DNA from: Gammaproteobacteria bacterium
Lineage (GTDB): Bacteria; Pseudomonadota; Gammaproteobacteria; Poriferisulfidales; Poriferisulfidaceae
DNA length: 64,000 bases
Assembly (NCBI GenBank): GCA_026706895.1
Contig: JAPOXW010000015.1
Location: forward strand, 28,475 to 92,474
Reading direction: 5' to 3'
The notes beneath the pieces are model-generated. The model made no database searches, was not told the origin of the DNA, and saw nothing but the letters and a program-made list of their open reading frames with translations. Made by a program: the position numbers and the translations under genes. Positions 1-64,000 of the stretch are shown piece after piece (within the stretch, counting starts at the first letter, position 1; each line of letters starts with the position of its first letter).

Positions 1-312
1 CTGCACGTCCGAGATCCGGCCCAGAAGATCCGGCAATTCGGCAATATGCTCAAGTTCTACCGCTAACCCTTCAATCCGCGATTCATTTAGTGCCAGACGG
101 TCGATGAACGCATCGTCCCGATTCGCCCTCGCTGCTTCCACGTCTTCCGTATTGGCTTCGATGATCGCGTCTGCGCGCTCCCGGATCAGGCCGGCCGTGG
201 TTCTCATGACTTGGTTGCGCGCTTCCGTGCTGGAGGCCGCAATGACCCGCCCGGCCGCTCGCGCGGCTTGACCTAGTTCAGCAATCCGGGCATCCAGATT
301 TTCGTCAGGCAT
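1..312 (-). CDS. proA: gamma-glutamyl phosphate reductase, N-terminal 104 codons (gene runs off window start)
   Basis: Not in the ORF track. Reverse translation from ATG 312-310 reads MPDENLDARIAELGQAARAAGRVIAASSTEARNQV...DRLALNESRIEGLAVELEHIAELPDLLGRISDVQ and stays open to nt 1. It resembles the E. coli ProA N-terminus (..[28 protein letters not shown]). The start overlaps the holA stop by 8 nt. Confidence 0.8.
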   Translation of the reverse strand, partial: MPDENLDARIAELGQAARAAGRVIAASSTEARNQVMRTTAGLIRERADAIIEANTEDVEAARANRDDAFIDRLALNESRIEGLAVELEHIAELPDLLGRISDVQ

Positions 313-1321
313 GGTCGGAAATTCCCTGTACCGGTAGCAATCGATCCTTCCCTGAAAAAGCCAGGCAGGCATTTTGGATGGCAGGCCACGGGCTTTCCGG
401 CCCCTGCCCTTTGACCACCCGTTCCAGGTGGATGAAGCGTGCCAGTATAGCGCGAAAATGCTCCTGAGAGTGCTGATTCAAGGCTCTTTTCAGCAGGTCG
501 CGGCGGGTGAACGGAAAAATCGAGTCCAGCCCAGACGGCTGGCGGCTCAAGGCGAGCAATTGGCGGATTTCACGCATCAACATGGCATGCGTCGTGACCG
601 GGTCGTGACCCTCACTCTCCAGGTTCCGTGCCACGCTGATGATGCGACGTCCCCGGCCCTGCAGCATGGCCATGGCCAGATCCATCGCCTCGTAGCGGGC
701 ATCCTGCCCCAGAGACTGCTGCAAGGACTCCATCGAGATTGACCCCGGTCCGTTCAGGATGTGCAACTTGTGCAACTCCTGCTCGGCCGCCAGCAGGTTG
801 CCCTCCACGCAGGACAGGAAATAATCCATCTCGAAACTGCCCATCTCCAGTTCACGCTTCCGAAGCGCCCCCTGCAACCACTGCCGGGTTTCTTTTTCGT
901 CCATCGGCATGATTCTCACGATCAGGCCGATCTTGTCGATGGCGCGCACCCACGCTTCGTTCAGGGCCCGGTTGTCCAACCGTGGCACTTGCAGGGTAAT
1001 CAAACTGCCCTCTGGAGCCTGTTCACACCACTCCTTGAGCCGGGCTTTTGCTGTCGCGTCCGGCTTGCCGCTCAACACCCGCATGTCGAGCATGGCCTGA
1101 TCCCCGAACAGGGACGGGCTACACAGCGTCGGTAATTCCTCCCAAGAAAAGCCCCGCTCAATGATCCGCAATTCGCGACGATCAAAGCCTTCCTGTTTCG
1201 CTCGCTGGCGAATCATCCGCGCCGCATCCCGCATCTGCACCGGCTCATCCCCGGTAATCAGGTACACCGGCAGAAGCGGTCCATCCAGGACCTCGCGGAG
1301 TTTCCGAAAATAGACTTTCAC
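305..1321 (-). CDS. holA: DNA polymerase III delta subunit
   Basis: 338 aa. The N-terminus MKVYFRKLREVLDGPLLPVYLITGDEP aligns by eye with E. coli HolA (MIRLYPEQLRAQLNEGLRAAYLLLGNDP). GTG start. Confidence 0.8.
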   Translation of the reverse strand: MKVYFRKLREVLDGPLLPVYLITGDEPVQMRDAARMIRQRAKQEGFDRRELRIIERGFSWEELPTLCSPSLFGDQAMLDMRVLSGKPDATAKARLKEWCEQAPEGSLITLQVPRLDNRALNEAWVRAIDKIGLIVRIMPMDEKETRQWLQGALRKRELEMGSFEMDYFLSCVEGNLLAAEQELHKLHILNGPGSISMESLQQSLGQDARYEAMDLAMAMLQGRGRRIISVARNLESEGHDPVTTHAMLMREIRQLLALSRQPSGLDSIFPFTRRDLLKRALNQHSQEHFRAILARFIHLERVVKGQGPESPWPAIQNACLAFSGKDRLLPVQGISDHA

Positions 1322-1365
1322 GATGCGGGTATGATGCGTTTCGTATTGTAAAGGGACAGAAGCCC

Positions 1366-2253
1366 ATGAGCGAACTTTCCATCGGTTGGGTCGGCCCCGG
1401 AATCATGGGCCGCCCAATGGCTCTCAACCTGTTGCGCGCTGGCTACCCGGTCAAGGCGTTTGCGCGCCGGTCCGAGCAGTTGGAGCCCCTGGTCGAAGCT
1501 GGGGCAACAACTGGAGACAGCCCGGCTGCAGTCAGTGCGGCAACCGACCTGACCATCGTCATGGTGGCGGACACTCCCGACATGCTGGAAGTCGTGACGG
1601 GAGAGAGCGGAATTGACAAAGGTGCCCAGCCCGGCCACATCGTGGTCGACATGAGCACCGTCTCTCCGACCGAGACGCGAGCCGTGGCCAGGCAACTGGA
1701 GGCGAAAGGCATTGCCATGCTGGACGCCCCGGTGTCTGGAGGCGAGACCGGAGCCATTGATGGCACCCTCTCGATTATGGTCGGCGGCCCGGAAGAAATA
1801 TTCGAACGTGTCCGCCCGGTGCTCGAAGTGCTCGGGAAGCAAGTACGCCGGATCGGCGATGCCGGAGCCGGACAAGTAGCCAAAGCCTGCAATCAATTAC
1901 TTGTAGCACAGACGATGGCGGCGGTGGCGGAGGCATTCCTCCTGGCAGAATCCAGCGGAGTGAGCCGCGAGCAGGTACGCGATGCCCTGCTCGGCGGATT
2001 CGCCTACAGCCGCATCCTGGAAGTTCACGGGCAGCGCATGCTGACCGGCGACTACCGGCCCGGATTCAAGGCCGAATTGCATCTCAAGGATCTTCGCATC
2101 GTGGATCGGGAAGCCCGGGAAACCGGCCTGACCCTGTCCGGGGCGAAAGACGCGCTGAACCTGATGGAGCGGCTGGTCGCGCAGGGCGACGGGGAGTTGG
2201 ATTCCGCGGCGTTGGCGAAGGTGGTACGCCGGCGCTCTCTGAGGAAAGGCTGA
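1366..2253 (+). CDS. NAD(P)-dependent 3-hydroxyisobutyrate / 2-hydroxy-3-oxopropionate reductase family oxidoreductase
   Basis: 295 aa. N-terminal Rossmann motif IGWVGPGIMGRPMALNLL, plus DAPVSGG and a 6-phosphogluconate-dehydrogenase-like C-terminal helical part. Substrate cannot be assigned. Confidence 0.75.
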   Translation: MSELSIGWVGPGIMGRPMALNLLRAGYPVKAFARRSEQLEPLVEAGATTGDSPAAVSAATDLTIVMVADTPDMLEVVTGESGIDKGAQPGHIVVDMSTVSPTETRAVARQLEAKGIAMLDAPVSGGETGAIDGTLSIMVGGPEEIFERVRPVLEVLGKQVRRIGDAGAGQVAKACNQLLVAQTMAAVAEAFLLAESSGVSREQVRDALLGGFAYSRILEVHGQRMLTGDYRPGFKAELHLKDLRIVDREARETGLTLSGAKDALNLMERLVAQGDGELDSAALAKVVRRRSLRKG

Positions 2254-2305
2254 GCCAGAACTATTTGGTGGATTTTTAGGACAGAATCAATAGGGGTTCT
2301 GAACA

Positions 2306-2572
2306 ATGCCTTGCTCATTGACATGGAACCCAAAACGAAAGGGAATTATATCCATTAGTCACAATTTGCCTCCATCATCCGAGGTCGTGATTGAACCGGA
2401 ATGGGCGCATGAACACCGCCCGCGCCCGCTTCATCGGACCGCGCTTGCCGACTCGCCCGCCGTTCTCATTCATGGCCCCCGGCAATGTGGCAAAACGACC
2501 TTGACTCAAACCCTGCTTTCGCCACAGCCCCCGGCTCAACTCTCATTTGCCTTTGGTTTGGCAAGTATATAA
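2306..2572 (+). pseudogene. N-terminal fragment of an AAA ATPase (DUF4143-type ATP-binding protein), truncated
   Basis: Only about 35 residues (RPLHRTALADSPAVLIHGPRQCGKTTL) resemble the Walker-A N-terminus of the ~400-aa family. The ORF stops after 88 codons. It lies at the edge of an AT-richer segment. Confidence 0.4.
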
Positions 2573-2603
2573 TCGGTCCGAATGAGCTGCTGCGATTTAT
2601 GTC

Positions 2604-3506
2604 ATGCCTAAAGCGGATTTAGCCAAACTCTCGGTCGCTCATCCCCGCGATGCATGGCCAGACGAAGCACGCGATTTCACCCCGTGGCTGTTCGAGAATA
2701 TCAATCATCTTTCAGAAGTTCTGGGTATTGACCTTGAGGCAGTAGAAACCGAAGTCTCTATCGAGAACTTTTCAGCCGACATCGTCGCAACGGACGTTAG
2801 AACTGGCTATCACGTCTTAATCGAAAATCAACTTGAAAAATCTGACCACAAGCACTTAGGTCAAATTATGACCTACCTTGCAGGCACAGAAGCAAGATCA
2901 ATAGTTTGGATTTCTCCTGAATTCCAGGAAGCACATCTCTCTGCCATTGGCTGGCTAAACGAGCACACCGCCTCTGGTTTTGCGTTTTTTGCCGTGCGTC
3001 TGCGAGTTGTACAGATCGAAAATAGTCCGTTTGCCCCGATGTTCGAGGTCATTGAGCAACCCAACAACTGGGAACGAAATTTAAGAACATATGTTGCTGA
3101 AGCTGAATCCGAACTAACTTCCTCGAGGCGCCAATTCTGGGATCGCTATATACAACTACACGGGGGGGATAGATTAGGATGTTCTGGTTGTGCCGACTCC
3201 AATGTCTGGATCGACTTCCCGGACCAGCCGCTTGTTTTGTCCATGTTTGTAGGCAAAAAATCTGGAATGTTCCTTCGCGGGAAGCGCGGTGACAAACATG
3301 AAGATGTGAAAAAAACCATAGATGATGAGTATGGGAAAAAGTTGACAGATGCCTTGAGCGCGCTCAAAGTCTCCCAATCGCCAGAAAAAGGTCACTATTA
3401 CTGCATCGAGAGCGAGATTGCTCTTAAGGAAAAAGATCGTTGGGATGAACTAATCGGCTGGATGGAGGAGCAGCGGAAACTCTATGAGGAAGCTATACAG
3501 GACTAG
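2604..3506 (+). CDS. PD-(D/E)XK nuclease-like protein with DUF4268-type C-terminal region
   Basis: 300 aa. The stretch SADIVATDVRTGYHVLIENQLEKSDHKHLGQIMTYLAG fits a D...(E/Q)xK restriction-endonuclease-fold core. Visibly AT-richer codon usage than neighbours. Confidence 0.55.
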   Translation: MPKADLAKLSVAHPRDAWPDEARDFTPWLFENINHLSEVLGIDLEAVETEVSIENFSADIVATDVRTGYHVLIENQLEKSDHKHLGQIMTYLAGTEARSIVWISPEFQEAHLSAIGWLNEHTASGFAFFAVRLRVVQIENSPFAPMFEVIEQPNNWERNLRTYVAEAESELTSSRRQFWDRYIQLHGGDRLGCSGCADSNVWIDFPDQPLVLSMFVGKKSGMFLRGKRGDKHEDVKKTIDDEYGKKLTDALSALKVSQSPEKGHYYCIESEIALKEKDRWDELIGWMEEQRKLYEEAIQD

Positions 3507-3659
3507 CACCTATCGATTCTGGTCGACTCGGGCAGTCACGAAAACCGATCACCAGCCAGGGGCTTTCGACTCTGCTCGGATATCGGGCGTACCTTTCGTG
3601 TACTTCAGCCTCCTCTCTGTACACTGCCCGATAGGCTGTGAATCACTACAGGAGATTTC

Positions 3660-4055
3660 ATGGTGCCTGCAACCAACATGACGACCACCAAAATCGACCG
3701 CGATTCTCTCGCCAAGCTTCGTATGCTTGCGGACCGCGAGAAACGCAGCCTGCATGCCCAACTGACCGTTTTGATCGACGTCGCATTCCGGACAAACCCG
3801 GCTGATCTGACCGACCAGGAATTTTTCGGTGCCGTAATGGATACCATCGTCGAGAATTCCGAGGCTGGAATTTCCACCAAGACCGCAATTCAATGTGCCA
3901 AAGAATTCTCCACCGCTGGCCGCATCAGCTGGGGTGCGGAAGACGGCAAGGTTATCGGCGTATTGGCCGATGGCTCACGCTGCGATGTTGATGGCAACAT
4001 CTTGAGCAGGCGACCGCGGAAAGGATCCGCCGTCAAGCGGCGAGGCACACGATAA
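3660..4055 (+). CDS. hypothetical protein, possible ribbon-helix-helix N-terminus
   Basis: 131 aa. GGAG lies 5 nt upstream of the ATG. KIDRDSLAKLRMLADREKRSLHAQLTVLIDVAF resembles a CopG/Arc-type strand-helix-helix. No other recognisable domain. Confidence 0.4.
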   Translation: MVPATNMTTTKIDRDSLAKLRMLADREKRSLHAQLTVLIDVAFRTNPADLTDQEFFGAVMDTIVENSEAGISTKTAIQCAKEFSTAGRISWGAEDGKVIGVLADGSRCDVDGNILSRRPRKGSAVKRRGTR

Positions 4056-4063
4056 TCTGGAAC

Positions 4064-4154
4064 TGGCGGAGAGGGAGGGATTCGAACCCTCGATGGGGTA
4101 TCAGCCCATACTCCCTTAGCAGGGGAGCGCTTTCAGCCACTCAGCCACCTCTCC
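4064..4154 (-). tRNA. tRNA-Ser (anticodon GCU), CCA encoded
   Basis: The reverse complement reads GGAGAGG-TG-GCTGAGTGGCTGAAAGC..CTCCC-CTGCTAA-GGGAG-(long variable arm TATGGGCTGATACCCCATC)-GAGGG-TTCGAAT-CCCTC-CCTCTCC-G-CCA. This is a class II cloverleaf with a 7-nt anticodon loop carrying GCT. Confidence 0.9.
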
Positions 4155-4163
4155 GGTCAATGA

Positions 4164-4352
4164 CTACTCTTTCTCGGATTCTCGCGCCTTGCTACTTGCA
4201 TCACGTGGAAAAATCTCTTCGCGATATATACGAACATTCCTTGGCGCATCAATGCCAAGCCGCACTTGGTTTCCCTTCATCCCCATGACCGTCACCGTGA
4301 CTTCGTCATCGATAATCAGGGATTCCCCGATTTTCCGCGTCAGTATTAGCAT
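4164..4352 (-). CDS. csrA: carbon storage regulator (RNA-binding global regulator)
   Basis: 62 aa. [47 protein letters not shown] is near-canonical CsrA/RsmA. Confidence 0.95.
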
Positions 4353-4405
4353 TCCCTCGCATCCCGGGCTTCCGGCCCAGGCGAAAACGCGGAATCAGTG
4401 TACCA

Positions 4406-5626
4406 CTAATCTTTTTCCGCCAAATCAAATTCCTTGTGCAACACCTGAACGCAGGTTTCAAGCAGCGGCTCGTCGATTACCACCGATATCTTGATCTCCG
4501 AAGTGGAGATCATGGAGATGTTCACGCCCGCATCAGCCAGGGCCTGGAACATGCGGCTCGCAATCCCCGCGTGCGAGCGCATCCCGACCCCGACCAGCGA
4601 AACCTTGACGATGTCCCGGTTGCCGCAGGTCTCGCGCGCACCAAGTTCGCCACCGACTTTCTCCAAAATCTCCAGAGCCTTGGCGTAGTCGTTGCGGTGC
4701 ACCGTGAAGGTGAAGTCCGCCGTGCCGTCCTGTCCGACGTTCTGCACGATCATATCTACCTCGATTTGTGCTTCGGCAATCGGCCCCAGGATACGCGCCG
4801 CAACACCCGGCATGTCCTTCACGCCGGAGATAGTCAACTGCGCCTCGTCGCGGTTGTGCGCAATGCCCGCGATAGTGGCCTGTTCCATGTTTTCAGCCTC
4901 CTCTGAGATCAACGTTCCGGGGCCGGACCCGAACGCGGAAAGAACCCGTAACGGAACATTGTACTTTTCCGCAAACAGCACCGAGCGCAGCTGCAGCACC
5001 CTGGAGCCCAGCCCGGACATCTCCAGCATTTCCTCGTAGGTGAGATGCTCCAGCCTGCGTGCCTCCGACACAAGCCGGGGATCTGCCGTATACACCCCCT
5101 CAACATCGGTGTAGACATGGCATTCGTCCGCGTCCAGCGAGGCTGCCAACGCAACCGCGGTCGTGTCCGACCCGCCCCGGCCCAGGGTCGTGACTCGCCC
5201 GGACTCATCCATGCCTTGAAACCCAGCCACCACGACCACCTGCCCTTCGTCGAGAAGGCCATTCAAGCGGTCGCTGTCGATGTTCTTAATCCGGGCCTTG
5301 TTGGCTTGCCCTTCCGTCAGGATTCCCGCCTGCCGTCCGGTTAGTGCGACGGCCGGGCACCCGAGCGCCTGCAACGCCAGTGCCAGCAACGCAATGCTGA
5401 CCCGTTCACCGGAAGACAGCAACAAGTCCAGCGCGGGACCTCCCGGCTGCGAACTCACCTGGCGTGCCAGCGACAGCAGATGGTCGGTTTCCCCGCCCAT
5501 CGCGGACAGCACCACCACCAAGCGATGCCCTTGGCTGTGCTGCTCGTGAAGCCGCTCGGCAATAGTCAAGAGCTTCTCGGTGCTGGCCACCGAGGTCCCG
5601 CCGTATTTCTGTACCCACAGGCTCAT
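4406..5626 (-). CDS. lysC: aspartate kinase
   Basis: 406 aa. N-terminal VQKYGGTSV kinase motif and C-terminal ACT-type regulatory repeats. The start lies 1 nt from the alaS stop. Confidence 0.9.
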   Translation of the reverse strand: MSLWVQKYGGTSVASTEKLLTIAERLHEQHSQGHRLVVVLSAMGGETDHLLSLARQVSSQPGGPALDLLLSSGERVSIALLALALQALGCPAVALTGRQAGILTEGQANKARIKNIDSDRLNGLLDEGQVVVVAGFQGMDESGRVTTLGRGGSDTTAVALAASLDADECHVYTDVEGVYTADPRLVSEARRLEHLTYEEMLEMSGLGSRVLQLRSVLFAEKYNVPLRVLSAFGSGPGTLISEEAENMEQATIAGIAHNRDEAQLTISGVKDMPGVAARILGPIAEAQIEVDMIVQNVGQDGTADFTFTVHRNDYAKALEILEKVGGELGARETCGNRDIVKVSLVGVGMRSHAGIASRMFQALADAGVNISMISTSEIKISVVIDEPLLETCVQVLHKEFDLAEKD

Positions 5627-5627
5627 G

Positions 5628-8228
5628 TCAGTGCAGCCGCTCGCGAACCCATTCCGGGATCGATTCCAGTGCCTCCTTCAACGCCTCCGGGTGGTCCCCC
5701 CCAGCCTGCGCCATATCCGGGCGTCCTCCGCCCTTCCCTCCAACCTGGCTGGCCACGGAATTGACCAGATCCCCGGCCTTGATTCTCTCGGTCTGATCCG
5801 GGGTCACCCCAGCCACCAGTGTCACTTTTTTGTTCTTGACCGAGGCCAGCACGATCACTGCACTGCCAAGCTTGTCCTTGAGTTGATCCAGCATGCTGCG
5901 CATGGATTTGGCGTCAGCGTCCACCTGAGCGCTCAACACCTTGATGCCTTCGACCTCCACCGCTTGCTGCGCCAGGTCCCCGCCCGCCTGGTGCGCCTGC
6001 CGGCTCTTGAGCCGCTCCAGTTCTTTCTCAAGGCTTTGGTTCTGTTCGACCAGACGTTCAAGCTTCTCGCGGAAGTTGTCCGGCACCGCTCGAATCATCT
6101 CGGCCGTATCACGCAATAGCTCTTTCTGCTCCCAAGCCCAACGATTCGCCACTGCCCCGGTGAGAGCCTCGATCCGTCGCACGCCGGATGCGATGCCCGT
6201 CTCGCTGACAATGCAGAAGAATCCGACATCCCCGGTCCGCGAAACATGCGTGCCACCGCACAGTTCCATCGAGAAGTCGCCCATTCGCAGCACCCGGACT
6301 TCATCTCCGTACTTGTCGCCGAAGAACGCAAGCGCGCCCGCATCCATCGCTTCCCGGAACGGCATGACCGTCGATTCCGTTTCGTAGTTCCGGCGAACAG
6401 CCGCATTGACCATTTCTTCGATCTGGTGCAACTCTTCCGCCGTGACCGGCTGAGGATGCGAGAAATCAAAGCGCAGCCGGTCCGGTGCAACCAGCGAACC
6501 TTTCTGCATCACGTGAGAACCGAGAACCTCGCGCAGGGCCGCGTGCATCAGGTGCGTGGCGGAATGATTGAGCACAATCGACTGGCGGCGCTCCGCATCG
6601 ATCTCCGCAGCCACCGAATCGCCGACGTTCAGGCTTCCTTCCCGCAGCCGGCCCAGATGCAGATGGGCCTGCCCATGTTTTTGCGTGTCGCGGACTTCGA
6701 ACCGGGTGTTCTCGACGCGCAGCCAGCCGGTGTCGCCGACCTGCCCGCCTGATTCGGCATAAAACGGGGTCTCTTCCAGTACCACGACCGCATCGTCGCC
6801 TGCCTCTATCGCCTGCACGCTTCGCCCATCGGCGTAGAGCGCGACCACTGAACTGTCCTGGCTGACCCGCTCGTAACCGCTGAAGCGGCCGTCCTGCGCC
6901 ACATCCTTGAGTTGGGAGTAATCCACCGAAAACTGCGCGGTATCCCGGGCACGATCGCGCTGTTCGTCCATTCGGCGTTCGTAGTCTTCCACATCGACCG
7001 TCAGGTCGCGTTCCCGGGCGATGTCCTGCGTCAAGTCGATCGGGAAGCCGTACGTGTCGTAAAGCAGGAATGCAAGTTCTCCAGGAATGGTCTTATCCTG
7101 AAGCTGAGCCAATCCGTCGTCCAGAACCTTCAAGCCTGTCTGGAGAGTCAGCGCGAAGCGCTCCTCCTCCTGCAGCAAGGCCTCCTCGATCCGGTCGCGA
7201 GCCTCCGCCAGATCCGGGTGGGCCTTCCCCATCACGTCAACCAACGGTCCCACCAGATGATGGAAGAAAGGCTCGGTCAGGCCGATCTTGTTGCCATGGC
7301 GCAAGGCACGGCGGATGATCCGGCGCAGCACGTAGCCCCGCCCCTCGTTGGACGGCAACATGCCATCCGTGATCAGAAATCCGCTGGTCCGGATATGGTC
7401 CGCGATCACGTTGAGCGATGCCGAATGCGGCGTATCCGAATCCACCATCTCGGACACGGCCTGCCGCAGCGGGATGAACAGATCCGTCTGGTAATTGTCG
7501 TGCACGCCCTGCATGACAGCCGCGATGCGCTCAAGTCCCATGCCAGTATCCACCGACGGGCTCGGCAACGGCTCCATGCTTCCGTCCGCTTCACGCCGGT
7601 ACTGCATGAAGACCAAATTCCAGATCTCCACGAAACGGTCGCTGTCGTCGCCCTGCCCCGGCGGCTTTCCGGGAATCCCCTCTCCGTGATCGTAGTAGAC
7701 CTCGGTGCAAGGCCCGCAAGGCCCGGTGTCACCCATCGACCAAAAATTCTCTTCTTCACCGAGCCGGGCCAGCCGATCTGGACTCACCCCGATCTCTTCA
7801 AGCCAGATCCGCTCCGCATCGGCGTCATCCTGGTAGACCGAAACCCACAGGCGGTCCGGCGGCAACGCAAGCGTGTCCGTCAGGAACTCCCAGCAATACT
7901 GGATCGCCTCTTCCTTGAAATAGTCGCCGAAACTGAAATTCCCCAGCATCTCGAAGAACGTGTGATGCCGGGCGGTATAGCCGACGTTCTCCAGGTCATT
8001 GTGCTTGCCGCCGGCACGGACGCAGCGCTGCGCGCTGACCGCCCGGGGCGGCGTGCGGGTTTCGTGCCCGAGGAACACGTCCTTGAACTGCACCATGCCG
8101 GCATTGGCGAACAGCAGGCTCGGGTCATTCGCCGGAACCAGCGAACTGGAAGACACGACCTGATGGTCATGATCCGCGAAATAATCCAAGAAAGCTTGGC
8201 GGATTTCGTCGCTTTGCCTGCTAGTCAT
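5628..8228 (-). CDS. alaS: alanine--tRNA ligase
   Basis: 866 aa. [15 protein letters not shown], the [14 protein letters not shown] class II core, the editing-domain [12 protein letters not shown] motif, and a C-terminal DHHA1-like [12 protein letters not shown]. Confidence 0.97.
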
Positions 8229-8664
8229 CTCGACTCTCCCGAAGCGCCGTATCGACCGCCCGTCTCGCGATCTCGCCCGGGTATCCGCGCTGGTTCAGGA
8301 AGCGCAACTGCTGCTGCCGCGTCCCCGTTTTTCGATGCAAGGCTTCACAGGCGCGCTCGAACTCCCCTTCCCTGGCCAAAGACTCGAACTCCTGCGCAAT
8401 GTCTCCCGATACGCCGCGCTCGCGCAACTCACCTGCCACGCGAAGGCTGCCGTAACCGCGATCCATCAGGGAACGGGCACAGGCTTCCGCAAAACGCTGG
8501 TCGCTCTGCAGGTCCTTCTGGCGTAAGGTTGCCAGCGCGGCCTCGACCGCCTCGGCGGAAAAACTTCTCGCCCGCAGCTTGTCCCGTAACTCCCGGCTCG
8601 AATGTTCGCGTCGCGCCAGAAGACTGACCGCCTGCTGCACGGCGTCACGCCTCGGTTGCGGCAT
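8221..8664 (-). CDS. recX: recombination regulator RecX
   Basis: 147 aa helical repeat protein ([16 protein letters not shown]..) between recA and alaS. Overlaps both neighbours. Confidence 0.85.
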
Positions 8665-9694
8665 GCTCCGGTTCGGCGGCTTCCGGTTCCGGTGGCGCCT
8701 TGCGATCCGGCAGTAGTGCTTCGCGCAGGTTCTTCTCCAGCGCGTCGGCGAGCTCCGGGTGTTCGCTCAGGTAGAGCCGCGCATTGTCCTTGCCTTGGCC
8801 GATGCGGTCACCCTCGTAGCTATACCAGGCGCCGGACTTCTGGATCAGTCCATTGTCGGCCCCCAGCGTGAGCAACTCGGATAGGCGGCTGATGCCTTCG
8901 CCATAGCGGATTTCGAATTCCGCCTTCTTGAACGGTGGCGCCATCTTGTTCTTCACCACCTTGACGCGGGTTTCGTGCCCCATCACCTCTTCGCCTTTCT
9001 TGGTCGCTCCGATGCGACGGATGTCCAGCCGCACCGACGAGTAGAACTTCAGGGCGTTGCCGCCGGTGGTGGTCTCCGGGTTGCCGAACATGACCCCGAT
9101 CTTCATGCGCAACTGGTTGATGAACACCACCAGTGCGTTGGATCGCTTGATGTTGCCGGCAAGCTTGCGCAACGCCTGCGACATGAGCCGCGCGTGCAGG
9201 CCCATGTGGCTGTCGCCCATGCCGCCTTCCAGTTCGGCCCTCGGAGTCAACGCCGCGACCGAATCCACCACGATCAGGTCGACCGCGCCGGACGTGACCA
9301 GCGTGTCGGCGATTTCCATCGCCTGCTCGCCGTGATCCGGCTGTGAAAGCAACAGGTCGTCAACCTGCACCCCCAAGTTGGTGGCGTAGGCCGGGTCCAG
9401 TGCATGTTCGGCGTCGATGAAGGCAGCCACGCCGCCCTGCTTCTGGCAATTGGCCACGACATGCAATGCCAGCGTGGTCTTGCCGGACGCCTCCGATCCA
9501 TAGATCTCGACGACCCGACCGCGCGGCAGGCCGCCGATGCCGAGCGCCGCGTCCAGTGCCAGCGAGCCGGTTGGAATGATTTCGACTTCGGGCACCGCCA
9601 CGCCTTCGCCAAAGCGCATGACCGCGCCTTTGCCGTACTGACGTTCAATCTGCCCGAGCGCTGCCTCCAGAGCCTTTTTCCGTTCTTTGTCCAT
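8645..9694 (-). CDS. recA: recombinase A
   Basis: 349 aa. Walker [24 protein letters not shown], and [13 protein letters not shown]. Confidence 0.98.
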
Positions 9695-9761
9695 GGGTAT
9701 CTCAACCTCCCTGTGTCAAGGGCGGTCCGGTTCGCAGCAAGCGTATTATTCCACAGGGGGC

Positions 9762-9781
9762 ACCTCGGATTAATCCGAGGT
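9762..9781. repeat. perfect 20-bp palindrome ACCTCGGATTAATCCGAGGT between pncC stop and recA start
   Basis: Every position pairs with its mirror position. It can fold as an 8-bp stem with a TTAA loop. No U-tract follows on either strand. Confidence 0.6.
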
Positions 9782-9799
9782 CGATTCGCCCTGAAAGTA

Positions 9800-10288
9800 C
9801 TAGGAAATCTCTTCCGCCAATCGACGCAGCGCGTGCAGCACGGACTCCCGCCGGACCGCATCGCGACCCCCAGAGAAGTCTCGTCGTTCGCTGCGCATCT
9901 CCCCGCCCGCCCGCAGGAATGCGAACCACACGCAACCGACCGGCGCACGCTCCGTCCCGCCGGACGGTCCGGCCACGCCGCTGATCGCGCAGGCCAGGTC
10001 GCACTGCGCACGTTCCAGGGCTCCCGCCGCCATCGCCTCGACCACGGTCTGGGAGACCGCGCCCTCTTGGCGGATCAGTTCCGGATCGACACCCAGCGAT
10101 TGGCTTTTCGCCTCGTTGCTGTAAGTTACCCACCCGCATTCGAACCAGTCGGAACCGCCCGGCAGGTCGGTGCAGCATTTGGCCAGCCAGCCACCGGTGC
10201 AGGATTCGGCCACCGCCACCCGCAGGCCTTGCGCCCGGCTGCGCCCGGCCAACACTTTTGCCACCTCCAATAGCACTGAATCACTCAT
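9800..10288 (-). CDS. pncC: nicotinamide-nucleotide amidohydrolase (CinA C-terminal domain only)
   Basis: AVAESCTGGWLAKCCTDLPGGSDWFECGWVTYSNEAK..ISGVAGPSGG is the CinA/PncC signature. The start is placed at the ATG of MSDSVLLEV (10288) rather than the upstream ORF-track start. Confidence 0.85.
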   Translation of the reverse strand: MSDSVLLEVAKVLAGRSRAQGLRVAVAESCTGGWLAKCCTDLPGGSDWFECGWVTYSNEAKSQSLGVDPELIRQEGAVSQTVVEAMAAGALERAQCDLACAISGVAGPSGGTERAPVGCVWFAFLRAGGEMRSERRDFSGGRDAVRRESVLHALRRLAEEIS

Positions 10289-10341
10289 GCCCCAATCATA
10301 CCCGTTTGACAGATGCTCTCGCATGCTTTACATTTCTCAAA

Positions 10342-10364
10342 GTGTATTACAGAGTGTAATACAC
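10342..10364. promoter_or_regulatory. inverted repeat GTGTATTACA-GAG-TGTAATACAC, candidate operator of the nucleotidyltransferase/HEPN pair
   Basis: Perfect 10-bp arms with a 3-nt spacer. It ends immediately before the AGGAGG (10365-10370) that precedes the ATG at 10376, in the divergent pncC intergenic region. Confidence 0.5.
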
Positions 10365-10375
10365 AGGAGGATTCC

Positions 10376-10909
10376 ATGAATACCCCTATCATCAGTTTCC
10401 GCGTACGCCAGGATCAGCAAGCCGATGTGCGCGAATTGGTCAATTCCATCAAAGACGACCCGGATTTGATCGGCCTAGTCCTGGAATACGTTCGCAATGC
10501 ACCTCGGCCAAGGCACGAGGCCGCAGCGGCAGATGAGAGTCTTGGCCCATTCCGCAACGCGAAAGCTGCCCTTTCCGTTCTGACCATGAATCTGGCCATC
10601 GCATTCCAGCCCGATGCCATTTTCCTGTTCGGCAGCCGCGCATGTGGTACCGAACGCCCGGATAGTGACTTCGATCTGATGGTGGTCACCCCGGACGACC
10701 AGCCCCTCGACTACCTGACGGCCCGGAAACCCATTTCCGGGTGTGGTGTCCCGGTGGACGTAGTCCCATGCCAGTATTCTGCGTTTGAGAAGAATCGGAA
10801 CGTGCCCGGCATGCTCCCTTACGCGGTCGACCGGGAAGGAAAATTGCTGGACGCGCGCGTTGATGGCCCGTTCTGGAAACGCTATCGCGAGATGTTCCCC
10901 CTGCGATGA
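10376..10909 (+). CDS. nucleotidyltransferase-domain protein (MNT-type antitoxin candidate) with N-terminal extension
   Basis: IFLFGSRACGTERPDSDFDLMVV matches the GS-x9-12-DxD minimal nucleotidyltransferase motif. Start is set at the ATG 5 nt after AGGAGG. The stop overlaps the next ORF (ATGA). Confidence 0.65.
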   Translation: MNTPIISFRVRQDQQADVRELVNSIKDDPDLIGLVLEYVRNAPRPRHEAAAADESLGPFRNAKAALSVLTMNLAIAFQPDAIFLFGSRACGTERPDSDFDLMVVTPDDQPLDYLTARKPISGCGVPVDVVPCQYSAFEKNRNVPGMLPYAVDREGKLLDARVDGPFWKRYREMFPLR

Positions 10910-11316
10910 CCTCTCCGCTCGTCCTGGGATTTCTGAAGGCTGCCGAACGGGACATCGCCGGCATCGAGCGCCTCCTTCCAGATCTCCCAGACCTGGCAGC
11001 ATTCCACGCCCAGCAAGCCGTAGAAAAACTCGCACGCGCCGTGCGCCTGCACGAAGGACTCCCGGATCTTCGTACCCACGACATCACCCGAATTACCGAA
11101 CAACTAGCCCAAGAACACCCTCTCAGGAAAAGCTTCATCAAACTTGGCAGCTTAACTGGAGCGGCAACCGCCTGGCGTTATCCAGATGCCGCAGGCAAAT
11201 TCCCGAAGACTCCCGAACCTCGTGAAATTCAGGCGGCTCTCAAGCAGATAAAAAGCACTGAGGCCGAAATTCGCGACTGGCTCTCGGCTCCGCGGTCCTC
11301 CTCCGCAAACCTATAG
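10906..11316 (+). CDS. HEPN-domain protein (toxin candidate)
   Basis: 136 aa, all-helical. AAFHAQQAVEKLARAV and the ..LRTHDITRI.. segments resemble Pfam HEPN proteins that pair with nucleotidyltransferases. Translationally coupled to 10376-10909. Confidence 0.55.
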   Translation: MTSPLVLGFLKAAERDIAGIERLLPDLPDLAAFHAQQAVEKLARAVRLHEGLPDLRTHDITRITEQLAQEHPLRKSFIKLGSLTGAATAWRYPDAAGKFPKTPEPREIQAALKQIKSTEAEIRDWLSAPRSSSANL

Positions 11317-11384
11317 GCCGTCATCGCCACCTGCCTGTCGAACCGAACCGCAAGACCTACACCCAGACCGAACCCTTCCCGAAC

Positions 11385-11627
11385 ATGCACAACGACCGAG
11401 AATCCCAACAATCCGAATTTGACGGCAGCCAGCGCGGCAGATCAGGCTATGCCGGTGACGGGTTGGCCTTTTGGATTCCTTTTTGCTTCGCCGTCGTCAC
11501 GATACTCAACATCGCCGTCATAGCCAAGACGCTCACCGAAAAGCGTCTTGAAGACCGTATTCAAGAATATCTGGAAGACTGCATTGATCGCCCGGACATC
11601 TCTGACCAGGACCGTCGAGCGCCATGA
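11385..11627 (+). CDS. hypothetical small membrane protein
   Basis: 80 aa with one hydrophobic span (LAFWIPFCFAVVTILNIAVIA). No recognisable family and no clear RBS. Confidence 0.3.
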   Translation: MHNDRESQQSEFDGSQRGRSGYAGDGLAFWIPFCFAVVTILNIAVIAKTLTEKRLEDRIQEYLEDCIDRPDISDQDRRAP

Positions 11628-11932
11628 CCATGACCTGGGCAACCACCACCGCAATGGTCTGCCCGATGGAGTGGAATACCGGAACGTTGCCGCTGCCCTT
11701 GGGAGAGCCAGCAGACCATGGAAAAATGCGAAAAGCTCCCGAAGACCCGACTCGCAAGCATTGAGATTCATATCTAACTATTTGATTCTATTATAGAAAA
11801 AATGGTCTAAAAATTCCGACCATTTTTCCTTGATTTCTGTCGATTCCGTGTCATCATCTCGACTCGAGCCATGCAGACCCTTCCACGGAGGAGTCTCCCC
11901 ATATCACCCCATTCCTGTCGAGGAGGACTGAC

Positions 11933-12412
11933 ATGAACCCGAGTGCCAAAAAATCCGAGGCCGCGCCCGATTCGCCTATGCGAACTGCCCCGCTTCCGCC
12001 GAAATTTGATAGACTCAGTGTCATGAACGCGCTTCGAGCCGCCGCATTCAGTGAAGACCAAGCCACTGTTCTCGTCGAGACCCTCGGCGAAGCCCACCTC
12101 TGCTTAGCGACAAAGGACGACCTGGACCAAGCATTCAGCACACTGCGCAGCGACATCAAGACATCAGAAACCGGCATCCGTCGGGACATGGAGAAAATGG
12201 AAACCGGCATCCGCCATGACATGGAAAAGATGGAAGCCGGCATCCGCCACGACATGCTGGAGATGAAATCCGACCTTCGCGGCGAGATACAGGGGCTGCG
12301 TGGTGAGATGGAAGCCCGGTTCAACAAACTCTCTTGGCAAATCATGGCCAGCACAGGCGGAGCGACCATTGCCGGCACCAGCATTCTCGGCTTATTGATT
12401 CTCTTTAAATAG
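11933..12412 (+). CDS. DUF1640 / CCDC90-like coiled-coil protein with C-terminal membrane anchor
   Basis: 159 aa. AGGAGGA lies 5 nt upstream. Contains the repeated ETGIRxDMEKM heptad-like units and the terminal TM segment GGATIAGTSILGLLILF typical of DUF1640. Confidence 0.65.
   Translation: MNPSAKKSEAAPDSPMRTAPLPPKFDRLSVMNALRAAAFSEDQATVLVETLGEAHLCLATKDDLDQAFSTLRSDIKTSETGIRRDMEKMETGIRHDMEKMEAGIRHDMLEMKSDLRGEIQGLRGEMEARFNKLSWQIMASTGGATIAGTSILGLLILFK
12167..12265 (+). repeat. three in-frame tandem 33-bp units inside the DUF1640 gene
   Basis: The units are gaaaccggcatccgtcgggacatggagaaaatg / gaaaccggcatccgccatgacatggaaaagatg / gaagccggcatccgccacgacatgctggagatg. They encode ETGIRRDMEKM-ETGIRHDMEKM-EAGIRHDMLEM. 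Confidence 0.9.
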
Positions 12413-12956
12413 ACCTCTTCATGCCCGAAAGATCTAGGCAAACCATGTGCGTCTATCCAATGGGCTACGGGGCATTGGCGCCCGAAAAACACAAGTCTTG
12501 AAGGCAGGTTGTGACCAAACCCCGCCGGAATGTTCAACCTCCCCGCCACCCATACAAGGTGAACTTAAAAGATATTTTAATTGCCTTTGCCGTTGGTGCT
12601 GGAATATCTACCGTTTTCTTCAGCATCGTCACCGTCATGCTCTTAGCCGGCGGAATAATAGATTTCTCCTGATTCTCGGCATCCGGCTCCTAAGATAGTC
12701 ACTTCGCCCATACCCGGCCCTGTCGCCAAGGCCACCTGCTTGCACTCAAACCCGTCGAAATGTCCAGCAGATCAGTACCTCATTGTTAAGTTTGTTAGAA
12801 TTGTGCCATACAGTCATATTGCGAGGGATGGCTGGATGCAGATCGGTGATTGCGATCGCCTGATTGGCTTGAAACAAGGCGGCTACGGAGCGGCGGACGC
12901 CGGCATATCCTGGCCGTATTAAACGTTCTGCCCGCGTACCCTCGATACTGTTGAAC

Positions 12957-14129
12957 ATGGATGGAAGAGTTTCGGAATCAGGGCACAAGATGACTTCAGG
13001 GTCGAGCACGCCCGACAATTCATCGGCTGCGCCCGTTTTCGTCACCGGCGCGGCCGGGCATGTGGGCGCCAATCTCGTGCGCCGGCTACTCGACGAAGGT
13101 ACCCGGGTCCGGGTGCTGCTGAGACACGAAGAGAACAACGAAGCGCTGGAAGGCCTTGAGGTTGAACGCGTGCTCGGCGACCTGCGGGACTTGAATTCCG
13201 TCAGGCGTGCGGTCGAGGGCTGCCGAGGCGTCTATCACTGTGCGGCCAAGGTTTCGACCATCGAGGGAAACCACGCCCATCGTCGGGAAATATACGAATG
13301 CAACGTTCTCGGCACCCGCAACATGCTGCGGGCGGCACGGGAAGCGGAAGCTGGCCGGGTGGTCGTGACGGGTTCTTTCAGCGCGGTCGGATACAACCTG
13401 GATGACCCCTCCGCCCCCAGCGACGAGACGATGCTGTTCTACCCCATGGAACGCACGATGCCCTACGAGCGCAGCAAGACGCTCGTCGAACACGAGTGCT
13501 GGCGCGCCGCGTCAGCCGGGCAGGATGTCTTGGTCGCCACGTGCTGCGCAGTTGTGGGAGGCAGCGACTTTCTCCCCTCGCGACTGGGCAAGTCCATGTG
13601 CGCCTATGCCAACGGCAAGCTCCGCGCTTACGTTGATGGCGGCTTCGAATTCGTCGCGGCGCGGGACATCGTCGAAGGGCACCGGTTGTGCATGGACCGC
13701 GGCCGCTCGGGCGAAAAGTACATCTTCAGCAGCGAGTACAAGACCATCTCCGAGATCCTGGACTTGTGGGAGGAAGCCTCCGGCATTCCGCGCCCAAACC
13801 GGCGGATTCCGGTCCTCGCAATGCTCGCTTTCTCGGAAGCCGCAAGTTTTTACCTGAGCCGGTTCCATCCGAGTTTCCCCCAGCGTTTCACTCCCGGCGC
13901 CATCCGCCTGCTGCAAAAGTGCCGCCATGCCAACAACAGCAAGGCGAAAGAGGAACTCGGCTACCGGCCGACCAGCATCCGCGCCGCGGTCCACGAAGCC
14001 TACGCCTTCCACTACCGCCGCAACGCGATCACGAACCCGGACGCGAAACCCCCGTGCACGGACGGCACGGGACGGGTAGAAGAACCCATGCCGGATCAAG
14101 GCACACCCATCACTTCGGACGGAGGCTGA
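12957..14129 (+). CDS. sdmB: NAD(P)-dependent 3-beta-HSD/epimerase-family reductase, SdmB-like (sterol C-4 demethylation)
   Basis: The VFVTGAAGHVGANLVRRLL Rossmann motif, an extended SDR fold, and the gene immediately upstream of a Rieske oxygenase match the SdmA/SdmB pair described in Methylococcus. The start is ambiguous (TTG 12951, ATG 12957, ATG 12990). Confidence 0.6.
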   Translation: MDGRVSESGHKMTSGSSTPDNSSAAPVFVTGAAGHVGANLVRRLLDEGTRVRVLLRHEENNEALEGLEVERVLGDLRDLNSVRRAVEGCRGVYHCAAKVSTIEGNHAHRREIYECNVLGTRNMLRAAREAEAGRVVVTGSFSAVGYNLDDPSAPSDETMLFYPMERTMPYERSKTLVEHECWRAASAGQDVLVATCCAVVGGSDFLPSRLGKSMCAYANGKLRAYVDGGFEFVAARDIVEGHRLCMDRGRSGEKYIFSSEYKTISEILDLWEEASGIPRPNRRIPVLAMLAFSEAASFYLSRFHPSFPQRFTPGAIRLLQKCRHANNSKAKEELGYRPTSIRAAVHEAYAFHYRRNAITNPDAKPPCTDGTGRVEEPMPDQGTPITSDGG

Positions 14130-14130
14130 A

Positions 14131-15228
14131 ATGGACTCAATGACAAGCCCGCCTCCCGGCTTCGACGAGGCCAGCAACTTGCGACAGAAAGCGCGCGCCG
14201 CGGGCATGGACCCGGATTACTGGTACGCGGTCGAAGAAGTGCGCCGGGTCAAGCCGGGGACCGTGGTCGAGGTTGTTTTCTGGAAGCGTGCCATTGCGCT
14301 GTTCCGGGCGAAGGACGGCTCGTTTCATGCGGTCGAGGACCGCTGTGCCCATCGCCAGCTCAAGCTCTCCCTCGGCCATGTCGAGGACTGCCGGCTCGTC
14401 TGCGCCTACCATGGCTGGCAGTACGACGGAGGGGGGCAACGTGCCGGGGGGCCTCGCGAGCACCTCGGGGAAAACTGTGAGAACGTCTCGATCCGATCCT
14501 ACCCCGTGAAAGTCCGTTACGGCCTGGTCTGGCTGTTCCCCGGAGACCCGGAAAAGGCAGAGTCGCGGCAGATCCCGGACATCCCCGAGCTCGAGGGGCC
14601 GGACCGATGGGCCTGCGTCCCGCTCACCTTCACCTGGTCGGCCCACCACTCGATGGTGATCGACAACGTGAGCGATTTCTCCCACGCCCATCTGCACCGT
14701 CAATACCGCCCGTTCGTCGGCGCCACCCTCACCCGCTGCAAGACCATCGGCGACGACGTGCATCTTTCCTACGACACGCAGGTCGGACGCGGGCGCATCT
14801 CCGGGCTGTTCGTCGACCACAAAAAGCTCGACACCAATCACATGGATCTCTGCTACCAATACCCCTACCAGTGGTCGAACACCGATGACGCGATCAAGCA
14901 CTGGCTTTTCGTCCTCCCGATCGACGAACGGACCACCCGGACATTCTTCCTGTTCTACTTCAAGTCGCTGAAGATCCCCTTGCTGCCAATACACTTCCCC
15001 CGTCTCGCCATGACCGCGGTGATGAAGATTTCGAACCGTGTACTCATCGGTCCCCTGCTCCGCCAGGATCAATATGCGCTCGAAGGGGAGCAGGAGGGTT
15101 ACGAGAAACACTGGGACGCCCTTCCCGTCGAGTTCAACCCGGTGGTCGAGGCTTTCCAGGACGTGACCGTGCGCAAGTGGCGCGAATACCTGGCGCGCAA
15201 GGCGGAGAACGGCAGCGCTTATGCCTGA
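14131..15228 (+). CDS. sdmA: Rieske [2Fe-2S] non-heme iron oxygenase, SdmA-like (sterol C-4 methyl oxidation)
   Basis: Rieske motif CAHRQLKLSLGHVEDCRLVCAYHGW (CxH..CxxH). The VIDNVSDFSHAHLH segment lies where the mononuclear-iron ligands sit in this superfamily. GGAGG precedes the ATG, which is 1 nt after the sdmB-like stop. Confidence 0.65.
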   Translation: MDSMTSPPPGFDEASNLRQKARAAGMDPDYWYAVEEVRRVKPGTVVEVVFWKRAIALFRAKDGSFHAVEDRCAHRQLKLSLGHVEDCRLVCAYHGWQYDGGGQRAGGPREHLGENCENVSIRSYPVKVRYGLVWLFPGDPEKAESRQIPDIPELEGPDRWACVPLTFTWSAHHSMVIDNVSDFSHAHLHRQYRPFVGATLTRCKTIGDDVHLSYDTQVGRGRISGLFVDHKKLDTNHMDLCYQYPYQWSNTDDAIKHWLFVLPIDERTTRTFFLFYFKSLKIPLLPIHFPRLAMTAVMKISNRVLIGPLLRQDQYALEGEQEGYEKHWDALPVEFNPVVEAFQDVTVRKWREYLARKAENGSAYA

Positions 15229-16315
15229 ACTGCCCTTCTCGCTGGCCGCGCTGTCCGGCGGCACCCTGCTCGACGCGGCAGCCATGATGCTGGCCTTCTT
15301 CGGCTTCCTGTTCCTGGGTTCGATGCTGTTGCCCGGACGCCGGATTGCGGGCCCGGACTACGATGGAAAATCGAGGGTCTACAGGAGCAACGGCCTCGCC
15401 CTGTTCCTGCTGACCATGATCGTGGGAGGACTTGCCCAGATTTCCGGCTGGTTCTCCCTTTCGGTGCTGCATACCCACTTCCTCGCCCTGTTCGTGGTGG
15501 CGAACGTGTTCGCGTTTGCTTTTTCCGCCTTGCTGTACCACCAAGGCACCCGGACCCAGGGCGATTCCCCGAGGGGATTGGAGGGCTTCTTCTACGGCGT
15601 GGCGGGCCACCCGACCTGGCTCGGGGTGGACCTGAAGTTCTTCAGCTACCGCCCCTCCCTCATCGGCCTCGCATTGTTCAACGTCTCGTTCGCCGCCGTG
15701 CAGTACGAGACCTACGGCGAGTTGACCCTGGCGATGATGCTGTACCAGGCTTTCACCTTCCTGTACGTCCTCAACTACTTCCACTTCGAACACGGGATGA
15801 TCCACACCTGGGACATCGTCAGCGAGCGCTTCGGATGGATGCTGGTCTGGGGAGACTACGTGCTGGTGCCGTTTTTCTATTGCCTCGCCGGCTGGTGGCT
15901 GGTTCACGCAACCGAGCCCCTGCCCCCCGTCGCGGCCGTCGCGATCACCCTGCTGTTCGTCTTCGGCTTCTGGGTCTTCCGCGGCGCCAACGGGCAGAAG
16001 CACCGTTTCAGGCGCGACCCCCGCGCCACGATCTGGGGAAAGCCCGCCGAGTCCCTGGACGGGCGCCTGCTGGTCTCCGGATTCTGGGGGATCGGGCGGC
16101 ATCTCAACTATACCGGCGAGATCTGCATCTACCTTTCGTTCGCCCTGACCGCCGGACTCGCATCCTGGGTTCCCTACCTGCTGCCCGCGTGGCTGGCGGG
16201 GCTGCTGTGGCACCGCTCAAGACGCGACGATCGCCGCTGCCGCGCCAAGTACGGCGAACTGTGGGAGCGGTACACGAAGCGGGTACGTTTCGCGATGTTG
16301 CCGTTCGTCTATTGA
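15221..16315 (+). CDS. ERG4/ERG24-family sterol reductase (most likely C-14 reductase)
   Basis: 364 aa polytopic membrane protein. The C-terminal signature is LLVSGFWGIGRHLNYTGEI ... HRSRRDDRRCRAKYGELWERYTKRVRFAMLPFVY. Overlaps the upstream stop by 8 nt and sits next to CYP51. Confidence 0.8.
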   Translation: MPELPFSLAALSGGTLLDAAAMMLAFFGFLFLGSMLLPGRRIAGPDYDGKSRVYRSNGLALFLLTMIVGGLAQISGWFSLSVLHTHFLALFVVANVFAFAFSALLYHQGTRTQGDSPRGLEGFFYGVAGHPTWLGVDLKFFSYRPSLIGLALFNVSFAAVQYETYGELTLAMMLYQAFTFLYVLNYFHFEHGMIHTWDIVSERFGWMLVWGDYVLVPFFYCLAGWWLVHATEPLPPVAAVAITLLFVFGFWVFRGANGQKHRFRRDPRATIWGKPAESLDGRLLVSGFWGIGRHLNYTGEICIYLSFALTAGLASWVPYLLPAWLAGLLWHRSRRDDRRCRAKYGELWERYTKRVRFAMLPFVY

Positions 16316-16341
16316 GAACGGGAGATGGGAAATCTGACGAT

Positions 16342-17730
16342 ATGACCGCGGTACGCTCCACCCCGCTTTCGCCGCAAGGGACCCGAAGCGTCCCCGAGGT
16401 CGCGGGCCGGTGGCCGCTGATCGGCCATCTGCTGGATTTCCAGAAGGACCCGGTCGCGATGCTGCGGCGCGGCTGGCGCGAGCAGGGTGAGCTCATCCGG
16501 TTCCGGCTCGGTCCCCGCGATTTCTTCCTCTTCACCGGGCCCGAAGCCCACGACTTCTATTTCCACGCACCCGAAGACCAGCTCAGCGCCAAGGAGGTCT
16601 ACCAGTTCACGGTGCCCATCTTCGGGCGCGGCGTGGCTTACGACACCTCCCCCGAACTGATGGCCGAGCAACTGGGGTTCCTGTACCCGGCGCTCAGCGA
16701 AACCGCGATGCGCCGGTTCGCCCGCATCATGTTCGAGGAGACCCGGCAGTTTGCCGAGGACCTCGGCGAGAGCGGGGAAGTCGACCTGCCCCACGCGATG
16801 AACGAACTCACCGTCAAGATCGCCAGCCGCTGCCTCATTGGAGAGGAAGTCCGGGCCCAGCTGGACGCGGGGTTCGCCGAGGCTTACCACGAACTGCAAA
16901 ACGGCATCAACACCCTGGGCTTCTTTTTCCCCTATCTGCCGATTCCGGCGCATCGAAACCGCGACCGGGCCCGGCGAAAAGTGGCCAGGCTCTTCAGCCG
17001 GATCATGGCGGAACGCCGGCGGACCGAGGCCCGGCCCGACGATTTCATGCAGACGCTCATGGATGCCCGGTACAAGGACGGCCGCGCCCTGAGCGACGAC
17101 GAGATCACCGGGATCCTGCTGACCGCGTTGTTCGCGGGCCAGCACACCAGCGCGGTACTCGCCACCTGGACCCTCCTGGAGCTCCTGGGGGACCCCCCCT
17201 ACCTGGACCGGATCCGGGACGAAATGCAGGAAACCTACCGCGAGCCGGGAGCCATCAGCTTTGATACCCTCAAGCATCAGGTGACGCTGGAGCATGCCAT
17301 CCGCGAGAGCGAGCGGCTGCACCCGCCGCTGATCCTGCTGATCCGCAAGGTGCTCAAGCCCTTGCGCTACAAGGATCATGTCGTGCCGACCGGCGCCATG
17401 GCCATGGTGTCGCCGGCGGTCGCCCACCGGTTGCCTCACCTGTTTGCCGACCCGGACCGCTTCAATCCGGACCGGTTCGCCCCGCCTGCTTCCGAGAACA
17501 GGCAGCACCACTACGCCATGATCAGTTTTGGCGGCGGCAAGCACCGGTGCATCGGTGAGCATTTCGCTTACATGCAGTTGAAAGCAATCTGGACCGTGCT
17601 GTTCGACCGCTTTGATTTTCAGCCCAGCACCGAGTTTCCCGAACCGAATTACGGCAGCTGGGTGACGGGCCCCAGGGAACCCTGCCGAGTCCGTTACCGC
17701 CGCCGCCCGCAGGCCAGCATCTTCCAGTGA
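16342..17730 (+). CDS. cyp51: sterol 14-alpha-demethylase cytochrome P450 (CYP51)
   Basis: YQFTVPIFGRGVAYD (B-prime helix CYP51 signature), the I-helix FAGQHTS, and the heme loop FGGGKHRCIGEHFA. Colinear by eye with Mycobacterium tuberculosis CYP51. No ferredoxin domain is fused. Start is at the ATG of MTAVRST; an in-frame TTG at 16312 is an alternative. The longer ORF-track start (15835) lies inside the reductase gene. Confidence 0.9.
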   Translation: MTAVRSTPLSPQGTRSVPEVAGRWPLIGHLLDFQKDPVAMLRRGWREQGELIRFRLGPRDFFLFTGPEAHDFYFHAPEDQLSAKEVYQFTVPIFGRGVAYDTSPELMAEQLGFLYPALSETAMRRFARIMFEETRQFAEDLGESGEVDLPHAMNELTVKIASRCLIGEEVRAQLDAGFAEAYHELQNGINTLGFFFPYLPIPAHRNRDRARRKVARLFSRIMAERRRTEARPDDFMQTLMDARYKDGRALSDDEITGILLTALFAGQHTSAVLATWTLLELLGDPPYLDRIRDEMQETYREPGAISFDTLKHQVTLEHAIRESERLHPPLILLIRKVLKPLRYKDHVVPTGAMAMVSPAVAHRLPHLFADPDRFNPDRFAPPASENRQHHYAMISFGGGKHRCIGEHFAYMQLKAIWTVLFDRFDFQPSTEFPEPNYGSWVTGPREPCRVRYRRRPQASIFQ

Positions 17731-20700
17731 GCCTCTCCCCTTCCCGGCATTACGACGTCGCGATTGTCGGCGGGGGACCAGTCGGCAGTGTGTGCGCGCT
17801 CGCCCACGCGCGAAAAGGCGCCCGGGTTGTCCTGCTCGAAGCGAGCCCCGAGGCTTCCAAGCGACTGGCGGGAGAATGGTTGCACCCCCCCGCCGTGCGG
17901 ATACTGCGCGAGATCGGGATCGGGCTCGACACGCAGCCTCCCACCGGCGCAGGCAACGGGTTCGTGGTGTACCCGGAAGACGACTCGGAACCGATCATAC
18001 TTCCCTATCCGGATGGCGCTCACGGATTGGCCTGCGAGCACGCGGTACTCGTCTCGCATCTGCACGAAGCGATCGAGAACGAATCGAGCATTGATTTTAT
18101 TTTCAATGCACAAGTCCGCGAGGTCGTAGACGGGCGAATCACTTTTACTCGCAACGGGTCCGACGAGTCCGTCGCAGCTGCGCGGATCGTCGGCGCCGAC
18201 GGTCGGGGTTCGGTCGTGCGTCGATCACTGGGCTTGCCGACGAACCAGAAAACCTGCTCGTGGATGGTGGGCGTTCTGGTCGACGAAGTGACGTTGCCGC
18301 TGGAAGGTTATGGATACGTGTTGGGGGGCGGACCCGGGCCAGTCCTCATGTACCGCTTGGGGGAGCGTGGCGTACGCATCGTCGTTGATGTCCCGGCGGA
18401 TCGTTGGACGCCCCGGGATCGGATTGGATTCCTGTTGGACTCGTATGCCGGTTGGTTGCCGGAATCAGTCCGACCCGCGTTTGTTGATGCGCTGCGGGCG
18501 GGACAGTTCCGCACTGCCAGCAATAAATTGAGGCTGCGTGTCACCTATGGAAGCCCGCGCCGGGTGCTGATCGGCGATGCGGCTGGACACTATCACCCCA
18601 TGTCGGCGGTCGGAATCACCCTTGGTTTCGGTGATGCGCTTGCACTCGCCGAGAACGGGGACTTTCGCGACTTTGCCAAGAAGCGCTTCCAAGCGATCCG
18701 TGCCCCGGAGTTCCTCGCCATGGGACTCTACGAGGTCTTTGCCGATCATCGGACCGAGGTGGTGGCCCTCCGGCATGCGGTCTACCGAGGCTGGCGAGCA
18801 AGTTCTGCGATGCGCGACCGGACCATGCGTTTACTCGCCTGTGAAAACACATCGGTCGCCCACCTGAGTTCTGCTTTTTTCACGACGATGGCCCGAGCGG
18901 TTGCCGGAGAAATCCCGCGGTCCTTCGACAAACTTGCCTGGCATCGGGCCCGAGACACCTTCAATTCACTCTCGGGCCGCATCAAATGGCTGCTGCGGGG
19001 TGCCCGGATGTTGCACCGGGCGAGAAGCACGGGCGGAGGAGAGGACGAGCAAATTCGGGACGTCTGGTCCCACACGTTCCTGGTCTCCATCCCGTCGAAA
19101 GCCGACGACTCGCAGCCCGCCCGCCCGTGGGCGGTCGAGTCGCCCGATGCCGGCCCGGCATTGAAGAGTGCAAGCGAGCGCCTGCTGGGTCTCCAGGATG
19201 GGGACGGCGCCTGGGAAGGCGAGATGGTCTGGTGTCCCATGCTCACCGCGCAGTACGTGCTGCTGCACTACGCCATGGAGCAGCCGCTCGATCCCGACCG
19301 ACGCCGGCGCGTGCTGCGGTCTTTCGAACGAACCCGTCTCGAAGGCGGCGCATGGGGCCTGCACGAGCACCCGCCCCCCAACCTGTTCGTCACCACGCTG
19401 GTTTACGTCGCGGCAAGGCTGCTCGGTGTCGAGCGGGACGATCCTCTGCTCGAGCCAGCCCGGCGATTCCTGCAGACGGAAGAAGTCCTTGGCATTCCGA
19501 GCTGGGGAAAATTCTGGCTGGCGCTCCTCAATCTCTACGACTGGCGCGGAATCAATGCCATCCTGCCGGAACTGTGGAGCCTGCCACGCTGGATTCCGCT
19601 GCACCCTTCCAACTGGTATTGCCATACCCGGCTCATCTACATGGCGATGGCGGCTGTCTATTCACATCGATTCCAGATGCCCGTCACGCCGTTGATCGCA
19701 TTGCTGCGAAAAGAGCTGTATCCCGAGGGCTTTGCCAACGTCGGCTTTTCCGCGGGCCGCAATCGCCTGCGAAGCGCCGATCTCCACATGCGGCCTAGCG
19801 TGTGGCTTCGGATCGGGTACGGGTTTTCTCGGTTGTTCGAGCGATTCCATGGCAAACACCTGCGTGCTCGGTGCCTGAACGCGATCACCGAGCGCATCAG
19901 ATGGGAACTGCGAACGACCAATCACACGAGCATTTCTCCGGTCAGCGGGCTTCTCAATATCCTGGCCTTATGGCTGCGCGACCCGGACGATCCCGACAGT
20001 CGCCAGGCACTCGCGAAGTTGGACGACTGGATCTGGGAAGACGAGGAATACGGGGCGCGGGTCACCGGGGCAAGAAGCATTTCGTGGGATACCGGCTTCG
20101 CCCTGCAGGCATTGGAATCCATGTCCGAACTCGACTTGAACCCTGAAGTTCGAAACGCCCTCCAACGCGGGGCCGACTTCCTGGAAACGCAACAAATCAA
20201 GACCAGTTTCGAAGGGTTCCATGAGGCTTTTCGAAACGACCCCAAGGGTGGCTGGTGCTTCGCCGGGCAGTGGCATGGCTGGCCGGTCACCGACTGCACT
20301 GCGGAAGCGGTGCTCGGGATTATCGCGGCCCACCGCGAGGCGACGAACACGACCATGCTCAAGGAGGCGATTCCCTTCATGCTGCGCGGCCAGAACCGCG
20401 ATGGCGGCTTCGGCAGCTATGAAGCACAGCGCTCCGCAATCGGACTCGAATGGCTGAATCCGGCCGAGATGTTCGGCGAGTCGATGACCGAGCATTCCTA
20501 TGTCGAGTGCACCGCATCCTGCCTCGCGGCACTCTCCGCCTGCAAGAAGCACTTTCCGGACATCACGGACCAAGCAGTGACGGACGCGATGTCGCGAGCC
20601 GGCGCCTGGCTTCGCCGAACCCAGGCGAGCAATGGGTCGTGGCGCGGCGTATGGGGGGTTCAGTTCATCTACGGCACCGCTTTCGGGATCAAGGGCCTGC

Positions 20701-21185
20701 TCGCCGCCGGAGCCCGTCCCGGCGACCCGGCGCTGCGCCTGGCCTGCCGATGGCTGCTGGACCGTCAGCGTGGAGACGGGGGATGGGGCGAGCACTACAG
20801 CGGCTGCTTCACCGGCCGATACGTTGCACATGAGGAAAGTCAGGTCATCCAAACCGCATGGGCATTGATTGCGCTGCTTGAGGCGGAGGATTCGAACTGG
20901 GCCGCGATCTCGCGAGGCGCCCGGTTCCTGCTCGACACCCAGAATGCAGATGGGGCATGGCCCAGGCAAGACATGGCCGGAGTCTTTTTCCGCACGGCCC
21001 TGCTGGACTACGTCCTGTATCGGCAGTATTTCCCCCTGCGCGCACTCGGCCTTTACGAACAGCGACGTCGAGCCCGGCTGGAGCTGGCAGCCTCTGATTC
21101 CCATACCGCCGGTGCAACGGCGGACGGCACGATGCCCCTGGCGGCGACATTGGAAGAGCCGCGCAGCGCACACGCCCCTTCATGA
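17727..21185 (+). CDS. fused squalene monooxygenase (N-terminal ~430 aa) - oxidosqualene cyclase (C-terminal ~680 aa)
   Basis: The N-terminal part has DVAIVGGGPVGS (FAD), GEWLHPPA, GADGRGSVVRR and GDAAGHYHPMSAVGITLGFGDAL, colinear with eukaryotic squalene epoxidase motifs. The C-terminal part has repeated QW-type motifs (QDGDGAWEGE, QNRDGGFGSY, QASNGSWRGVWG, QRGDGGWGE, QNADGAWP), WYCHTRLIYMAMAAVY, and the oxidosqualene-cyclase catalytic motif GWPVTDCTAEAV (Asp codon at 20292). One uninterrupted frame. The GTG start overlaps the cyp51 stop (GTGA). Confidence 0.85.
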   Translation: MSLSPSRHYDVAIVGGGPVGSVCALAHARKGARVVLLEASPEASKRLAGEWLHPPAVRILREIGIGLDTQPPTGAGNGFVVYPEDDSEPIILPYPDGAHGLACEHAVLVSHLHEAIENESSIDFIFNAQVREVVDGRITFTRNGSDESVAAARIVGADGRGSVVRRSLGLPTNQKTCSWMVGVLVDEVTLPLEGYGYVLGGGPGPVLMYRLGERGVRIVVDVPADRWTPRDRIGFLLDSYAGWLPESVRPAFVDALRAGQFRTASNKLRLRVTYGSPRRVLIGDAAGHYHPMSAVGITLGFGDALALAENGDFRDFAKKRFQAIRAPEFLAMGLYEVFADHRTEVVALRHAVYRGWRASSAMRDRTMRLLACENTSVAHLSSAFFTTMARAVAGEIPRSFDKLAWHRARDTFNSLSGRIKWLLRGARMLHRARSTGGGEDEQIRDVWSHTFLVSIPSKADDSQPARPWAVESPDAGPALKSASERLLGLQDGDGAWEGEMVWCPMLTAQYVLLHYAMEQPLDPDRRRRVLRSFERTRLEGGAWGLHEHPPPNLFVTTLVYVAARLLGVERDDPLLEPARRFLQTEEVLGIPSWGKFWLALLNLYDWRGINAILPELWSLPRWIPLHPSNWYCHTRLIYMAMAAVYSHRFQMPVTPLIALLRKELYPEGFANVGFSAGRNRLRSADLHMRPSVWLRIGYGFSRLFERFHGKHLRARCLNAITERIRWELRTTNHTSISPVSGLLNILALWLRDPDDPDSRQALAKLDDWIWEDEEYGARVTGARSISWDTGFALQALESMSELDLNPEVRNALQRGADFLETQQIKTSFEGFHEAFRNDPKGGWCFAGQWHGWPVTDCTAEAVLGIIAAHREATNTTMLKEAIPFMLRGQNRDGGFGSYEAQRSAIGLEWLNPAEMFGESMTEHSYVECTASCLAALSACKKHFPDITDQAVTDAMSRAGAWLRRTQASNGSWRGVWGVQFIYGTAFGIKGLLAAGARPGDPALRLACRWLLDRQRGDGGWGEHYSGCFTGRYVAHEESQVIQTAWALIALLEAEDSNWAAISRGARFLLDTQNADGAWPRQDMAGVFFRTALLDYVLYRQYFPLRALGLYEQRRRARLELAASDSHTAGATADGTMPLAATLEEPRSAHAPS

Positions 21186-21248
21186 AGAAAAATTCGAGAC
21201 TGGAGAATAATCAAAGTGTACGCAGTTGGATGTACCTGAATATCCGGA

Positions 21249-22892
21249 TCACGGCGACGAGTCTCGCAGATCAATGAGCCAGCTCTCTGGTATCACCTTG
21301 TCGTAGACCTCGGGGAAGGCGTTTCCGGCAGCGTACTTGCTGCGCACATCCCGGTAGAGCCGATGCTCGAACATATGCTCGAATTCGGTGCGGGTCATAC
21401 ATATGTCGGCGTAGAGCATCTGATAGCCACCGCGCTCACGAACAAACTTCTCCAGGCGGCGCATGGTTGGCACCTGGTCGTAGTTGCCGGCTTTGGCTTT
21501 CGTCGGGATGCCATAAATGCCGAGGTTGACGTACATCTGGCTGCTGCCGTTGTTGGCCGGATTCCGCAAAAAACCCTCGTTCGCGCCGTGGTCGAACAGG
21601 CGCACCGGGTCGACCCAGAGTGGGTAGATGTCGAAGAGCCCGTCGCTGAGGCGGACAGACTCGGCAAGGGACCCGATCGGCACCATGATGTCCTGCACGA
21701 CGCGGTTTTCGAAAGCTCGGCGCCGGATCTCCCGGGTGACTGTCAGTTTCAACAGAGAGACTTTCGGCGCGCCCATCCAAGCCCACAAATGGCGATACCA
21801 GGGGGTGTTGGCAAAAGGAATGAGGTCCTTGAGCTGGAAGTACACCGAAGGCGTGTGGCGGTGGAAATAATGGCGGGCGGGAATGTACTCGCTGGCGGCC
21901 CCCGTCTTCAGGCACTGGGCAACATGGCTGTAGAACCACGGCTTGTAGTAATCATTGATGCGATTGATGCGTGCGCCGCGCGGGGGCGTCGCGCAGTCGC
22001 CCGCGAGGATGACGCCGGATTCCCGGGAGAAGACGAGTCCTTCTATGAAACGCGGGGCGTCCGGGGAGGCGGCAAGCTCCTCAAGCCGGGCGCAGAAAGC
22101 GTCGATCGAATGGAACGGTTCGTAGTCGAGCTTGACGTGCGACCGAACCGGGACAATGCGAAGTTCGACACTCACGAGGAAGCCGAGGGTGCCATGGGAA
22201 CAGGGCAAGGCGTGGAAAAGATCGGCGTTCTGGTTACGCGTGGCACGGACAAGCTCCCCGCTGGCGGTTACGATCTCGAAGGCCTCGACCGATTCGAACA
22301 GGCAACCCTCTCGGTGGCTGGTCGTCGCAATGCCGATACCCATGCACAAGCCTCCAACGGTGAGATCGTCCATCTCGGCCTGGACGCTCAATGCGAACCC
22401 CTTGGGGACGAGAAAGGCAGTGATGTCGCCCATGGTGACCATCGGCTCTGCACGAACGATCAGACGCTTCTCGTCAACCTCAAGGATCTCGCAAAGGTTG
22501 ATGGAAACCTGCTGCATGTCCTTCTTGAACTCGGCGGAGCGTACCGACATCGTTTGCCATGGCTTGCGTGCGGTACACATGAATTTGCCCGTGGCAGCGC
22601 AAGCCTGCACTTGGGCTTGAATCACCCGGACAGCATTGTCGTGTTCGATGCCGGTGTTCCTCAACCTCCGGCGGATCCGTTTTCGGATGCCCTCGACATG
22701 ACGGTAGACGAAGCTGGCAGGAACCGCAAAACCGGCGATGACGAGCCCGCGGTTTCTGGTCAGGAAATTGTCGAGGAACTTCGGGAGTCGCACAGGCAGA
22801 GCTTCGGAAAAATTGAGGATAAGGTACTTGATTTGACGAAACCAAAGGCCATGCGGACTTTCCGGTGCAATTAGTGCACATGGAAAAGTCAT
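21249..22892 (-). CDS. FAD-linked delta-24 sterol reductase (DHCR24/DWF1-like)
   Basis: Long colinear similarity to human DHCR24 read by eye: CTARKPWQTMSVR.., INLCEILEVDEKRLIVRAEPMVTMGDITAFL, DDLTVGGLCMGIGIATTSHREG, YYKPWFYSHV, YIPARHYFHRHTPSVYFQLKDLIPF, FPEVYDKV. The first ATG is at 22892; the ORF-track start at 22913 is TTG. Confidence 0.85.
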   Translation of the reverse strand: MTFPCALIAPESPHGLWFRQIKYLILNFSEALPVRLPKFLDNFLTRNRGLVIAGFAVPASFVYRHVEGIRKRIRRRLRNTGIEHDNAVRVIQAQVQACAATGKFMCTARKPWQTMSVRSAEFKKDMQQVSINLCEILEVDEKRLIVRAEPMVTMGDITAFLVPKGFALSVQAEMDDLTVGGLCMGIGIATTSHREGCLFESVEAFEIVTASGELVRATRNQNADLFHALPCSHGTLGFLVSVELRIVPVRSHVKLDYEPFHSIDAFCARLEELAASPDAPRFIEGLVFSRESGVILAGDCATPPRGARINRINDYYKPWFYSHVAQCLKTGAASEYIPARHYFHRHTPSVYFQLKDLIPFANTPWYRHLWAWMGAPKVSLLKLTVTREIRRRAFENRVVQDIMVPIGSLAESVRLSDGLFDIYPLWVDPVRLFDHGANEGFLRNPANNGSSQMYVNLGIYGIPTKAKAGNYDQVPTMRRLEKFVRERGGYQMLYADICMTRTEFEHMFEHRLYRDVRSKYAAGNAFPEVYDKVIPESWLIDLRDSSP

Positions 22893-23162
22893 GGCGCGGC
22901 AAGCACTCGGCAAGGCGTACCGCGAGGGGGTTTCTATGCTTCAATTGTACGACGTGTTCCCCGGGGGCATCCGAGCAATGATCTGAGAAGATGATCCGGG
23001 GTGAAACCCGATGCCGCCCGCACCGCGAAACACTGCCACCCACGAAACACCAAGTCGCAAGCCACTGCCTTGCCGGTGCAAGGACTGTCGTTTCAGGTTC
23101 ACCCCGGGCCTCGCCGACAGCTTTCCTGAGAGTGTCAAAAATTTGTCAAAATAGCCAGCATC

Positions 23163-25772
23163 ATGGCACCGCAACCGGCTCCACTGTTGACTTCACCCAC
23201 GCCGCAGCAGCAGCATACCCCCAGCATGCGCCAATACCTTGAGTTCAAGGCGCAATACCCCCAGCACCTGCTGCTCTACAGAATGGGAGACTTCTACGAG
23301 CTGTTCTTCGAGGACGCCAAGCGCGGCTCCGAATTGCTGGACATCGTGTTGACCGAGCGTGGCCGCTCCAAGGGCCAGCCCATCCCGATGGCAGGCATCC
23401 CGGTAGTTTCGCTCGATTCCTATCTCTCAAAACTCGTCGACCTTGGAGAATCCGTGGTGGTTTGCGAACAGGTCGGCGACAGCCCCTCCGGTCGGGGGCC
23501 GATGGAACGCCAGATCTCGCGCATCGTCACGCCCGGAACGCTGATCGAGGACGAACTGCTGGACGCCGGGCGCGACACCCTGCTGCTTGCGCTGTGGCCG
23601 GGGGATCCGATCGGGCTGGCCAGCCTGAACCTGAGCTCGGGCCGTTTCAACGTGATGGAGCTTCCGTCCATCGAAGACCTGTACGCGGAACTGGAACGCC
23701 TCCGTCCAGCGGAAATCCTGTACCCGGAGTCGAACACCCCCCCGGACTGGGAAGACACGCACTGGCAGCCTCTTTCGGATTGGCATTTCGACGTTGAGAC
23801 CGCCACACGGCTCTTGTGCCAACAACTCGGGGTCCGTGACCTGTCCGCCTTTGACTGTCAGGATGCACCCTCCGCCACCGGAGCCGCCGGAGCCTTGCTC
23901 TACTACGCCCAAGAGACTCAACGGGCAGCCCTGCCGCACATTACGAGCCTGCAAAGGGAGCGGCGCGATACCCACATCTACCTGGATGCCACCAGCCGAC
24001 GTAATCTCGAACTGGAGCAGACCATCTCTGGCGACTCCCGCCACAGCTTGCTCGGCGTTTTGGACAAAACCGTCACGGCCATGGGCCGCCGTTGCCTCAG
24101 CCGATGGGTCCAGTCTCCCCTTCGCGATCGGGAAATGCTGGCGACACGCCACCAAATCGTTTCTCACCTGCTGGACAACACGCACCGTGCCCCGATCCGC
24201 GAACAGTTGAGGAAAGTCTCCGACATTGAGCGTGTCATCGCCCGCCTTGCGCTGTATACCGCTTCACCGCGGGACCTGTGCGGCCTGGCTCAGACCCTGC
24301 AGCGCCTGCCGGACCTGCGCCGCCTGCTGGAGAACATCGACGCAGCAGAATTCGACTCCTACCGTGCCCATCTGCAATCGGACCCGGAACTGGCTGCACA
24401 TCTGGCCTCAGCGCTCGCGGGAAATCCTCCTCCGACCATTCGCGAAGGCGGCGCTATCGCGGCGGGATTCGATTCCGAACTGGATGAACTGCGCGAACTG
24501 TCGCGCGGAGCCGACAATTTCCTCCTGGAGATGGAAGCGACCGAACGGGAGCAGACCGGCATCGCCCAACTCAAAGTCGCCTACAACCGGGTTCACGGCT
24601 ACTACATCGAGATCCCGCGCAGTCAGGCCGCGCGGGTGCCCGACCACTACCGACGGCGACAGACGCTCAAGAACTACGAACGCTATCTGACATCGGAACT
24701 GAAGGAGTTCGAGGATCGCGTCCTGAGTGCGCGCAGCCGGGCGCTGGAGCGGGAGAAACAGGTCTACCAAGATCTCCTGGAAAGCCTGACACCACACCTG
24801 AACCACTTCAAGCAATGCGCAGCCGCGCTGTCCGAACTGGACGTGCTCTGCAGCTTCGCCGAGCAGGCCAAGGCACACCACTACTGCTGCCCCGAACTGG
24901 TCGACGAACCCGGCATCGAGATCGAAGCCGGCCGCCACCCGGTAATCGAACTGACTTGGGACGAACCATTTGTACCCAACGACACGCTGCTCTCCGAGCA
25001 ACGCCGCCTGCTCCTCGTCACCGGCCCGAACATGGGCGGCAAATCCACCTACATGAGGCAGACCGTACTGATCGTGCTGATGGCCTGCATCGGCAGCCAC
25101 GTGCCGGCCAAGCAGACCCGGATCGGCCCCATCGACCGTATCTTCACCCGAATCGGGGCCTCCGACGACCTGACTTCGGGTCGCTCCACGTTCATGGTCG
25201 AGATGACGGAAGCCGCCAACATCCTGCACCACGCCTCCGAATACAGCCTGGTATTGATGGATGAGATTGGGCGCGGTACCAGCACTTTCGACGGGATGGC
25301 ACTGGCGCTGGGCTGTGCCGAATACCTGGCCACCCGAAACCGGGCCTTCACCCTTTTCTCCACGCACTACCTCGAACTGACCCAGCTGGCCGAAACCCAT
25401 CCTGGGATCATCAACCTGCACTTGGACGCCATGATGCATGGTCAGCAGATCGTCTTCCTGCACGCAGTCAAGGAAGGACCCGCCAGCCAGAGCTACGGCC
25501 TGCAGGTCGCGCGCCTCGCGGGCATTCCCGCGCCGGTGCTGGAACGGGCCCAGTCATACCTGTTGGAACTCGAGGACGACAGCACCCAGCGCTGGGCACG
25601 CAGCAATCCACAAAAAGACTTGTTCGTGCCGCCCTCTGATCCTCCATCCGTCCCGGCCGCTCTGGAACGTCTCCGACAGGTGAAGCCCGACCAGTTGTCG
25701 CCAAAGGAAGCCCTGGACCTGATTTATGAATTGCAGAAACTGGATACGGATTCGAGTAATCGGACTGACTAG
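23163..25772 (+). CDS. mutS: DNA mismatch repair protein MutS
   Basis: 869 aa. [34 protein letters not shown], Walker [14 protein letters not shown], and STHYLELT. Confidence 0.97.
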
Positions 25773-25864
25773 CAAATCCGTGTATTATGATTGACGGGCA
25801 AGTCGAACCCGCCATTCCCATCTACGACAGGTTTTGCCCATAAGCATGGCTTTCGGAGCCCAAC

Positions 25865-26167
25865 ATGAGTGCCAGAATTAATATCCCCCGCGATCAGGTA
25901 GCAACATTCTGCCGACGCAATCATATTCGTCGCTTGGCCCTGTTCGGATCCGTCCTGCGCGACGACTTCACCGAAGACAGCGATATCGACATCCTGGTAG
26001 AGCTCGAACCGAATCATCCGGTGGGCCTGCTCGGCTTGGCGGGTATGGAGATCGAATTGAGCCAAATTCTTGGGCGACATGCGGAAATCCACACTGTTCC
26101 GGGGCTCAACCCACATTTTCGCGACGAAGTGCTGCAGGTAGCTGAAGTCCAATATGAGCAGGCGTGA
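25865..26167 (+). CDS. mntA: nucleotidyltransferase-family antitoxin MntA
   Basis: 100 aa. LALFGSVLRDDFTEDSDIDILVEL (GS..DxD). Overlaps the downstream DUF86 gene by 14 nt. Confidence 0.8.
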   Translation: MSARINIPRDQVATFCRRNHIRRLALFGSVLRDDFTEDSDIDILVELEPNHPVGLLGLAGMEIELSQILGRHAEIHTVPGLNPHFRDEVLQVAEVQYEQA

Positions 26168-26495
26168 TGATCAAACCAGTCTAAAAGATATGCGTGCTCA
26201 TGCACGTGAAGCCATTGTCTTATTGAACTCTGGCAACTTGGAAGACCTTTCAGGCAATCGGACGCTACAACTTGCCTTGACTCGATTAATCGAAATCATC
26301 GGGGAGGCCGCATACCGTGTTACGCCTGAAGTGAAAGAGCGACATTCCAATATCCCTCGGGGAGAGATTATGGGGATGCGCAACAGGATGATTCACGGCT
26401 ACGATGTTCTTGATATCAGCGTCTTGCACAATACAATCACTCAGGATCTGCCAAGCCTTGTCGCTGTGTTGGATGAAATCCTGGGCAACCAGTAG
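26154..26495 (+). CDS. hepT: HepT (DUF86, HEPN-superfamily) toxin
   Basis: 113 aa. MGMRNRMIHGYDVLD carries the Rx4HxY HEPN motif typical of DUF86. Confidence 0.8.
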   Translation: MSRRDDQTSLKDMRAHAREAIVLLNSGNLEDLSGNRTLQLALTRLIEIIGEAAYRVTPEVKERHSNIPRGEIMGMRNRMIHGYDVLDISVLHNTITQDLPSLVAVLDEILGNQ

Positions 26496-26553
26496 CCAAA
26501 CAACCTTAACCGAAGTCTGATGGGCTAGACTTGGAGTTGTTCGGTAGATTGCG

Positions 26554-28788
26554 ATGCCGGCTCGGCCATTCCTGAAATTGGTTCTCGGCAAACTTGCCGC
26601 ACCGTGGGTCCAGTTGTACCGAAATGTCCGCCAAGGCTCGGCCCGGTTGCCGGAAGAACTGATCGAGCAAGGTCCCCGCATCCAGGCCAGTGCCCGGTAC
26701 GGCGGGATGGGAGAACGCGAGTTGGAACTGCGCATGGAGCAAATCATCGAGCGCATCCTTTCCACTCGGCGCCGCGTGCACGAACCCGCAAAGCAACTGG
26801 CCCCCTTCAACCACTTCGAGCAGCGCCGCTTCCTGGATTCCGGGCAAGCCCTGGCTGATCGCGATATCGAACTTGCCTACCAATTCTTCCACTTCGGCAT
26901 CCCGTCGCTTCGTCTGATCGACGAAGAGCACTGGGACGGCTGGCTCGACCATCTGCGCGCCTGCTACGACCAAATCGGGGTCGACGCCGCCGTGCAAGCC
27001 ATGCAGGAAGTCGAAGGTTACCTGCAGAAAATTCTCGGCGGCGCCCGCAGCATCCGCCTCAACGACGTGGATTGGCTGGTCGAGTCGTTGCTAGTCGGCT
27101 TCGGTGGACGGCCGCTCAAAGTCGGAACTGCTGCAGAACCCTACACCGACACGGAAACCGTCTATCTGCCCGAACTGATGGATGTCTGCGGCACCCGGGA
27201 GGAAAACTTCGACCTGCTCAAGGCTACCGCTGCGTACCTGTGGGCGCAAACCCGGTACGGGACATACCGGGCACCCGCTGACGCTTTCGCCAGCTATTCG
27301 GATCGCGCTCGCGCCCGCCGCTACTTCCACGCACTGGAAATGCTTCGTTTGGATGCCCGGATCCAGCGCGACATGCCCGGCATCGGCCGCATCCTCAAGC
27401 GCCACAACCCGCCCGACGCATGGACGGAACTGCCCGACGCATGGACGGCCGCCATCTCGGAAATCTCGGATCCGAAAGCCACGGTCGAAGACTCCCTGCG
27501 CCTGCTCGAAGGACTCTACCCGACCGCAGTCACGCTTCCGGAGGTTCCGTACCAAGGCGCGCTGCGCCCGGAACTTGCATCCGAAATCCTGGTCAGACGG
27601 GTGGACGAGGAACAGCATCAACTGGCGAATGCCCTGCTCAGCCTGAAGAAGGAACTGTCTCCTTTCCAGTCCGAGAAGGAGCAAAACGAACGCTTCACCG
27701 TGCGCAGGGAACAGAATCAAGTGGCCGACGAGTTTGCGTTTTCCCTGGAACTCGGCGACGAAACCGTCACTCCGCCCGAAGACGTCCAGAAACTGCTGGA
27801 ATCCATCATTCAGGACCTCGGGGAAATCCCCGACGAATATCTTGAGCCGGCCAGCTTCGGCGCCTATCCCCCGGCTTCGGAAGAGCCGGAGGGTGCTTCT
27901 TCGCCCGCAAGCGAAGGCGCTGATTACGTCTACCCGGAGTGGGATCATTCCCGCCAGAAGTACCGGGCCGACTGGTGCCAGTTGTACGAACGCCCGATCG
28001 CCGGCACCAGCGAACAATTCGCGCAGGACACGCTGGAGCGGCACCGCCGCCTGCTCGCCGGGCTCCGGCGCACGTTCGAGGCCCTGCGCGACGAGGAAAA
28101 GCGCGTCCGTCGGGAAATGCACGGCGACGAGGTGGACCTGGACAGCTTCATCAACGCCTACAGCGACTATGTCAACGGCTCGGAACTGGATGAACGTTTA
28201 TTCACCCGGATGAAGAAACTGGATCGCGACATCGCCGTGATGTTCCTGATCGACATGAGCAGCTCCACGTCCGGCTGGATCAACGACCTGATGCGCGAGG
28301 CGCTGGTGCTGCTGTGCGGTGCACTGGAAGCGCTGGGGGATCGCTATGCGATCTACGGATTTTCCGGGCGCACCCATCGCAATTGCGAGTTGTACCCGGT
28401 CAAGAACCTGGATGAGGCCTACGGCAGCGACGTCCGTCGCCGCATCAGCGGCATTACGCCCCGGAACTACACCCGCATGGGCGTGATGATCCGCCACCTC
28501 ACGCAACTGCTGAAGGACACGGAAACCCGCACCCGCCTGCTGATCGCGCTGTCCGACGGCAAGCCGGACGACCAGGACGGCTACCGGGGCACTTACGGCA
28601 TCGAGGACACCCGCCAGGCGCTGAATGAGGCCCGACATTTGGGAATCCACTCGTATTGCATTACCATAGACAAAGAGGGCATGGAGTACCTTCCGCACAT
28701 GTACGGAGCCTCCAACTTCGCCGTGGTCAGCCACATCGAGAAACTCCCGACCAAGGTGTCCGACATCTACCGCCGCATCACCCTATGA
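26554..28788 (+). CDS. NorD/CbbO-family von Willebrand factor A domain protein
   Basis: 744 aa. The C-terminal VWA has the MIDAS motif DMSSSTS and LLIALSDGKPDDQDGYRGTYGIEDTRQALNEARHLGIHSYCITID, as in NorD/CbbO-type proteins. No MoxR-type AAA+ (NorQ/CbbQ) gene is adjacent. Confidence 0.65.
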   Translation: MPARPFLKLVLGKLAAPWVQLYRNVRQGSARLPEELIEQGPRIQASARYGGMGERELELRMEQIIERILSTRRRVHEPAKQLAPFNHFEQRRFLDSGQALADRDIELAYQFFHFGIPSLRLIDEEHWDGWLDHLRACYDQIGVDAAVQAMQEVEGYLQKILGGARSIRLNDVDWLVESLLVGFGGRPLKVGTAAEPYTDTETVYLPELMDVCGTREENFDLLKATAAYLWAQTRYGTYRAPADAFASYSDRARARRYFHALEMLRLDARIQRDMPGIGRILKRHNPPDAWTELPDAWTAAISEISDPKATVEDSLRLLEGLYPTAVTLPEVPYQGALRPELASEILVRRVDEEQHQLANALLSLKKELSPFQSEKEQNERFTVRREQNQVADEFAFSLELGDETVTPPEDVQKLLESIIQDLGEIPDEYLEPASFGAYPPASEEPEGASSPASEGADYVYPEWDHSRQKYRADWCQLYERPIAGTSEQFAQDTLERHRRLLAGLRRTFEALRDEEKRVRREMHGDEVDLDSFINAYSDYVNGSELDERLFTRMKKLDRDIAVMFLIDMSSSTSGWINDLMREALVLLCGALEALGDRYAIYGFSGRTHRNCELYPVKNLDEAYGSDVRRRISGITPRNYTRMGVMIRHLTQLLKDTETRTRLLIALSDGKPDDQDGYRGTYGIEDTRQALNEARHLGIHSYCITIDKEGMEYLPHMYGASNFAVVSHIEKLPTKVSDIYRRITL

Positions 28789-29522
28789 ACACTATCTACC
28801 CCCATGGAATCCGCATCGGCCTGGCACTGACACTGGCGCTGGCGCTGACCGGCTGCAAAACCGACCTCTTCAGCACCCAGGACATCCCCGAAGAGGTCAA
28901 GGGAATCGCCAAGACCAGCGTGGACTACGCCCTGGACGCACACCTGAACGCGACCACCGAGGGACTTGAAGAACTGATGCGGGAGCTGTACCGGCTCAAC
29001 CCCGAAGAACTGGAGAAAATGCCAACCGCCACGGTCGACGAGCGGGTCGCCCTGATACTGCCGGATCGCACTTACGACGAATTGCGGTTCGGAGAGTTGG
29101 ACAGCCACCGCGGCACCGAGGCGATGCAGTTGGCATTCGAGCCCCGCTTCATCGGCGACCGGGTCTTCGCGCTGATGGTCGGCATCGTCAGCCAGATGCG
29201 GATTGCGTACAACGACAAGCTGGAATTTTTCGCCCTGAACCGGTTGGATTCCGAGAATCTCGAAAACTTCGCCAACAACCTGGAAATCGTCCGCGTCAGC
29301 CTGGAACGCCGGACCGGACCGGATGGCCAGCCGATCATACGGCACGAGGGCGATGCCCAGCTCCTGGAATCGGGGCTTCCCAAGCCGACTCCCGGGCAGA
29401 TCCTGGACCGACTCGTCGGGCACCAGCGAGTGCTGGTGAGCATCACGAGCGGCTGGCGGGACCGTGCCCACCAGGCCGCGGTGAAGACGATGGGCGCCGT
29501 CATCATGCTGCCTATCCCCTAA
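28785..29522 (+). CDS. hypothetical lipoprotein
   Basis: Signal peptide with lipobox: MNTIYPHGIRIGLALTLALALTGC. The ATG overlaps the VWA gene stop (ATGA). The ORF-track N-terminal extension lies inside the VWA gene. Confidence 0.55.
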   Translation: MNTIYPHGIRIGLALTLALALTGCKTDLFSTQDIPEEVKGIAKTSVDYALDAHLNATTEGLEELMRELYRLNPEELEKMPTATVDERVALILPDRTYDELRFGELDSHRGTEAMQLAFEPRFIGDRVFALMVGIVSQMRIAYNDKLEFFALNRLDSENLENFANNLEIVRVSLERRTGPDGQPIIRHEGDAQLLESGLPKPTPGQILDRLVGHQRVLVSITSGWRDRAHQAAVKTMGAVIMLPIP

Positions 29523-29535
29523 GTCCTCCACGCGC

Positions 29536-30494
<959 letters not shown>

Positions 30495-30496
30495 TT

Positions 30497-31204
30497 TCAA
30501 AGCCGGCTCTCCGAAGTCGGCGGCTGGGCCAACACCTCGCGCACGAACGGCACGGTAATTCGCCGCTGCTGGCTTAGCGAGGCCTGCTCCAACTGATCCA
30601 GCAACTGACAGAGTTGTCCCAAACCGCGGACCACATGGCGCTGCATGTAGCGCACCGCGTCCTCCGGCAGGTCGTACCCTTGGCTGTGCGCACGGCGGCG
30701 CAATGCTTCGGATTGCCGTTCGTCATCCAGGGGATGTAGCGGAAACGACACGGCGCCGCGGAGCCGGGAGCGCAGGTCGGGCAATGCCACCGACACGCTT
30801 TCCGCAGGCTGGCGCGCCGCCATCAGCAGGCTGGCGCCATGATCCATCGCCTGATTGATCAGGCCGAATAGCCGCTGTTCCCAATCCCCCTGCTCCAGCA
30901 CGGCATCCACGTCATCCAGGCAAATCCACAGACACTGCTCCAGGCCATCCAAGGCTTCTGGACCCAGTTCCCGCATTTGCTTCAGCGGCAGGTAGGCTGC
31001 GGACACCTCCCGGGCCTTCGCCTGATGACAGACCGCCTGCAACAGATGCGTCTTCCCGCTGTCCTGGGGGCCATGCAGCCACAAGGATCCGCCCTGCCGC
31101 GGCAAGGATTCCAGCGCGTCGAGAATTCCCTCGTTGCCGTCCGTGCAAAAATTGGCAAAGGTATGCCGCGGATTGGAGCCAAGCGGCAGAATCAATTGGC
31201 TCAT
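30497..31204 (-). CDS. hda: DnaA regulatory inactivator Hda
   Basis: MSQLILPLGSNPRHTFANF.., Walker A HGPQDSGKTHLLQA, LDDVD. Start is at the ATG of MSQL (31204), which overlaps the upstream stop (ATGA). Confidence 0.8.
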   Translation of the reverse strand: MSQLILPLGSNPRHTFANFCTDGNEGILDALESLPRQGGSLWLHGPQDSGKTHLLQAVCHQAKAREVSAAYLPLKQMRELGPEALDGLEQCLWICLDDVDAVLEQGDWEQRLFGLINQAMDHGASLLMAARQPAESVSVALPDLRSRLRGAVSFPLHPLDDERQSEALRRRAHSQGYDLPEDAVRYMQRHVVRGLGQLCQLLDQLEQASLSQQRRITVPFVREVLAQPPTSESRL

Positions 31205-31752
31205 TGGGAAGCATCCCCAGGATCTGCCAGCAATCCGCCCCAGACCAGTATGTACCCGATCCCGCTGACGAACGTCGCAAGCATGGTCGCCCACAACAGG
31301 ACATCAAGCAACATCGGCGGCAGAACGGCCAACTGGTTTCCCATGAAGGCGAACACCGTAATGATTTGCACGAAAGTATTGATTTTCCCAACTTTTAGGA
31401 CTGCGGTCTTCTGCCCGGGATGAAGCAGGTAGTTCATCAAAGTTCCCCCGATGACCATGACATCGCGTCCCACCACCAGCGCCACCAGCCACACTGGCAG
31501 CAATTCCAGGTGGCCTAGCACCACAAAAGCGGCTACCAGCATCACCTTGTCCGCAAGAGGGTCCAACCCGGCCCCCAGAGCGCTCGTAGCTTTCAGGTAA
31601 CGGGCCAGGAAACCGTCCAAGCCATCCGAGATGCCCATTACGATGAACAGGATCAGTGCCAAGCCGAACTGCTGCTCCAGCAGCAGCATGGCGAACCACG
31701 GCACCAGAAGCAGGCGCAGGACGCTGATCAGGTTGGGAATATGCTGGATCAT
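31201..31752 (-). CDS. CDP-alcohol phosphatidyltransferase family protein (PgsA-like)
   Basis: 183 aa membrane protein with DGLDGFLARYLKATSALGAGLDPLADK (the D-G-x2-A-R..G-x3-D-x3-D motif). Confidence 0.75.
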   Translation of the reverse strand: MIQHIPNLISVLRLLLVPWFAMLLLEQQFGLALILFIVMGISDGLDGFLARYLKATSALGAGLDPLADKVMLVAAFVVLGHLELLPVWLVALVVGRDVMVIGGTLMNYLLHPGQKTAVLKVGKINTFVQIITVFAFMGNQLAVLPPMLLDVLLWATMLATFVSGIGYILVWGGLLADPGDASQ

Positions 31753-31786
31753 GGGCTTTCCCCGAACATTTTAATGCAGGAGTAAA

Positions 31787-32839
31787 ATGGCGCGCGTACC
31801 GAGCGGTTCCGTGCCAGAGAAAGAATCTTCTACTTCCGCCTACCGGGAGGCCGGGGTCGATATCGACGCTGGCAATCGCTTGGTGAAACGCCTCGCGCCG
31901 CTTGCGAAGCAGACCTTCAACGAACAAGTCCTAGGTGGCCTCGGTGGATTCGGCGGGCTTTACCAGTTAGCGCAGGACTACACGCAACCCGTTCTGGTCT
32001 GCGGAACGGACGGAGTCGGCACCAAGCTGCTCCTGGCTCAAAAGCTCCAGCAACATGAAACCATTGGCATCGACCTCGTGGCCATGTGCGCAAACGACGT
32101 CCTGACGCACGGCGCACGCGCCCTGCTGTTCCTCGACTATTACGCCTGCGGGACGCTGAACGTGGAGGAAGCGGAGGATGTGGTCCGTGGAATCGCGGCA
32201 GGATGCCAGCAGGCCGGTTGTGTCCTGCTTGGTGGGGAGACGGCCGAAATGCCCAAGCTCTACCGCCCCGGCGACTACGACCTAGCCGGATTCTGCGTCG
32301 GCCTTGCAGAGCGCGACCGCTTGCTCCCCCGCTCGGATATTCAGCCGGGAGACGTTTTGATCGGGATGGACTCCAGCGGCGTGCACGCCAACGGCTTTTC
32401 GCTCGTCAACCGCCTGCTGGAGACGGCACCGGAAGATCCGAACCGACTGGAAGCGCTGCTGCAACCCACCACGATTTACGAACCGCACTTGCGGGAAGTC
32501 ATCGATTCCGGAAAAGCCCTCGCACTGGCCCACATTACGGGCGGCGGCCTGACCGAAAACGTCCCGCGCGTCCTCCCGGAAGGCCTGTCCGCACAGATCA
32601 ACCTAGAAAGCTGGACGCGCCCGGAACTGTTCGACTGGATACAGTCGGAGGGCAATGTTGACGAAGAAGAGATGCAGCGCATCTTCAACTGCGGAATCGG
32701 CATGGTCGCGTTGGTCCGTTCGGAAGACGCAGAAACCGTGACGCAGGACATCCAATCCACTGGATTGGGTGCCCGAATCATTGGTGAAATCTTTGCCCAG
32801 GAAGGTCACGCTCAAACGGCATATAATACGCAGCCATGA
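31787..32839 (+). CDS. purM: phosphoribosylformylglycinamidine cyclo-ligase
   Basis: 350 aa. YREAGVDIDAGNRLV, GTDGVGTKL. Confidence 0.95.
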   Translation: MARVPSGSVPEKESSTSAYREAGVDIDAGNRLVKRLAPLAKQTFNEQVLGGLGGFGGLYQLAQDYTQPVLVCGTDGVGTKLLLAQKLQQHETIGIDLVAMCANDVLTHGARALLFLDYYACGTLNVEEAEDVVRGIAAGCQQAGCVLLGGETAEMPKLYRPGDYDLAGFCVGLAERDRLLPRSDIQPGDVLIGMDSSGVHANGFSLVNRLLETAPEDPNRLEALLQPTTIYEPHLREVIDSGKALALAHITGGGLTENVPRVLPEGLSAQINLESWTRPELFDWIQSEGNVDEEEMQRIFNCGIGMVALVRSEDAETVTQDIQSTGLGARIIGEIFAQEGHAQTAYNTQP

Positions 32840-33471
32840 TCCCGATGGCGATCTTGTTCTCCGGTGAGGGAACAAATCTGCAGGCCTTGATCGATGCAGT
32901 GCACCAGCGCCGCATCTATGCTGAAATTCGCTGCGTAATCAGCAACAAGCCGCAAGCGCACGGGCTGGACCGTGCACGGGCAGCCGGCATCGAGACACTG
33001 GTCATCGGAGACACCGACCGGACAACCCGGGAAGAAAAAACGCTCGTGGCCCTGCAGGAACGCGGCGTCGAGCTGGTCTGCCTGGCCGGCTACATGCGCG
33101 TCCTGTCCGAAATCATAGTCGGACCCTATCTCGGGCGCATACTCAACATCCATCCCTCCCTGCTTCCGGCCTACCGCGGCGCGAACACCCACCGCCGGGT
33201 CTTGGAGGCCGGTGAAAAACACCACGGGTGCAGCGTGCACTTCGTGACCGTAGACCTGGACGAAGGCCCGCTGATTATCCAGGCGAGCGTGCCCGTACAC
33301 TTGGACGATACCGAAAGAGCACTGGCTCTTCGCGTGCTGGAACAAGAACACCTGATCCTGCCGCTGGCGGTCCAGTGGTACTGCGACGGCCTCCTGCGCT
33401 TGCATGACGGGGCTGTCCACCTTCGCGGAGAACAGCTCGACGAACCGTTGATTTATGAGGCTGGCCCCTAG
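32836..33471 (+). CDS. purN: phosphoribosylglycinamide formyltransferase
   Basis: 211 aa. ILFSGEGTNLQALID, NIHPSLLPAYRG, VHFVTVDLDEGP. ATGA overlap with purM. Confidence 0.95.
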   Translation: MIPMAILFSGEGTNLQALIDAVHQRRIYAEIRCVISNKPQAHGLDRARAAGIETLVIGDTDRTTREEKTLVALQERGVELVCLAGYMRVLSEIIVGPYLGRILNIHPSLLPAYRGANTHRRVLEAGEKHHGCSVHFVTVDLDEGPLIIQASVPVHLDDTERALALRVLEQEHLILPLAVQWYCDGLLRLHDGAVHLRGEQLDEPLIYEAGP

Positions 33472-34165
33472 CCTCTGCGGCCTTTTATTTTTTGGCTTGT
33501 CCGCTGCCGCTGCGGACACCACCCAAGCCATCTACGACCTTTACTACCAAGGCACGCGGACCGGGACGGTCACCGTCACTCTCACGCGCGAAACGGCCCA
33601 CACCTACTACAAGGCCATCGCAAAGCCGAACTGGCTGGCCCGCCTGTTCGGCCAAGGCACCATCATCGAGCGCGGCACCATGAGCAGCGAAGATCTGCGG
33701 CCCCAAGAGTACTTCTACCACGATTCAGGCCGGGAACGCCACTACCGATACGTCTACGACTGGTCTCACGGCCAGGTTCTCATCACGACTCATGAAACCG
33801 AATCTGCCGAACCACTCGGGGACAGCACGCTGGATCCCGCCGCCATGGCCGTACGTCTGCTTCGTGACCTGCCCAGCCCCTCGCCCAACTACAGTGTCCT
33901 CTCCAAGGGCCTGCTCAAGGTGTATCGTTTCGAGACTCCGGTCTTGGAACCCCTCGAAGTGCTGGGCCAGGAGCAACTGGTCTGGAAGGTGGTCCGCATT
34001 CGCGGAAGCGCCGAGGACTCGCGCATCATCACCTGGCACGACCCCAAGCGCGGTCAGTGGATGGTTCGCACCGTGCGAATGGAGAACGGCGACGAAAAGG
34101 TTCGGCTTGAATTGGCCAGCCTGGATCAGTCAGACGCCAGCGATCTGCATCCGGTCGACCAGTAA
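33455..34165 (+). CDS. DUF3108 domain-containing exported protein
   Basis: 236 aa with a signal peptide. The Y..YYQG...G beta-rich pattern and the position after purN are typical of DUF3108. Confidence 0.55.
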   Translation: MRLAPSLCGLLFFGLSAAAADTTQAIYDLYYQGTRTGTVTVTLTRETAHTYYKAIAKPNWLARLFGQGTIIERGTMSSEDLRPQEYFYHDSGRERHYRYVYDWSHGQVLITTHETESAEPLGDSTLDPAAMAVRLLRDLPSPSPNYSVLSKGLLKVYRFETPVLEPLEVLGQEQLVWKVVRIRGSAEDSRIITWHDPKRGQWMVRTVRMENGDEKVRLELASLDQSDASDLHPVDQ

Positions 34166-35470
34166 CGCCCCGGTCTGAAGAGAACCGCGGCGGTCCTGCT
34201 CCGCTCCGACCGCGACAATCCCGCGGTACATGTCCGGCAGGGAACCGGCGATGGTGATTTCATGCACAGGATGCGCCACAGCACCATTCTCGACCCAGAA
34301 ACCCGCCGCACCGCGGGAATAGTCGCCGGTCACCTGATTGACGCCCTGCCCCATCAGCTCCGTCACCACCAGTCCCCGCCCGAGGCGCTGCAGCAATTCA
34401 TCCCAGGATAACGCAGGCTCCCGGGATTCCAATACGAGATTCCGTACTCCGCCGGCATTGCCGGTAGAGGCCAAACCGAGCCTGCGTGCGGAATAGCTGC
34501 TCAGAAACCACCCGCGCAGGATGCCGTTATCCACCACGGTCCGCTCCCGCGTCGCCACGCCTTCCGCATCAAACGGCGCGCTGGCTGCCCCCCCGGCCTC
34601 ATGCGGATGCTCGGTCAGGGTGATCTCCTCCGCCCAGACCTGTTCATCCCTCCGGCCAAGCAGGAAAGACGCCTCATGGTAGAGGGCCCGGCCGCTGGCC
34701 GCGCCCACGAAATGTCCGAGTAGCGATCGCGCGACCGGAGCTTCGAACAATACCGGCACGACGCAGCTGGCAAGCGGTCGGGCTCCCAAGCGGCGTACGG
34801 TTCGCTCTGCCGCAATGCGCCCCACCGTTCCGGGATCCTGCATCTTGCGCCAGTCGCAGTGAGTGCTGTGCCAGTAGTCCCGCTCCTGCGCCCCGGCCTC
34901 GTCTGCCGCCACGACACAGCAACTGAGATCGTGGCTGCTGCGCCGGTAGGCGCCCATGAAACCCAAACTGTTGCCAAGCACCCGGATGCCGTCGTAGCGG
35001 CGGACCTCCGCCCCTTCCGAGTTCGCGATACGGGCATCGGCACGCGCAGCATCTTCGCACTCAAGCGCAAGCCGGACAGCTTCGTCGCTATCGAGGTCCC
35101 AAGGATGATGAAGATCCAGTTCCGGATATTCGAAGGCCAGCCGGTCTTCATCCGGCAAGCCGTGGCAGGGATCCTCTTCGGTACTGCGGGCGATCTGGCA
35201 GGCCGCTTCAACCGTTCGTTCGACCGAGTCTTCACGCAAGTCCGTGCTGGAGGCATGGCCGCGCCGCTGGCCAAAGTAGGCGGTAATCGACAGGCCTTGA
35301 TCCTGCTCGCGTTCGATGGTCTCAAGTTCGCCAAGCCGCACCGAAACCGTCAGGCCCTCACCACGATCCAGAGAAACTGCCGCAGCGGTTGCCCCTTGCC
35401 CGCGGGCCTGGTCCAATGCTTGCTGAACGCACGTGCGCAGGTTCTGCGCCGAGGCGGATTCAGCCGTCAT
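34130..35470 (-). CDS. pmbA: metalloprotease PmbA (TldE)
   Basis: 446 aa. The C-terminal GVNQVTGDYSRGAAGFWVENG motif, adjacent to tldD. Confidence 0.9.
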   Translation of the reverse strand: MTAESASAQNLRTCVQQALDQARGQGATAAAVSLDRGEGLTVSVRLGELETIEREQDQGLSITAYFGQRRGHASSTDLREDSVERTVEAACQIARSTEEDPCHGLPDEDRLAFEYPELDLHHPWDLDSDEAVRLALECEDAARADARIANSEGAEVRRYDGIRVLGNSLGFMGAYRRSSHDLSCCVVAADEAGAQERDYWHSTHCDWRKMQDPGTVGRIAAERTVRRLGARPLASCVVPVLFEAPVARSLLGHFVGAASGRALYHEASFLLGRRDEQVWAEEITLTEHPHEAGGAASAPFDAEGVATRERTVVDNGILRGWFLSSYSARRLGLASTGNAGGVRNLVLESREPALSWDELLQRLGRGLVVTELMGQGVNQVTGDYSRGAAGFWVENGAVAHPVHEITIAGSLPDMYRGIVAVGAEQDRRGSLQTGALLVDRMQIAGV

Positions 35471-36920
35471 GCATCCGGGTCCCCCCGACTGTCAACTCAT
35501 CGACCCGCAGCGTCGGCTGGCCAACGCCCACCGGGACCTGCTGCCCGTCCTTGCCGCAGGTGCCAATTCCATCGTCGAGCTCCAGATCGTCGCCGACCAT
35601 GCTGACGCGCCGCAGCACACTGGGCCCGTCTCCGATCAGAGTCGCTCCCTTGACGGGATGGGCAATCTTTCCGTCTTTGATCAGATAAGCCTCGGAAGCG
35701 GAAAACACGAATTTTCCGGACGTGATGTCGACCTGTCCACCATTGAATCCGACCGCATACAGCCCATGGTCGACCGACGCCAGAATCTCTTCCGGTGAAT
35801 GGGTGCCTGCCTGCATGTAGGTGTTGGTCATGCGCGGCATCGGCTGGTGTGCGTAGGATTCGCGGCGGCCGTTACCGGTCGATTCGGTCTTGCACAGCCG
35901 CGCGTTGAGCCGGTCGTAGAGGAAACCGCGGATGATGCCGTCCTCGATCAACACCGTGTTCTGGGTCGGGGTGCCCTCATCGTCCATGCACAAGGAACCA
36001 CGGCGGTCCGGCAGAGTGCCGTTGTCCACCACGGTAACTTCGGGGCTGGCCACGCGCTGGCCCATCAGGTGGGTGAACACCGAAGTGCCCTTGCGAATCG
36101 CATCGCCTTCAAGCCCATGCCCAATGGCCTCGTGCAACAGCACGCCCGGCCAGCCGTGCCCGAGCACCACGGTCATGGTGCCGGCCGGGGCTTCCTGGGA
36201 CTCCAGGTTGAGCAATGCCACGCGCACCGCTTCCTGCGCGAACCGGGCCGGTGCCCCGGTCTCCAGTAACCGGCTGTATCCATAGCGTCCGCCCCCGCCA
36301 TGTCCGCCGATTTCACGCCGCCCGTCCCGTTCGGCGATGACACTGACGTTCAGGCGCACCAGTGGCCGGATGTCGGTCTGGTATACGCCTTCCGTCGAAG
36401 CGATCAATATCACCTCGTAGGCGGATGCCAAGGTGGCCGTCACTTTCTTGACCTCGGGAGCCAATCTGCGGGCGGTTTCGTCCACTTCGCGCAGCAGGGC
36501 AATCTTCTGCTCCATGTCCAGGTTCTGCAACGGGTTGTCGTAGCCGCAAACGGCGGGCGGCGGAGTCGAAGACGACTGCGGCAGACGAGCCTGCCGGTCG
36601 CCATGCGCGATGGAACGCGCGGCCCGGGCCGCCTCAAGCAATTGTTCGGGGCCCAGTTCCTCGGAATACGCGAACCCGGTCTTCTCGCCCAGTGCCGCAC
36701 GGACACCGGCGCCCTGTTCCAGGGTAAAAGCCGCATCCTTGACCACTCCGTTCTCGATCGTCAGCGATTCATGCTGCGAATGCTGCAGGTACACGTCCGC
36801 ATAATCGCAGGCTCGCGACCAGGCATGCGCAAGGGTCTGCTCCAGCGTTTGCGGCGTCAGTTCTCCCGGATCCAGGAGGTAACGCCGGGCTGCACCGTCG
36901 GTTACGCGCTCATCTGGCAT
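35460..36920 (-). CDS. tldD: metalloprotease TldD
   Basis: 486 aa. LLHEAIGHGLEGD (the HExxxH-like site) and GGQVDITSGKFVFSASEAYLIKDGK. Confidence 0.92.
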   Translation of the reverse strand: MPDERVTDGAARRYLLDPGELTPQTLEQTLAHAWSRACDYADVYLQHSQHESLTIENGVVKDAAFTLEQGAGVRAALGEKTGFAYSEELGPEQLLEAARAARSIAHGDRQARLPQSSSTPPPAVCGYDNPLQNLDMEQKIALLREVDETARRLAPEVKKVTATLASAYEVILIASTEGVYQTDIRPLVRLNVSVIAERDGRREIGGHGGGGRYGYSRLLETGAPARFAQEAVRVALLNLESQEAPAGTMTVVLGHGWPGVLLHEAIGHGLEGDAIRKGTSVFTHLMGQRVASPEVTVVDNGTLPDRRGSLCMDDEGTPTQNTVLIEDGIIRGFLYDRLNARLCKTESTGNGRRESYAHQPMPRMTNTYMQAGTHSPEEILASVDHGLYAVGFNGGQVDITSGKFVFSASEAYLIKDGKIAHPVKGATLIGDGPSVLRRVSMVGDDLELDDGIGTCGKDGQQVPVGVGQPTLRVDELTVGGTRMHDG

Positions 36921-37732
36921 GTCAGCCTCCGGTTGTGGATGCTGGGGAAGTTTTTCCGAATCTCCTCAAGCCGCTGCCGATCGATGTCCGCGACGACCAC
37001 ACCCGCCCCGTGAGCCCGTTCCCCCTTGATCGAACCCCAAGGATCAATAATCATGGAATGCCCGTGGGTCTCGCGCCCGTTCAAGTGGTAACCACCCTGC
37101 GCGCTGGCAACCAAGTAGACCAGGTTCTCGATCGCGCGGGCACGCAACAGGCTCTCCCAATGCGCCTTGCCCGTCAGCGCCGTGAACGCGGCAGGCAACG
37201 TAATGATCTCCGCCCCCTGATCCAGGAGTGCGCGGAACAGTTCCGGGAAGCGCAAGTCGTAGCAAACAGTCAACCCGATGCGTCCGAACGGGGAATCCGC
37301 AACGACCAGCTCGTTTCCGCTGCGGATGGTCGCGGATTCGTTGTAGCTCTCCCCGCTGGCGACCAGCGTCACATCGAACAGGTGGATCTTGTCGTAGCGT
37401 GCCTGGATTTCTCCCTGGTCGTCGAACAGCATGCACGCGGCCGCCGTTTTGCTGTCGACCCCGCAATGCAGCGGGATGGTGCCCCCCACGATCCAGATCT
37501 GGTGTCGGCGGCACTGCTTGCGGATGAACGCCTGGATCGGCCCGTCTCCCTGCAGTTCCCGATATTGCAGGATATCCTTGTCCTGCAGGCCCATCATGGC
37601 AAAGTTCTCGGGCAGGACCACCAGCCGCGCGTCGTCCTCGACCGCTGTTTTGATCAGACGCCCGGCCTCCAGAAGATTGGCATCCAAGTTGGGGCCGGAA
37701 GCCATTTGTACCGCAGCAACCCTGTCCATCAT
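36902..37732 (-). CDS. carbon-nitrogen hydrolase (nitrilase superfamily)
   Basis: VAAVQMASGP.., LVVLPENF, a catalytic Cys context (GLTVCYDLRFPELF), and the conserved position next to tldD. Start is placed at the ATG pair MMDRV rather than the upstream TTG. Confidence 0.8.
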   Translation of the reverse strand: MMDRVAAVQMASGPNLDANLLEAGRLIKTAVEDDARLVVLPENFAMMGLQDKDILQYRELQGDGPIQAFIRKQCRRHQIWIVGGTIPLHCGVDSKTAAACMLFDDQGEIQARYDKIHLFDVTLVASGESYNESATIRSGNELVVADSPFGRIGLTVCYDLRFPELFRALLDQGAEIITLPAAFTALTGKAHWESLLRARAIENLVYLVASAQGGYHLNGRETHGHSMIIDPWGSIKGERAHGAGVVVADIDRQRLEEIRKNFPSIHNRRLTCQMSA

Positions 37733-37743
37733 TTCTCGCAAGA

Positions 37744-38220
37744 TCAACGTGGCCGGTTTTGGACCGGCTCGCGGGGAATTCGTTCCTGAAATCGTAGCAT
37801 GTCCTCGCGTTCAGGTTTCTGCTTGAGCCGGATCCGGTAGCGTTCCGTCACGAACCTCCGGGCCGCCTCGTGCATCAGGTGGTTGGGGTGTTCATTGCAA
37901 TACTTCTCAAGCCATTCGTTGGTGCGGGTGAGCCCGGAGTATTCCGCGATGCTGTACGTGTCGCGCACAAGGTAATTGTATGCGGTGAGGTAACCGGCCA
38001 TCCAACTGTAGTACAGGCCGCGTCCCTCGACTGGCACGTCCAGAAAACTGGTACAGGTATCCAGGCCCAGACCCTGAGCCTTGTACTGCTGGTTCACGTC
38101 GCGTGCGTGCGACAGCGTCGTTGAGGCGCCGAGCAGGATGCCGATCAATCCGCAAACGATCCAACGGCCCTCCCTTCGTCGCAGAACCGAACCGGTTCCC
38201 GCTACCATCATTCTTTGCAT
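37744..38220 (-). CDS. hypothetical exported protein
   Basis: 158 aa counted from the ATG of MQRMMVAG, with a signal-like segment [20 protein letters not shown]. The longer ORF-track version overlaps msrA in another frame. Confidence 0.4.
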
Positions 38221-38813
38221 AACGCTTGCAGCGGAAACGGCACACCGGTACCGCCGTGGCCGCAGTAGCCTCCCGGATTCTTGCCCAGGTATTGCTGGTG
38301 GTAAGACTCGGCAAAGTAGAACGTTTCGGACGGGACGATTTCGGTTGTGACCGGATCGCCCCCTTTTGCGGAAAGTACCGCCTGATACAGTTCGATGCTC
38401 CGCTTGGCCAGTTCCTCCTGTTCGCGGTCGGCATAGTACACGCCAGAACGGTACTGGGTGCCAATATCGTTCCCTTGGCGCATTCCCTGAGTCGGATCGT
38501 GGCCCTCCCAGAAACAAGCCAGCAACTCCGTGTAGGCAATCAGGCCGGGATCGTAGACGACGCGTACCGCTTCGGCGTGCCCGGTCTGCCCGGAACACAC
38601 TTCCTCGTAAGTGGGATCCAGAGTTTTTCCGCCGGTATAGCCCACCGCGGTGGTCCATACGCCCTTCAATTGCCAGAAACGCTGTTCCGCCCCCCAGAAG
38701 CATCCCAACGCGAATTCCGCGATTTGCAACTGCACCGGATACGGCGGAGTCAGAGGGTTGCGCGTGAACAGATGCAACTCTCTCGTCTCTTCCATCAGGC
38801 CAGCATCTGTCAT
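38208..38813 (-). CDS. msrA: peptide-methionine (S)-S-oxide reductase
   Basis: [16 protein letters not shown] (the GCFWG active site) and AESYHQQYL. The first ATG (MTDAG) is at 38813. The ORF-track TTG start at 38834 abuts a terminator stem. Confidence 0.92.
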
Positions 38814-38821
38814 CGCCGTCG

Positions 38822-38852
38822 CCCCATAAAACAAGGCCGCCTTGCGGCGGCC
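38822..38852 (-). terminator. rho-independent terminator downstream of the DUF1326 gene
   Basis: The minus strand reads GGCCGCC-GCAA-GGCGGCC followed by TTGTTTTAT. This is a 7-bp GC stem, a tetraloop and a U-rich tail, 60 nt after the stop at 38913. Confidence 0.65.
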
Positions 38853-38912
38853 TGAGTTTTGGAGGTAATAGTTATTATTGTTGTCTGTGAACCCTGACCG
38901 GTCAAATCCTGA

Positions 38913-39524
38913 TCAGTCCGGGCCATAGGTGAAGTTCGAAGCCAAACTTACGGTGCCTGAATGCTCATGGGTGACTCCGTTATCGCTGTACGCCACCTTG
39001 ACGGTATCACTGATCGTGATGTCATTGCCCGGGGCAATGGCCAAGGGTGGGTTGGAAACGATGACCGGGCCTCCGTCGGCACCTTCGACTTCCACGACTT
39101 CGCTCTCTCCGATGCCGTCACCGACTTTCAGGCGACGGGTCTTGCCATCCACGGAGTACTCGATCGAGGTCTGCTTGACGCTGACCACCTCGCCAACCAA
39201 GCTGCACACGACCGCTAAATGGCCGCCGAGTTGGCCTGAGTACATCTGGGTGATGGCATCGAACTGCGCTTCGCTGGCACGCTCATCGACGTACAGGGCT
39301 ACCTTGAAGCCGCCTTCGGTCAGAAGGCCGGGGGCTTGAAGAAACATTGCGACATTGAGATCGTTGATTTCCAGGTCGTCCAGATGGCCTTCGTCGATAT
39401 GCCATCCCAGCAGTGCAGTACAGGTTCCAGTGGTGGGGGGTTTCAGCGTGATGCACGGGCAAATGAGGTCGCACGTGCAGGATTCAAAGTAATTACCTTT
39501 GATGCTCCAGTTGTCTGATGCCAT
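38913..39524 (-). CDS. DUF1326 domain-containing protein
   Basis: 203 aa. The Cys cluster NYFESCTCDLICPC at the N-terminus is characteristic of DUF1326. AGGAGG RBS. Confidence 0.7.
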   Translation of the reverse strand: MASDNWSIKGNYFESCTCDLICPCITLKPPTTGTCTALLGWHIDEGHLDDLEINDLNVAMFLQAPGLLTEGGFKVALYVDERASEAQFDAITQMYSGQLGGHLAVVCSLVGEVVSVKQTSIEYSVDGKTRRLKVGDGIGESEVVEVEGADGGPVIVSNPPLAIAPGNDITISDTVKVAYSDNGVTHEHSGTVSLASNFTYGPD

Positions 39525-39654
39525 GGCTGTTCCTCCTTTTTATTAGAGTACGCGGCGCGTTGTCCGGGTGGGGAGTATAACACGGCCCGAAGCCGTTTGC
39601 GGCAGCCATGCAAGGCCCAAGGCACCTGTTAAAATGCCCGCCGGAGCTTCGCTC

Positions 39655-40479
39655 ATGCCTGCCACCACCTCCACTCCTGAATTCGCGCCCCTGCCGACGG
39701 CTGAACGCTGGACCCTCATCGGCGCCGTCACCGCCGTCACCGCCAGCGGGTGGGGCTGGATGCTGTATATCGACTGGATGATGCGCGACATGATGCGGGG
39801 CGGGCCCTCTATCGCGTGGATGCCTCCGCCCGCCGGAGTCGGTGGCTGGAGCGGATACGACTTCTGGATGCTGTTCGCCATGTGGGCGATCATGATGGTC
39901 GCGATGATGACGCCCACTGCCGTGCCGATGCTGCGGATGTACCGGATCGTACAGCGAAACCGGAGCCGACAAACCTTGGAAATCGTCCCCTGGATGATCT
40001 TTCTGATCGGTTATCTCGCCTCCTGGACCGTGTTTTCCGCAGTGATCTCGGTCGTTCAATGGCCCCTGCACGAATGGGGGCTGCTCGATCCCATGATGGA
40101 CAGCCGAAGCCAGCTGTTCAGCGGCATTTTGCTGATCGTGGCGGGCCTGTACCAGTGGACGCCATGGAAAGACGCCTGCCTCACCCTGTGCCGGACGCCC
40201 ATGCAGTTCCTGCTCGCCCGCTGGAAAGACGGCCAGGCTGGCGCTCTGCAAATGTCTTTTGAACACGGCCTGTATTGCATCGGGTGCTGCTGGGCGCTGA
40301 TGCTGGTCCTGTTCGCCGTCGGCATGATGAACATGTTGTGGGTCGCGGCTATCACGCTTTTCGTGATCGTCGAGAAGGCCCTTCCAAGCCCTGCGCGGCT
40401 GTTCCGAACGATAACCGGTTTGTTGCTGGCCAGCTCGGGGTTCTGGCTGCTGTTGCTCCACTTCCAGGGTCCGACATGA
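39655..40479 (+). CDS. DUF2182 predicted metal-binding integral membrane protein
   Basis: Met-rich TM protein (WMLFAMWAIMMVAMMTPTAVPMLRMY). Start is chosen at the ATG with GGAG 8 nt upstream. In-frame alternatives are at 39634 (ATG) and 39568 (GTG). Confidence 0.65.
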   Translation: MPATTSTPEFAPLPTAERWTLIGAVTAVTASGWGWMLYIDWMMRDMMRGGPSIAWMPPPAGVGGWSGYDFWMLFAMWAIMMVAMMTPTAVPMLRMYRIVQRNRSRQTLEIVPWMIFLIGYLASWTVFSAVISVVQWPLHEWGLLDPMMDSRSQLFSGILLIVAGLYQWTPWKDACLTLCRTPMQFLLARWKDGQAGALQMSFEHGLYCIGCCWALMLVLFAVGMMNMLWVAAITLFVIVEKALPSPARLFRTITGLLLASSGFWLLLLHFQGPT

Positions 40480-41066
40480 GTTCGGCAGGCGAGCAACGGG
40501 TCCGGCGGCTGTTCGAAGACAGCCTTGCGACCCATCGGGATTCCCAGGAACGGCTTGTCGAACCGGTCGCCCAGGCCGGGGCCTTGCTGGCGCAGGCCTT
40601 GTCGGACGGCCGTCGGGTATTGAGCTGCGGCAATGGCGGCTCAGCGGCCGACGCACAGCATTTTGCCGCCGAATTGATCGGTCGCTTTGAGAAGGAACGG
40701 GAGGCCTTGCCCGCTGTCGCCCTGTCCACCGATACCTCGGCGCTCACCGCCATCAGCAACGACTACGGATTTGAACGGGTTTTCAGCCGCCAGGTCGAAG
40801 GGCTTGGGCGGGAAGGCGACATCCTTGTCGCGATCAGCACCAGCGGCAATTCCCCCAACGTCGTGCAGGCCATCGAGGCAGCGCAATCCAGGCAAATGCG
40901 GGTGATCGCCCTCACCGGTCGGGATGGCGGCGCCATTCGTAGCCAGATGCGCGAGAGCGACATTGAACTGTGCGTTCCGTCCGATTCCACGGCCCGGGTC
41001 CAGGAAGTCCACATCCTGATCCTGCACTGCCTGTGCGACCTGACCGATCAACTCGTGCATGAGTGA
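40476..41066 (+). CDS. gmhA: SIS-domain phosphoheptose isomerase (GmhA/DiaA type)
   Basis: VLSCGNGGSAADAQHFAAELIGRFEKEREALPAVALSTDTSALTAISNDYGFERVF, ISTSGNSPNV, RVQEVHILILHCLCDL. The ATG overlaps the DUF2182 stop (ATGA). GmhA and DiaA cannot be told apart by eye. Confidence 0.75.
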   Translation: MSSAGEQRVRRLFEDSLATHRDSQERLVEPVAQAGALLAQALSDGRRVLSCGNGGSAADAQHFAAELIGRFEKEREALPAVALSTDTSALTAISNDYGFERVFSRQVEGLGREGDILVAISTSGNSPNVVQAIEAAQSRQMRVIALTGRDGGAIRSQMRESDIELCVPSDSTARVQEVHILILHCLCDLTDQLVHE

Positions 41067-42447
41067 TCCGGGCTGGCTGGCCGCGCTTCGCGACCTGGTC
41101 GATCCCGAGGATCTGCTCGACGACCCGGCCGACTGCTGGACCTACGGCTACGACAACAGCCGCCAGCACAGTGCCCCGCAGGCTGTAGTTTTCGCCCGCG
41201 AGGCAAGCCAAATCCAAGATCTGGTCCAGTTCTGCCGGGCTCATCGCATCGCCCTGACTGCTCGGGGCCTCGGCACCAACACCACGGGAGCCGCGGTCCC
41301 CCTGCAGCACGGCATCGTCCTCTCCACCGAGCGTATGAACCGGCTCCTGGACATTGATCCACGCGAACAGACTGCGCGGGTTGAACCCGGGCTCATCAAC
41401 CAGCAACTCCAGGATGCCGCAAGTGAATACCAGCTGTTCTGGGCACCGGACCCGTCCAGTTCCCCGTTTTGCACCATCGGCGGCAACCTGGCCTGCAATG
41501 CGGCCGGGCCCCGGGCGCTCAAATATGGCACCACCCGCGACAACACGCTCCAGGTCCGGGCCATCACCGGCGCCGGCGAGTCTCTAAGCGCCGGGACCCT
41601 GACTCGCAAGGGCGTGGTCGGGTTCGATTTGATGCGCCTGCTGATCGGCTCGGAAGGAACGCTGGCGATTTTCACCGAAGCGACCCTGCTGCTGCGCCCG
41701 CGCCCGCAGGCGCTCGCGACCGCACGCGCCGTCTACGCCGACCCCCAACACGCGATGGAAGCCATCGAGACCGTCCTCGCCCAACCCAACCTGCCGTGTG
41801 CGCTGGAATTCATGGATGCTGCCTGCCTGGACCTGATCCGTGACGACGGACAGGTAGAGCTTCCGGAAGATGCTTGTGCCCTCCTCCTGATCGACATTGA
41901 TGGCGATGCCAACCAACTGCCACAGACTTCCACACCCATCGCCCAAGCGGCCTCCACCGAGAAATGCCTGGATTTCCAGATTGCCTTCGGGGATGAGGAA
42001 CGCGAGGCCTTGTGGCAGGCACGGCGCACGCTCTCGCCTGCACTGCGCCGCATCGCTCCCGAGAAAATCAACGAGGATGTCGTGGTTCCGGTCAGTCGGC
42101 TTGCGGAATTGCTGAAAGAACTGGACGGGATTCGTGCGCGTTATGCCATCCCCATTGTCTGCTTTGGGCATGCAGGGTCTGGAAACATCCACGTCAACCT
42201 GATGCCGGACGGCTCAGATGAACGGCGGGAAATCGCCTATCGCTGCCTGGACGAGGTTTTCGGGGCAGTCCTGCGACTCGGAGGCACCCTGTCGGGCGAA
42301 CACGGCGTAGGCATAGCGAAACGGGAGCACATCGCCCGCGAACTGGATCCCGCTTCACTGAAGATGATGCACGCGATCAAGCGCGACTTCGATCCGGACG
42401 GCATCCTCAATCCGGGGAAGAACCTGCCAGATCTGGCCGAAGACTAG
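41059..42447 (+). CDS. FAD-linked oxidase (GlcD / D-lactate dehydrogenase family)
   Basis: 462 aa. An FAD_binding_4-type N-terminal half (LTARGLGTNTTGAAVP) and C-terminal GTLSGEHGVGIAKRE. Confidence 0.8.
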   Translation: MSDPGWLAALRDLVDPEDLLDDPADCWTYGYDNSRQHSAPQAVVFAREASQIQDLVQFCRAHRIALTARGLGTNTTGAAVPLQHGIVLSTERMNRLLDIDPREQTARVEPGLINQQLQDAASEYQLFWAPDPSSSPFCTIGGNLACNAAGPRALKYGTTRDNTLQVRAITGAGESLSAGTLTRKGVVGFDLMRLLIGSEGTLAIFTEATLLLRPRPQALATARAVYADPQHAMEAIETVLAQPNLPCALEFMDAACLDLIRDDGQVELPEDACALLLIDIDGDANQLPQTSTPIAQAASTEKCLDFQIAFGDEEREALWQARRTLSPALRRIAPEKINEDVVVPVSRLAELLKELDGIRARYAIPIVCFGHAGSGNIHVNLMPDGSDERREIAYRCLDEVFGAVLRLGGTLSGEHGVGIAKREHIARELDPASLKMMHAIKRDFDPDGILNPGKNLPDLAED

Positions 42448-42453
42448 GCAGTC

Positions 42454-42954
42454 TCAGGTCCCCGCTTCAGAAAGCTGCTTTCGATACAACTCCGCATCCT
42501 GTTCTGAAAAACAGCAGCAAATCAAGCGGTCAAAATTAGCCTCATGCTGGCGTAACGCTTCCAGCGCGACCCTCGCCGCCTCGGCTTTCGGATAGCCATA
42601 GACCCCGGTGCTGATCGCCGGGAACGCCAACGACCTGAGTTTTTCCTGCTCCGCAAGACGGCAGCTGTTGTGATAGCAGGATGCGAGCAACGCTTCCTCG
42701 CCTCCCTGGCCCCCTTTCCAGATCGGCCCCACCGTGAGAATCACGTGGCGGGCTTTCAAGCCGAAACCAGGCGCAATCTTTGCTTCTCCCGTCTCACATC
42801 CTCCCAAGGTGGCGGTGAACCGAGCCAGTTCCGGGCCTGCCGCACGGTGAATGGCGCCATCCACGCCTCCGCCCGGCATCAGGCTGGCGTTGGCGGCATT
42901 GACGATCGCATCGACCTCCAAGCCGGTGATGTCTCCGACGACGATTTCGATCAT
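42454..42954 (-). CDS. macro-domain protein (O-acetyl-ADP-ribose deacetylase-like)
   Basis: 166 aa. GDITGLEVDAIVNAANASLMPGGGVDGAIHRAAG and AFPAISTGVYGYP. Confidence 0.85.
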   Translation of the reverse strand: MIEIVVGDITGLEVDAIVNAANASLMPGGGVDGAIHRAAGPELARFTATLGGCETGEAKIAPGFGLKARHVILTVGPIWKGGQGGEEALLASCYHNSCRLAEQEKLRSLAFPAISTGVYGYPKAEAARVALEALRQHEANFDRLICCCFSEQDAELYRKQLSEAGT

Positions 42955-42970
42955 GCCGGCTTCGGCCCCA

Positions 42971-43348
42971 TCACTTGACGACTTTCAGATGAGGCGGTCC
43001 TTTAGGCGGGGTCGGGTCCTCATCCGATGGCGATGAAGATTCCCCATCGTCCCAAGGAAATATCAATCCTTCGTTATTTTCCTTGCAAAAGATGCGGGCC
43101 ACCTTTTCCACATCCAGAACCATGTGCTTCGAGACGCCCTGAAACCGGGCATGGAAGCGGATGCTTTCTTCGTCGATCACAAGATCGCGCACCGCCCGAG
43201 GAGAAATGTTGTAGACGGTGAGCTGGTCGTCCTCCAATGCCATTCCGAGCTCGGTGCCTCCATTCCGGATCACCACCATCGGGGTCAGGTCATTGTCGAC
43301 CACCCACTCGTAGATGGCGCGAATCAGGTAGGGGCGATTGGAGGTCAT
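42971..43348 (-). CDS. sspB: ClpXP adaptor / stringent starvation protein B
   Basis: 125 aa. RPYLIRAIYEWVVDNDLTP, and the position after sspA. Confidence 0.9.
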   Translation of the reverse strand: MTSNRPYLIRAIYEWVVDNDLTPMVVIRNGGTELGMALEDDQLTVYNISPRAVRDLVIDEESIRFHARFQGVSKHMVLDVEKVARIFCKENNEGLIFPWDDGESSSPSDEDPTPPKGPPHLKVVK

Positions 43349-43374
43349 CGCCGAATCGGCATGGAGTCAGCCCG

Positions 43375-43983
43375 TCAGGACAGGTGCAGGTCCCGTTCGA
43401 CTTCGGTCAGGCTACGCTGGAAGCACGAACGCGCATAGACCTCGCGGGCGTATTTCCAAAGCGGTCCGGAGCTGCGCGGCATTTCGATCTTGTAGCTTTT
43501 CAGGCGCCACAGGATCGGCGCCAGCGAAGCATCCAGCAAGGTGAAGCTGTCGCTGGTAAAGAATTTCTTGTTTTCCCGCTGCTTGAGTTCCGCTGTCACC
43601 CGGATCAGGAAACTCCGCATGGTGTCCCGGGCAGCGGCGGATTTTTTTGCCCCCGGCGAGTGCAGGTCGTCCAGTTGGCCGTACAGGCGGCGTTCGATTT
43701 CGAGCAGCCAGACCCGTGCCCGCGCCTTGCCGACCGGATCGACCGGCATCAGGGGCGGATGCGGGAACCGGTCATCCAGGTATTCCATGATGATTCGGGG
43801 TTCCGTCAGCATCATTCCCCGGTCAGTAAACGTCGGCGTCGTGCCGTCAGGATTGATGACGGCTAGATCCTCGCGGTGTTGAGGCTCGTCCGTGTATGCG
43901 TACCGGGCCTGTGTCTCCTTCTCGGCCAGAACCATGCGAACCCGGTGACACTGCGGGCACTGGGGAGACGAAAACAAAAGCAT
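43375..43983 (-). CDS. sspA: stringent starvation protein A (GST-like)
   Basis: 202 aa GST fold. Follows the bc1 operon as in many gammaproteobacteria. Confidence 0.88.
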   Translation of the reverse strand: MLLFSSPQCPQCHRVRMVLAEKETQARYAYTDEPQHREDLAVINPDGTTPTFTDRGMMLTEPRIIMEYLDDRFPHPPLMPVDPVGKARARVWLLEIERRLYGQLDDLHSPGAKKSAAARDTMRSFLIRVTAELKQRENKKFFTSDSFTLLDASLAPILWRLKSYKIEMPRSSGPLWKYAREVYARSCFQRSLTEVERDLHLS

Positions 43984-43989
43984 GGCGTT

Positions 43990-44733
43990 TTAGTGGACGT
44001 CCTTCCAATATTCGCGCTTGAGGAAATAGGCGAATCCTCCCAGCACCAGGAGGAACAGCAGCACCCACGTTCCCACGCTTTCGCGCGTCAGCCGCGCCGG
44101 TTCTGAAACATATACCAGAAACGAAGTGAGATCGACCACGAGTCGCTCATACTCTTCGGGAGTCTTCAGCCCCGGGGTCTCAAGCATCAATCCCGTGATG
44201 ACCGGTTTATTTCCGTCTCCATTGTCGGCTTCCTTCCATTCCGCGCGTTGCAGGCCCTGTTCCCGCCACAGCACGTGCGGCATGGTCGTGAACGGGAAGC
44301 GCCAGTTGTTGACGCCCCATGGACGGTCTTCGTCGGCGTAGAACGTCATCAGGTACTGATAGATATAGGTGGCCCCCTTGCGCCGGGCAAGCATGCTCAG
44401 ATCCGGTGGTTTCGCCCCGAACCACCGCTCGGCATCGTCCCGGGACATGGAGATTTCCATTCTTTCGCTGACGCGCCGACCGTTGAAGATCAGGTTGTCC
44501 GCCACCATCTGCATGTCCAGCCCCAGATCCTCTCCGACCCGGCTGTAGCGACTGTATTGCAGCGAATGGCAGCCCATGCAGTAGTTGACGAAGTACTTCG
44601 CGCCCCGCTGCAGGGAAGCCCGGTTGTTGAGATCGATCACCACCTGGTAGCCGGGCAGTTCGGCCCCGACCGCAGCGAATGCGGGCCCGGCCGAGCCCAG
44701 GCACAAGACCGACAGGAAAAGCGCGCGTTTCAT
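43990..44733 (-). CDS. petC: ubiquinol-cytochrome c reductase cytochrome c1 subunit
   Basis: 247 aa. Signal peptide, heme motif CMGCHS, and a C-terminal TM anchor. Confidence 0.9.
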   Translation of the reverse strand: MKRALFLSVLCLGSAGPAFAAVGAELPGYQVVIDLNNRASLQRGAKYFVNYCMGCHSLQYSRYSRVGEDLGLDMQMVADNLIFNGRRVSERMEISMSRDDAERWFGAKPPDLSMLARRKGATYIYQYLMTFYADEDRPWGVNNWRFPFTTMPHVLWREQGLQRAEWKEADNGDGNKPVITGLMLETPGLKTPEEYERLVVDLTSFLVYVSEPARLTRESVGTWVLLFLLVLGGFAYFLKREYWKDVH

Positions 44734-46121
44734 CCGGTCAACCGGTCCGGCACTGGAAGGTCACGTCCCAGTTTCTCGATGCCGCTACCGAAAACCATGA
44801 CGGCCACAAACACAGCCGGCATCAGCCAGCCCAGGAAGACCAGCATTCCGTGTCCAGGTTCCACCCTCACAACGTCGTAGAGACTGATCAGGCCCAAAAC
44901 CACCACCAAGGTCAGCAGGCGTTCCATGTTGCGGCGCGGGCGGCTGAAGAACCAAAGCGCGATGAAGAACAGGAAGTACCATTCGCTGAAGCGCAGCGCG
45001 AGTTCGCTGTACAGCGGGGTCGGCGGATTGAAGCCCAGATAACCCAATGCCGCGAACGTGACCACGAACACGCCCAAGTTGATCTTGTACAGCAGGCTGC
45101 GATAGCGCACGGAACGCACCGGGTTTCGGTCGATCCATGGCAGGAAGAACAGAACCAGGATGGACAACAGCATGGCCAGCGCCCCGAACTGCGGGTCCGG
45201 GATCGCTCGGAGAACCGAATAGAACGGCGTGAAGTACCACACCGGAACGATGTGCTCCGGAGTCAACAGCGGGTTGGCCGGCGTGAAGTTGTCCGGCTCC
45301 AGGAAATAACCGCCCATTTCGGGGGCGAAGAACACTACCAGCGCAAACAGGAACAGGAACGCGACCGATCCCCAAATGTCCTTGACGGTGTAGTACGGGT
45401 GGAACGGGACGCCGTCCAGCGGCTTGCCGTCCGCGTCCTTGTGTTCCTTGATCTCAATGCCGTCGGGATTGTTGGATCCCACTTCATGCAGCGCCATGAT
45501 GTGCAATGCCACCAGCGCCAATAGTGCCAGCGGGATGGCCGACACGTGCAATGCGAAGAATCGGGTCAGGGTTGCGTCGGATATTGCGAAATCGCCACGC
45601 AACCAGATGGCGATGTCCGGGCCGACCCAAGGAATGGTGCTGAACAGGTTGACGATCACCTGCGCGCCCCAGTACGACATGTTGCCCCAGGGCAGCAGGT
45701 AGCCCATGAAAGCTTCCGCCATCAGCGTCATGTACAGGAACATGCCGAGCAGCCAGATCAACTCGCGGGGCGCCTTGAAGGAACCGTACATGATTCCCCG
45801 GAACATGTGCAGGTACACCACGATGAAGAAGAACGACGCACCCGTGGAGTGCATGTACTGGATCAGCCAGCCGAGAGGAACATCACGGCGAATGTATTCA
45901 AGAGAAGCGAACGCGAGTTCCGCGTCCGGCTTGTAGTGCATGGTCAGGAAGATGCCGGTGACGATCTGGATGATCAGCACCAGCAGCGCCAGCGAGCCGA
46001 AAAAGTACCAGAAGTTGAAGTTCTTGGGCGCGTAGTACTTCGCCAGATGATCGTTCCACAGCTGCATCAGCGGGAAACGGGCGTCGATCCAGCCGATCAG
46101 GCCCTCGAAAAGGGATTTCAT
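44730..46121 (-). CDS. petB: ubiquinol-cytochrome c reductase cytochrome b subunit
   Basis: 463 aa. WNFGSL-like YFFGSLALL, the PEWY-equivalent PVWYF, and multiple TM helices. Confidence 0.93.
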   Translation of the reverse strand: MKSLFEGLIGWIDARFPLMQLWNDHLAKYYAPKNFNFWYFFGSLALLVLIIQIVTGIFLTMHYKPDAELAFASLEYIRRDVPLGWLIQYMHSTGASFFFIVVYLHMFRGIMYGSFKAPRELIWLLGMFLYMTLMAEAFMGYLLPWGNMSYWGAQVIVNLFSTIPWVGPDIAIWLRGDFAISDATLTRFFALHVSAIPLALLALVALHIMALHEVGSNNPDGIEIKEHKDADGKPLDGVPFHPYYTVKDIWGSVAFLFLFALVVFFAPEMGGYFLEPDNFTPANPLLTPEHIVPVWYFTPFYSVLRAIPDPQFGALAMLLSILVLFFLPWIDRNPVRSVRYRSLLYKINLGVFVVTFAALGYLGFNPPTPLYSELALRFSEWYFLFFIALWFFSRPRRNMERLLTLVVVLGLISLYDVVRVEPGHGMLVFLGWLMPAVFVAVMVFGSGIEKLGRDLPVPDRLTG

Positions 46122-46717
46122 GCGGGAGCGTCCTCGGGCATCTCGCCGATCAGGATCCGCGTGTCACTGACGAAACGGTACGGCGGCACCCGCAGATTGG
46201 CGTTGGCCGGCACGTGGTCGTACACTCGGCCTGACAAATCAAATCGGGAACCGTGGCAGGCGCAGAAAAATCCACCTTGCCACTCGGGGCCCAAGTCTTC
46301 TGGAGCAGCGTCGGGGCGGTAGGTCGGGTTGCAACCGAGGTGCGTGCAAATGCCGACCAGCACCAGGAACTCCGGATTCAGCGAGCGGTGGGAATTCCGC
46401 GCGAATTCCGGCTGTTGTTCCTGCTCGGAGTGCGGATCCCGGAGGTAGCTGGCTTCAACCTCCAGCGCCGCCACCATCTCGGGCGTACGGCGAATAATCC
46501 AAATCGGCTGTTTGCGCCAGATCAGGTCGATCTTCTGACCCCATTCCATCTGCCCGATATCCACTTCAATCGGGGCGCCTGCCGTACGGGCGCGAGCACT
46601 CGGCGACATGGATGCAATGAACGGCCATATGGCCACTGCGGCACCCGTTCCGCCCACTAGGGCCGTGCTGCCGGTTAAAAACCGGCGGCGGCCCACATCA
46701 ACTGTGTCGTCTGACAT
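46118..46717 (-). CDS. petA: ubiquinol-cytochrome c reductase Rieske iron-sulfur subunit
   Basis: 199 aa. Tat-like RRRFL, with CTHLGC and CACHGS Rieske boxes. Confidence 0.93.
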   Translation of the reverse strand: MSDDTVDVGRRRFLTGSTALVGGTGAAVAIWPFIASMSPSARARTAGAPIEVDIGQMEWGQKIDLIWRKQPIWIIRRTPEMVAALEVEASYLRDPHSEQEQQPEFARNSHRSLNPEFLVLVGICTHLGCNPTYRPDAAPEDLGPEWQGGFFCACHGSRFDLSGRVYDHVPANANLRVPPYRFVSDTRILIGEMPEDAPA

Positions 46718-46833
46718 GTGTCGGGAATTTCTAGGCGATCAAAAAACACAGCCGCCACTCATCTTGCATGTCGGCCGTGTCCGTTCCATTTGCGGCGGCA
46801 AATTTTAACATATAGCGAAATACGGCACCTCTC

Positions 46834-47592
46834 TCAAGCCGGGTTTGAAATCTCGATGAACCGGTGGCGCAACCCGAATTTTTCTTCAAGATGCCGGCCG
46901 ACGGCCTGTACGCCGTAACGCTCGGTCGCGTGATGGCCGCAGGCAAAGTAATGCACCCCGCATTCGCGGGCCGTATGCACGGTCTGCTCGGAAACCTCCC
47001 CGCTGATGAAGGCGTCCAGCCCCAGGCGAGCCGCTTGCTCAATGAACTGCTGCCCGGCACCAGTGCACCATCCAACCGTGGCGATCGGGTCTTCCGTCTC
47101 GGGGCCGGCCCATACCACCGGGTGCTGCAACCGCTCCTCCAGCCTGCTTGCGAATTCCTGCGCTGATTGCGGTTCTTTCAATCGTCCGACCCTTCCGGTC
47201 TCCGGGGCACCGGGCTCCAGAAGACCGGTGACATCCAGATTCAGGCATTCCGCCAACTGGATGTTGTTTCCGAACTTCTCATGCGCGTCCAGCGGCAGAT
47301 GGTAGGCGAACAGGTTGATATCCGAAGCCAGCAGTGTACGGAGCCGCCGCGCCTTCATCCCGGTGACCCTCGCATCTTCGTTGCGCCAGAAATACCCGTG
47401 ATGCACGAGCAAAGCATCGGCACCCTGCTCCTGAGCGGCTTCGATCAGCGCCTGGCTTGCGGTCACGCCCGAGATCAGCGTCTCAATCCGGTCCCGGCCC
47501 TCGACCTGCAATCCATTGGGGCAGTAGTCCGAGAATTCTGAAGGCCGGAGCAACTCGTCCAGATAAACAGAAAGCTCCGTTCGCGCAACCAT
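46834..47592 (-). CDS. Nif3-like dinuclear metal center protein (YbgI family)
   Basis: DYCPNGLQVEG.., LLVHHG, HLPLDAH. The start at MVARTEL overlaps the hisD stop (TAATG). The upstream ORF-track extension lies inside hisD. Confidence 0.8.
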   Translation of the reverse strand: MVARTELSVYLDELLRPSEFSDYCPNGLQVEGRDRIETLISGVTASQALIEAAQEQGADALLVHHGYFWRNEDARVTGMKARRLRTLLASDINLFAYHLPLDAHEKFGNNIQLAECLNLDVTGLLEPGAPETGRVGRLKEPQSAQEFASRLEERLQHPVVWAGPETEDPIATVGWCTGAGQQFIEQAARLGLDAFISGEVSEQTVHTARECGVHYFACGHHATERYGVQAVGRHLEEKFGLRHRFIEISNPA

Positions 47593-48905
47593 TACTTCGA
47601 ATCGCTTCGCCAGCGGGCCGAAGCGGCGTGCGCACCCAAACCCTCCGCCTTGGCCAAACACTCGGCCAAGCCGGCGAGGTCCGCAGCACCAGCTTGCGAC
47701 AGACGAATGGTGCTGCTGCGCTTCTGGAAATCGTAGACCCCCAGCGGCGACGCGAAACGGGAAGCCCGCATGGTCGGCAGCACATGGTTGGGTCCGGCGC
47801 AGTAATCGCCCATCACCTCTGGGCTGTGCACGCCCAGGAAGATCGCGCCGGCATGACGGATTCGATCCATCACCGCATCCGGCTCCTCCAAGGCCAACTG
47901 CAAGTGTTCGGGCGCCAGCCGATCAACCAGTTCTGCGGCCTGCTCCAGATCATCGGTCTGGATCAGCGCGCCGTTGGTCGCCAAGGATTCGCGGATGATT
48001 TTTGCGCGCGGCAGTTCTTCCAATTGCGCGGCCAGTGCGTCCGCGACCGCGTTGATGTGCCCCAAATCCGGGCTCAGGAGAACCGCCTGCGCCTGTTCGT
48101 CGTGCTCCGCCTGAGCCATCAGGTCCGCCGCCAGCCATCGCGGATCCGCGCTCCCATCGCTTACGACCACCACTTCCGATGGCCCGGCCATCATGTCGAT
48201 CCCGACCCTGCCGAATACCTGCCGCTTGGCCTCGGCCACCCAGAGGTTCCCGGGGCCGACGATCTTGTCGACTGCCGGGATGGTTCCCGTCCCCAGCGCC
48301 AGCGCGGCGACGGCCTGAGCGCCTCCCAGCGCCCATCCACGGTCAATGCCAGCCACATGCGCCGCCGCCAACACGACCGGGTTGACCTGCCCGTCCGGCG
48401 TTGGGCTGACCATCAGGATCTCTTCTACCCCGGCGACTCTCGCCGGGATCGCGTTCATCAGCACCGAAGACGGATACGCTGCGGTCCCTCCGGGAACATA
48501 GACGCCGACACGCTGCAGGGCATTGACCCGCTGCCCGAGCCGGGAGCCGTGTTCGTCCTCGAATTCGAACGATTCCAGCTTCTGCCGCTGCGCATAATCC
48601 CGGATTCGATCGGCCGCGGCCTGCAGTGCATCGCGCAGGGTTTCGTCCAGCGCCTCGAACGCGGCCTGAAAATCGGGCGCCTGCCAAAGCAGTGATGCCA
48701 CCGAATCGGCTTCGTGTCCGTCGTATCGCCGGGTGTATTCGAGCAGGGCGTTATCACCGCATGTGCGGATCTCTTCAATGATGGCCGCGACTGCTTCGGC
48801 TTGTTCCGGGCGCGAATCTTGTGCCCTGCCGTCGATCAGTGCCTGAAATTCACCCTCAAATTCCGGCGTTCCGGTCGACAGAATGCGCGGAAAAGAAGTG
48901 CTCAT
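47592..48905 (-). CDS. hisD: histidinol dehydrogenase
   Basis: 437 aa. YVPGGTAAYPSSVLM, AGPSEVVVV, AEHDEQAQ. Confidence 0.95.
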   Translation of the reverse strand: MSTSFPRILSTGTPEFEGEFQALIDGRAQDSRPEQAEAVAAIIEEIRTCGDNALLEYTRRYDGHEADSVASLLWQAPDFQAAFEALDETLRDALQAAADRIRDYAQRQKLESFEFEDEHGSRLGQRVNALQRVGVYVPGGTAAYPSSVLMNAIPARVAGVEEILMVSPTPDGQVNPVVLAAAHVAGIDRGWALGGAQAVAALALGTGTIPAVDKIVGPGNLWVAEAKRQVFGRVGIDMMAGPSEVVVVSDGSADPRWLAADLMAQAEHDEQAQAVLLSPDLGHINAVADALAAQLEELPRAKIIRESLATNGALIQTDDLEQAAELVDRLAPEHLQLALEEPDAVMDRIRHAGAIFLGVHSPEVMGDYCAGPNHVLPTMRASRFASPLGVYDFQKRSSTIRLSQAGAADLAGLAECLAKAEGLGAHAASARWRSDSK

Positions 48906-49972
48906 GCAGCCCGGCTGGCGCGCTGTCGTCGCGTCCGAACCGCCTCGGCCAAGCCTTCGAGCAGCTGTTCCGTCTGCTCGAATCCGAGACAGGCGTCCGT
49001 GATGCTCTGGCCGTACTGCAACGGCTCACCAGGAACCAGCTTCTGGTTGCCGCCGACCAGGTGGCTTTCCACCATGACCCCGACGATCCGCCGGTCTCCC
49101 GTGCAAATCTGCTCGCCGATATTGTCGGCCACCCGCATCTGCTGTTCGGGAACCTTCCGGCTGTTCGCGTGGCTGCAGTCAATCATGACGCGGACTGGCA
49201 GTTTCGCCTGTTCCAGGCGCGCACAAACCTCCTCGACCGCATTGGCCTCGAAGTTCGGCTGCTGCCCGCCCCGCATGATGACGTGGGAGTCTTGGTTGCC
49301 AGTCGTGTGAAAAATCGCACTCCGTCCCTCCTTGGTGAGCGACAGAAAGCAGTGCGGCCGGGTGGACGAACGCAATGCATCCACAGCCACCTGAATATCG
49401 CCGCTGGTCCCGTTCTTGAAGCCCACCGGACAGGACAGCCCGGAGGCCAGTTCCCGGTGGCATTGGCTTTCAGTGGTGCGGGCGCCAATCGCTCCCCAAC
49501 TGACGCTGTCGGCAATGTACTGCGGCGTAATCAGGTCCAGAAACTCGGTGCCGGTTGGAAGCCCCTGTTCACCCAACCATACGAGCAGCCCGCGGGCCAG
49601 ACGCAGACCTTGGTTGATGTGGTAGCTGTCGTCCAGATCCGGGTCGTTGATCAAGCCCTTCCAGCCAACCGTGGTGCGCGGCTTCTCGAAATACACCCGC
49701 ATCACGATCAGGAGGTCTTCCGCCAGCCGGTCCCGGACCGGCTGCAGGCGCTGCGCGTACTCGTGCGCCGCCTCCACGTCGTGAATGGAGCACGGGCCGA
49801 CAATCACCATCAGGCGATCGTCCGATTGCTGCAGGATCTCGCGGATTTGCGCCCGCGCCTCGAACACCGTACGCGCGCCCGTCTCCGTCAGCGGGAATTC
49901 TTCCAAGATCTCTTTCGGAGCACTGACGTTTTGTAAGTCCGTAATCCGCAAGTCGTCCGTTGGGTATTTCAT
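48902..49972 (-). CDS. aroG: 3-deoxy-7-phosphoheptulonate (DAHP) synthase, class I
   Basis: 356 aa. LMVIVGPCSIHD, YFEKPRTTVGWKGLINDP, IDCSHANS. ATGA overlaps with both hisG and hisD. The isozyme (G/F/H) cannot be assigned. Confidence 0.88.
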   Translation of the reverse strand: MKYPTDDLRITDLQNVSAPKEILEEFPLTETGARTVFEARAQIREILQQSDDRLMVIVGPCSIHDVEAAHEYAQRLQPVRDRLAEDLLIVMRVYFEKPRTTVGWKGLINDPDLDDSYHINQGLRLARGLLVWLGEQGLPTGTEFLDLITPQYIADSVSWGAIGARTTESQCHRELASGLSCPVGFKNGTSGDIQVAVDALRSSTRPHCFLSLTKEGRSAIFHTTGNQDSHVIMRGGQQPNFEANAVEEVCARLEQAKLPVRVMIDCSHANSRKVPEQQMRVADNIGEQICTGDRRIVGVMVESHLVGGNQKLVPGEPLQYGQSITDACLGFEQTEQLLEGLAEAVRTRRQRASRAA

Positions 49973-50610
49973 GCGTCTATCCCTGCCGCCTCCGCGGCTT
50001 CCTGAAGGCGTGCCAGAATCGGCATGATCTGGTCATGCCGCATCTTCCATGCGCCCTTGTTGACCACCACGCGCGCACTGATTTCGGCGAGCGTGGCATA
50101 CGGTTCCAATCCATTGGCGGCCAAGGTCCGGCCGGTCTCCACCAAATCCACGATGCAATCCGACAGCCCCGCCAGCGGCGCCAGCTCCATTGAGCCGTAC
50201 AATTTTATCGTAACGGCCTGCCTGCCACGCGCAGCAAAAAACTCTCGGGCGAGGCGCACGTACTTGGTCGCCACCCGAACCCGGGGCTGTTCCAGGCAGG
50301 CTTCGCCACCCTTCGGTCCGGCCACCACCATCCGGCAGCGCGCGATGCCGAGATCCAGCGGCTCGTACAGGCCGGGAACCTGATTCTCCATCAGCACGTC
50401 TCGCCCGGTAATCCCGAGCTCCGCCGCGCCCAATGCCACGTAAGTCGGCACGTCCGCGGCCCGCAACACCACCAACTCAAGACCGGGCTCAGTGCACGGC
50501 AGGATCAATTGCCGACTCTCCGCGGGGTCCTCCTTCGGCACGATATCGGCGCACGCGAACACCTCAAGCGCTTCGCTCATGATGCGTCCCTTGGAAACAG
50601 CGATTCTCAC
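49969..50610 (-). CDS. hisG: ATP phosphoribosyltransferase, short form
   Basis: Start is placed at a GTG preceded by GAGGAGG (VRIAVSKGRI...), giving about 213 aa. The ORF-track extension overlaps the murA end. Confidence 0.85.
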   Translation of the reverse strand: MRIAVSKGRIMSEALEVFACADIVPKEDPAESRQLILPCTEPGLELVVLRAADVPTYVALGAAELGITGRDVLMENQVPGLYEPLDLGIARCRMVVAGPKGGEACLEQPRVRVATKYVRLAREFFAARGRQAVTIKLYGSMELAPLAGLSDCIVDLVETGRTLAANGLEPYATLAEISARVVVNKGAWKMRHDQIMPILARLQEAAEAAGIDA

Positions 50611-50621
50611 CGGGGTCCTCC

Positions 50622-51878
50622 TCAGCTCAAGCGCTGGATGCTGGCGCCGAGGCGCTGGAATTTCTCTTCCACGCACTCGTAGCCTCGATCAATGTGATAG
50701 ACCCGATCCACGACCGACTCCCCCTCCGCCGCAAGGCCGGCCAGAATCAGGCTGGCCGAGGCCCGCAGATCCGTAGCCATCACCGGCGCGCCGGACAGTT
50801 TCTCCACGCCCTGGATTACGGCGGCACTGCCGTGCACCTCGATGTTCGCGCCCATCCGGACCAGTTCCTGAATGTGCATGAAGCGGTTCTCGAAAATCGT
50901 CTCGGTGATGGTGCTGGTTCCCTCCGCCACCGTGCTGACCGCCGTCATCTGCGCCTGCATGTCGGTCGGAAACCCCGGGTAAGCCGCTGTATAGACATCG
51001 GCGGCCCGAGGGCGGCGGTCCCGCATGTCGATCTCCACGTAATCCTCGCCCAATTCGACACTTGCACCGTACTCGCCAAGCTTGACCAGCACGGCCTCCA
51101 TCGTGTCCGGCCGCACTTGGCCGACCCGGACTTTCCCGCCGGTCACGCATGCTGCAGCCAGATAAGTCGAGGCCTCGATCCGATCGGGCAGCACCTGGTG
51201 CGTCGCGCCCTGCAATTCACGAACGCCTTCGATCTCGATGCGGCTGGTTCCGGCCCCGCGAATACGCGCACCCATCGCCATCAGGCAACACGCCAAGTCC
51301 TCGACTTCCGGTTCGCGGGCGGCATTCTCGATTACGGTCGTGCCGTCGGCCAGCGCCGCGGCCATCATCAGGTTCTCGGTCCCGGTCACCGTGATCTGAT
51401 CCAAGGCCAAAAGAGTCCCCTTCAGGCGCTTGGCCCGCGCCCGGATATAGCCATTGTTCACGTCGATAGCCGCTCCCATCGCGGCCAGCCCATGCAGGTG
51501 TAGGTCGATCGGCCGGGTCCCGATCGCGCATCCTCCCGGCAACGAAACTTCTGCCTGACCGTAGCGTGCCAGCAACGGTCCCAGCACGAGAATGGATGCC
51601 CGCATGGTTCGCACGATGTCGTACGAAGCGTAGCAGCGATTAACCCCGCTGGTGTCGACGCGCAGGCTGTTGTCTTCGCCCAACGTCACCGTCGCCCCCA
51701 TGCTGCCCAGTAGCCGCATGGTCGAGGCCACGTCCTGCAGATGCGGGGCGTTTTGAATCAGCAGGGGCTCCTCGCTCATCAGCGAGGCGGCCAGCACGGG
51801 CAACACCGAGTTCTTGGCGCCGGAGATTGACACCTCGCCACACAGCGGCGTTCCGCCTTGAATCAGCAGCCTGTCCAT
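50622..51878 (-). CDS. murA: UDP-N-acetylglucosamine 1-carboxyvinyltransferase
   Basis: 418 aa. [28 protein letters not shown]. Confidence 0.97.
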
Positions 51879-51896
51879 TGGAAAACTGGACGCTGC

Positions 51897-52616
51897 TCAG
51901 GCGTGCGCGTGCGGCGTAAATCGCCGGGAAGTCTTCCCGGGCGTTTCGCCACGCAGACGCTCAATCACGGCATCCAGGCCATTCTGTTTGATTTCGGGGC
52001 GCAGGCTGTCCTTCAGGCTTTTGATCAGGAAAATTCCGTCGGCACGAATCTCGAACACGTACCACTCGCCTTCGATTTCGCGCATCAGATAGGTCAGGTC
52101 GACCGGAGCCTTGCCGGACATCAGGAATTCCGTGCGGACTACTTGATAGGCTTTGTCGGGCTTGAACTCGAACGGCAGGTACTGCACTTTGCCGTCGGCG
52201 TACTTGAGGATGACTTTCGCGTACAGTTCGAGCAACTGCCGCTTGAGTGAAACAATGAACTCGTCGCGTTGCGTCGGTGTCGCCTCCTGGTAGATCTTCT
52301 TGCCGAGGATGATCTTCAGGATCTGGCCGTAGTCCAGCACGCCGCCCAGCGTGGCGTCCACGAAAGTGTACAGCGCCTCGTCATCGCGCTCGAATTCGTC
52401 CATTCTCAGGCGGATTTGCTCCAGCAACTCATCACTGACGCCCTGCAGCCGAGCCTGCGGGGATTCCGCCGTGGCCCCGATGCCCGCCCACAGCAATAGG
52501 ACGGCAAGCGCAAATGCGCCCCCGGACAAACGCAGCGATGCAATGTTCGTCACTATCGGTCTCACAACGGATACTTCGTAATTATAGCAATCGGCGCCCC
52601 ATTCTCTCCACAACAA
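51897..52616 (-). CDS. mlaC: MlaC/Ttg2D-family phospholipid-binding periplasmic protein
   Basis: Signal-like LSGGAFALAVLLLWAGIGATA, then LDYGQILKIILGKKIYQEATPTQRDEF..YQVVRTEF.. typical of MlaC. The true start is probably an internal GTG (52565 or 52553). Confidence 0.65.
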   Translation of the reverse strand: MLWREWGADCYNYEVSVVRPIVTNIASLRLSGGAFALAVLLLWAGIGATAESPQARLQGVSDELLEQIRLRMDEFERDDEALYTFVDATLGGVLDYGQILKIILGKKIYQEATPTQRDEFIVSLKRQLLELYAKVILKYADGKVQYLPFEFKPDKAYQVVRTEFLMSGKAPVDLTYLMREIEGEWYVFEIRADGIFLIKSLKDSLRPEIKQNGLDAVIERLRGETPGKTSRRFTPHAHA

Positions 52617-52658
52617 CCTTCGGGGACATCAGGGAGCCGGATCGTCAATATCGCCATG

Positions 52659-53105
52659 TTAGTCCTCCGATCCTGAAAACGGATCGCGTGTCCGTAACTC
52701 TGGAAACAAGGAAAAATCTCGATCTCGGGTTAACAATTCTTCGGCCCCATGTGCCACGCACAAGGCCGCAATCCGAGCATCATGAATTACTCCCCCGACG
52801 ACATGGGGGCGTTGGACAAAGCGGCCCAATATATCCTCGAAATCCTCTGTCTCACCGATCATGCGATTCGAAGGAGAAGCCGTCCACGCTTGGAATTGAC
52901 GCCAGGCATGGGCCGGAGGCGTAGCATTTTCCTTCCAGATTCGGCGATTCGTCACCACGCTGAGGAACTCATAGCAACAAGGCCAAGGAATAGCCCAGGC
53001 CCGATCCCCCCCGGCGAGTCCTGTCATGAGCGCGTGAGCCGCCTCACCCACTCGCGTTTCACGCCGGTGCGCGTAGATCAATACATTGGTGTCTACGGCG
53101 ATCAT
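52659..53105 (-). CDS. vapC: PIN-domain ribonuclease toxin VapC
   Basis: MIAVDTNVLIY.., ..LLTRDRDF. The ATG overlaps the vapB stop (ATGA). Confidence 0.8.
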   Translation of the reverse strand: MIAVDTNVLIYAHRRETRVGEAAHALMTGLAGGDRAWAIPWPCCYEFLSVVTNRRIWKENATPPAHAWRQFQAWTASPSNRMIGETEDFEDILGRFVQRPHVVGGVIHDARIAALCVAHGAEELLTRDRDFSLFPELRTRDPFSGSED

Positions 53106-53350
53106 CAAGTATCCGAATCACCATAGATGGAATCTCGCAACTCGGGCCAGGAGTACTGCTCAAGGGGGTCATCCGCATTCGGATTTCCGACCCTGAGATC
53201 GGGAAGGGTGTATTGACTTCGGGAAGTTGAGGACGACAATATATTGCGGAGTCCCTCCTCCACTACGGCACGCAAGGGCTTTCCGGCCTCTTTCGCATGG
53301 CGCTTGGCCCGGACAAGCAATTCGTCGTGAATATCCAGCGTCGTCTTCAT
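53105..53350 (-). CDS. vapB: VapB-family antitoxin
   Basis: MKTTLDIHDELLVRAKRHAKEAGKPLRAVVEEGL is the common MKTTLDIDDELL-type antitoxin N-terminus. Alternative starts are at 53359 and 53368. Confidence 0.7.
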   Translation of the reverse strand: MKTTLDIHDELLVRAKRHAKEAGKPLRAVVEEGLRNILSSSTSRSQYTLPDLRVGNPNADDPLEQYSWPELRDSIYGDSDT

Positions 53351-53364
53351 AAGAACCATATTAC

Positions 53365-53382
53365 CCATATTTATAGATATGG
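53365..53382. promoter_or_regulatory. 18-bp near-palindrome CCATATTTATAGATATGG upstream of vapB, candidate operator
   Basis: 8 of 9 mirror pairs match. It lies directly 5' of the vapB start candidates on the minus strand. Confidence 0.4.
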
Positions 53383-53531
53383 CAAGTATGGTTTTCTTGA
53401 TTCGCACTTCAATGGCCAGGAATTTCGCCCAGCAGTGCAACGGCTCTAGAAAAATCATCTTTATATAATGATTAAGCCGTCTTGAGTCTATTACTCGCAC
53501 ATCCCTCCAGCCTTTCAAACCCTCCAGCTTA

Positions 53532-54119
53532 ATGCGTCCTCTCATCCTTGGCAGCAGTTCCCCCTACCGGCGGGAACTCCTTGAACGCCTGCATCTGGAC
53601 TTCACGGTCGATGTCCCCGATATCGACGAAACACCTCGGCCTGACGAAATCGCATCGGACTACGTGCGGCGGCTTGCTCACGAGAAGGCCGAGGAAGTCG
53701 GAAGTCGGCACCAGGATGCCCTGATCATCAGCAGCGACCAGTGCGCGGAGCTGAACGGGCAACTGCTCGGCAAACCCGGCACGCACGACGTGGCCGTGAA
53801 GCAGTTACGCCAGTTGAGCGGGCAGGAAGCGACTTTCCTGACCGGGCTGTGCCTGCTCGACACTGGGAACGGCACGTGCCGCTACTCCGAATCCCCCCAC
53901 ACGGTGTACTACAAGGAGTTGAACGAGAATGCGATCGAGCACTACCTGCAGAGCGAACAGCCCTACAACTGCACGGCGAGCTTCAAGTCCGAAGGGCTCG
54001 GCATCAGCCTGGTGCACCACGTCAGCGGTGACGACCCGACGGCCCTGATCGGCCTGCCGATGATCCGTTTGATTGAAATGCTGCGGGAAGCGGGTCTCGA
54101 TATCCCGGGCGCGGACTAG
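53532..54119 (+). CDS. Maf-family nucleoside triphosphate pyrophosphatase (YceF-like)
   Basis: 195 aa. LILGSSSPYRRELLERL, SSDQ, ASFKSEGLGI, GLPM. Confidence 0.88.
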   Translation: MRPLILGSSSPYRRELLERLHLDFTVDVPDIDETPRPDEIASDYVRRLAHEKAEEVGSRHQDALIISSDQCAELNGQLLGKPGTHDVAVKQLRQLSGQEATFLTGLCLLDTGNGTCRYSESPHTVYYKELNENAIEHYLQSEQPYNCTASFKSEGLGISLVHHVSGDDPTALIGLPMIRLIEMLREAGLDIPGAD

Positions 54120-55039
54120 AACCGCACCGGGCTGCGCAACCAGGATTCCGCCATCTGGCCCAGCCGGGCGCCAACCCGGTCCGCCACGCGCTCCAGGAAA
54201 TCCGGCTCATAGGTGTAATTCACCACTGATTCGGCCCCGACCTGGTCACGCGCAACCTGCGCGACATCCGAAAATCCGTCCACCAGCCCCATCTCCTGCG
54301 CCTGGTCGCCGGTCCAGATTCGCCCGTCGAACACCTCTTCGTCCGAGGCCGTCAACCGCTCTCCCCGGGCCTCCTTGACGGCGTTCTCGAATTGCTGGTG
54401 GATCCGATCCACCAGATCCTGGAGATGCGCCTCGGCCTCCGGATCCTGCGGCAGGAACGGATCGAGCATCGCCTTGTGCCGCCCGGAAGCCGTCACGCGC
54501 CGCTCGATGCCCCACTCTTCGATCAGTTCGGCAAAGCCGAATCCGCTGGCGATCACACCGATAGAGCCGACCAGGCTGGAACCGTTGACGTAGATCTCGT
54601 CTGCCTCGACGGCAATGTAGTACGCGGCAGACGCGCACAGGTCCTCGACCACCGCATAGATTTTCTTTTCCGGGTATTCCGCCTTCAGCCTCTGGATCTC
54701 CGCACTAATGCGATCCGCCTGGACGGGCGATCCGCCGGGGCTGTTGATGCGCAACACCACCCCTTTCGCCTGTTCTTCCTCGAATGCCTCGCGCAGCGAC
54801 TGGTTGATGAATTCCGCGCTTGCCGGGGCCTGGGGCACGATCGGGCCGAACACGTCGATCCGGGCCGTGTGCGCATCCTGCCTCGGCAACGAGGACTCTC
54901 CTCCGAGCATCGCGAGCAGGATCAGCAGCAGGATAAGAAACGGAATCGTGGCGAACGCGGTTCTCCAACGTCGGGCACGGCGGGTCTCGGCGGTCAGTTC
55001 GCGGACCGCGACGACGAGAGCGGATTCTTTTTCATCCAT
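54116..55039 (-). CDS. sppA: S49-family signal peptide peptidase (SppA 36K/SohB type)
   Basis: 307 aa. N-terminal TM, INSPGGSPVQAD, ASAAYYIA. GGAGGA RBS. Confidence 0.85.
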   Translation of the reverse strand: MDEKESALVVAVRELTAETRRARRWRTAFATIPFLILLLILLAMLGGESSLPRQDAHTARIDVFGPIVPQAPASAEFINQSLREAFEEEQAKGVVLRINSPGGSPVQADRISAEIQRLKAEYPEKKIYAVVEDLCASAAYYIAVEADEIYVNGSSLVGSIGVIASGFGFAELIEEWGIERRVTASGRHKAMLDPFLPQDPEAEAHLQDLVDRIHQQFENAVKEARGERLTASDEEVFDGRIWTGDQAQEMGLVDGFSDVAQVARDQVGAESVVNYTYEPDFLERVADRVGARLGQMAESWLRSPVRF

Positions 55040-55216
55040 GACAGCTTTCCTCCATCACTCCGATTGTACTGAATTTTCAGGGTCGACCATCAGGCGAGAG
55101 ATTGTATGGATAACTTGCCAAGTGCGACTGAGCATGCCGAGCGGCAAATGCCCATAAAGACGGTTTCTAGCCAAGCCATCTGAATGATTCTGGTTTTTTG
55201 AAGTCGGAAAAGTAGT

Positions 55217-55660
55217 TTAGGTATTACTAGGCTGTGATGGATAGACATGGTGTTCTGGATCCCACCACAAGACTTCCATAACATTCTGCTTCCTTATGCA
55301 CCAAACCCTTTCTCTGCTAGAAATGCGGAACGAATAAAGTTCATCCACATCATCTTTATGAAGTTGCTGAAGGCGGTCTCTAGCGTCTTTTACAAGTTTA
55401 CCAACCTCTATAGGATGGCTCCCTGTTTTTTTGATTTGCTCTGGGTTCAGTTGTTCAAAACCTGATAATTTCTCTATTACACGTTGATGTGTTTCGGGAT
55501 CTGATAGACCCAACCAAGGCCAAGGGCCGTTCTTGTCACACGCACTGAACCTCCAGGACAAATGACCGTCTTTGCCCGAATCCCCGCCACTCTTTGCTTT
55601 TTTAGTGGGACGGGGGAATTCGGATGATTTGGATAACTTTCTGGCTGGCTTCCTGCCCAA
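55217..55660 (-). CDS. hypothetical protein, candidate toxin partner of the Panacea-domain antitoxin
   Basis: 147 codons starting 6 nt after the DUF4065 gene stop. No in-frame ATG near the 5' end (TTG at 55660). Lys-rich N-terminus, and the C-terminal stretch LYSFRISSRERVWCIRKQNVMEVLWWDPEHHVYP. No family recognised. AT-rich islet. Confidence 0.45.
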   Translation of the reverse strand: MGRKPARKLSKSSEFPRPTKKAKSGGDSGKDGHLSWRFSACDKNGPWPWLGLSDPETHQRVIEKLSGFEQLNPEQIKKTGSHPIEVGKLVKDARDRLQQLHKDDVDELYSFRISSRERVWCIRKQNVMEVLWWDPEHHVYPSQPSNT

Positions 55661-55666
55661 GTTGCT

Positions 55667-56104
55667 TTACAAACCAGAGTAGTATTCAGCCATAGATGCA
55701 TGAGTGATACATGCGTTTCCGCGTTGTCCACTGGCAAGACCCGCTTTTGCTCGTGCTTCTTGCCACGGAGCCTCCATGTGGGTCAAATCACTGAGCCATT
55801 GCGAAGACTTGCCACCATAGTAATCAAGAACAGCATCAATGGTTTCACACTGTTCGGAGTTCAGCAATGTCCGTTCGGCACCCTTAATACTGCCCACACG
55901 AAACCTTCCTTTGTGTTTGTTATACAAATTCCGGATGACTGGGCCATTTGCCCATGCCTCAATCCGGTCATGGAAAATGGGCTTGTCGTCCCACACAAGA
56001 GACCATGCTTGAGAATAATAAACAAGCTTATGGAGCTTCATGGCGGGCATTGTGCCGAGCTCTTTAAGAATGTAGGCGGCCACATCAATCGCCTGTACGC
56101 CCAT
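55667..56104 (-). CDS. DUF4065 (Panacea) domain antitoxin-like protein (SocA/GepA-like)
   Basis: AIDVAAYILKELG..MKLHKLVYYSQAWSLVWDDKPIFHDRIEAWANGPVIRNLY matches the DUF4065 core. Start is at the ATG of MGVQAID, preceded by GGAG. The ORF-track TTG is at 56128. Confidence 0.75.
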   Translation of the reverse strand: MGVQAIDVAAYILKELGTMPAMKLHKLVYYSQAWSLVWDDKPIFHDRIEAWANGPVIRNLYNKHKGRFRVGSIKGAERTLLNSEQCETIDAVLDYYGGKSSQWLSDLTHMEAPWQEARAKAGLASGQRGNACITHASMAEYYSGL

Positions 56105-56292
56105 TATTTTTTCTCCTAACAAATCCAAATAATCTGTAGTTTCATTTGAGTCGTCATTATAGTCCTACGTTTCTCTGTGTTTTGATGTTTAGACGATTCG
56201 TTTCTATAAATGATTGAAATTTAGAAATTTTTATCCGTTACTACAACCATTCGATGTCTGTAGGATTAGAGGGCACCACAATCTCTACCAAG

Positions 56293-57183
56293 TTATCTAT
56301 CCATCAGGCGCCGCGGTTGGAGCTGTCCCGTCTCCAGCACTTCGGCCACACCGAAAAACTGGCCCTGCGCATCCTGCAATTTCCAAAATCCAGCAGATCC
56401 CTCGTGAGCGATCTGCTGCCCATTGCGCAACGCGGCCTCTTCACTCGCCGTGCAGGAATGAACCGGCCACTCGGGCAGCACTGCATCCGCGGGGAGCAAT
56501 CGTGCCAAGCGCGCTTCCTCGGAATCGGCCTCGACTTGTTCCAGACTGACCGCCTGGGCTTCGTCAAAAACCCCGAGCTCCGTACGCCGCAACTGGCTTA
56601 CGTATGCTCCGCAGCCCAACGCTTTGCCGATGTCGTGCCCCAGCGAGCGCACATACGTGCCCTTGCCGCAGGAAACCTCAAGCTCCCATTCCTCCCGGCG
56701 GTCCGCAAGCAGTTCCAGCCGGTCGATCCGCACTTCCCGGGGAGGCCGGTCGACCACCTTGCCCTCGCGAGCCAGTTCGTACAGGCGTCGCCCTTCGCTG
56801 TGGAGTGCGGAATACATAGGCGGAACCTGTTGGATCGTCCCGGTGAAGCGGGACAGCAAGTCGTCGATCTCGGCGCGCTCCAGCGAGGGAATCTCGGCAC
56901 GAGGTGGAGCCGTCTCCAGACTTTCCGCATCATGACTGTCCGTCTCCCGACCCAGCCGGATCGTGAACCGATAGGATTTCGGGGCATCCAGAAGGTAGGC
57001 GCACCAGCGGGTGGCCGGACCCAGGGCGATGGCGAGGAGCCCGCTCGCCAACGGGTCGAGGGTACCCGCATGTCCGGCACGTTTCGCCTGGAAGAGGCGC
57101 TTGATTCGGGATACGGCACGGGTCGAACTCAGTCCGACCGGCTTGTCCAGCAGCAACCAGCCGCAGGGTACAGGTATGGTCAC
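56293..57183 (-). CDS. truB: tRNA pseudouridine(55) synthase
   Basis: GWLLLDKPVGLSSTRAV, GHAGTLDPLASGLL. The GTG start overlaps the rbfA stop. Confidence 0.95.
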   Translation of the reverse strand: MTIPVPCGWLLLDKPVGLSSTRAVSRIKRLFQAKRAGHAGTLDPLASGLLAIALGPATRWCAYLLDAPKSYRFTIRLGRETDSHDAESLETAPPRAEIPSLERAEIDDLLSRFTGTIQQVPPMYSALHSEGRRLYELAREGKVVDRPPREVRIDRLELLADRREEWELEVSCGKGTYVRSLGHDIGKALGCGAYVSQLRRTELGVFDEAQAVSLEQVEADSEEARLARLLPADAVLPEWPVHSCTASEEAALRNGQQIAHEGSAGFWKLQDAQGQFFGVAEVLETGQLQPRRLMDR

Positions 57184-57545
57184 GGAGCCGTCTTGGCGCG
57201 GGTGGATGTCTCCAGAAGACTTTCGATCCGCTCTGCCCGATCCTCGGTATCGTCCAGGACGAAGCGCAGTTTCGGCACATAGCGCAGACCACCACGATCG
57301 CCAATCAACCGGCGAAAGAACGGCGTGCTGCGTACGAACCCGGCTTCGATTTCCGCGCGCCGGCGCGAATCCGGCGTTTCCGCGCTGATTACGTACACGG
57401 TGGCATGCTTCAGGTCCCGGCTCATGACAACCTCGGAAACCGTCAGCCGCCGCAGGCGCGGATCATTGATTTCATGCAGTAAGGCCGGGCCGAGAAGCCT
57501 GCGAACCTGTTCGCCCACCGCCACCGGGCGCTGTCCGGGGATCAC
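57180..57545 (-). CDS. rbfA: ribosome-binding factor A
   Basis: 121 aa. ..INDPRLRRLTVSEVVMSRDLKHATVYV.. aligns with E. coli RbfA. Confidence 0.93.
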   Translation of the reverse strand: MIPGQRPVAVGEQVRRLLGPALLHEINDPRLRRLTVSEVVMSRDLKHATVYVISAETPDSRRRAEIEAGFVRSTPFFRRLIGDRGGLRYVPKLRFVLDDTEDRAERIESLLETSTRAKTAP

Positions 57546-57554
57546 CGCGTTCTC

Positions 57555-59960
57555 CTAGAGCGTGCGGGCGGTCTCCACGCGCCGGTAGACCTCGATCTGG
57601 TCGCCCACCTGAACGTCGTTGTAGTTCGCCACGGCAATGCCGCACTCGGTGCCGACCTGGACTTCCGCCACATCATCCTTGTGGCGACGCAGGGACTCGA
57701 GCTCCCCTTCGTAAATGACCACGTTCTCGCGCAACACCCGGATCGGGTAACCGCGCTGAACCATGCCTTCGGAAACCCGGCATCCGGCCACCGGTCCCAT
57801 CTTGCTGGAGCGAAACACTTCCAGAACCTCCGCCAGACCCATGATCTCTTCCCGAACCTCCGGCGCCAACTGCTTCTCGAGCAATGTCTTGACATCGTCG
57901 ATCAGTTCGTAGATCACGTTGTAGTAGCGCAAATCTAGACCTCGATCTGCGATGGTGCGTCGCGCCGCACTGTCGGCGCGGACATTGAAGCCCAGCAGGA
58001 TGGACCCGGAAGCATCCGCCAACAGGGCGTCCGATTCATTGATGCCGCCGATTCCCGAGAGCACGATCTTGATCTGCGCCTCGTCGGTAGAGAGTTTCTC
58101 CAGCGATTCACGCAGGGCTTCGCCGCTGCCCCGCACATCCGTCTTGATAATCAGGTTGAGGGCCGCCTTCTGCTCCTCGCCCATCTGAGCCGCCCAAGCC
58201 AGGCTGGCCTCGCGGGGCTCGTCCGTCTGCAGGTGCCGTACAGATTCCTTGCGGTGATCCGTGATTTCGCGCGCCTTCTGTTCGTCGACCACCACATGCA
58301 TCGGGTCGCCCGCCTGAGGCACGCCCGACAGGCCCAGCACCAGGACCGGGAACGCCGGTTCCGCCTGTTCAACCTTCTGGCCGCTGTCGTCGAACATTCC
58401 CTTGACGCGTCCGTATTCCTGACCGCACAGCAACAAGTCGCGCTGGCGCAAACGACCTTCCTGGACCAAGACCGTCACGGTCGCGCCCCGACCACGGTCC
58501 AGACTGGATTCGATGACCACGCCGCGGGCCATTCCCTCGGCTGGAGCCTTCAGGTCCAGTACTTCCGCCTGCAGGGTGATCGCCTCCAGCAGTGAATCCA
58601 TTCCCTCCCCGGTCTTGGCCGAAACCTGGACGAACATGGTGTCGCCCCCCCAGTCTTCGGGCTGCACGCCGAGCGCCGAAAGCGCGGTCCGCACTTTTTC
58701 GGGATCCGCATTGTCGCGATCGATTTTGTTGATCGCCACGATGATCGGGACTTCCGCGTCGCGGGCATGCTGGATCGCCTCTTCGGTCTGCGGCTTCACG
58801 CCGTCGTCGGCGGCCACCACCAACACGATAAGGTCCGTGCATCGCGCGCCCCTCCCGCGCATGGCGGTAAACGCGGCATGGCCCGGAGTATCCAGGAACG
58901 TGATCTTGCCGTTCGGGGCATCCAACTGGTAGGCTCCGATATGCTGGGTAATCCCGCCCGCCTCGCCAGCGGCGACCCGGGTTTTCCTCAGGTAGTCCAG
59001 CAACGAGGTCTTGCCGTGGTCGACATGGCCCATGACCGTCACCACAGGCGGTCGCGATATGGGGTCCCCGGTCGGTGCGCAGTCCACCAGCAGGTCGGCT
59101 TCCACGTCCTCGACATGCACCCGCTGTACCTTGTGGCCCATGTTCTCGACCACCAACTCCGCGGTGTCGGGGTCCAGCGAATCGTTGATGGTCGCCGTCT
59201 CACCCAGATCCATCAGCGTCTTGATGACTGCCGAGGCCTTGACCGCCATCGCCATCGCCAGTTCCGCCACCGTCACCGGCCCGGCCAGAGCGACTTCCCG
59301 GACGATCTGTGCCGTCGGTTCCGTGAATTGATGTTTGTTGTCGACCACCACCCGGGCCTGTTTCTTCGCGCGCGGCTTGCGCGTCCGGCGCTGGTCGTCA
59401 ATGTGCAGCTGGCCGCGGTGCCGTTCCCGGCTCGGGCCTGGCTTGCCTCGGGGTTCCCGGTCTTCCCGGGGCTTGGCTCGCGGCTTCGCCTTTCGCCCGG
59501 CACGGGGCGCGGCACTGGCCGCGGGCTTGCGCTTCTCTTCTCCAGCCTGCGCTTTGGGCTTCGCCTTCTTCTCTTGCGGTTCCGCCTGTTGGGCCTCGGC
59601 CGGGACCTCGGCCGGAGCGTCCGGTGGAGACTCGGGAGCTGGTTCCGGCTCCGGCGCCTTCTCGGGGGCCTCGATCTTGGGCCGCACCAGGCGATATTTG
59701 CCCTTGACCTTGACCTTGACCCGATTGCGCCCCGGCCCGCCGGTCCGTGGAATCTCTACCTGGCCCGCCGACGGTCGAGACTGCACCAGGGTCGCGCCCG
59801 TGGGCCCGCCATTGCGCATGTAGCGCACCAGTTGTTTCTTGTCGTCGTCGCTGAGCGTGTCCTGCTCGTCCTTTTTGGCCAACCCGGCATGCTGGCACAT
59901 CGCGAGCAACTGCTCAGGCGACATGCGCAGGGAAGGAGCGTATTCAGCGATCGTGACCAT
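57555..59960 (-). CDS. infB: translation initiation factor IF-2
   Basis: 801 aa. G-domain VMGHVDHGKTSLLD, DTPGH, NKID. Lys/Pro/Ala/Glu-rich N-terminal region. Confidence 0.98.
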   Translation of the reverse strand: MVTIAEYAPSLRMSPEQLLAMCQHAGLAKKDEQDTLSDDDKKQLVRYMRNGGPTGATLVQSRPSAGQVEIPRTGGPGRNRVKVKVKGKYRLVRPKIEAPEKAPEPEPAPESPPDAPAEVPAEAQQAEPQEKKAKPKAQAGEEKRKPAASAAPRAGRKAKPRAKPREDREPRGKPGPSRERHRGQLHIDDQRRTRKPRAKKQARVVVDNKHQFTEPTAQIVREVALAGPVTVAELAMAMAVKASAVIKTLMDLGETATINDSLDPDTAELVVENMGHKVQRVHVEDVEADLLVDCAPTGDPISRPPVVTVMGHVDHGKTSLLDYLRKTRVAAGEAGGITQHIGAYQLDAPNGKITFLDTPGHAAFTAMRGRGARCTDLIVLVVAADDGVKPQTEEAIQHARDAEVPIIVAINKIDRDNADPEKVRTALSALGVQPEDWGGDTMFVQVSAKTGEGMDSLLEAITLQAEVLDLKAPAEGMARGVVIESSLDRGRGATVTVLVQEGRLRQRDLLLCGQEYGRVKGMFDDSGQKVEQAEPAFPVLVLGLSGVPQAGDPMHVVVDEQKAREITDHRKESVRHLQTDEPREASLAWAAQMGEEQKAALNLIIKTDVRGSGEALRESLEKLSTDEAQIKIVLSGIGGINESDALLADASGSILLGFNVRADSAARRTIADRGLDLRYYNVIYELIDDVKTLLEKQLAPEVREEIMGLAEVLEVFRSSKMGPVAGCRVSEGMVQRGYPIRVLRENVVIYEGELESLRRHKDDVAEVQVGTECGIAVANYNDVQVGDQIEVYRRVETARTL

Positions 59961-59975
59961 CTTGATTAATCCCGA

Positions 59976-61463
59976 TCAGGCCTCCGGCAACTGCATGACC
60001 AGGTTTTCGCGCGCCTTCATGATCAGGGCACCTGCCCGCTCTTCGTCCAGCGACTCGATCTCGGGCAGCTCGTCCAGGGCCAGTTCCGCCAGTTGCCGTC
60101 GCGTGGTAATGCCATGCAAAGCTAACTGCATCGCGAGGTCGGGGTCCATTCCCTCCACGTTGAGGATGTCCTCATCCTCCGCCATCTCCGCGCTCTGCGC
60201 CAAGCTGTCCTGTGCCCGTTCCTTCAACTCAGCCACCACCTGCTCGTTGAATTCGTCGATCAGCAGCAGGTCCTGATCCGGCACGTACGCAAGCTCCTGG
60301 ACTTCTCGGAAGCCGTTTTCCACCAGGATTCCCGCAATATGCTCGTCGACATCCAGCTCTTCCTGGAATTTTTCTTCGAGCACCCGCTGCTCCTGATCGC
60401 TCTTCTCGCGCAATTCCTGCGCCGTCATGACGTTCAGCGTCCAGCCGGTCAACTGGCTTGCCAAGCGGACGTTCTGCCCGTTCCGGCCGATCGCCTGCGA
60501 CAGGCGGTCCTCCTCGACCGCAATATCCATGACCTTGTTCTCTTCGTCCTGGACGATCTCGTCGACCGAAGGGAGCGACATGGCGTTGATCACGTACTGC
60601 GCCGAATTCTCGTGCCAGGTAATGATGTCGATTCGCTCGCCGGACAACTCGTTGGAGACCGCCTGTACCCGGGAGCCGCGCATGCCCACGCAGGCGCCCA
60701 CCGGATCCAGCCGGGAGTCGTTGGTGCGCACCGCGATCTTGGCGCGAATTCCGGGGTCCCGCGCGGCAGCCACGATCTCGATCAACCCCTGCTCGATCTC
60801 CGGGACTTCCAGATGGAACAGTTGGATCAGGAATTCCGGCACGGTCCGGGACAGGATCAGCTGCGGGCCGCGGGTTTCCTGGCGCACTTCGCGCAGGTAG
60901 GCGCGGAGCCGGTCGCCGGTGCGGATGATTTCGCGCTGGATGGTGTCCTCGCGCGGAATGAACCCTTCCGTGTTCCCGCCCAAGTCGATGTAAGCGCCGG
61001 CATGCTCGACCCGCTTGACGATGCCGATCAGCAGGTCGCCAACCTTGTCTTCGTAGGCTTCCGCGATCTGCGCCCGTTCCGCCTCGCGCACTTTCTGCAC
61101 GATGACCTGCTTGGCGGTATGCGCGGAAATCCGCCCAATGTCCACGGAGTCGATCGGCTCCTCGATGTAGTCGCCGATTTCGAGTTTCGGGTCCCGCTGC
61201 TGCGCGGTGCTCACCAGGATCTGCCCGTCGGGTGACTGGAACTCGGGATCGTCGTCGGCCATCACCAGCCAACGCCGGAATGTTTCGTAGGCACCCGTAT
61301 CCCGGTTGATGGCAATGCGCACGTCGGAATCGCCGCCCAAGTTCTTGCGGGTCGCCGCCGCCAGAGCCACTTCCAGCGCATCGAAAATAATTTCGCGCTC
61401 GATCCCCTTCTCCGTAGAGACGGTCTCGACCACGGCCAGAATGTCTATACCGGCATCACTCAT
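59976..61463 (-). CDS. nusA: transcription termination/antitermination factor NusA
   Basis: 495 aa. S1 and KH domains (CVGMRGSRVQAVSNEL, AIGRNGQNVRLASQLTGW) and C-terminal acidic repeats. Confidence 0.98.
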   Translation of the reverse strand: MSDAGIDILAVVETVSTEKGIEREIIFDALEVALAAATRKNLGGDSDVRIAINRDTGAYETFRRWLVMADDDPEFQSPDGQILVSTAQQRDPKLEIGDYIEEPIDSVDIGRISAHTAKQVIVQKVREAERAQIAEAYEDKVGDLLIGIVKRVEHAGAYIDLGGNTEGFIPREDTIQREIIRTGDRLRAYLREVRQETRGPQLILSRTVPEFLIQLFHLEVPEIEQGLIEIVAAARDPGIRAKIAVRTNDSRLDPVGACVGMRGSRVQAVSNELSGERIDIITWHENSAQYVINAMSLPSVDEIVQDEENKVMDIAVEEDRLSQAIGRNGQNVRLASQLTGWTLNVMTAQELREKSDQEQRVLEEKFQEELDVDEHIAGILVENGFREVQELAYVPDQDLLLIDEFNEQVVAELKERAQDSLAQSAEMAEDEDILNVEGMDPDLAMQLALHGITTRRQLAELALDELPEIESLDEERAGALIMKARENLVMQLPEA

Positions 61464-61469
61464 CGCCAG

Positions 61470-61934
61470 TCATTCCTCCTCATAGTGCAATCGCGCCTGG
61501 GCGATTACGTTGTAGGGAACCACGAACGTCTGCTCGTCTTCCCGGATTTCCACGGCATTGCCGTTCGCCGCCTCGATCGTTCCGAACAGGCGACGGCGTC
61601 CTTCCAGCGGCCAGCGCAGGCGTATGGACACCTGCGATTCCCGGTAGCGCTGGAAATGCTCCGGGCACAGCAGCAACCGGTCCAACCCCGGCGAGGATAC
61701 TTCCAGCCGATAGGCGGTCCGGATCGGGTCCGCCACGCCCAGCAGCCCGCTCACCTGGTCGCTGACGGCCGCGCAGTCAGCGTGGCTGATGCCGTCCGGG
61801 TGGTCGATGTACACGCACACCCGACCTTGGCGCACACCCAACTGGCATACAAGCCCCCACAGCTCGTAGCCCATTCTTTCGATTTGGGGTGCGATCAGGG
61901 ACTTTAATGTTTGAGTCGTGCCATCGGCCTTCAT
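61470..61934 (-). CDS. rimP: ribosome maturation factor RimP
   Basis: YRLEVSSPGLDRLL. The AGGAGGA abuts the first ATG (61940), so the ATG at 61934 (MKADGTT), 7 nt from the RBS, is preferred. Confidence 0.9.
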   Translation of the reverse strand: MKADGTTQTLKSLIAPQIERMGYELWGLVCQLGVRQGRVCVYIDHPDGISHADCAAVSDQVSGLLGVADPIRTAYRLEVSSPGLDRLLLCPEHFQRYRESQVSIRLRWPLEGRRRLFGTIEAANGNAVEIREDEQTFVVPYNVIAQARLHYEEE

Positions 61935-61957
61935 CAACATTCCTCCTGAACCTAACA

Positions 61958-61979
61958 GAAACCCCCTTTCGGGGGCTTC
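61958..61979 (-). promoter_or_regulatory. GC-rich hairpin with U-rich tail in the rimP-nusA-infB leader (terminator/attenuator-like)
   Basis: The minus strand reads GAAGCCCCC-GAAA-GGGGGTTTC followed by TGTT. It ends about 10 nt before the rimP RBS. Confidence 0.45.
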
Positions 61980-62059
61980 TACGGGAACCCAGGTTGTGTC
62001 CTGCGCTCAATTATACACGGTTCAGGCGTATTTTTACTGGATTTTACAGCGCGAAATCT

Positions 62060-62073
62060 ATTACAATTGTAAT
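62060..62073. repeat. perfect 14-bp palindrome ATTACAATTGTAAT
   Basis: All 7 mirror pairs match. It lies about 50 bp upstream of the -35 element of the methyltransferase promoter. Confidence 0.5.
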
Positions 62074-62124
62074 CTCCCGCGCAGTAGAAAGCCGTTTGGA
62101 CCGTATTTATTCCGCGACTACAAT

Positions 62125-62154
62125 TTGACGCTATCTCTAGCCAAAGTCTATAAT
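62125..62154 (+). promoter_or_regulatory. sigma-70-type promoter of the methyltransferase/HNH pair
   Basis: TTGACG (62125-62130), an 18-nt spacer, then TATAAT (62149-62154). AGGAAG at 62170-62175 lies 9 nt before the ATG at 62185. Confidence 0.6.
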
Positions 62155-62184
62155 AGTAATATCGAAATTAGGAAGCATGGGGAC

Positions 62185-62958
62185 ATGACACATGATGCTC
62201 TATCTTCCGCTCACATTAAATTAAACGTGGCAAAAGCGACGCAACAGGCGTTGTCACTAAGTTGTGTACAGGAAAGCAGCGAATGTGACGTAATTGATGT
62301 CAATGGGCGCGCCACGACGTCCCCCGCAAGTAACGCACAGCAGGGAAATAAGGTGACTGACCACGCCCATACCGATGGAGTGGAGATTGATTTATGCGCT
62401 CCTCCGTCTATGCCCGGAAGTTACCGATGTGTTGTCGTAGATCCACCGTGGGATCAAGGAAAAACTGGTCGGCGAACAGTTCGGCCAGCACAAGGAACCG
62501 TTCTTGATTATCCAACACTTACTGTTGATGAGATAGAGAAAATAGCTCTAGTGTCGGAGTGGGCGGCAGACTCGGCGTTTCTCTGGCTATGGGCCACTAA
62601 CAGCAAATCTAAATCAAGCAAAAAACCAATTCTTGCACATGCGTTTGACCTGATGGAGAGATGGGGATTTCGGTATCACACGATGCTGACATGGAACAAG
62701 GGTACCGGCCCCTGCCCATTCGGTCCCTACCAGGTCATAACAGAGCATTGCCTATTTGGTTACCGAGGAAAATTCAAGATAGGCCGTGAAATGATGGGGC
62801 AAATGCGGACATGCTTCACTGCAACACCAACAGTCCATAGCGAGAAGCCAGACATGTTCTATCAAGGTATTTCCCAGTTGTTTGATGGCCCCCGACTAGA
62901 TGTTTTTGGCAGAAAAGCCCGACCCGGATTTGAGGGCTGGGGAAATGAAGCACGCTGA
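62185..62958 (+). CDS. MT-A70-family DNA methyltransferase (N6-adenine type, beta-class order)
   Basis: VVVDPPWDQ (the DPPW catalytic motif), then LWLWATN, and C-terminal RLDVFGRKARPGFEGWGNE. Start is at the ATG of MTHDAL, downstream of the promoter. The ORF-track start (61918) lies inside rimP and its leader. Confidence 0.8.
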   Translation: MTHDALSSAHIKLNVAKATQQALSLSCVQESSECDVIDVNGRATTSPASNAQQGNKVTDHAHTDGVEIDLCAPPSMPGSYRCVVVDPPWDQGKTGRRTVRPAQGTVLDYPTLTVDEIEKIALVSEWAADSAFLWLWATNSKSKSSKKPILAHAFDLMERWGFRYHTMLTWNKGTGPCPFGPYQVITEHCLFGYRGKFKIGREMMGQMRTCFTATPTVHSEKPDMFYQGISQLFDGPRLDVFGRKARPGFEGWGNEAR

Positions 62959-63922
62959 TGATACACGTACGGCGAAGCCGGTAGATTACGACGATATCAG
63001 TATCCTCACGTTTGGTTATCTGTCCGCCCTACCCACCCGATTTCGCTGGGACATCCAAGTACCCCGGCGGTTGTGGAAAAAATGGGCTGATACACACAAG
63101 GAATTAACTGGCGTCCGGATTTTGCAGAGAGATGCAAGCCAGATCGCGGGCCTTTATATAAGCGAATCCGAAGACAAACGGGCAGCACAAAACCGGTTTC
63201 AGTATTTTCCTGCAGGGCATCCGCCGAAAGATTTGTGGTCGAAAAGTAGGGAACATACGCAATATGCGCGCGTGAGCAATAAAGACTTCAGCCAGCAGCT
63301 TCGGAGATTCGGGAAAGGACCGTCAAAAGCAGGAATGATGGACTGGGATGCTGGCTATCAACACCTAACGCCTTCACAAAAATCCCTTTTTGATGCCGGA
63401 AAGGCAATGGCGTCTTTGCCCAGTGACGTCAAAGTAACCGAGAAACCTTTCATAAAGCAGTTTTCTGTTGCGAATGATCGAATTAGCAAATTACTAGCGC
63501 GCCCCTTCAAGATGAAGGGCGAGACTGCGGAGAAGTTGACCTCAACAGTCCGTATAGCCCGTGATGCCTCATTTCGACAAGTTGTACTGGATTCGTATGG
63601 GGGGCAATGCGCGTTATGTGGAAGTTCTTTCCGATTCAAAAACCATTTAGAGACGGAAGCGGCACACATAGTGCCCAAATCAGCAAGGGGCACAGATGAT
63701 CCACGCAATGGGCTTGCGCTCTGCCGGTCACACCATTGGGCGTTCGACACAGGCATGTGGGCGGTAAAGCCCAATGGCCGCATTGTTGTGTCGAAAGTTG
63801 CTCTGGAACTACCCGAGAATGCTGAGTTAGCGCAATATCGAGGAAAGCGCTTGAAACGCGGGAAGATCAATCCCGAGCCAAAGGCTCTGGCCTATCGTCT
63901 GGACAAAATTTTCCACACATAA
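62945..63922 (+). CDS. HNH endonuclease (HNH_2-type C-terminal domain) with uncharacterised N-terminal ~220 aa
   Basis: RDASFRQVVLDSYGGQCALCGSSFRFKNHLETEAAHIVPKSARGTDDPRNGLALCRSHHWAFDTGMW. The ATG at 62945 overlaps the methyltransferase end by 14 nt. Confidence 0.75.
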   Translation: MKHADDTRTAKPVDYDDISILTFGYLSALPTRFRWDIQVPRRLWKKWADTHKELTGVRILQRDASQIAGLYISESEDKRAAQNRFQYFPAGHPPKDLWSKSREHTQYARVSNKDFSQQLRRFGKGPSKAGMMDWDAGYQHLTPSQKSLFDAGKAMASLPSDVKVTEKPFIKQFSVANDRISKLLARPFKMKGETAEKLTSTVRIARDASFRQVVLDSYGGQCALCGSSFRFKNHLETEAAHIVPKSARGTDDPRNGLALCRSHHWAFDTGMWAVKPNGRIVVSKVALELPENAELAQYRGKRLKRGKINPEPKALAYRLDKIFHT

Positions 63923-64000
63923 TTCCAGAGAGATAAGTGCCAATCGGAAATTGGCTGGCTCCCGAAGCACTCCATCACTGCTTCGCTGGGCCACAGGGAA

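Follow-up and report, generated by a model that had tools for sequence, protein, structure and literature searches.

Sterol operons of this kind are already known from sponge symbionts and are not new. The five-gene operon msbA-E (locus msbA-F) was published in 2020; it comes from a gammaproteobacterium living in the sponge Melophlus sarasinorum (Mohanty et al. 2020, PMC7074536; GenBank MT026193). The operon core was later reported from 115 Ircinia sponge-symbiont genomes in 10 phyla, together with signs that it had moved horizontally and an omega of 0.13-0.26 for the steroid cluster (Kelly et al. 2022, PMC9531527). An epoxidase/cyclase fusion has likewise been mentioned before (PMC7074536, PMC10070321). 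Given the publication of msbA-F and of its core in symbionts of 10 phyla, the rarity stressed in the original prediction does not stand, and neither does novelty of the cluster. In Methylococcus capsulatus, the best-studied bacterial producer, the accumulated sterols have a C-8/C-14 double bond (PMC10942540).

The window (the whole 64-kb stretch of DNA that was analysed) shares its host type, a sponge gammaproteobacterium, with the msb locus, as well as the content and order of the first five genes: NAD(P) oxidoreductase, Rieske oxygenase, membrane sterol reductase, 14-demethylase and bifunctional epoxidase/lanosterol cyclase. On the plus strand, open reading frames were found for an SdmB-like reductase (msbA equivalent; 12957 with ATG or 12951 with TTG, to 14129), an SdmA-like Rieske oxygenase (msbB equivalent; 14131-15228), an ERG4/ERG24-family membrane sterol reductase (msbC equivalent; 15221-16315), CYP51 (msbD equivalent; start at ATG 16342 or TTG 16312, end at 17730) and a squalene epoxidase/cyclase fusion (msbE equivalent; 17727-21185), the last as a single ORF of 1152 aa. 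The ERG24-CYP51-LSS core is common to the "clusters of steroid genes" of Kelly et al. 2022, whose upstream genes (annotated as dihydroflavonol-4-reductase and hypothetical protein) match the two upstream genes of the window. Together with a DHCR24-like gene that converges on them, these five closely packed genes of one direction bear out the arrangement predicted for 12.95-22.9 kb, with six ORFs on the expected strands. As a conserved unit, however, the "six-gene cluster" gives way to the five-gene operon, which is usually followed by a sterol methyltransferase.

The sdmB-like stop and sdmA-like start are 1 base apart, the sdmA-like and ERG24 genes overlap by 8 nt, ERG24 and CYP51 overlap by 4 nt if TTG 16312 is used (26-nt gap with ATG 16342), and CYP51 and the fusion share a GTGA overlap. 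Judged by these overlaps, the five genes probably form one transcript, and they would be translationally coupled. A search for promoters and terminators gave no signal above chance. The operon lies between cinA-recA (8645-10324, minus strand; Pfam RecA 456 bits, CinA 175 bits) and mutS (23163-25772, plus strand; Pfam MutS_I to MutS_V), chromosomal flanks that stand outside the pathway. The 64-kb window contains no other sterol gene, with squalene synthase, methyltransferase, isomerase and C-5 desaturase all absent; redox partners of CYP51, the epoxidase and the Rieske oxygenase are missing from it too.

Profile and structure-database searches placed each ORF in the sterol family originally named for it. 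The fusion combines an N-terminal FAD squalene epoxidase (~aa 1-400) with a C-terminal oxidosqualene cyclase (~aa 478-1113; Pfam SE 74, FAD_binding_3 86, SQHop_cyclase_N 172 and SQHop_cyclase_C 181 bits). It scored 505 against TIGR01787, over the cutoff of 323, and 733 against TIGR03463 (osq_cycl), under the cutoff of 851. The epoxidase domain matched human squalene monooxygenase (6c6n) with 77 bits. The cyclase domain matched human lanosterol synthase (1w6k) with 450 bits, aligning VTDCTAEA with VSDCTAEA and placing a valine, also found in the msb fusion, at the position of human V453, the residue of the lanosterol product rule (PMC4919349). At two other product-specificity positions, Ala and His stand in place of the Thr and Cys/Gln of lanosterol synthases. 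The cyclase domain is predicted to be a lanosterol synthase. The whole fusion is 92% identical to QIJ55911.1 ("uncultured bacterium"), which is probably MsbE.

For CYP51, the top 56 solved-structure matches (56/56) were all CYP51 / sterol 14-alpha-demethylase. The best were 7jj1 and 6mcw (354 bits, E 1e-104), the entries that link it to the M. capsulatus CYP51, and the first non-CYP51 P450 followed at 154 bits. Its translation contains FGRGVAYD, AGQHTS and FGGGKHRCIG, and the other motifs quoted in the original prediction (GRHLNYTGE, RCRAKYGELWERY, DCTAE, DDLTVGG, YYKPWF, FPEVYDKV and CxH..CxxH) were all present in the translations as well. The ERG24 homolog (Pfam ERG4_ERG24 239 bits, profile positions 73-432) is a predicted delta-14 reductase with the delta(14)-sterol reductase 4quv as its top solved structure (257.8 bits). 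Its N-terminus is ~55-75 residues short compared with MaSR1 and the Pfam model, and the 4quv alignment begins at chain residue 78.

M. capsulatus uses the same families as the window for cyclisation, C-14 demethylation and bacterial-type C-4 demethylation, and the contrast initially drawn with dispersed genes in that organism was overstated. The two differ in that squalene monooxygenase and cyclase are separate in M. capsulatus and fused in the window, in that M. capsulatus has a CYP51-ferredoxin fusion whereas the window CYP51 lacks a fused ferredoxin domain, and in that bstABC transporter genes are not linked in the window. Furthermore, both SdmA/B-like proteins fall well short of the methanotroph equivalog cutoffs. 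The SdmB-like protein (GxxGxxG motif at aa 33; Pfam Epimerase 116 bits, 3Beta_HSD 71 bits) has NF052578 SdmB as its best NCBIfam match (298.7 bits, under the 600-bit cutoff), with HpnA second at 230 bits. The SdmA-like protein (CAH...CAYH motif, aa 72-94; Pfam Rieske 72.9 bits, VanA_C 53.9 bits) matches NF052579, 4beta-methylsterol monooxygenase, best (405.7 bits, also under a 600-bit cutoff). The latter is a predicted Rieske non-heme-iron C-4 methyl oxidase, and the former a predicted NAD(P)-dependent SDR that would serve bacterial C-4 demethylation as C-4 decarboxylase and 3-keto reductase.

Other redox tailoring by this pair was raised as a possibility by the msb authors (PMC7074536). Their published proposal for the homologous locus would make the cluster a source of the aglycone of a specialised triterpenoid, e.g. 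the 30-norlanostane core of sarasinoside-type saponins, with the Rieske/SDR pair performing other oxidations (e.g. C-23 oxo) instead of C-4 demethylation. The 92% identity of the fusion to QIJ55911.1 and the sub-cutoff SdmA/B-like scores speak for this proposal. Nevertheless, SdmA and SdmB remain the top-scoring families, and C-4 demethylation has been shown for characterised homologs (PMC10202945). This operon recurs across hundreds of symbiont genomes that span many phyla and sponge genera (our search and PMC9531527), whereas in PMC7074536 sarasinosides are reported only from Melophlus. Their functionalised side chain is a poor fit with a delta-24 reductase, and the 64-kb window has no glycosyltransferase or other tailoring gene, in contrast to the glycosyltransferase locus of the msb system. 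We therefore regard an aglycone function as improbable and favour C-4 demethylation for the pair.

The 3' end of the locus departs from the described systems. A 63-nt spacer separates the fusion from the DHCR24-like gene on the minus strand, a gene undescribed in the msb paper; at this end, on the opposite strand, the clusters of Kelly et al. 2022 have a methyltransferase or squalene synthase (FDFT1). The gene had been drawn to 22913, which is the longest possible ORF, but because homologs have 507-528 aa, GTG 22793 is the likely start (21249-22793; 514 aa). The protein (Pfam FAD_binding_4 49 bits) is 42% identical to human DHCR24 over 499 aa (E 3e-141), and homologs at 47-61% identity carry the JGI name delta24-sterol reductase. 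It is a putative FAD-dependent sterol delta-24 reductase, resembling the canonical DHCR24-type C-24 reductase of Enhygromyxa (PMC10202945, PMC12004948).

A sterol methyltransferase lies directly 3' of the fusion in 9/9 closest relatives (L001-L008, L081), and four of the nine (L002, L004, L005, L081) also have a desaturase-like gene and DHCR24. The window has neither the sterol methyltransferase (msbF in the msb locus) nor the fatty-acid-desaturase-like gene, and tblastn found no remnants of either anywhere in it. DNA alignment located a junction at 21213-21216 (no strand), inside the fusion-DHCR24 spacer: to its left the window follows the fusion end and pre-methyltransferase region of L002 and L004, to its right the L002 spacer immediately beyond the DHCR24 stop codon, and the switch point falls within a short AAA run. 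This looks like a clean ~2.5 kb deletion that removed the methyltransferase and desaturase-like genes, and DHCR24 would adjoin the fusion only because both are missing. By parsimony, we infer a deletion in the window, not an insertion in the relatives, although the 21.2 kb junction may instead be a mis-assembly.

Flanking genes point to the Candidatus Porisulfidus lineage, a sulfur-oxidising gammaproteobacterium, as the source of the window. RecA is 95-99% identical to that of Porisulfidus relatives, and the alaS, recA, cinA and mutS flanks show 90-100% amino-acid identity to Porisulfidus genomes, in which the operon occupies the same place. The recA-cinA flank is the same in L001 and L003-L007, and the mutS flank likewise in these and L081. 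Neither this lineage nor the cinA-mutS insertion site was described in Kelly et al. 2022 (PMC9531527). Fusion relatives are encoded by 476 species-representative genomes, and the five-gene order is colinear in 61/80 best loci. Synonymous divergence from operon copies of Binatia, Nitrospirales and Alphaproteobacteria is only 0.55-0.82, no higher than for housekeeping genes between Porisulfidus species (0.4-0.85). As in the Ircinia clusters, the operon bears signs both of acquisition by horizontal transfer and of maintenance under purifying selection.

Compared with the closest Porisulfidus relatives (L001-L007), dN/dS is about 0.06-0.19 across all six genes: 0.11-0.18 for sdmB-like, 0.06-0.14 for sdmA-like, 0.11-0.20 for ERG24, and 0.15-0.19 for the DHCR24-like gene (against L002, L004 and L005). 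These low values, including that of the DHCR24 homolog beside the junction, argue against a decaying relic in which loss of the methyltransferase and desaturase-like genes was the first step of pathway loss. Such decay would accord with the ~2.5 kb deletion inferred against 9/9 closest relatives and with the variable 3' end of the locus within the genus; yet all six ORFs are intact, catalytic motifs are kept and the overlapping start/stop codons are preserved, which makes it very improbable.

The family assignments fit the pathway logic of the original prediction and support a predicted sequence of steps. Squalene would be synthesised elsewhere in the genome, converted to its epoxide by the N-terminal and to lanosterol by the C-terminal domain of the fusion. 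CYP51 would then take off the 14-alpha methyl group, the ERG24-type reductase would saturate the resulting delta-14 bond, the SdmA/SdmB-like pair would remove one or both C-4 methyls, and the convergent DHCR24 homolog would saturate the delta-24 side-chain bond. De novo bacterial pathways with SdmAB homologs are also known from Calothrix sp. NIES-4105 (21-kb cluster) and myxobacteria (PMC10202945, PMC12004948), but these reach cholesterol with a C-8 isomerase and further desaturation enzymes that the window lacks, and some use a geranylgeranyl-reductase-type C-24 reductase not seen here. The original prediction was right that the window has no delta-8,7 isomerase, no C-5 desaturase and no delta-7 reductase. 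The delta-8, 4-methyl or 4-desmethyl product call went too far: SdmAB homologs remove one or two methyls depending on lineage (PMC10202945), the M. capsulatus bond is C-8/C-14 (PMC10942540), and neither C-4 methylation state nor ring double-bond position can be called from sequence.

A pathway ending before delta-5 sterols, in a window without squalene synthase, could also mean that the enzymes mainly act on host or dietary sterols or feed intermediates to the sponge, instead of completing a sterol for the bacterium. Sterol transcripts in a Vaceletia holo-transcriptome, as cited in PMC10070321, were part bacterial and part sponge, and the cluster is enriched in sponge symbionts versus pelagic bacteria (PMC9531527, PMC10070321). 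However, an epoxidase/cyclase fusion is sensible only if sterols are made de novo from squalene, a squalene synthase is found on another scaffold of the msb symbiont (PMC7074536), and the window has no linked gene for transport or export. We consider such sharing unlikely, if somewhat less so than an aglycone function.

Overall, the locus is likely a copy of the sterol operon of sponge symbionts (msbA-E, "cluster of steroid genes"), carried on the chromosome in the Porisulfidus lineage. It is predicted to yield a 14-demethylated sterol that is not alkylated and has a saturated side chain: with the methyltransferase lost, sterols with an unalkylated, saturated cholestane-type side chain would be expected, destined most likely for the symbiont's own membranes.

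The sterol locus of the window is a new instance of a known, widely transferred operon. All six open reading frames and their junctions, as first read from the DNA, were borne out by the ORF list, and the ten peptide motifs quoted in the original prediction were all found in the translations. On the forward strand lie, in order, the genes for the SdmB-like protein (12951–14129, 392 aa), the SdmA-like protein (14131–15228, 365 aa), ERG24 (15221–16315, 364 aa), CYP51 (starting with TTG at 16312, which overlaps the ERG24 stop, or with ATG at 16342, and ending at 17730) and the squalene epoxidase/oxidosqualene cyclase fusion (17727–21185, 1152 aa). The first two genes are 1 base apart, the SdmA-like gene and ERG24 overlap by 8 nt, and CYP51 and the fusion overlap in GTGA. 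The DHCR24-like gene follows on the reverse strand with a longest ORF of 554 aa (21249–22913); since its homologs measure 507–528 aa, the GTG at 22793 (514 aa) is to be preferred to 22913 as the start, and this is the one predicted coordinate that we revise. Promoter and terminator scans across 11.3–23.3 kb returned nothing beyond shuffled expectation and speak neither for nor against a single transcript. As such consensus scans are uninformative, it is the gene overlaps that point to co-transcription. An Rfam scan of the window found one tRNA only, and the surroundings of the operon are free of riboswitches and other RNA elements. Direct or inverted repeats of the kind that border a mobile element or an attachment site were looked for around the locus and not found.

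The cluster had been taken to be novel, but it is already present in three published studies (PMC7074536, PMC9531527, PMC10070321). The msb locus, described in 2020 from a gammaproteobacterial symbiont of the sponge Melophlus, comprises an NAD(P) oxidoreductase gene (msbA) overlapping a Rieske oxygenase gene (msbB), followed by genes for a membrane sterol reductase (msbC) and a lanosterol demethylase (msbD) (PMC7074536). The window fusion is 92% identical to QIJ55911.1 (“uncultured bacterium”), which is probably MsbE. In 2022, an ERG24-CYP51-LSS core was reported from 115 of 537 Ircinia symbiont genomes in 10 phyla, with a “dihydroflavonol-4-reductase” and a hypothetical protein on its 5′ side and a methyltransferase or squalene synthase on its 3′ side (PMC9531527); the two 5′ genes evidently correspond to those for the SdmB-like and SdmA-like proteins. 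A 2023 paper mentions “fused SMO/OSC homologs” as well as clusters with sdmA/sdmB from sponge metagenomes (PMC10070321). The window shares with these operons the colinear SDR, Rieske, ERG24, CYP51 and fusion order, including the overlaps. It has neither a methyltransferase nor a squalene synthase, one of which marks the 3′ end of such operons.

The first two proteins have the expected families as their best matches. The SdmB-like protein is an extended SDR (Pfam Epimerase 116 bits, 3Beta_HSD 71 bits) whose top NCBIfam family is the sterol demethylase protein SdmB (298.7 bits, short of the equivalog cutoff of 600), followed by HpnA at 230 bits. The SdmA-like protein is a Rieske/VanA_C oxygenase by Pfam with the CxH...CxxH Rieske motif, and its top NCBIfam family is the 4beta-methylsterol monooxygenase SdmA (405.7 bits, likewise below the equivalog cutoff of 600). 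Their genes are adjacent and lie upstream of ERG24-CYP51-cyclase, an arrangement kept in 61 of the 80 best related loci. ERG24 matches Pfam ERG4_ERG24 (239 bits) and the delta-14 sterol reductase structure 4quv (258 bits) through to the C-terminus. Its best matches and its position next to CYP51 lead us to predict delta-14 rather than delta-7 or delta-24(28) specificity. The alignments begin at Pfam profile position 73 and at residue 78 of the 4quv (MaSR1) chain, so that ERG24 and its operon-borne orthologs are without the N-terminal segment. Across the window and the 80 loci these homologs measure ~364 aa, and the first ~55–75 residues of the 4quv/Pfam model are missing.

CYP51 membership was judged by the heme-thiolate signature FxxGxxxCxG, the B′-region pattern ...FGxGVxYD and the helix I motif AGQHTS, which are present as FGGGKHRCIG, FGRGVAYD and AGQHTS, respectively. 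All 56 of the 56 top solved-structure matches are CYP51 or sterol 14-alpha-demethylase (best 354 bits, E 1e-104) as opposed to 154 bits for the first non-CYP51 P450 structure; these scores, together with the motifs, rule out a generic P450. The protein carries no ferredoxin domain. In the fusion, residues 9–391 match FAD monooxygenase and squalene epoxidase models (Pfam SE 74 bits, cutoff 20; FAD_binding_3 86) as well as human squalene monooxygenase 6c6n (77 bits), with GGGPVG at aa 15, and residues 478–1113 match both cyclase domains. The latter score 450 bits against human lanosterol synthase 1w6k versus 172 bits against squalene-hopene cyclase 1gsz, and the catalytic VTDCTAEA aligns to human VSDCTAEA, with DCTAE in place of the hopene-cyclase DxDD; motif and structure scores rule out a squalene-hopene cyclase. 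TIGR01787 was matched at 505 (cutoff 323, exceeded) and TIGR03463 osq_cycl at 733 (cutoff 851, not reached). At the position of human V453 the cyclase has Val, which accompanied lanosterol in bacterial cyclases tested by lipid analysis, Ile accompanying cycloartenol (PMC4919349). The other two specificity positions hold Ala (T381) and His (C449), which are not lanosterol-type residues; lanosterol is therefore the likely, not the certain, product of the cyclase.

The DHCR24-like protein aligns to human DHCR24 with 42% identity over 499 aa (E 3e-141), a strong match but not independent evidence. Pfam returned the generic FAD_binding_4 only (49 bits), and database homologs at 47–61% identity bear the JGI name delta24-sterol reductase. 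A solved-structure search gave distant flavoprotein oxidases only, with no DHCR24 structure among the matches, so that membership in the DHCR24 family is judged from the comparison with the human sequence and from the homolog names. The full-length similarity and these names rule out a generic vanillyl-alcohol-oxidase-type flavoprotein. Overall, the enzyme assignments of the original prediction hold, none of the proteins belonging to the subfamilies named against it (DxDD cyclases, P450s other than CYP51, generic oxidases).

With these memberships, the established roles of the families suggest a pathway. The epoxidase domain would convert squalene to 2,3-oxidosqualene, which the cyclase domain would turn into lanosterol; CYP51 would yield the 14-demethylated delta-8,14 diene and ERG24 the delta-8 monoene, the SdmA/B-like pair would take off one or two C-4 methyl groups, and the DHCR24 homolog would reduce the side chain. 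Alkylation of the side chain is not expected, since a methyltransferase is missing. Sequence does not sustain two finer points of the predicted product. The C-4 methylation state is one, since SdmAB differs by lineage: the methanotroph enzymes remove one C-4 methyl and those of Calothrix both, and in Enhygromyxa a third enzyme is required (PMC10202945). The other is the delta-8 ring double bond, as the sterols that accumulate in M. capsulatus, the bacterial producer studied best, have a C-8/C-14 double bond (PMC10942540). The msb authors proposed that the operon makes the aglycone of sarasinoside, a saponin, with the Rieske/SDR pair doing other oxidations. This is possible for Melophlus, but the operon occurs in hundreds of symbionts of many sponges, the window holds no glycosyltransferases, and a delta-24 reductase fits poorly with such a product. 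Host and symbiont may also share a pathway, or the symbiont may provision the host; this touches the destination of the product and leaves the proposed sterol chemistry as it is. The window scan found no squalene source and no redox partners for CYP51, the Rieske oxygenase or the epoxidase, and no squalene synthase domain was detected among the window genes scanned; in the msb symbiont, squalene synthase is encoded on another scaffold (PMC7074536). Further sterol genes elsewhere in the window were ruled out, the other genes scanned matching housekeeping or unrelated families or none.

The locus sits among housekeeping genes, with alaS, recX, recA and cinA upstream and mutS, purM, tldD/pmbA, the bc1 complex, his and aro genes, infB and nusA downstream. 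When bacterial species were scanned with one genome each, 476 genomes were seen to encode a fusion relative. Those most similar to the window (83–92% identity) are sponge MAGs labelled Candidatus Porisulfidus, “uncultured Chromatiales” or Gammaproteobacteria. The name Candidatus Porisulfidus is absent from NCBI taxonomy, and an exact search with the SdmA-like protein matched no public contig. Six of the nine closest relatives examined (L001 and L003–L007) have alaS-recX-recA-cinA before the locus and mutS-VWA-arsC after it, as the window does, with 90–100% identity to the window in AlaS, RecA and MutS (RecA 95–99%). These shared flanks place the window in the sponge-associated sulfur-oxidiser (Porisulfidus) lineage. 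In this group the operon occupies a fixed site between cinA and mutS, beside a nucleotidyltransferase/HEPN gene pair.

Several features of the surroundings deserve mention. The nucleotidyltransferase (NTP_transf_2/Polbeta) and HEPN genes (10313–11316, forward strand, 4-nt overlap), between cinA and the sterol operon, resemble a toxin-antitoxin or defence-type module and are kept at the site in the same six relatives; in L081, another of the nine, a pair with the same NTP_transf_2 and HEPN domains lies on the opposite side, between the DHCR24 homolog and mutS. A 231-aa ORF without a Pfam match (11854–12549, reverse strand) immediately precedes the operon and contains four tandem 33-nt (11-residue) repeats at 12134–12280; in Porisulfidus relatives it is poorly conserved, with 34–70% identity, or absent. 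L008, labelled Candidatus Porisulfidus, has the operon and the methyltransferase with none of the window's flank genes matching within 10 kb, which puts its operon in a different chromosomal place, by separate acquisition or rearrangement. Further away, a low-GC islet (2254–4160; GC 0.52 at 2–4 kb vs ~0.61 in the neighbouring 2-kb intervals) is located next to a tRNA gene (4067–4154, reverse strand) and a CsrA-like small ORF (4164–4352, reverse strand); it holds a 300-aa ORF (2604–3506) and a 131-aa ORF without a Pfam match (3660–4055) and resembles a small acquired insert. A second low-GC segment (0.49; 61918–63922, forward strand), next to rimP-nusA-infB, carries two overlapping ORFs, one with the DPPW motif that is usual in DNA methyltransferases of the MT-A70 type and the other with an HNH-like C-terminal region; judged from the translations, it is probably a restriction-modification or related mobile module.

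More widely, 61 of the 80 best loci keep the five forward-strand genes colinear within a span of 9 kb, under labels including Gamma- and Alphaproteobacteria, Binatia, Nitrospirales, Bryobacterales, Vicinamibacterales, Opitutales, Rhodothermales, Longimicrobiales and others. Operon proteins are 83–95% identical to those of the window in Porisulfidus copies and 65–81% in other lineages and phyla (L009–L080). Synonymous divergence between the window and Binatia, Nitrospirales and alphaproteobacterial copies is 0.55–0.82, no greater than that of recA, alaS and mutS between Porisulfidus species (0.4–0.85), with the qualification that shared GC-rich codon usage may deflate the operon values somewhat. 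Such low divergence is hard to explain except by recent inter-phylum transfer. For the Ircinia symbionts, incongruence between the core gene trees and the genome tree was reported, with omega values of 0.13–0.26 (PMC9531527). Against the closest Porisulfidus relatives (L001–L007), dN/dS of the six window genes is 0.06–0.19, indicating that they are maintained and not decaying; these low ratios and the intact motifs contradict the notion of a relic cluster.

The 3′ end is where the window departs from its relatives. In all nine closest relatives, the gene directly after the fusion encodes a Sterol_MT_C domain (74 bits) with the motif YEFGWGQSFHF, and a methyltransferase is directly downstream of the fusion in 47 of the 80 related loci. 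In L002, L004, L005 and L081 the methyltransferase is followed by an opposite-strand desaturase-family gene (470–484 aa) and then the DHCR24 homolog, giving an eight-gene locus. No methyltransferase or desaturase-like remnant was found anywhere in the 64-kb window. In DNA alignments, the window up to ~21,215 follows L002 and L004 through the end of the fusion and the last bases ahead of their methyltransferase start codon; from ~21,216 it follows L002 in the spacer just past the DHCR24 stop, the switch falling in a short AAA run. With a methyltransferase at this place in all close relatives and in 47 of the 80 loci, parsimony favours a deletion: the lineage of the window would have lost ~2.5 kb, so that the DHCR24 homolog came to lie beside the fusion. 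The window locus would then be a reduced derivative of the eight-gene locus, and the idea of a conserved six-gene unit is not upheld. DHCR24 is also operon-linked in an unrelated lineage (L082), and other carriers have their homolog elsewhere in the genome, as on the 4.15-Mb contig of L065, outside its sterol locus.

Two observations on tailoring genes arose from these comparisons. The desaturase-family protein of 470–484 aa, with His boxes and encoded between the methyltransferase and DHCR24, is a candidate sterol-tailoring enzyme absent from the window; its gene lies at 14539–15993 (reverse strand) in L004 and 11607–13019 in L081, and also occurs in L002, L005, L024 and L052. In L082 (8896–21548, with ATP-citrate-lyase genes nearby), the DHCR24 homolog is accompanied by a GPP34-P450 fusion, an amine-oxidase-like flavoprotein, a second desaturase-family gene, a methyltransferase and the epoxidase/cyclase fusion, a larger and so far undescribed tailoring set.

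Within the symbiont genus, three variants of the 3′ end occur: methyltransferase alone; methyltransferase, desaturase-like gene and delta-24 reductase; and, in the window, reductase alone. With somewhat less than even confidence, we suggest that the 3′ end of the transferred operon is a swappable side-chain module. Closely related symbionts would then make either 24-alkylated or plain cholestane-type sterols, and the window would represent a natural methyltransferase knock-out with the reductase kept under selection. This would offer a direct comparison for the role of side-chain alkylation in sponge symbionts and for the share of such bacteria in sponge sterols and in sponge-type sterane biomarkers.

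In summary, the observation behind the original prediction is confirmed and its interpretation partly supported: the enzymology is right, and the novelty, the conserved six-gene unit and the specific product are not. Current views are not overturned; the picture published between 2020 and 2023 is refined by the Porisulfidus chromosomal context, the low cross-phylum synonymous divergence and the methyltransferase-minus/reductase-plus variant. The window is a well-resolved chromosomal example in this lineage, where the operon has a constant position among housekeeping genes, flanked by cinA-recA and mutS. It speaks for recent transfer, with synonymous divergence of the operon across phyla no higher than core genes show within the genus, and for the gain or loss of side-chain tailoring genes over short evolutionary distances. 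Bacterial sterol synthesis bears on who makes the unusual sterols of sponges and on the reading of sterane fossils as early eukaryote or sponge markers.

Follow-up and report, generated by a model that had tools for sequence, protein, structure and literature searches.

A squalene epoxidase and an oxidosqualene cyclase fused in one reading frame of a gammaproteobacterial sterol operon

Sterol operon and its surroundings

The DNA analyzed here, called the window throughout, is a stretch of 64,000 nucleotides from a gammaproteobacterium (GCA_026706895.1, JAPOXW010000015.1:28475-92474). It possesses five consecutive genes related to sterol synthesis on the plus strand, the last of which combines squalene epoxidase (SE) and oxidosqualene cyclase (OSC), and a convergent flavoprotein gene downstream. 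The genes are as follows.

12951-14129, plus strand: SdmB-like NAD(P)-dependent sterol C-4 demethylation protein (msbA equivalent), operon gene 1
14131-15228, plus strand: SdmA-like Rieske 4-methylsterol monooxygenase (msbB equivalent)
15221-16315, plus strand: ERG4/ERG24-family integral-membrane sterol C-14 reductase (msbC equivalent); PF01222, 239 bits; syntenic in 68 of 80 loci
16342-17730, plus strand: cytochrome P450, CYP51-type sterol 14-alpha-demethylase (msbD equivalent); PF00067, 209 bits; syntenic in 68 of 80 loci
17727-21185, plus strand: SE-OSC fusion gene, MsbE orthologue, 1152 codons plus stop; ORF listing, Pfam and NCBIfam
21249-22913, minus strand: convergent VAO-type FAD oxidoreductase; PF01565 (FAD_binding_4) only, PDB matches weak

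The SdmB-like gene contains the Pfam domains Epimerase and 3Beta_HSD and matches NF052578 (SdmB) with 299 bits, which is under the cut-off of 600; it is syntenic in 66 of the 80 loci. Similarly, the SdmA-like gene contains Rieske and VanA_C domains, matches NF052579 with 406 bits (again under a cut-off of 600) and is syntenic in 68 of the 80 loci. The assignment of the P450 gene, which starts with ATG at 16342, to CYP51 rests on the published operon (PMC7074536, PMC9531527). The fusion gene begins with a GTG that shares bases with the P450 stop codon, TGA (ccaGTGAgc). The order SdmB, SdmA, ERG24, CYP51, SE-OSC (12951-21185) is the same in 66-68 of the 80 loci, and in the window the fusion closes a translationally coupled operon of five sterol genes. 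Apparent triple fusions of CYP51, SE and OSC at six loci (L039, L072, L065, L070, L057 and L060) were rejected as out-of-frame CYP51 read-through in GC-rich DNA, giving Arg/Pro-rich nonsense.

The operon sits in an island between cinA-recA and mutS. Over ~21 kb, recA/mutS flanks included, the window DNA is ~90% identical to the Ca. Porisulfidus/Chromatiales sponge MAGs L001, L003 and L004, and the host is probably a Ca. Porisulfidus-like sponge-symbiont gammaproteobacterium. The flavoprotein gene at 21249-22913 is a variable accessory gene, found in L002, L004 and L005 and absent from L001 and L003. It possibly encodes a DHCR24-like sterol side-chain reductase; a firm DHCR24 assignment was dropped, as FAD_binding_4 was the sole domain detected.

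Domains and conserved motifs of the fused protein

A sequence-only reading of this DNA had described the fusion gene as a single 1152-aa ORF in which SE precedes OSC. This description was borne out, as the frame is uninterrupted and both sets of domains score above their Pfam cut-offs. The modules and principal motifs are listed below.

17727-19121, plus strand: SE module, residues 1 to ~465; Pfam FAD_binding_3 and SE
17769-17786, plus strand: FAD dinucleotide-binding motif GGGPVG (GxGxxG), residues 15-20; read from the sequence
19119-21071, plus strand: OSC module, residues ~465-1115; SQHop_cyclase_N/_C, TIGR01787, TIGR03463
20292-20306, plus strand: DCTAE catalytic motif, D856-E860; HMMER alignment to human OSC 1W6K
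21072-21182, plus strand: C-terminal tail, residues 1116-1152, variable and probably disordered

In Pfam, FAD_binding_3 covers residues 9-308 (85.6 bits) and PF08491 (SE) residues 155-391 (74.2 bits, above the curated cut-off of 20.1), followed by SQHop_cyclase_N (PF13249) at residues 480-773 (171.8 bits) and SQHop_cyclase_C (PF13243) at residues 786-1111 (181.1 bits). The NCBIfam model TIGR01787 for squalene/oxidosqualene cyclases gave 504.7 bits, exceeding its cut-off of 322.7. The top NCBIfam match was TIGR03463 (osq_cycl) with 733 bits, yet this is under its cut-off of 851.

Along with GGGPVG, the SE module has the FAD motifs GADG (residues 156-159) and GDAAGHYHP (residues 283-291, nt 18573-18599). 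G15, G17, G20, D158, G159, G283 and D284 are invariant across an alignment of 121 sequences. In the OSC module, D856 pairs with the Asp of the human VSDCTAE motif in the HMMER alignment to 1W6K, and V854 (nt 20286-20288) falls on the product-determining position 453 of human numbering; D856, C857, E860 and V854 are all invariant in the 121 sequences. C928 (human VECTS), H633 and Y898 also align with human OSC residues and are likewise invariant. Five QW-type motifs (Q..G.W/F) are located at residues 490, 889, 966, 1014 and 1072. All the elements named in the sequence-only reading, the N-terminal FAD and SE motifs and a complete C-terminal cyclase with QW repeats and DCTAE, are present. The C-terminal tail (1116-1152) shows a conservation of 0.21 with 61% gaps, and its pLDDT is below 50 from residue 1124.

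Cyclase half and its likely product

The OSC part is related to human OSC 1W6K (phmmer E = 1e-133; Foldseek TM 0.79). In every bacterium tested, Val at position 453 correlates with lanosterol (PMC4919349), and the window protein carries this lanosterol-type residue as the invariant V854, the cycloartenol synthases having Ile. Because of the Val at position 453, lanosterol is most likely the product. The other two specificity positions are occupied by A782 and H850. The lanosterol-synthase set at these positions is T; C or Q and the cycloartenol-synthase set Y; H, and the pair fits neither the former nor, fully, the latter.

The mixed triad A782/H850/V854, with its cycloartenol-synthase-type His at position 449, would be compatible with a bifunctional enzyme which forms parkeol, cycloartenol or another protosteryl triterpenol and serves the synthesis of a specialised metabolite (for example a sarasinoside-type saponin) instead of membrane sterols. 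The orthologous msb locus has in fact been proposed as the source of the 30-norlanostane sarasinoside core (PMC7074536), but sarasinosides themselves derive from lanosterol. As V453 alone matched lanosterol perfectly among the bacteria tested (PMC4919349), and the operon is present in many sponges and phyla without known saponins, a product other than lanosterol is improbable.

Junction between the two halves

19083-19151, plus strand: fusion junction, residues 453-475 (VSIPSKADDSQPARPWAVESPDA); AF2 pLDDT and alignments to unfused proteins

Between the last helix of SE and the first of OSC, only residues 453-475 are coil, and the AF2 pLDDT is below 50 at residues 453-469. An unfused operon on a related contig, L081, encodes a 477-aa SE, a stop codon and, after 5 nt, a GTG start followed by a 666-aa OSC. 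This stand-alone SE (P0210) aligns with residues 1-465 of the window protein at 58% identity without a gap, the "linker" included. The stand-alone OSC of L081, from its residue 3, aligns at residue 465 with 75% identity. Together the L081 proteins cover window residues 1-465 (SE) and 465-1114 (OSC). Since the alignments to unfused SE and OSC meet at 465, the segment consists of two native termini placed end to end. These alignments identify residues 392-465 as the SE's native C-terminal tail and show that the native N-terminus of OSC begins at ~465, which puts the seam of the two ancestral genes at about residue 465.

The sequence-only reading had proposed a dedicated linker of ~50 residues rich in Gly, Asp, Ser and Pro. 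The peptide that it quoted, RARSTGGGEDEQIRDV...SKADDSQPARPWAVESPDAGPALK, is indeed found at residues 431-480, but the segment is not an added linker, as the unfused proteins show the native termini of both enzymes in its place. The fit of the modelled SE part to nearly the whole human SQLE chain, with its C-terminal helical domain, supports this. The window protein is without the last ~12 SE residues and the first 2 OSC residues of the L081 type. The loss of the ~12 ancestral SE residues indicates that the fusion is not mere read-through of a stop codon.

Of 78 sequences, 66 have the same spacing of 213 aa from GDAAGHYHP to WEGEM, and the junction length is nearly invariant. S454 is invariant, R466-P467 and PDAGPAL are strictly conserved, and the dN/dS of the junction is 0.235. 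The conserved length and residues suggest a functional tether and argue against the production of two proteins in the cell from the fused gene, whether by internal initiation near the junction or by proteolysis of the disordered junction. The predicted disorder at 453-469 would make this region accessible to proteases, and Met occurs at position 455 in 61 of 81 homologues; the window protein, however, has Ile there, and at residues 425-500 neither ATG nor GTG occurs in frame together with a Shine-Dalgarno-like motif. A need for separate proteins would also not keep the fused frame across at least 10 phyla, so we give two separate products only a slim chance.

Epoxidase half and predicted structure

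The structure of the fused protein was predicted by AF2 from the 121-sequence alignment (pLDDT 74.6, pTM 0.65, medium confidence). A model from a 21-sequence alignment was discarded (pLDDT 51, pTM 0.35). In Foldseek, the SE part was matched to human SQLE 6C6R with a TM of 0.81 and an rmsd of 3.1 over 439 columns (451-residue chain), the runner-up being p-hydroxybenzoate hydroxylase with a TM of 0.75. The human SQLE chain includes a C-terminal membrane-binding helical domain (PMC6327030). The SE module is predicted to have the SQLE fold with such a domain, its C-terminal helices lying at residues 402-435 and 440-448. The helix 412-435 is cationic with a net charge of +6. No transmembrane segment was predicted in the fusion protein, where the maximum KD(19) is 1.27. 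The structure prediction suggested by the sequence-only reading recovered both folds in Foldseek.

Mutation of Y195 or Q168 of human SQLE removes more than 90% of its activity (PMC6327030). These residues align to F79 and H53 of the window protein, and as the pair is replaced, the mechanism of the eukaryotic SE is not simply transferable. The same residue types are found throughout the 43 fused sequences examined and, among 16 unfused bacterial SE representatives, in 15 (F) and 16 (H). Being common to fused and nearly all unfused bacterial SEs, they represent a trait of the clade and not decay, and do not speak specifically against function.

The replaced pair could otherwise be taken as a sign that just one half is catalytic, with the other, for instance SE, reduced to a degenerate membrane anchor or regulator and epoxidation left to another enzyme. 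Stand-alone SE does occur on some sponge-symbiont contigs, and the P0210 type and the fused type are both found in WGS project LXNJ01. Such a division of labour is very improbable, given that F/H also occurs in 15 of the 16 unfused bacterial SEs and is thus not specific to the fusion, that the FAD fingerprints are all invariant, that the SE core (0.126) and OSC (0.101) have equally low dN/dS values, and that no second SE gene lies within the window or the operon.

Conservation and integrity of the fused frame

The frame is unbroken in each of the 80 genome loci, closed long-read chromosomes among them. Each gave a single tblastn HSP from residue ~1 to at least 1120 without a change of frame, at 64-92% aa identity to the window protein. 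This agrees with the earlier claim that no stop or frame change separates the SE and OSC parts, the same frame being found in 80 independent genomes. The protein matches listed comprise 120 clusters with 68-92% identity and 1107-1181 aa, all of which carry both the SE and the cyclase domains. One of them, P0001 (QIJ55911.1, 1153 aa, labelled 'uncultured bacterium'), shares 92% identity with the window protein, and an exact match was not found in the protein collection. Divergent fused proteins (P0194-P0208) were also observed.

Both halves are under purifying selection, with a dN/dS of 0.126 in the SE core, 0.223 in the SE tail and 0.101 in OSC; an omega of 0.17 was reported for the whole gene by Kelly et al. 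2022 (PMC9531527). It is confirmed that SE and OSC, which act one after the other in the sterol pathway, are both complete and genuinely joined in one covalent polypeptide encoded by the window. Unfused relatives with a 5-nt gap between SE and OSC (L081) could in principle be merged by one indel, but the chance that an assembly, indel or base-calling artefact hides a true stop or frameshift near nt 19,100 is practically nil, because frame and junction length are shared by 80 of 80 MAGs from different sponges, assemblers and phyla, closed long-read chromosomes included, all 120 clusters listed are full length (1107-1181 aa), the junction is under purifying selection (dN/dS 0.235), and the missing ancestral C-terminal residues of SE mean more than stop read-through.

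Proposed function and origin of the fusion

The observations are best explained by a bifunctional monotopic membrane SE-OSC enzyme encoded by the last gene of a sterol operon, and we consider this explanation likely. We infer both catalytic activities. The N-terminal FAD-dependent SE (residues 1 to ~465) would convert squalene to (3S)-2,3-oxidosqualene, and in the C-terminal OSC (residues ~465-1115) D856 of DCTAE would protonate the epoxide, with cyclisation to follow. Together the five enzymes of the operon would lead from squalene to C-14- and C-4-demethylated sterols.

The SE and OSC genes may once have been adjacent and nearly abutting, and the loss of the SE stop and a few nearby codons would have joined them end to end. 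The tether would then be formed by the SE's own C-terminal membrane-helix tail and ~20 coil residues. Tethering would fix a 1:1 ratio and put both active-site entrances on one membrane leaflet, and the co-localised entrances may favour local hand-over of oxidosqualene with less escape or over-epoxidation. A wider proposal holds that the tether is functional, the membrane-entry faces of SE and OSC sharing one patch for hand-over without equilibration in the bilayer, that this self-contained module from squalene to lanosterol enabled the horizontal spread of the operon to at least 10 bacterial phyla in sponges, and that accretion of SE, OSC and SMT and repeated fusion took place. As a whole, this proposal is speculative and rather unlikely.

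The fusion seems to have several origins, as in rough NJ trees without support values divergent fused families (39-49% identity) are mixed among unfused enzymes. A further step, towards a trifunctional SE-OSC-SMT enzyme, may be in progress at locus L078. In the same kind of trees, the unfused OSC of L081 nests inside the fused clade and its SE is sister to all fused SEs; these trees likewise have no support values and favour neither fusion nor fission as the direction of evolution.

How bacteria make sterols matters for the interpretation of sterane biomarkers, the debate on sponge biomarkers included, and for the question of how eukaryotic sterols arose. A single natural protein that takes squalene to lanosterol, if true, would be a handy part for metabolic engineering, and the fusion would offer a clean test system for the benefit of tethering in the hand-over of a membrane-dissolved intermediate.

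Comparison with known systems

The sequence-only reading had considered the architecture as possibly undescribed. The fused SE-OSC is, however, already known from the literature (MsbE, 2020), as is its common occurrence among sponge symbionts. Added here are the map of a junction without a true linker, the unfused sister operon, and evidence for several independent SE-cyclase and SE-squalene-synthase fusions.

The closest known protein is MsbE of the msb locus (GenBank MT026193) from a gammaproteobacterial symbiont of Melophlus sarasinorum, described by Mohanty et al. 2020 (PMC7074536) and annotated there as a bifunctional enzyme carrying the lanosterol-type Val. As in the window, one chain starts with SE and continues as a lanosterol-type cyclase, and its gene ends the same gene order of NAD(P) oxidoreductase (msbA), Rieske protein (msbB), reductase (msbC), 14-demethylase (msbD) and msbE. 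QIJ55911.1 (P0001) is most probably MsbE itself. It comes from another strain or species, the window protein being ~8% divergent, and its annotation was made by sequence only. No biochemical assay of MsbE or of any fused SE-OSC was found in the literature searched, which covered few subscription journals, and this absence is not proof.

Brown et al. 2023 (PMC10070321) excluded "fused SMO/OSC homologs" when trimming their data set. Kelly et al. 2022 (PMC9531527) found the operon in 115 of 537 sponge MAGs from 10 phyla and described it as the 'CSG' operon of Ircinia sponge symbionts, TM7SF2/ERG24-CYP51-LSS/ERG7. It shares the core gene order with the window and also the 5' flank, 'DFR' and a hypothetical protein being the counterparts of the window's SdmB-like and SdmA-like genes. 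It is also alike in its spread over ~10 phyla with inferred horizontal transfer and in its strong purifying selection, and the LSS alignment of 3765 nt is consistent with a fused gene. Kelly et al., however, name the gene LSS/ERG7 and leave the epoxidase half undiscussed, and the CSG 3' flank holds SMT or FDFT1 where the window has the convergent VAO-type flavoprotein.

Methylococcus capsulatus (MCA2872/MCA2873) and contig L081 possess the same two families in the order SE to OSC with the same operon partners, but as two polypeptides from separate adjacent genes. M. capsulatus also has a CYP51-ferredoxin fusion (PMC7947880), which like the SE-squalene synthase proteins P0273 and P0300 joins partner or successive sterol enzymes in a single chain, the partners being others than in the fusion described here; the window CYP51, unlike that of M. 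capsulatus, is without a ferredoxin domain. The human enzymes SQLE (6C6N/6C6R) and OSC (1W6K) are separate proteins with just 22% and 34% identity to the window protein, and SQLE differs in its N-terminal regulatory domain and its Y195/Q168 pair. They nevertheless have the same folds, with the FAD motifs, DCTAE and V453 kept, and both are monotopic membrane enzymes.

Integrity of the SE-OSC fusion gene

The joining of squalene epoxidase (SE) and oxidosqualene cyclase (OSC) in one chain is a correct and robust observation. The sequence-only reading described a single uninterrupted frame with FAD and SE motifs and a complete cyclase carrying QW repeats and DCTAE; the ORF, which has no internal stop, and the Pfam, NCBIfam and motif matches agree with it. 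The fusion gene begins with a GTG that overlaps the TGA ending the upstream P450 gene (GTGA). The gene and the features of its protein are as follows.

17727-21185, plus strand: SE-OSC fusion gene, 1152 codons
Residues 9-308: FAD_binding_3 (Pfam)
Residues 155-391: SE domain (Pfam, 74 bits against a cut-off of 20)
Residues 480-773: SQHop_cyclase_N (Pfam)
Residues 786-1111: SQHop_cyclase_C (Pfam)
Residues D856-E860: DCTAE motif

Five QW-type motifs are present. The C-terminal part was assigned to TIGR01787 (NCBIfam, 505 bits against a cut-off of 323); its top NCBIfam match, osq_cycl TIGR03463, scored 733 bits, below the cut-off of 851. Among PDB proteins, the C-terminal part matched human lanosterol synthase (1W6K, E = 1e-133) and the N-terminal part human squalene monooxygenase (6C6N, E about 1e-21).

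A search of 5.8 billion proteins gave, among the matches listed, 120 clusters with identities of 68-92%, each 1107-1181 aa long and containing both SE and cyclase domains in one chain. Scanning one genome per GTDB species yielded 529 related loci, and the best 80 of these were analysed. Each of the 80 gave one continuous tblastn HSP from about residue 1 to at least residue 1120, and many of these loci belong to closed chromosomes from long reads. In a comparison of nine close relatives, dN/dS was 0.126 for the SE core, 0.101 for OSC, 0.223 for the SE tail and 0.235 for the junction (residues 453-475), indicating purifying selection on both halves and the junction. An assembly artefact merging two genes is ruled out by the full-length clusters, the continuous HSPs and the dN/dS values.

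Junction and predicted structure of the fusion protein

The proposal of a dedicated Gly/Asp-rich linker between the two enzymes proved incorrect. A search of 1.84 billion protein representatives recovered a stand-alone 477-aa SE, P0210, which aligns with window residues 1-465 at 58% identity with zero gaps, the supposed linker region included. Its contig (L081, ENA ERZ24894576 ctg49556l) carries an unfused operon at 4450-11440 in the order SdmB, short ORF, SdmA, CYP51, SE (477 aa) and OSC (666 aa), with no ERG24 gene. The SE stop and the GTG start of the OSC are 5 nt apart. This OSC shares 75% identity with the window protein, its residue 3 aligning with window residue 465. As the two alignments meet at this residue, SE and OSC are joined end to end with no dedicated linker. 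In the process, about 12 residues at the SE C-terminus would have disappeared together with the stop codon, and the OSC N-terminus would have been retained. The unfused operon may be ancestral or may have arisen by a later split; in rough NJ trees its OSC falls inside the fused clade and its SE is sister to that clade.

GDAAGHYHP and WEGEM lie 213 residues apart in 66 of 78 sequences (range 210-217), and S454, R466-P467 and PDAGPAL of the junction region are strongly conserved. The near-constant distance and the conserved residues indicate constraint on the junction.

The better AlphaFold2 model (121 sequences, pLDDT 74.6, pTM 0.65) placed helices at 377-395, 402-435 and 440-448, a low-confidence coil at 453-469 and the first OSC helix at 476-488. 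By Foldseek, the N-terminal part of the model superposed on human SQLE with TM 0.81 over 439 columns of the 451-residue chain, which includes the C-terminal membrane-binding helical domain (PMC6327030), and the C-terminal part on human OSC with TM 0.79. No transmembrane segment was predicted in the fusion protein, and helix 412-435 has a net charge of +6; both features are consistent with a monotopic, interfacial protein.

Operon organization and distribution

A row of five co-directional genes, tightly packed or overlapping, ends with the fusion gene. The four genes preceding it are listed here.

12951-14129, plus strand: SdmB-like oxidoreductase
14131-15228, plus strand: SdmA-like Rieske oxygenase
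15221-16315, plus strand: ERG4/ERG24 reductase
16342-17730, plus strand: CYP51-type P450

This order is retained in 66-68 of the best 80 of 529 loci, at 67-95% identity. The sterol island sits between cinA-recA-recX-alaS and mutS, splitting the usual cinA-recA...mutS neighbourhood, and the rest of the window holds housekeeping genes. At its 5' edge (10313-12412), nucleotidyltransferase and HEPN genes (10313-10909 and 10906-11316) form what resembles a toxin-antitoxin pair, and there is also a CCDC90-like ORF (11933-12412). The 3' flank differs among close relatives (the window and loci L001, L003 and L004). In the window it consists solely of a convergent VAO-type flavoprotein gene (21249-22913, minus strand), possibly DHCR24-like; L004 has a sterol methyltransferase (SMT), an FA_desaturase-family gene and the flavoprotein, which is missing from L001 and L003. 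The sole Rfam match in the window was one tRNA gene (4067-4154, minus strand).

The window DNA is about 90% identical over about 21 kb, recA and mutS flanks included, to Ca. Porisulfidus/Chromatiales sponge MAGs, so its most probable source is a related gammaproteobacterial symbiont of sponges. The other 70-odd of the best 80 of 529 loci come nearly all from sponge metagenomes and represent Binatia, Nitrospirales, Nitrospinaceae, Acidimicrobiia, Bryobacterales, Vicinamibacterales, Opitutales, Rhodothermales, Longimicrobiales, Thermodesulfobacteriota, and Alpha- and Gammaproteobacteria. Eleven of the 80 genomes, mainly Acidimicrobiia, have no SdmB, SdmA, ERG24 or CYP51 gene within 10 kb of the fusion gene (L019, L020, L029, L036, L038, L046, L047, L051, L061, L073 and L079), so the fusion gene also travels, or persists, alone. 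At L077, SdmB and SdmA are near the fusion gene and ERG24 and CYP51 are missing. L046, an alphaproteobacterial sponge MAG among the eleven, has an IS-type transposase ORF (13440-14326) directly 3' of the fusion gene, called integrase-core-like by eye from its translation; this fits mobility of the fusion gene.

Proposed function

In the fusion protein both catalytic modules are complete, the cofactor and catalytic motifs are conserved and the tether is short and constrained; the SE and OSC halves are both under constraint, and the gene is translationally coupled to CYP51. From family knowledge, the SE half would convert squalene to (3S)-2,3-oxidosqualene, and the OSC half, with Val (V854) at position 453, would form lanosterol; Wei et al. 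(PMC4919349) saw no exception to the V453 rule among the bacteria they tested. C-14 demethylation, Δ14 reduction and removal of a C-4 methyl would then fall to CYP51, ERG24 and SdmA/SdmB. The tether would keep SE and OSC at a 1:1 ratio, with both substrate entrances on the same leaflet. True channelling of oxidosqualene from SE to OSC is plausible but putative, and somewhat less likely than not.

The Tyr195/Gln168 pair is essential in human squalene epoxidase (PMC6327030) and aligns with F79/H53 of the fusion protein. This Phe/His pair recurs in every fused sequence and, with a single exception, in the unfused bacterial SE representatives examined, so bacterial SEs may have an active-site arrangement somewhat different from the human one.

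Other fusions of sterol-pathway enzymes

The sponge fusion family is one representative at 50% clustering. Six more SE-OSC fusion families (P0194, P0197, P0198, P0199, P0206 and P0208; 39-49% identity) were found, all from metagenomic contigs. In rough NJ trees these divergent fusions are intermingled with unfused enzymes, a weak hint that fusion may have arisen repeatedly.

Consecutive sterol-pathway enzymes are also joined in another combination: in P0273 (1137 aa) and P0300 (1194 aa), SE is fused to a squalene/phytoene synthase domain (SQS_PSY), and P0300 has a cyclase-like fragment between the two domains. At L078 (10001-14530), from a Ca. Versatilivorator vitaminiformans MAG, the SE-OSC frame runs stop-free into a sterol methyltransferase domain (Sterol_MT_C, Methyltransf_11). 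The product may be a trifunctional SE-OSC-SMT protein (about 1500 aa), or the read-through may be an assembly error. The SMT follows a stop codon in the same frame at L039 and overlaps the fusion-gene stop at L004.

Comparison with published systems

The suggestion that the architecture might be undescribed did not hold. The msb locus that Mohanty et al. 2020 reported from a Melophlus symbiont (PMC7074536) includes MsbE, annotated as bifunctional, and P0001 (QIJ55911.1), 92% identical to the window protein, is probably MsbE. Brown et al. 2023 trimmed "fused SMO/OSC homologs" (PMC10070321). Kelly et al. 2022 reported an ERG24-CYP51-LSS operon in 115 of 537 Ircinia MAGs from 10 phyla and inferred horizontal transfer, with an omega of 0.17 (PMC9531527); their LSS alignment of 3765 nt implies a fused gene. 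No enzymology of fused SE-OSC enzymes was found in the literature searched. In M. capsulatus, the SE and OSC genes are separate neighbours (MCA2872 and MCA2873).
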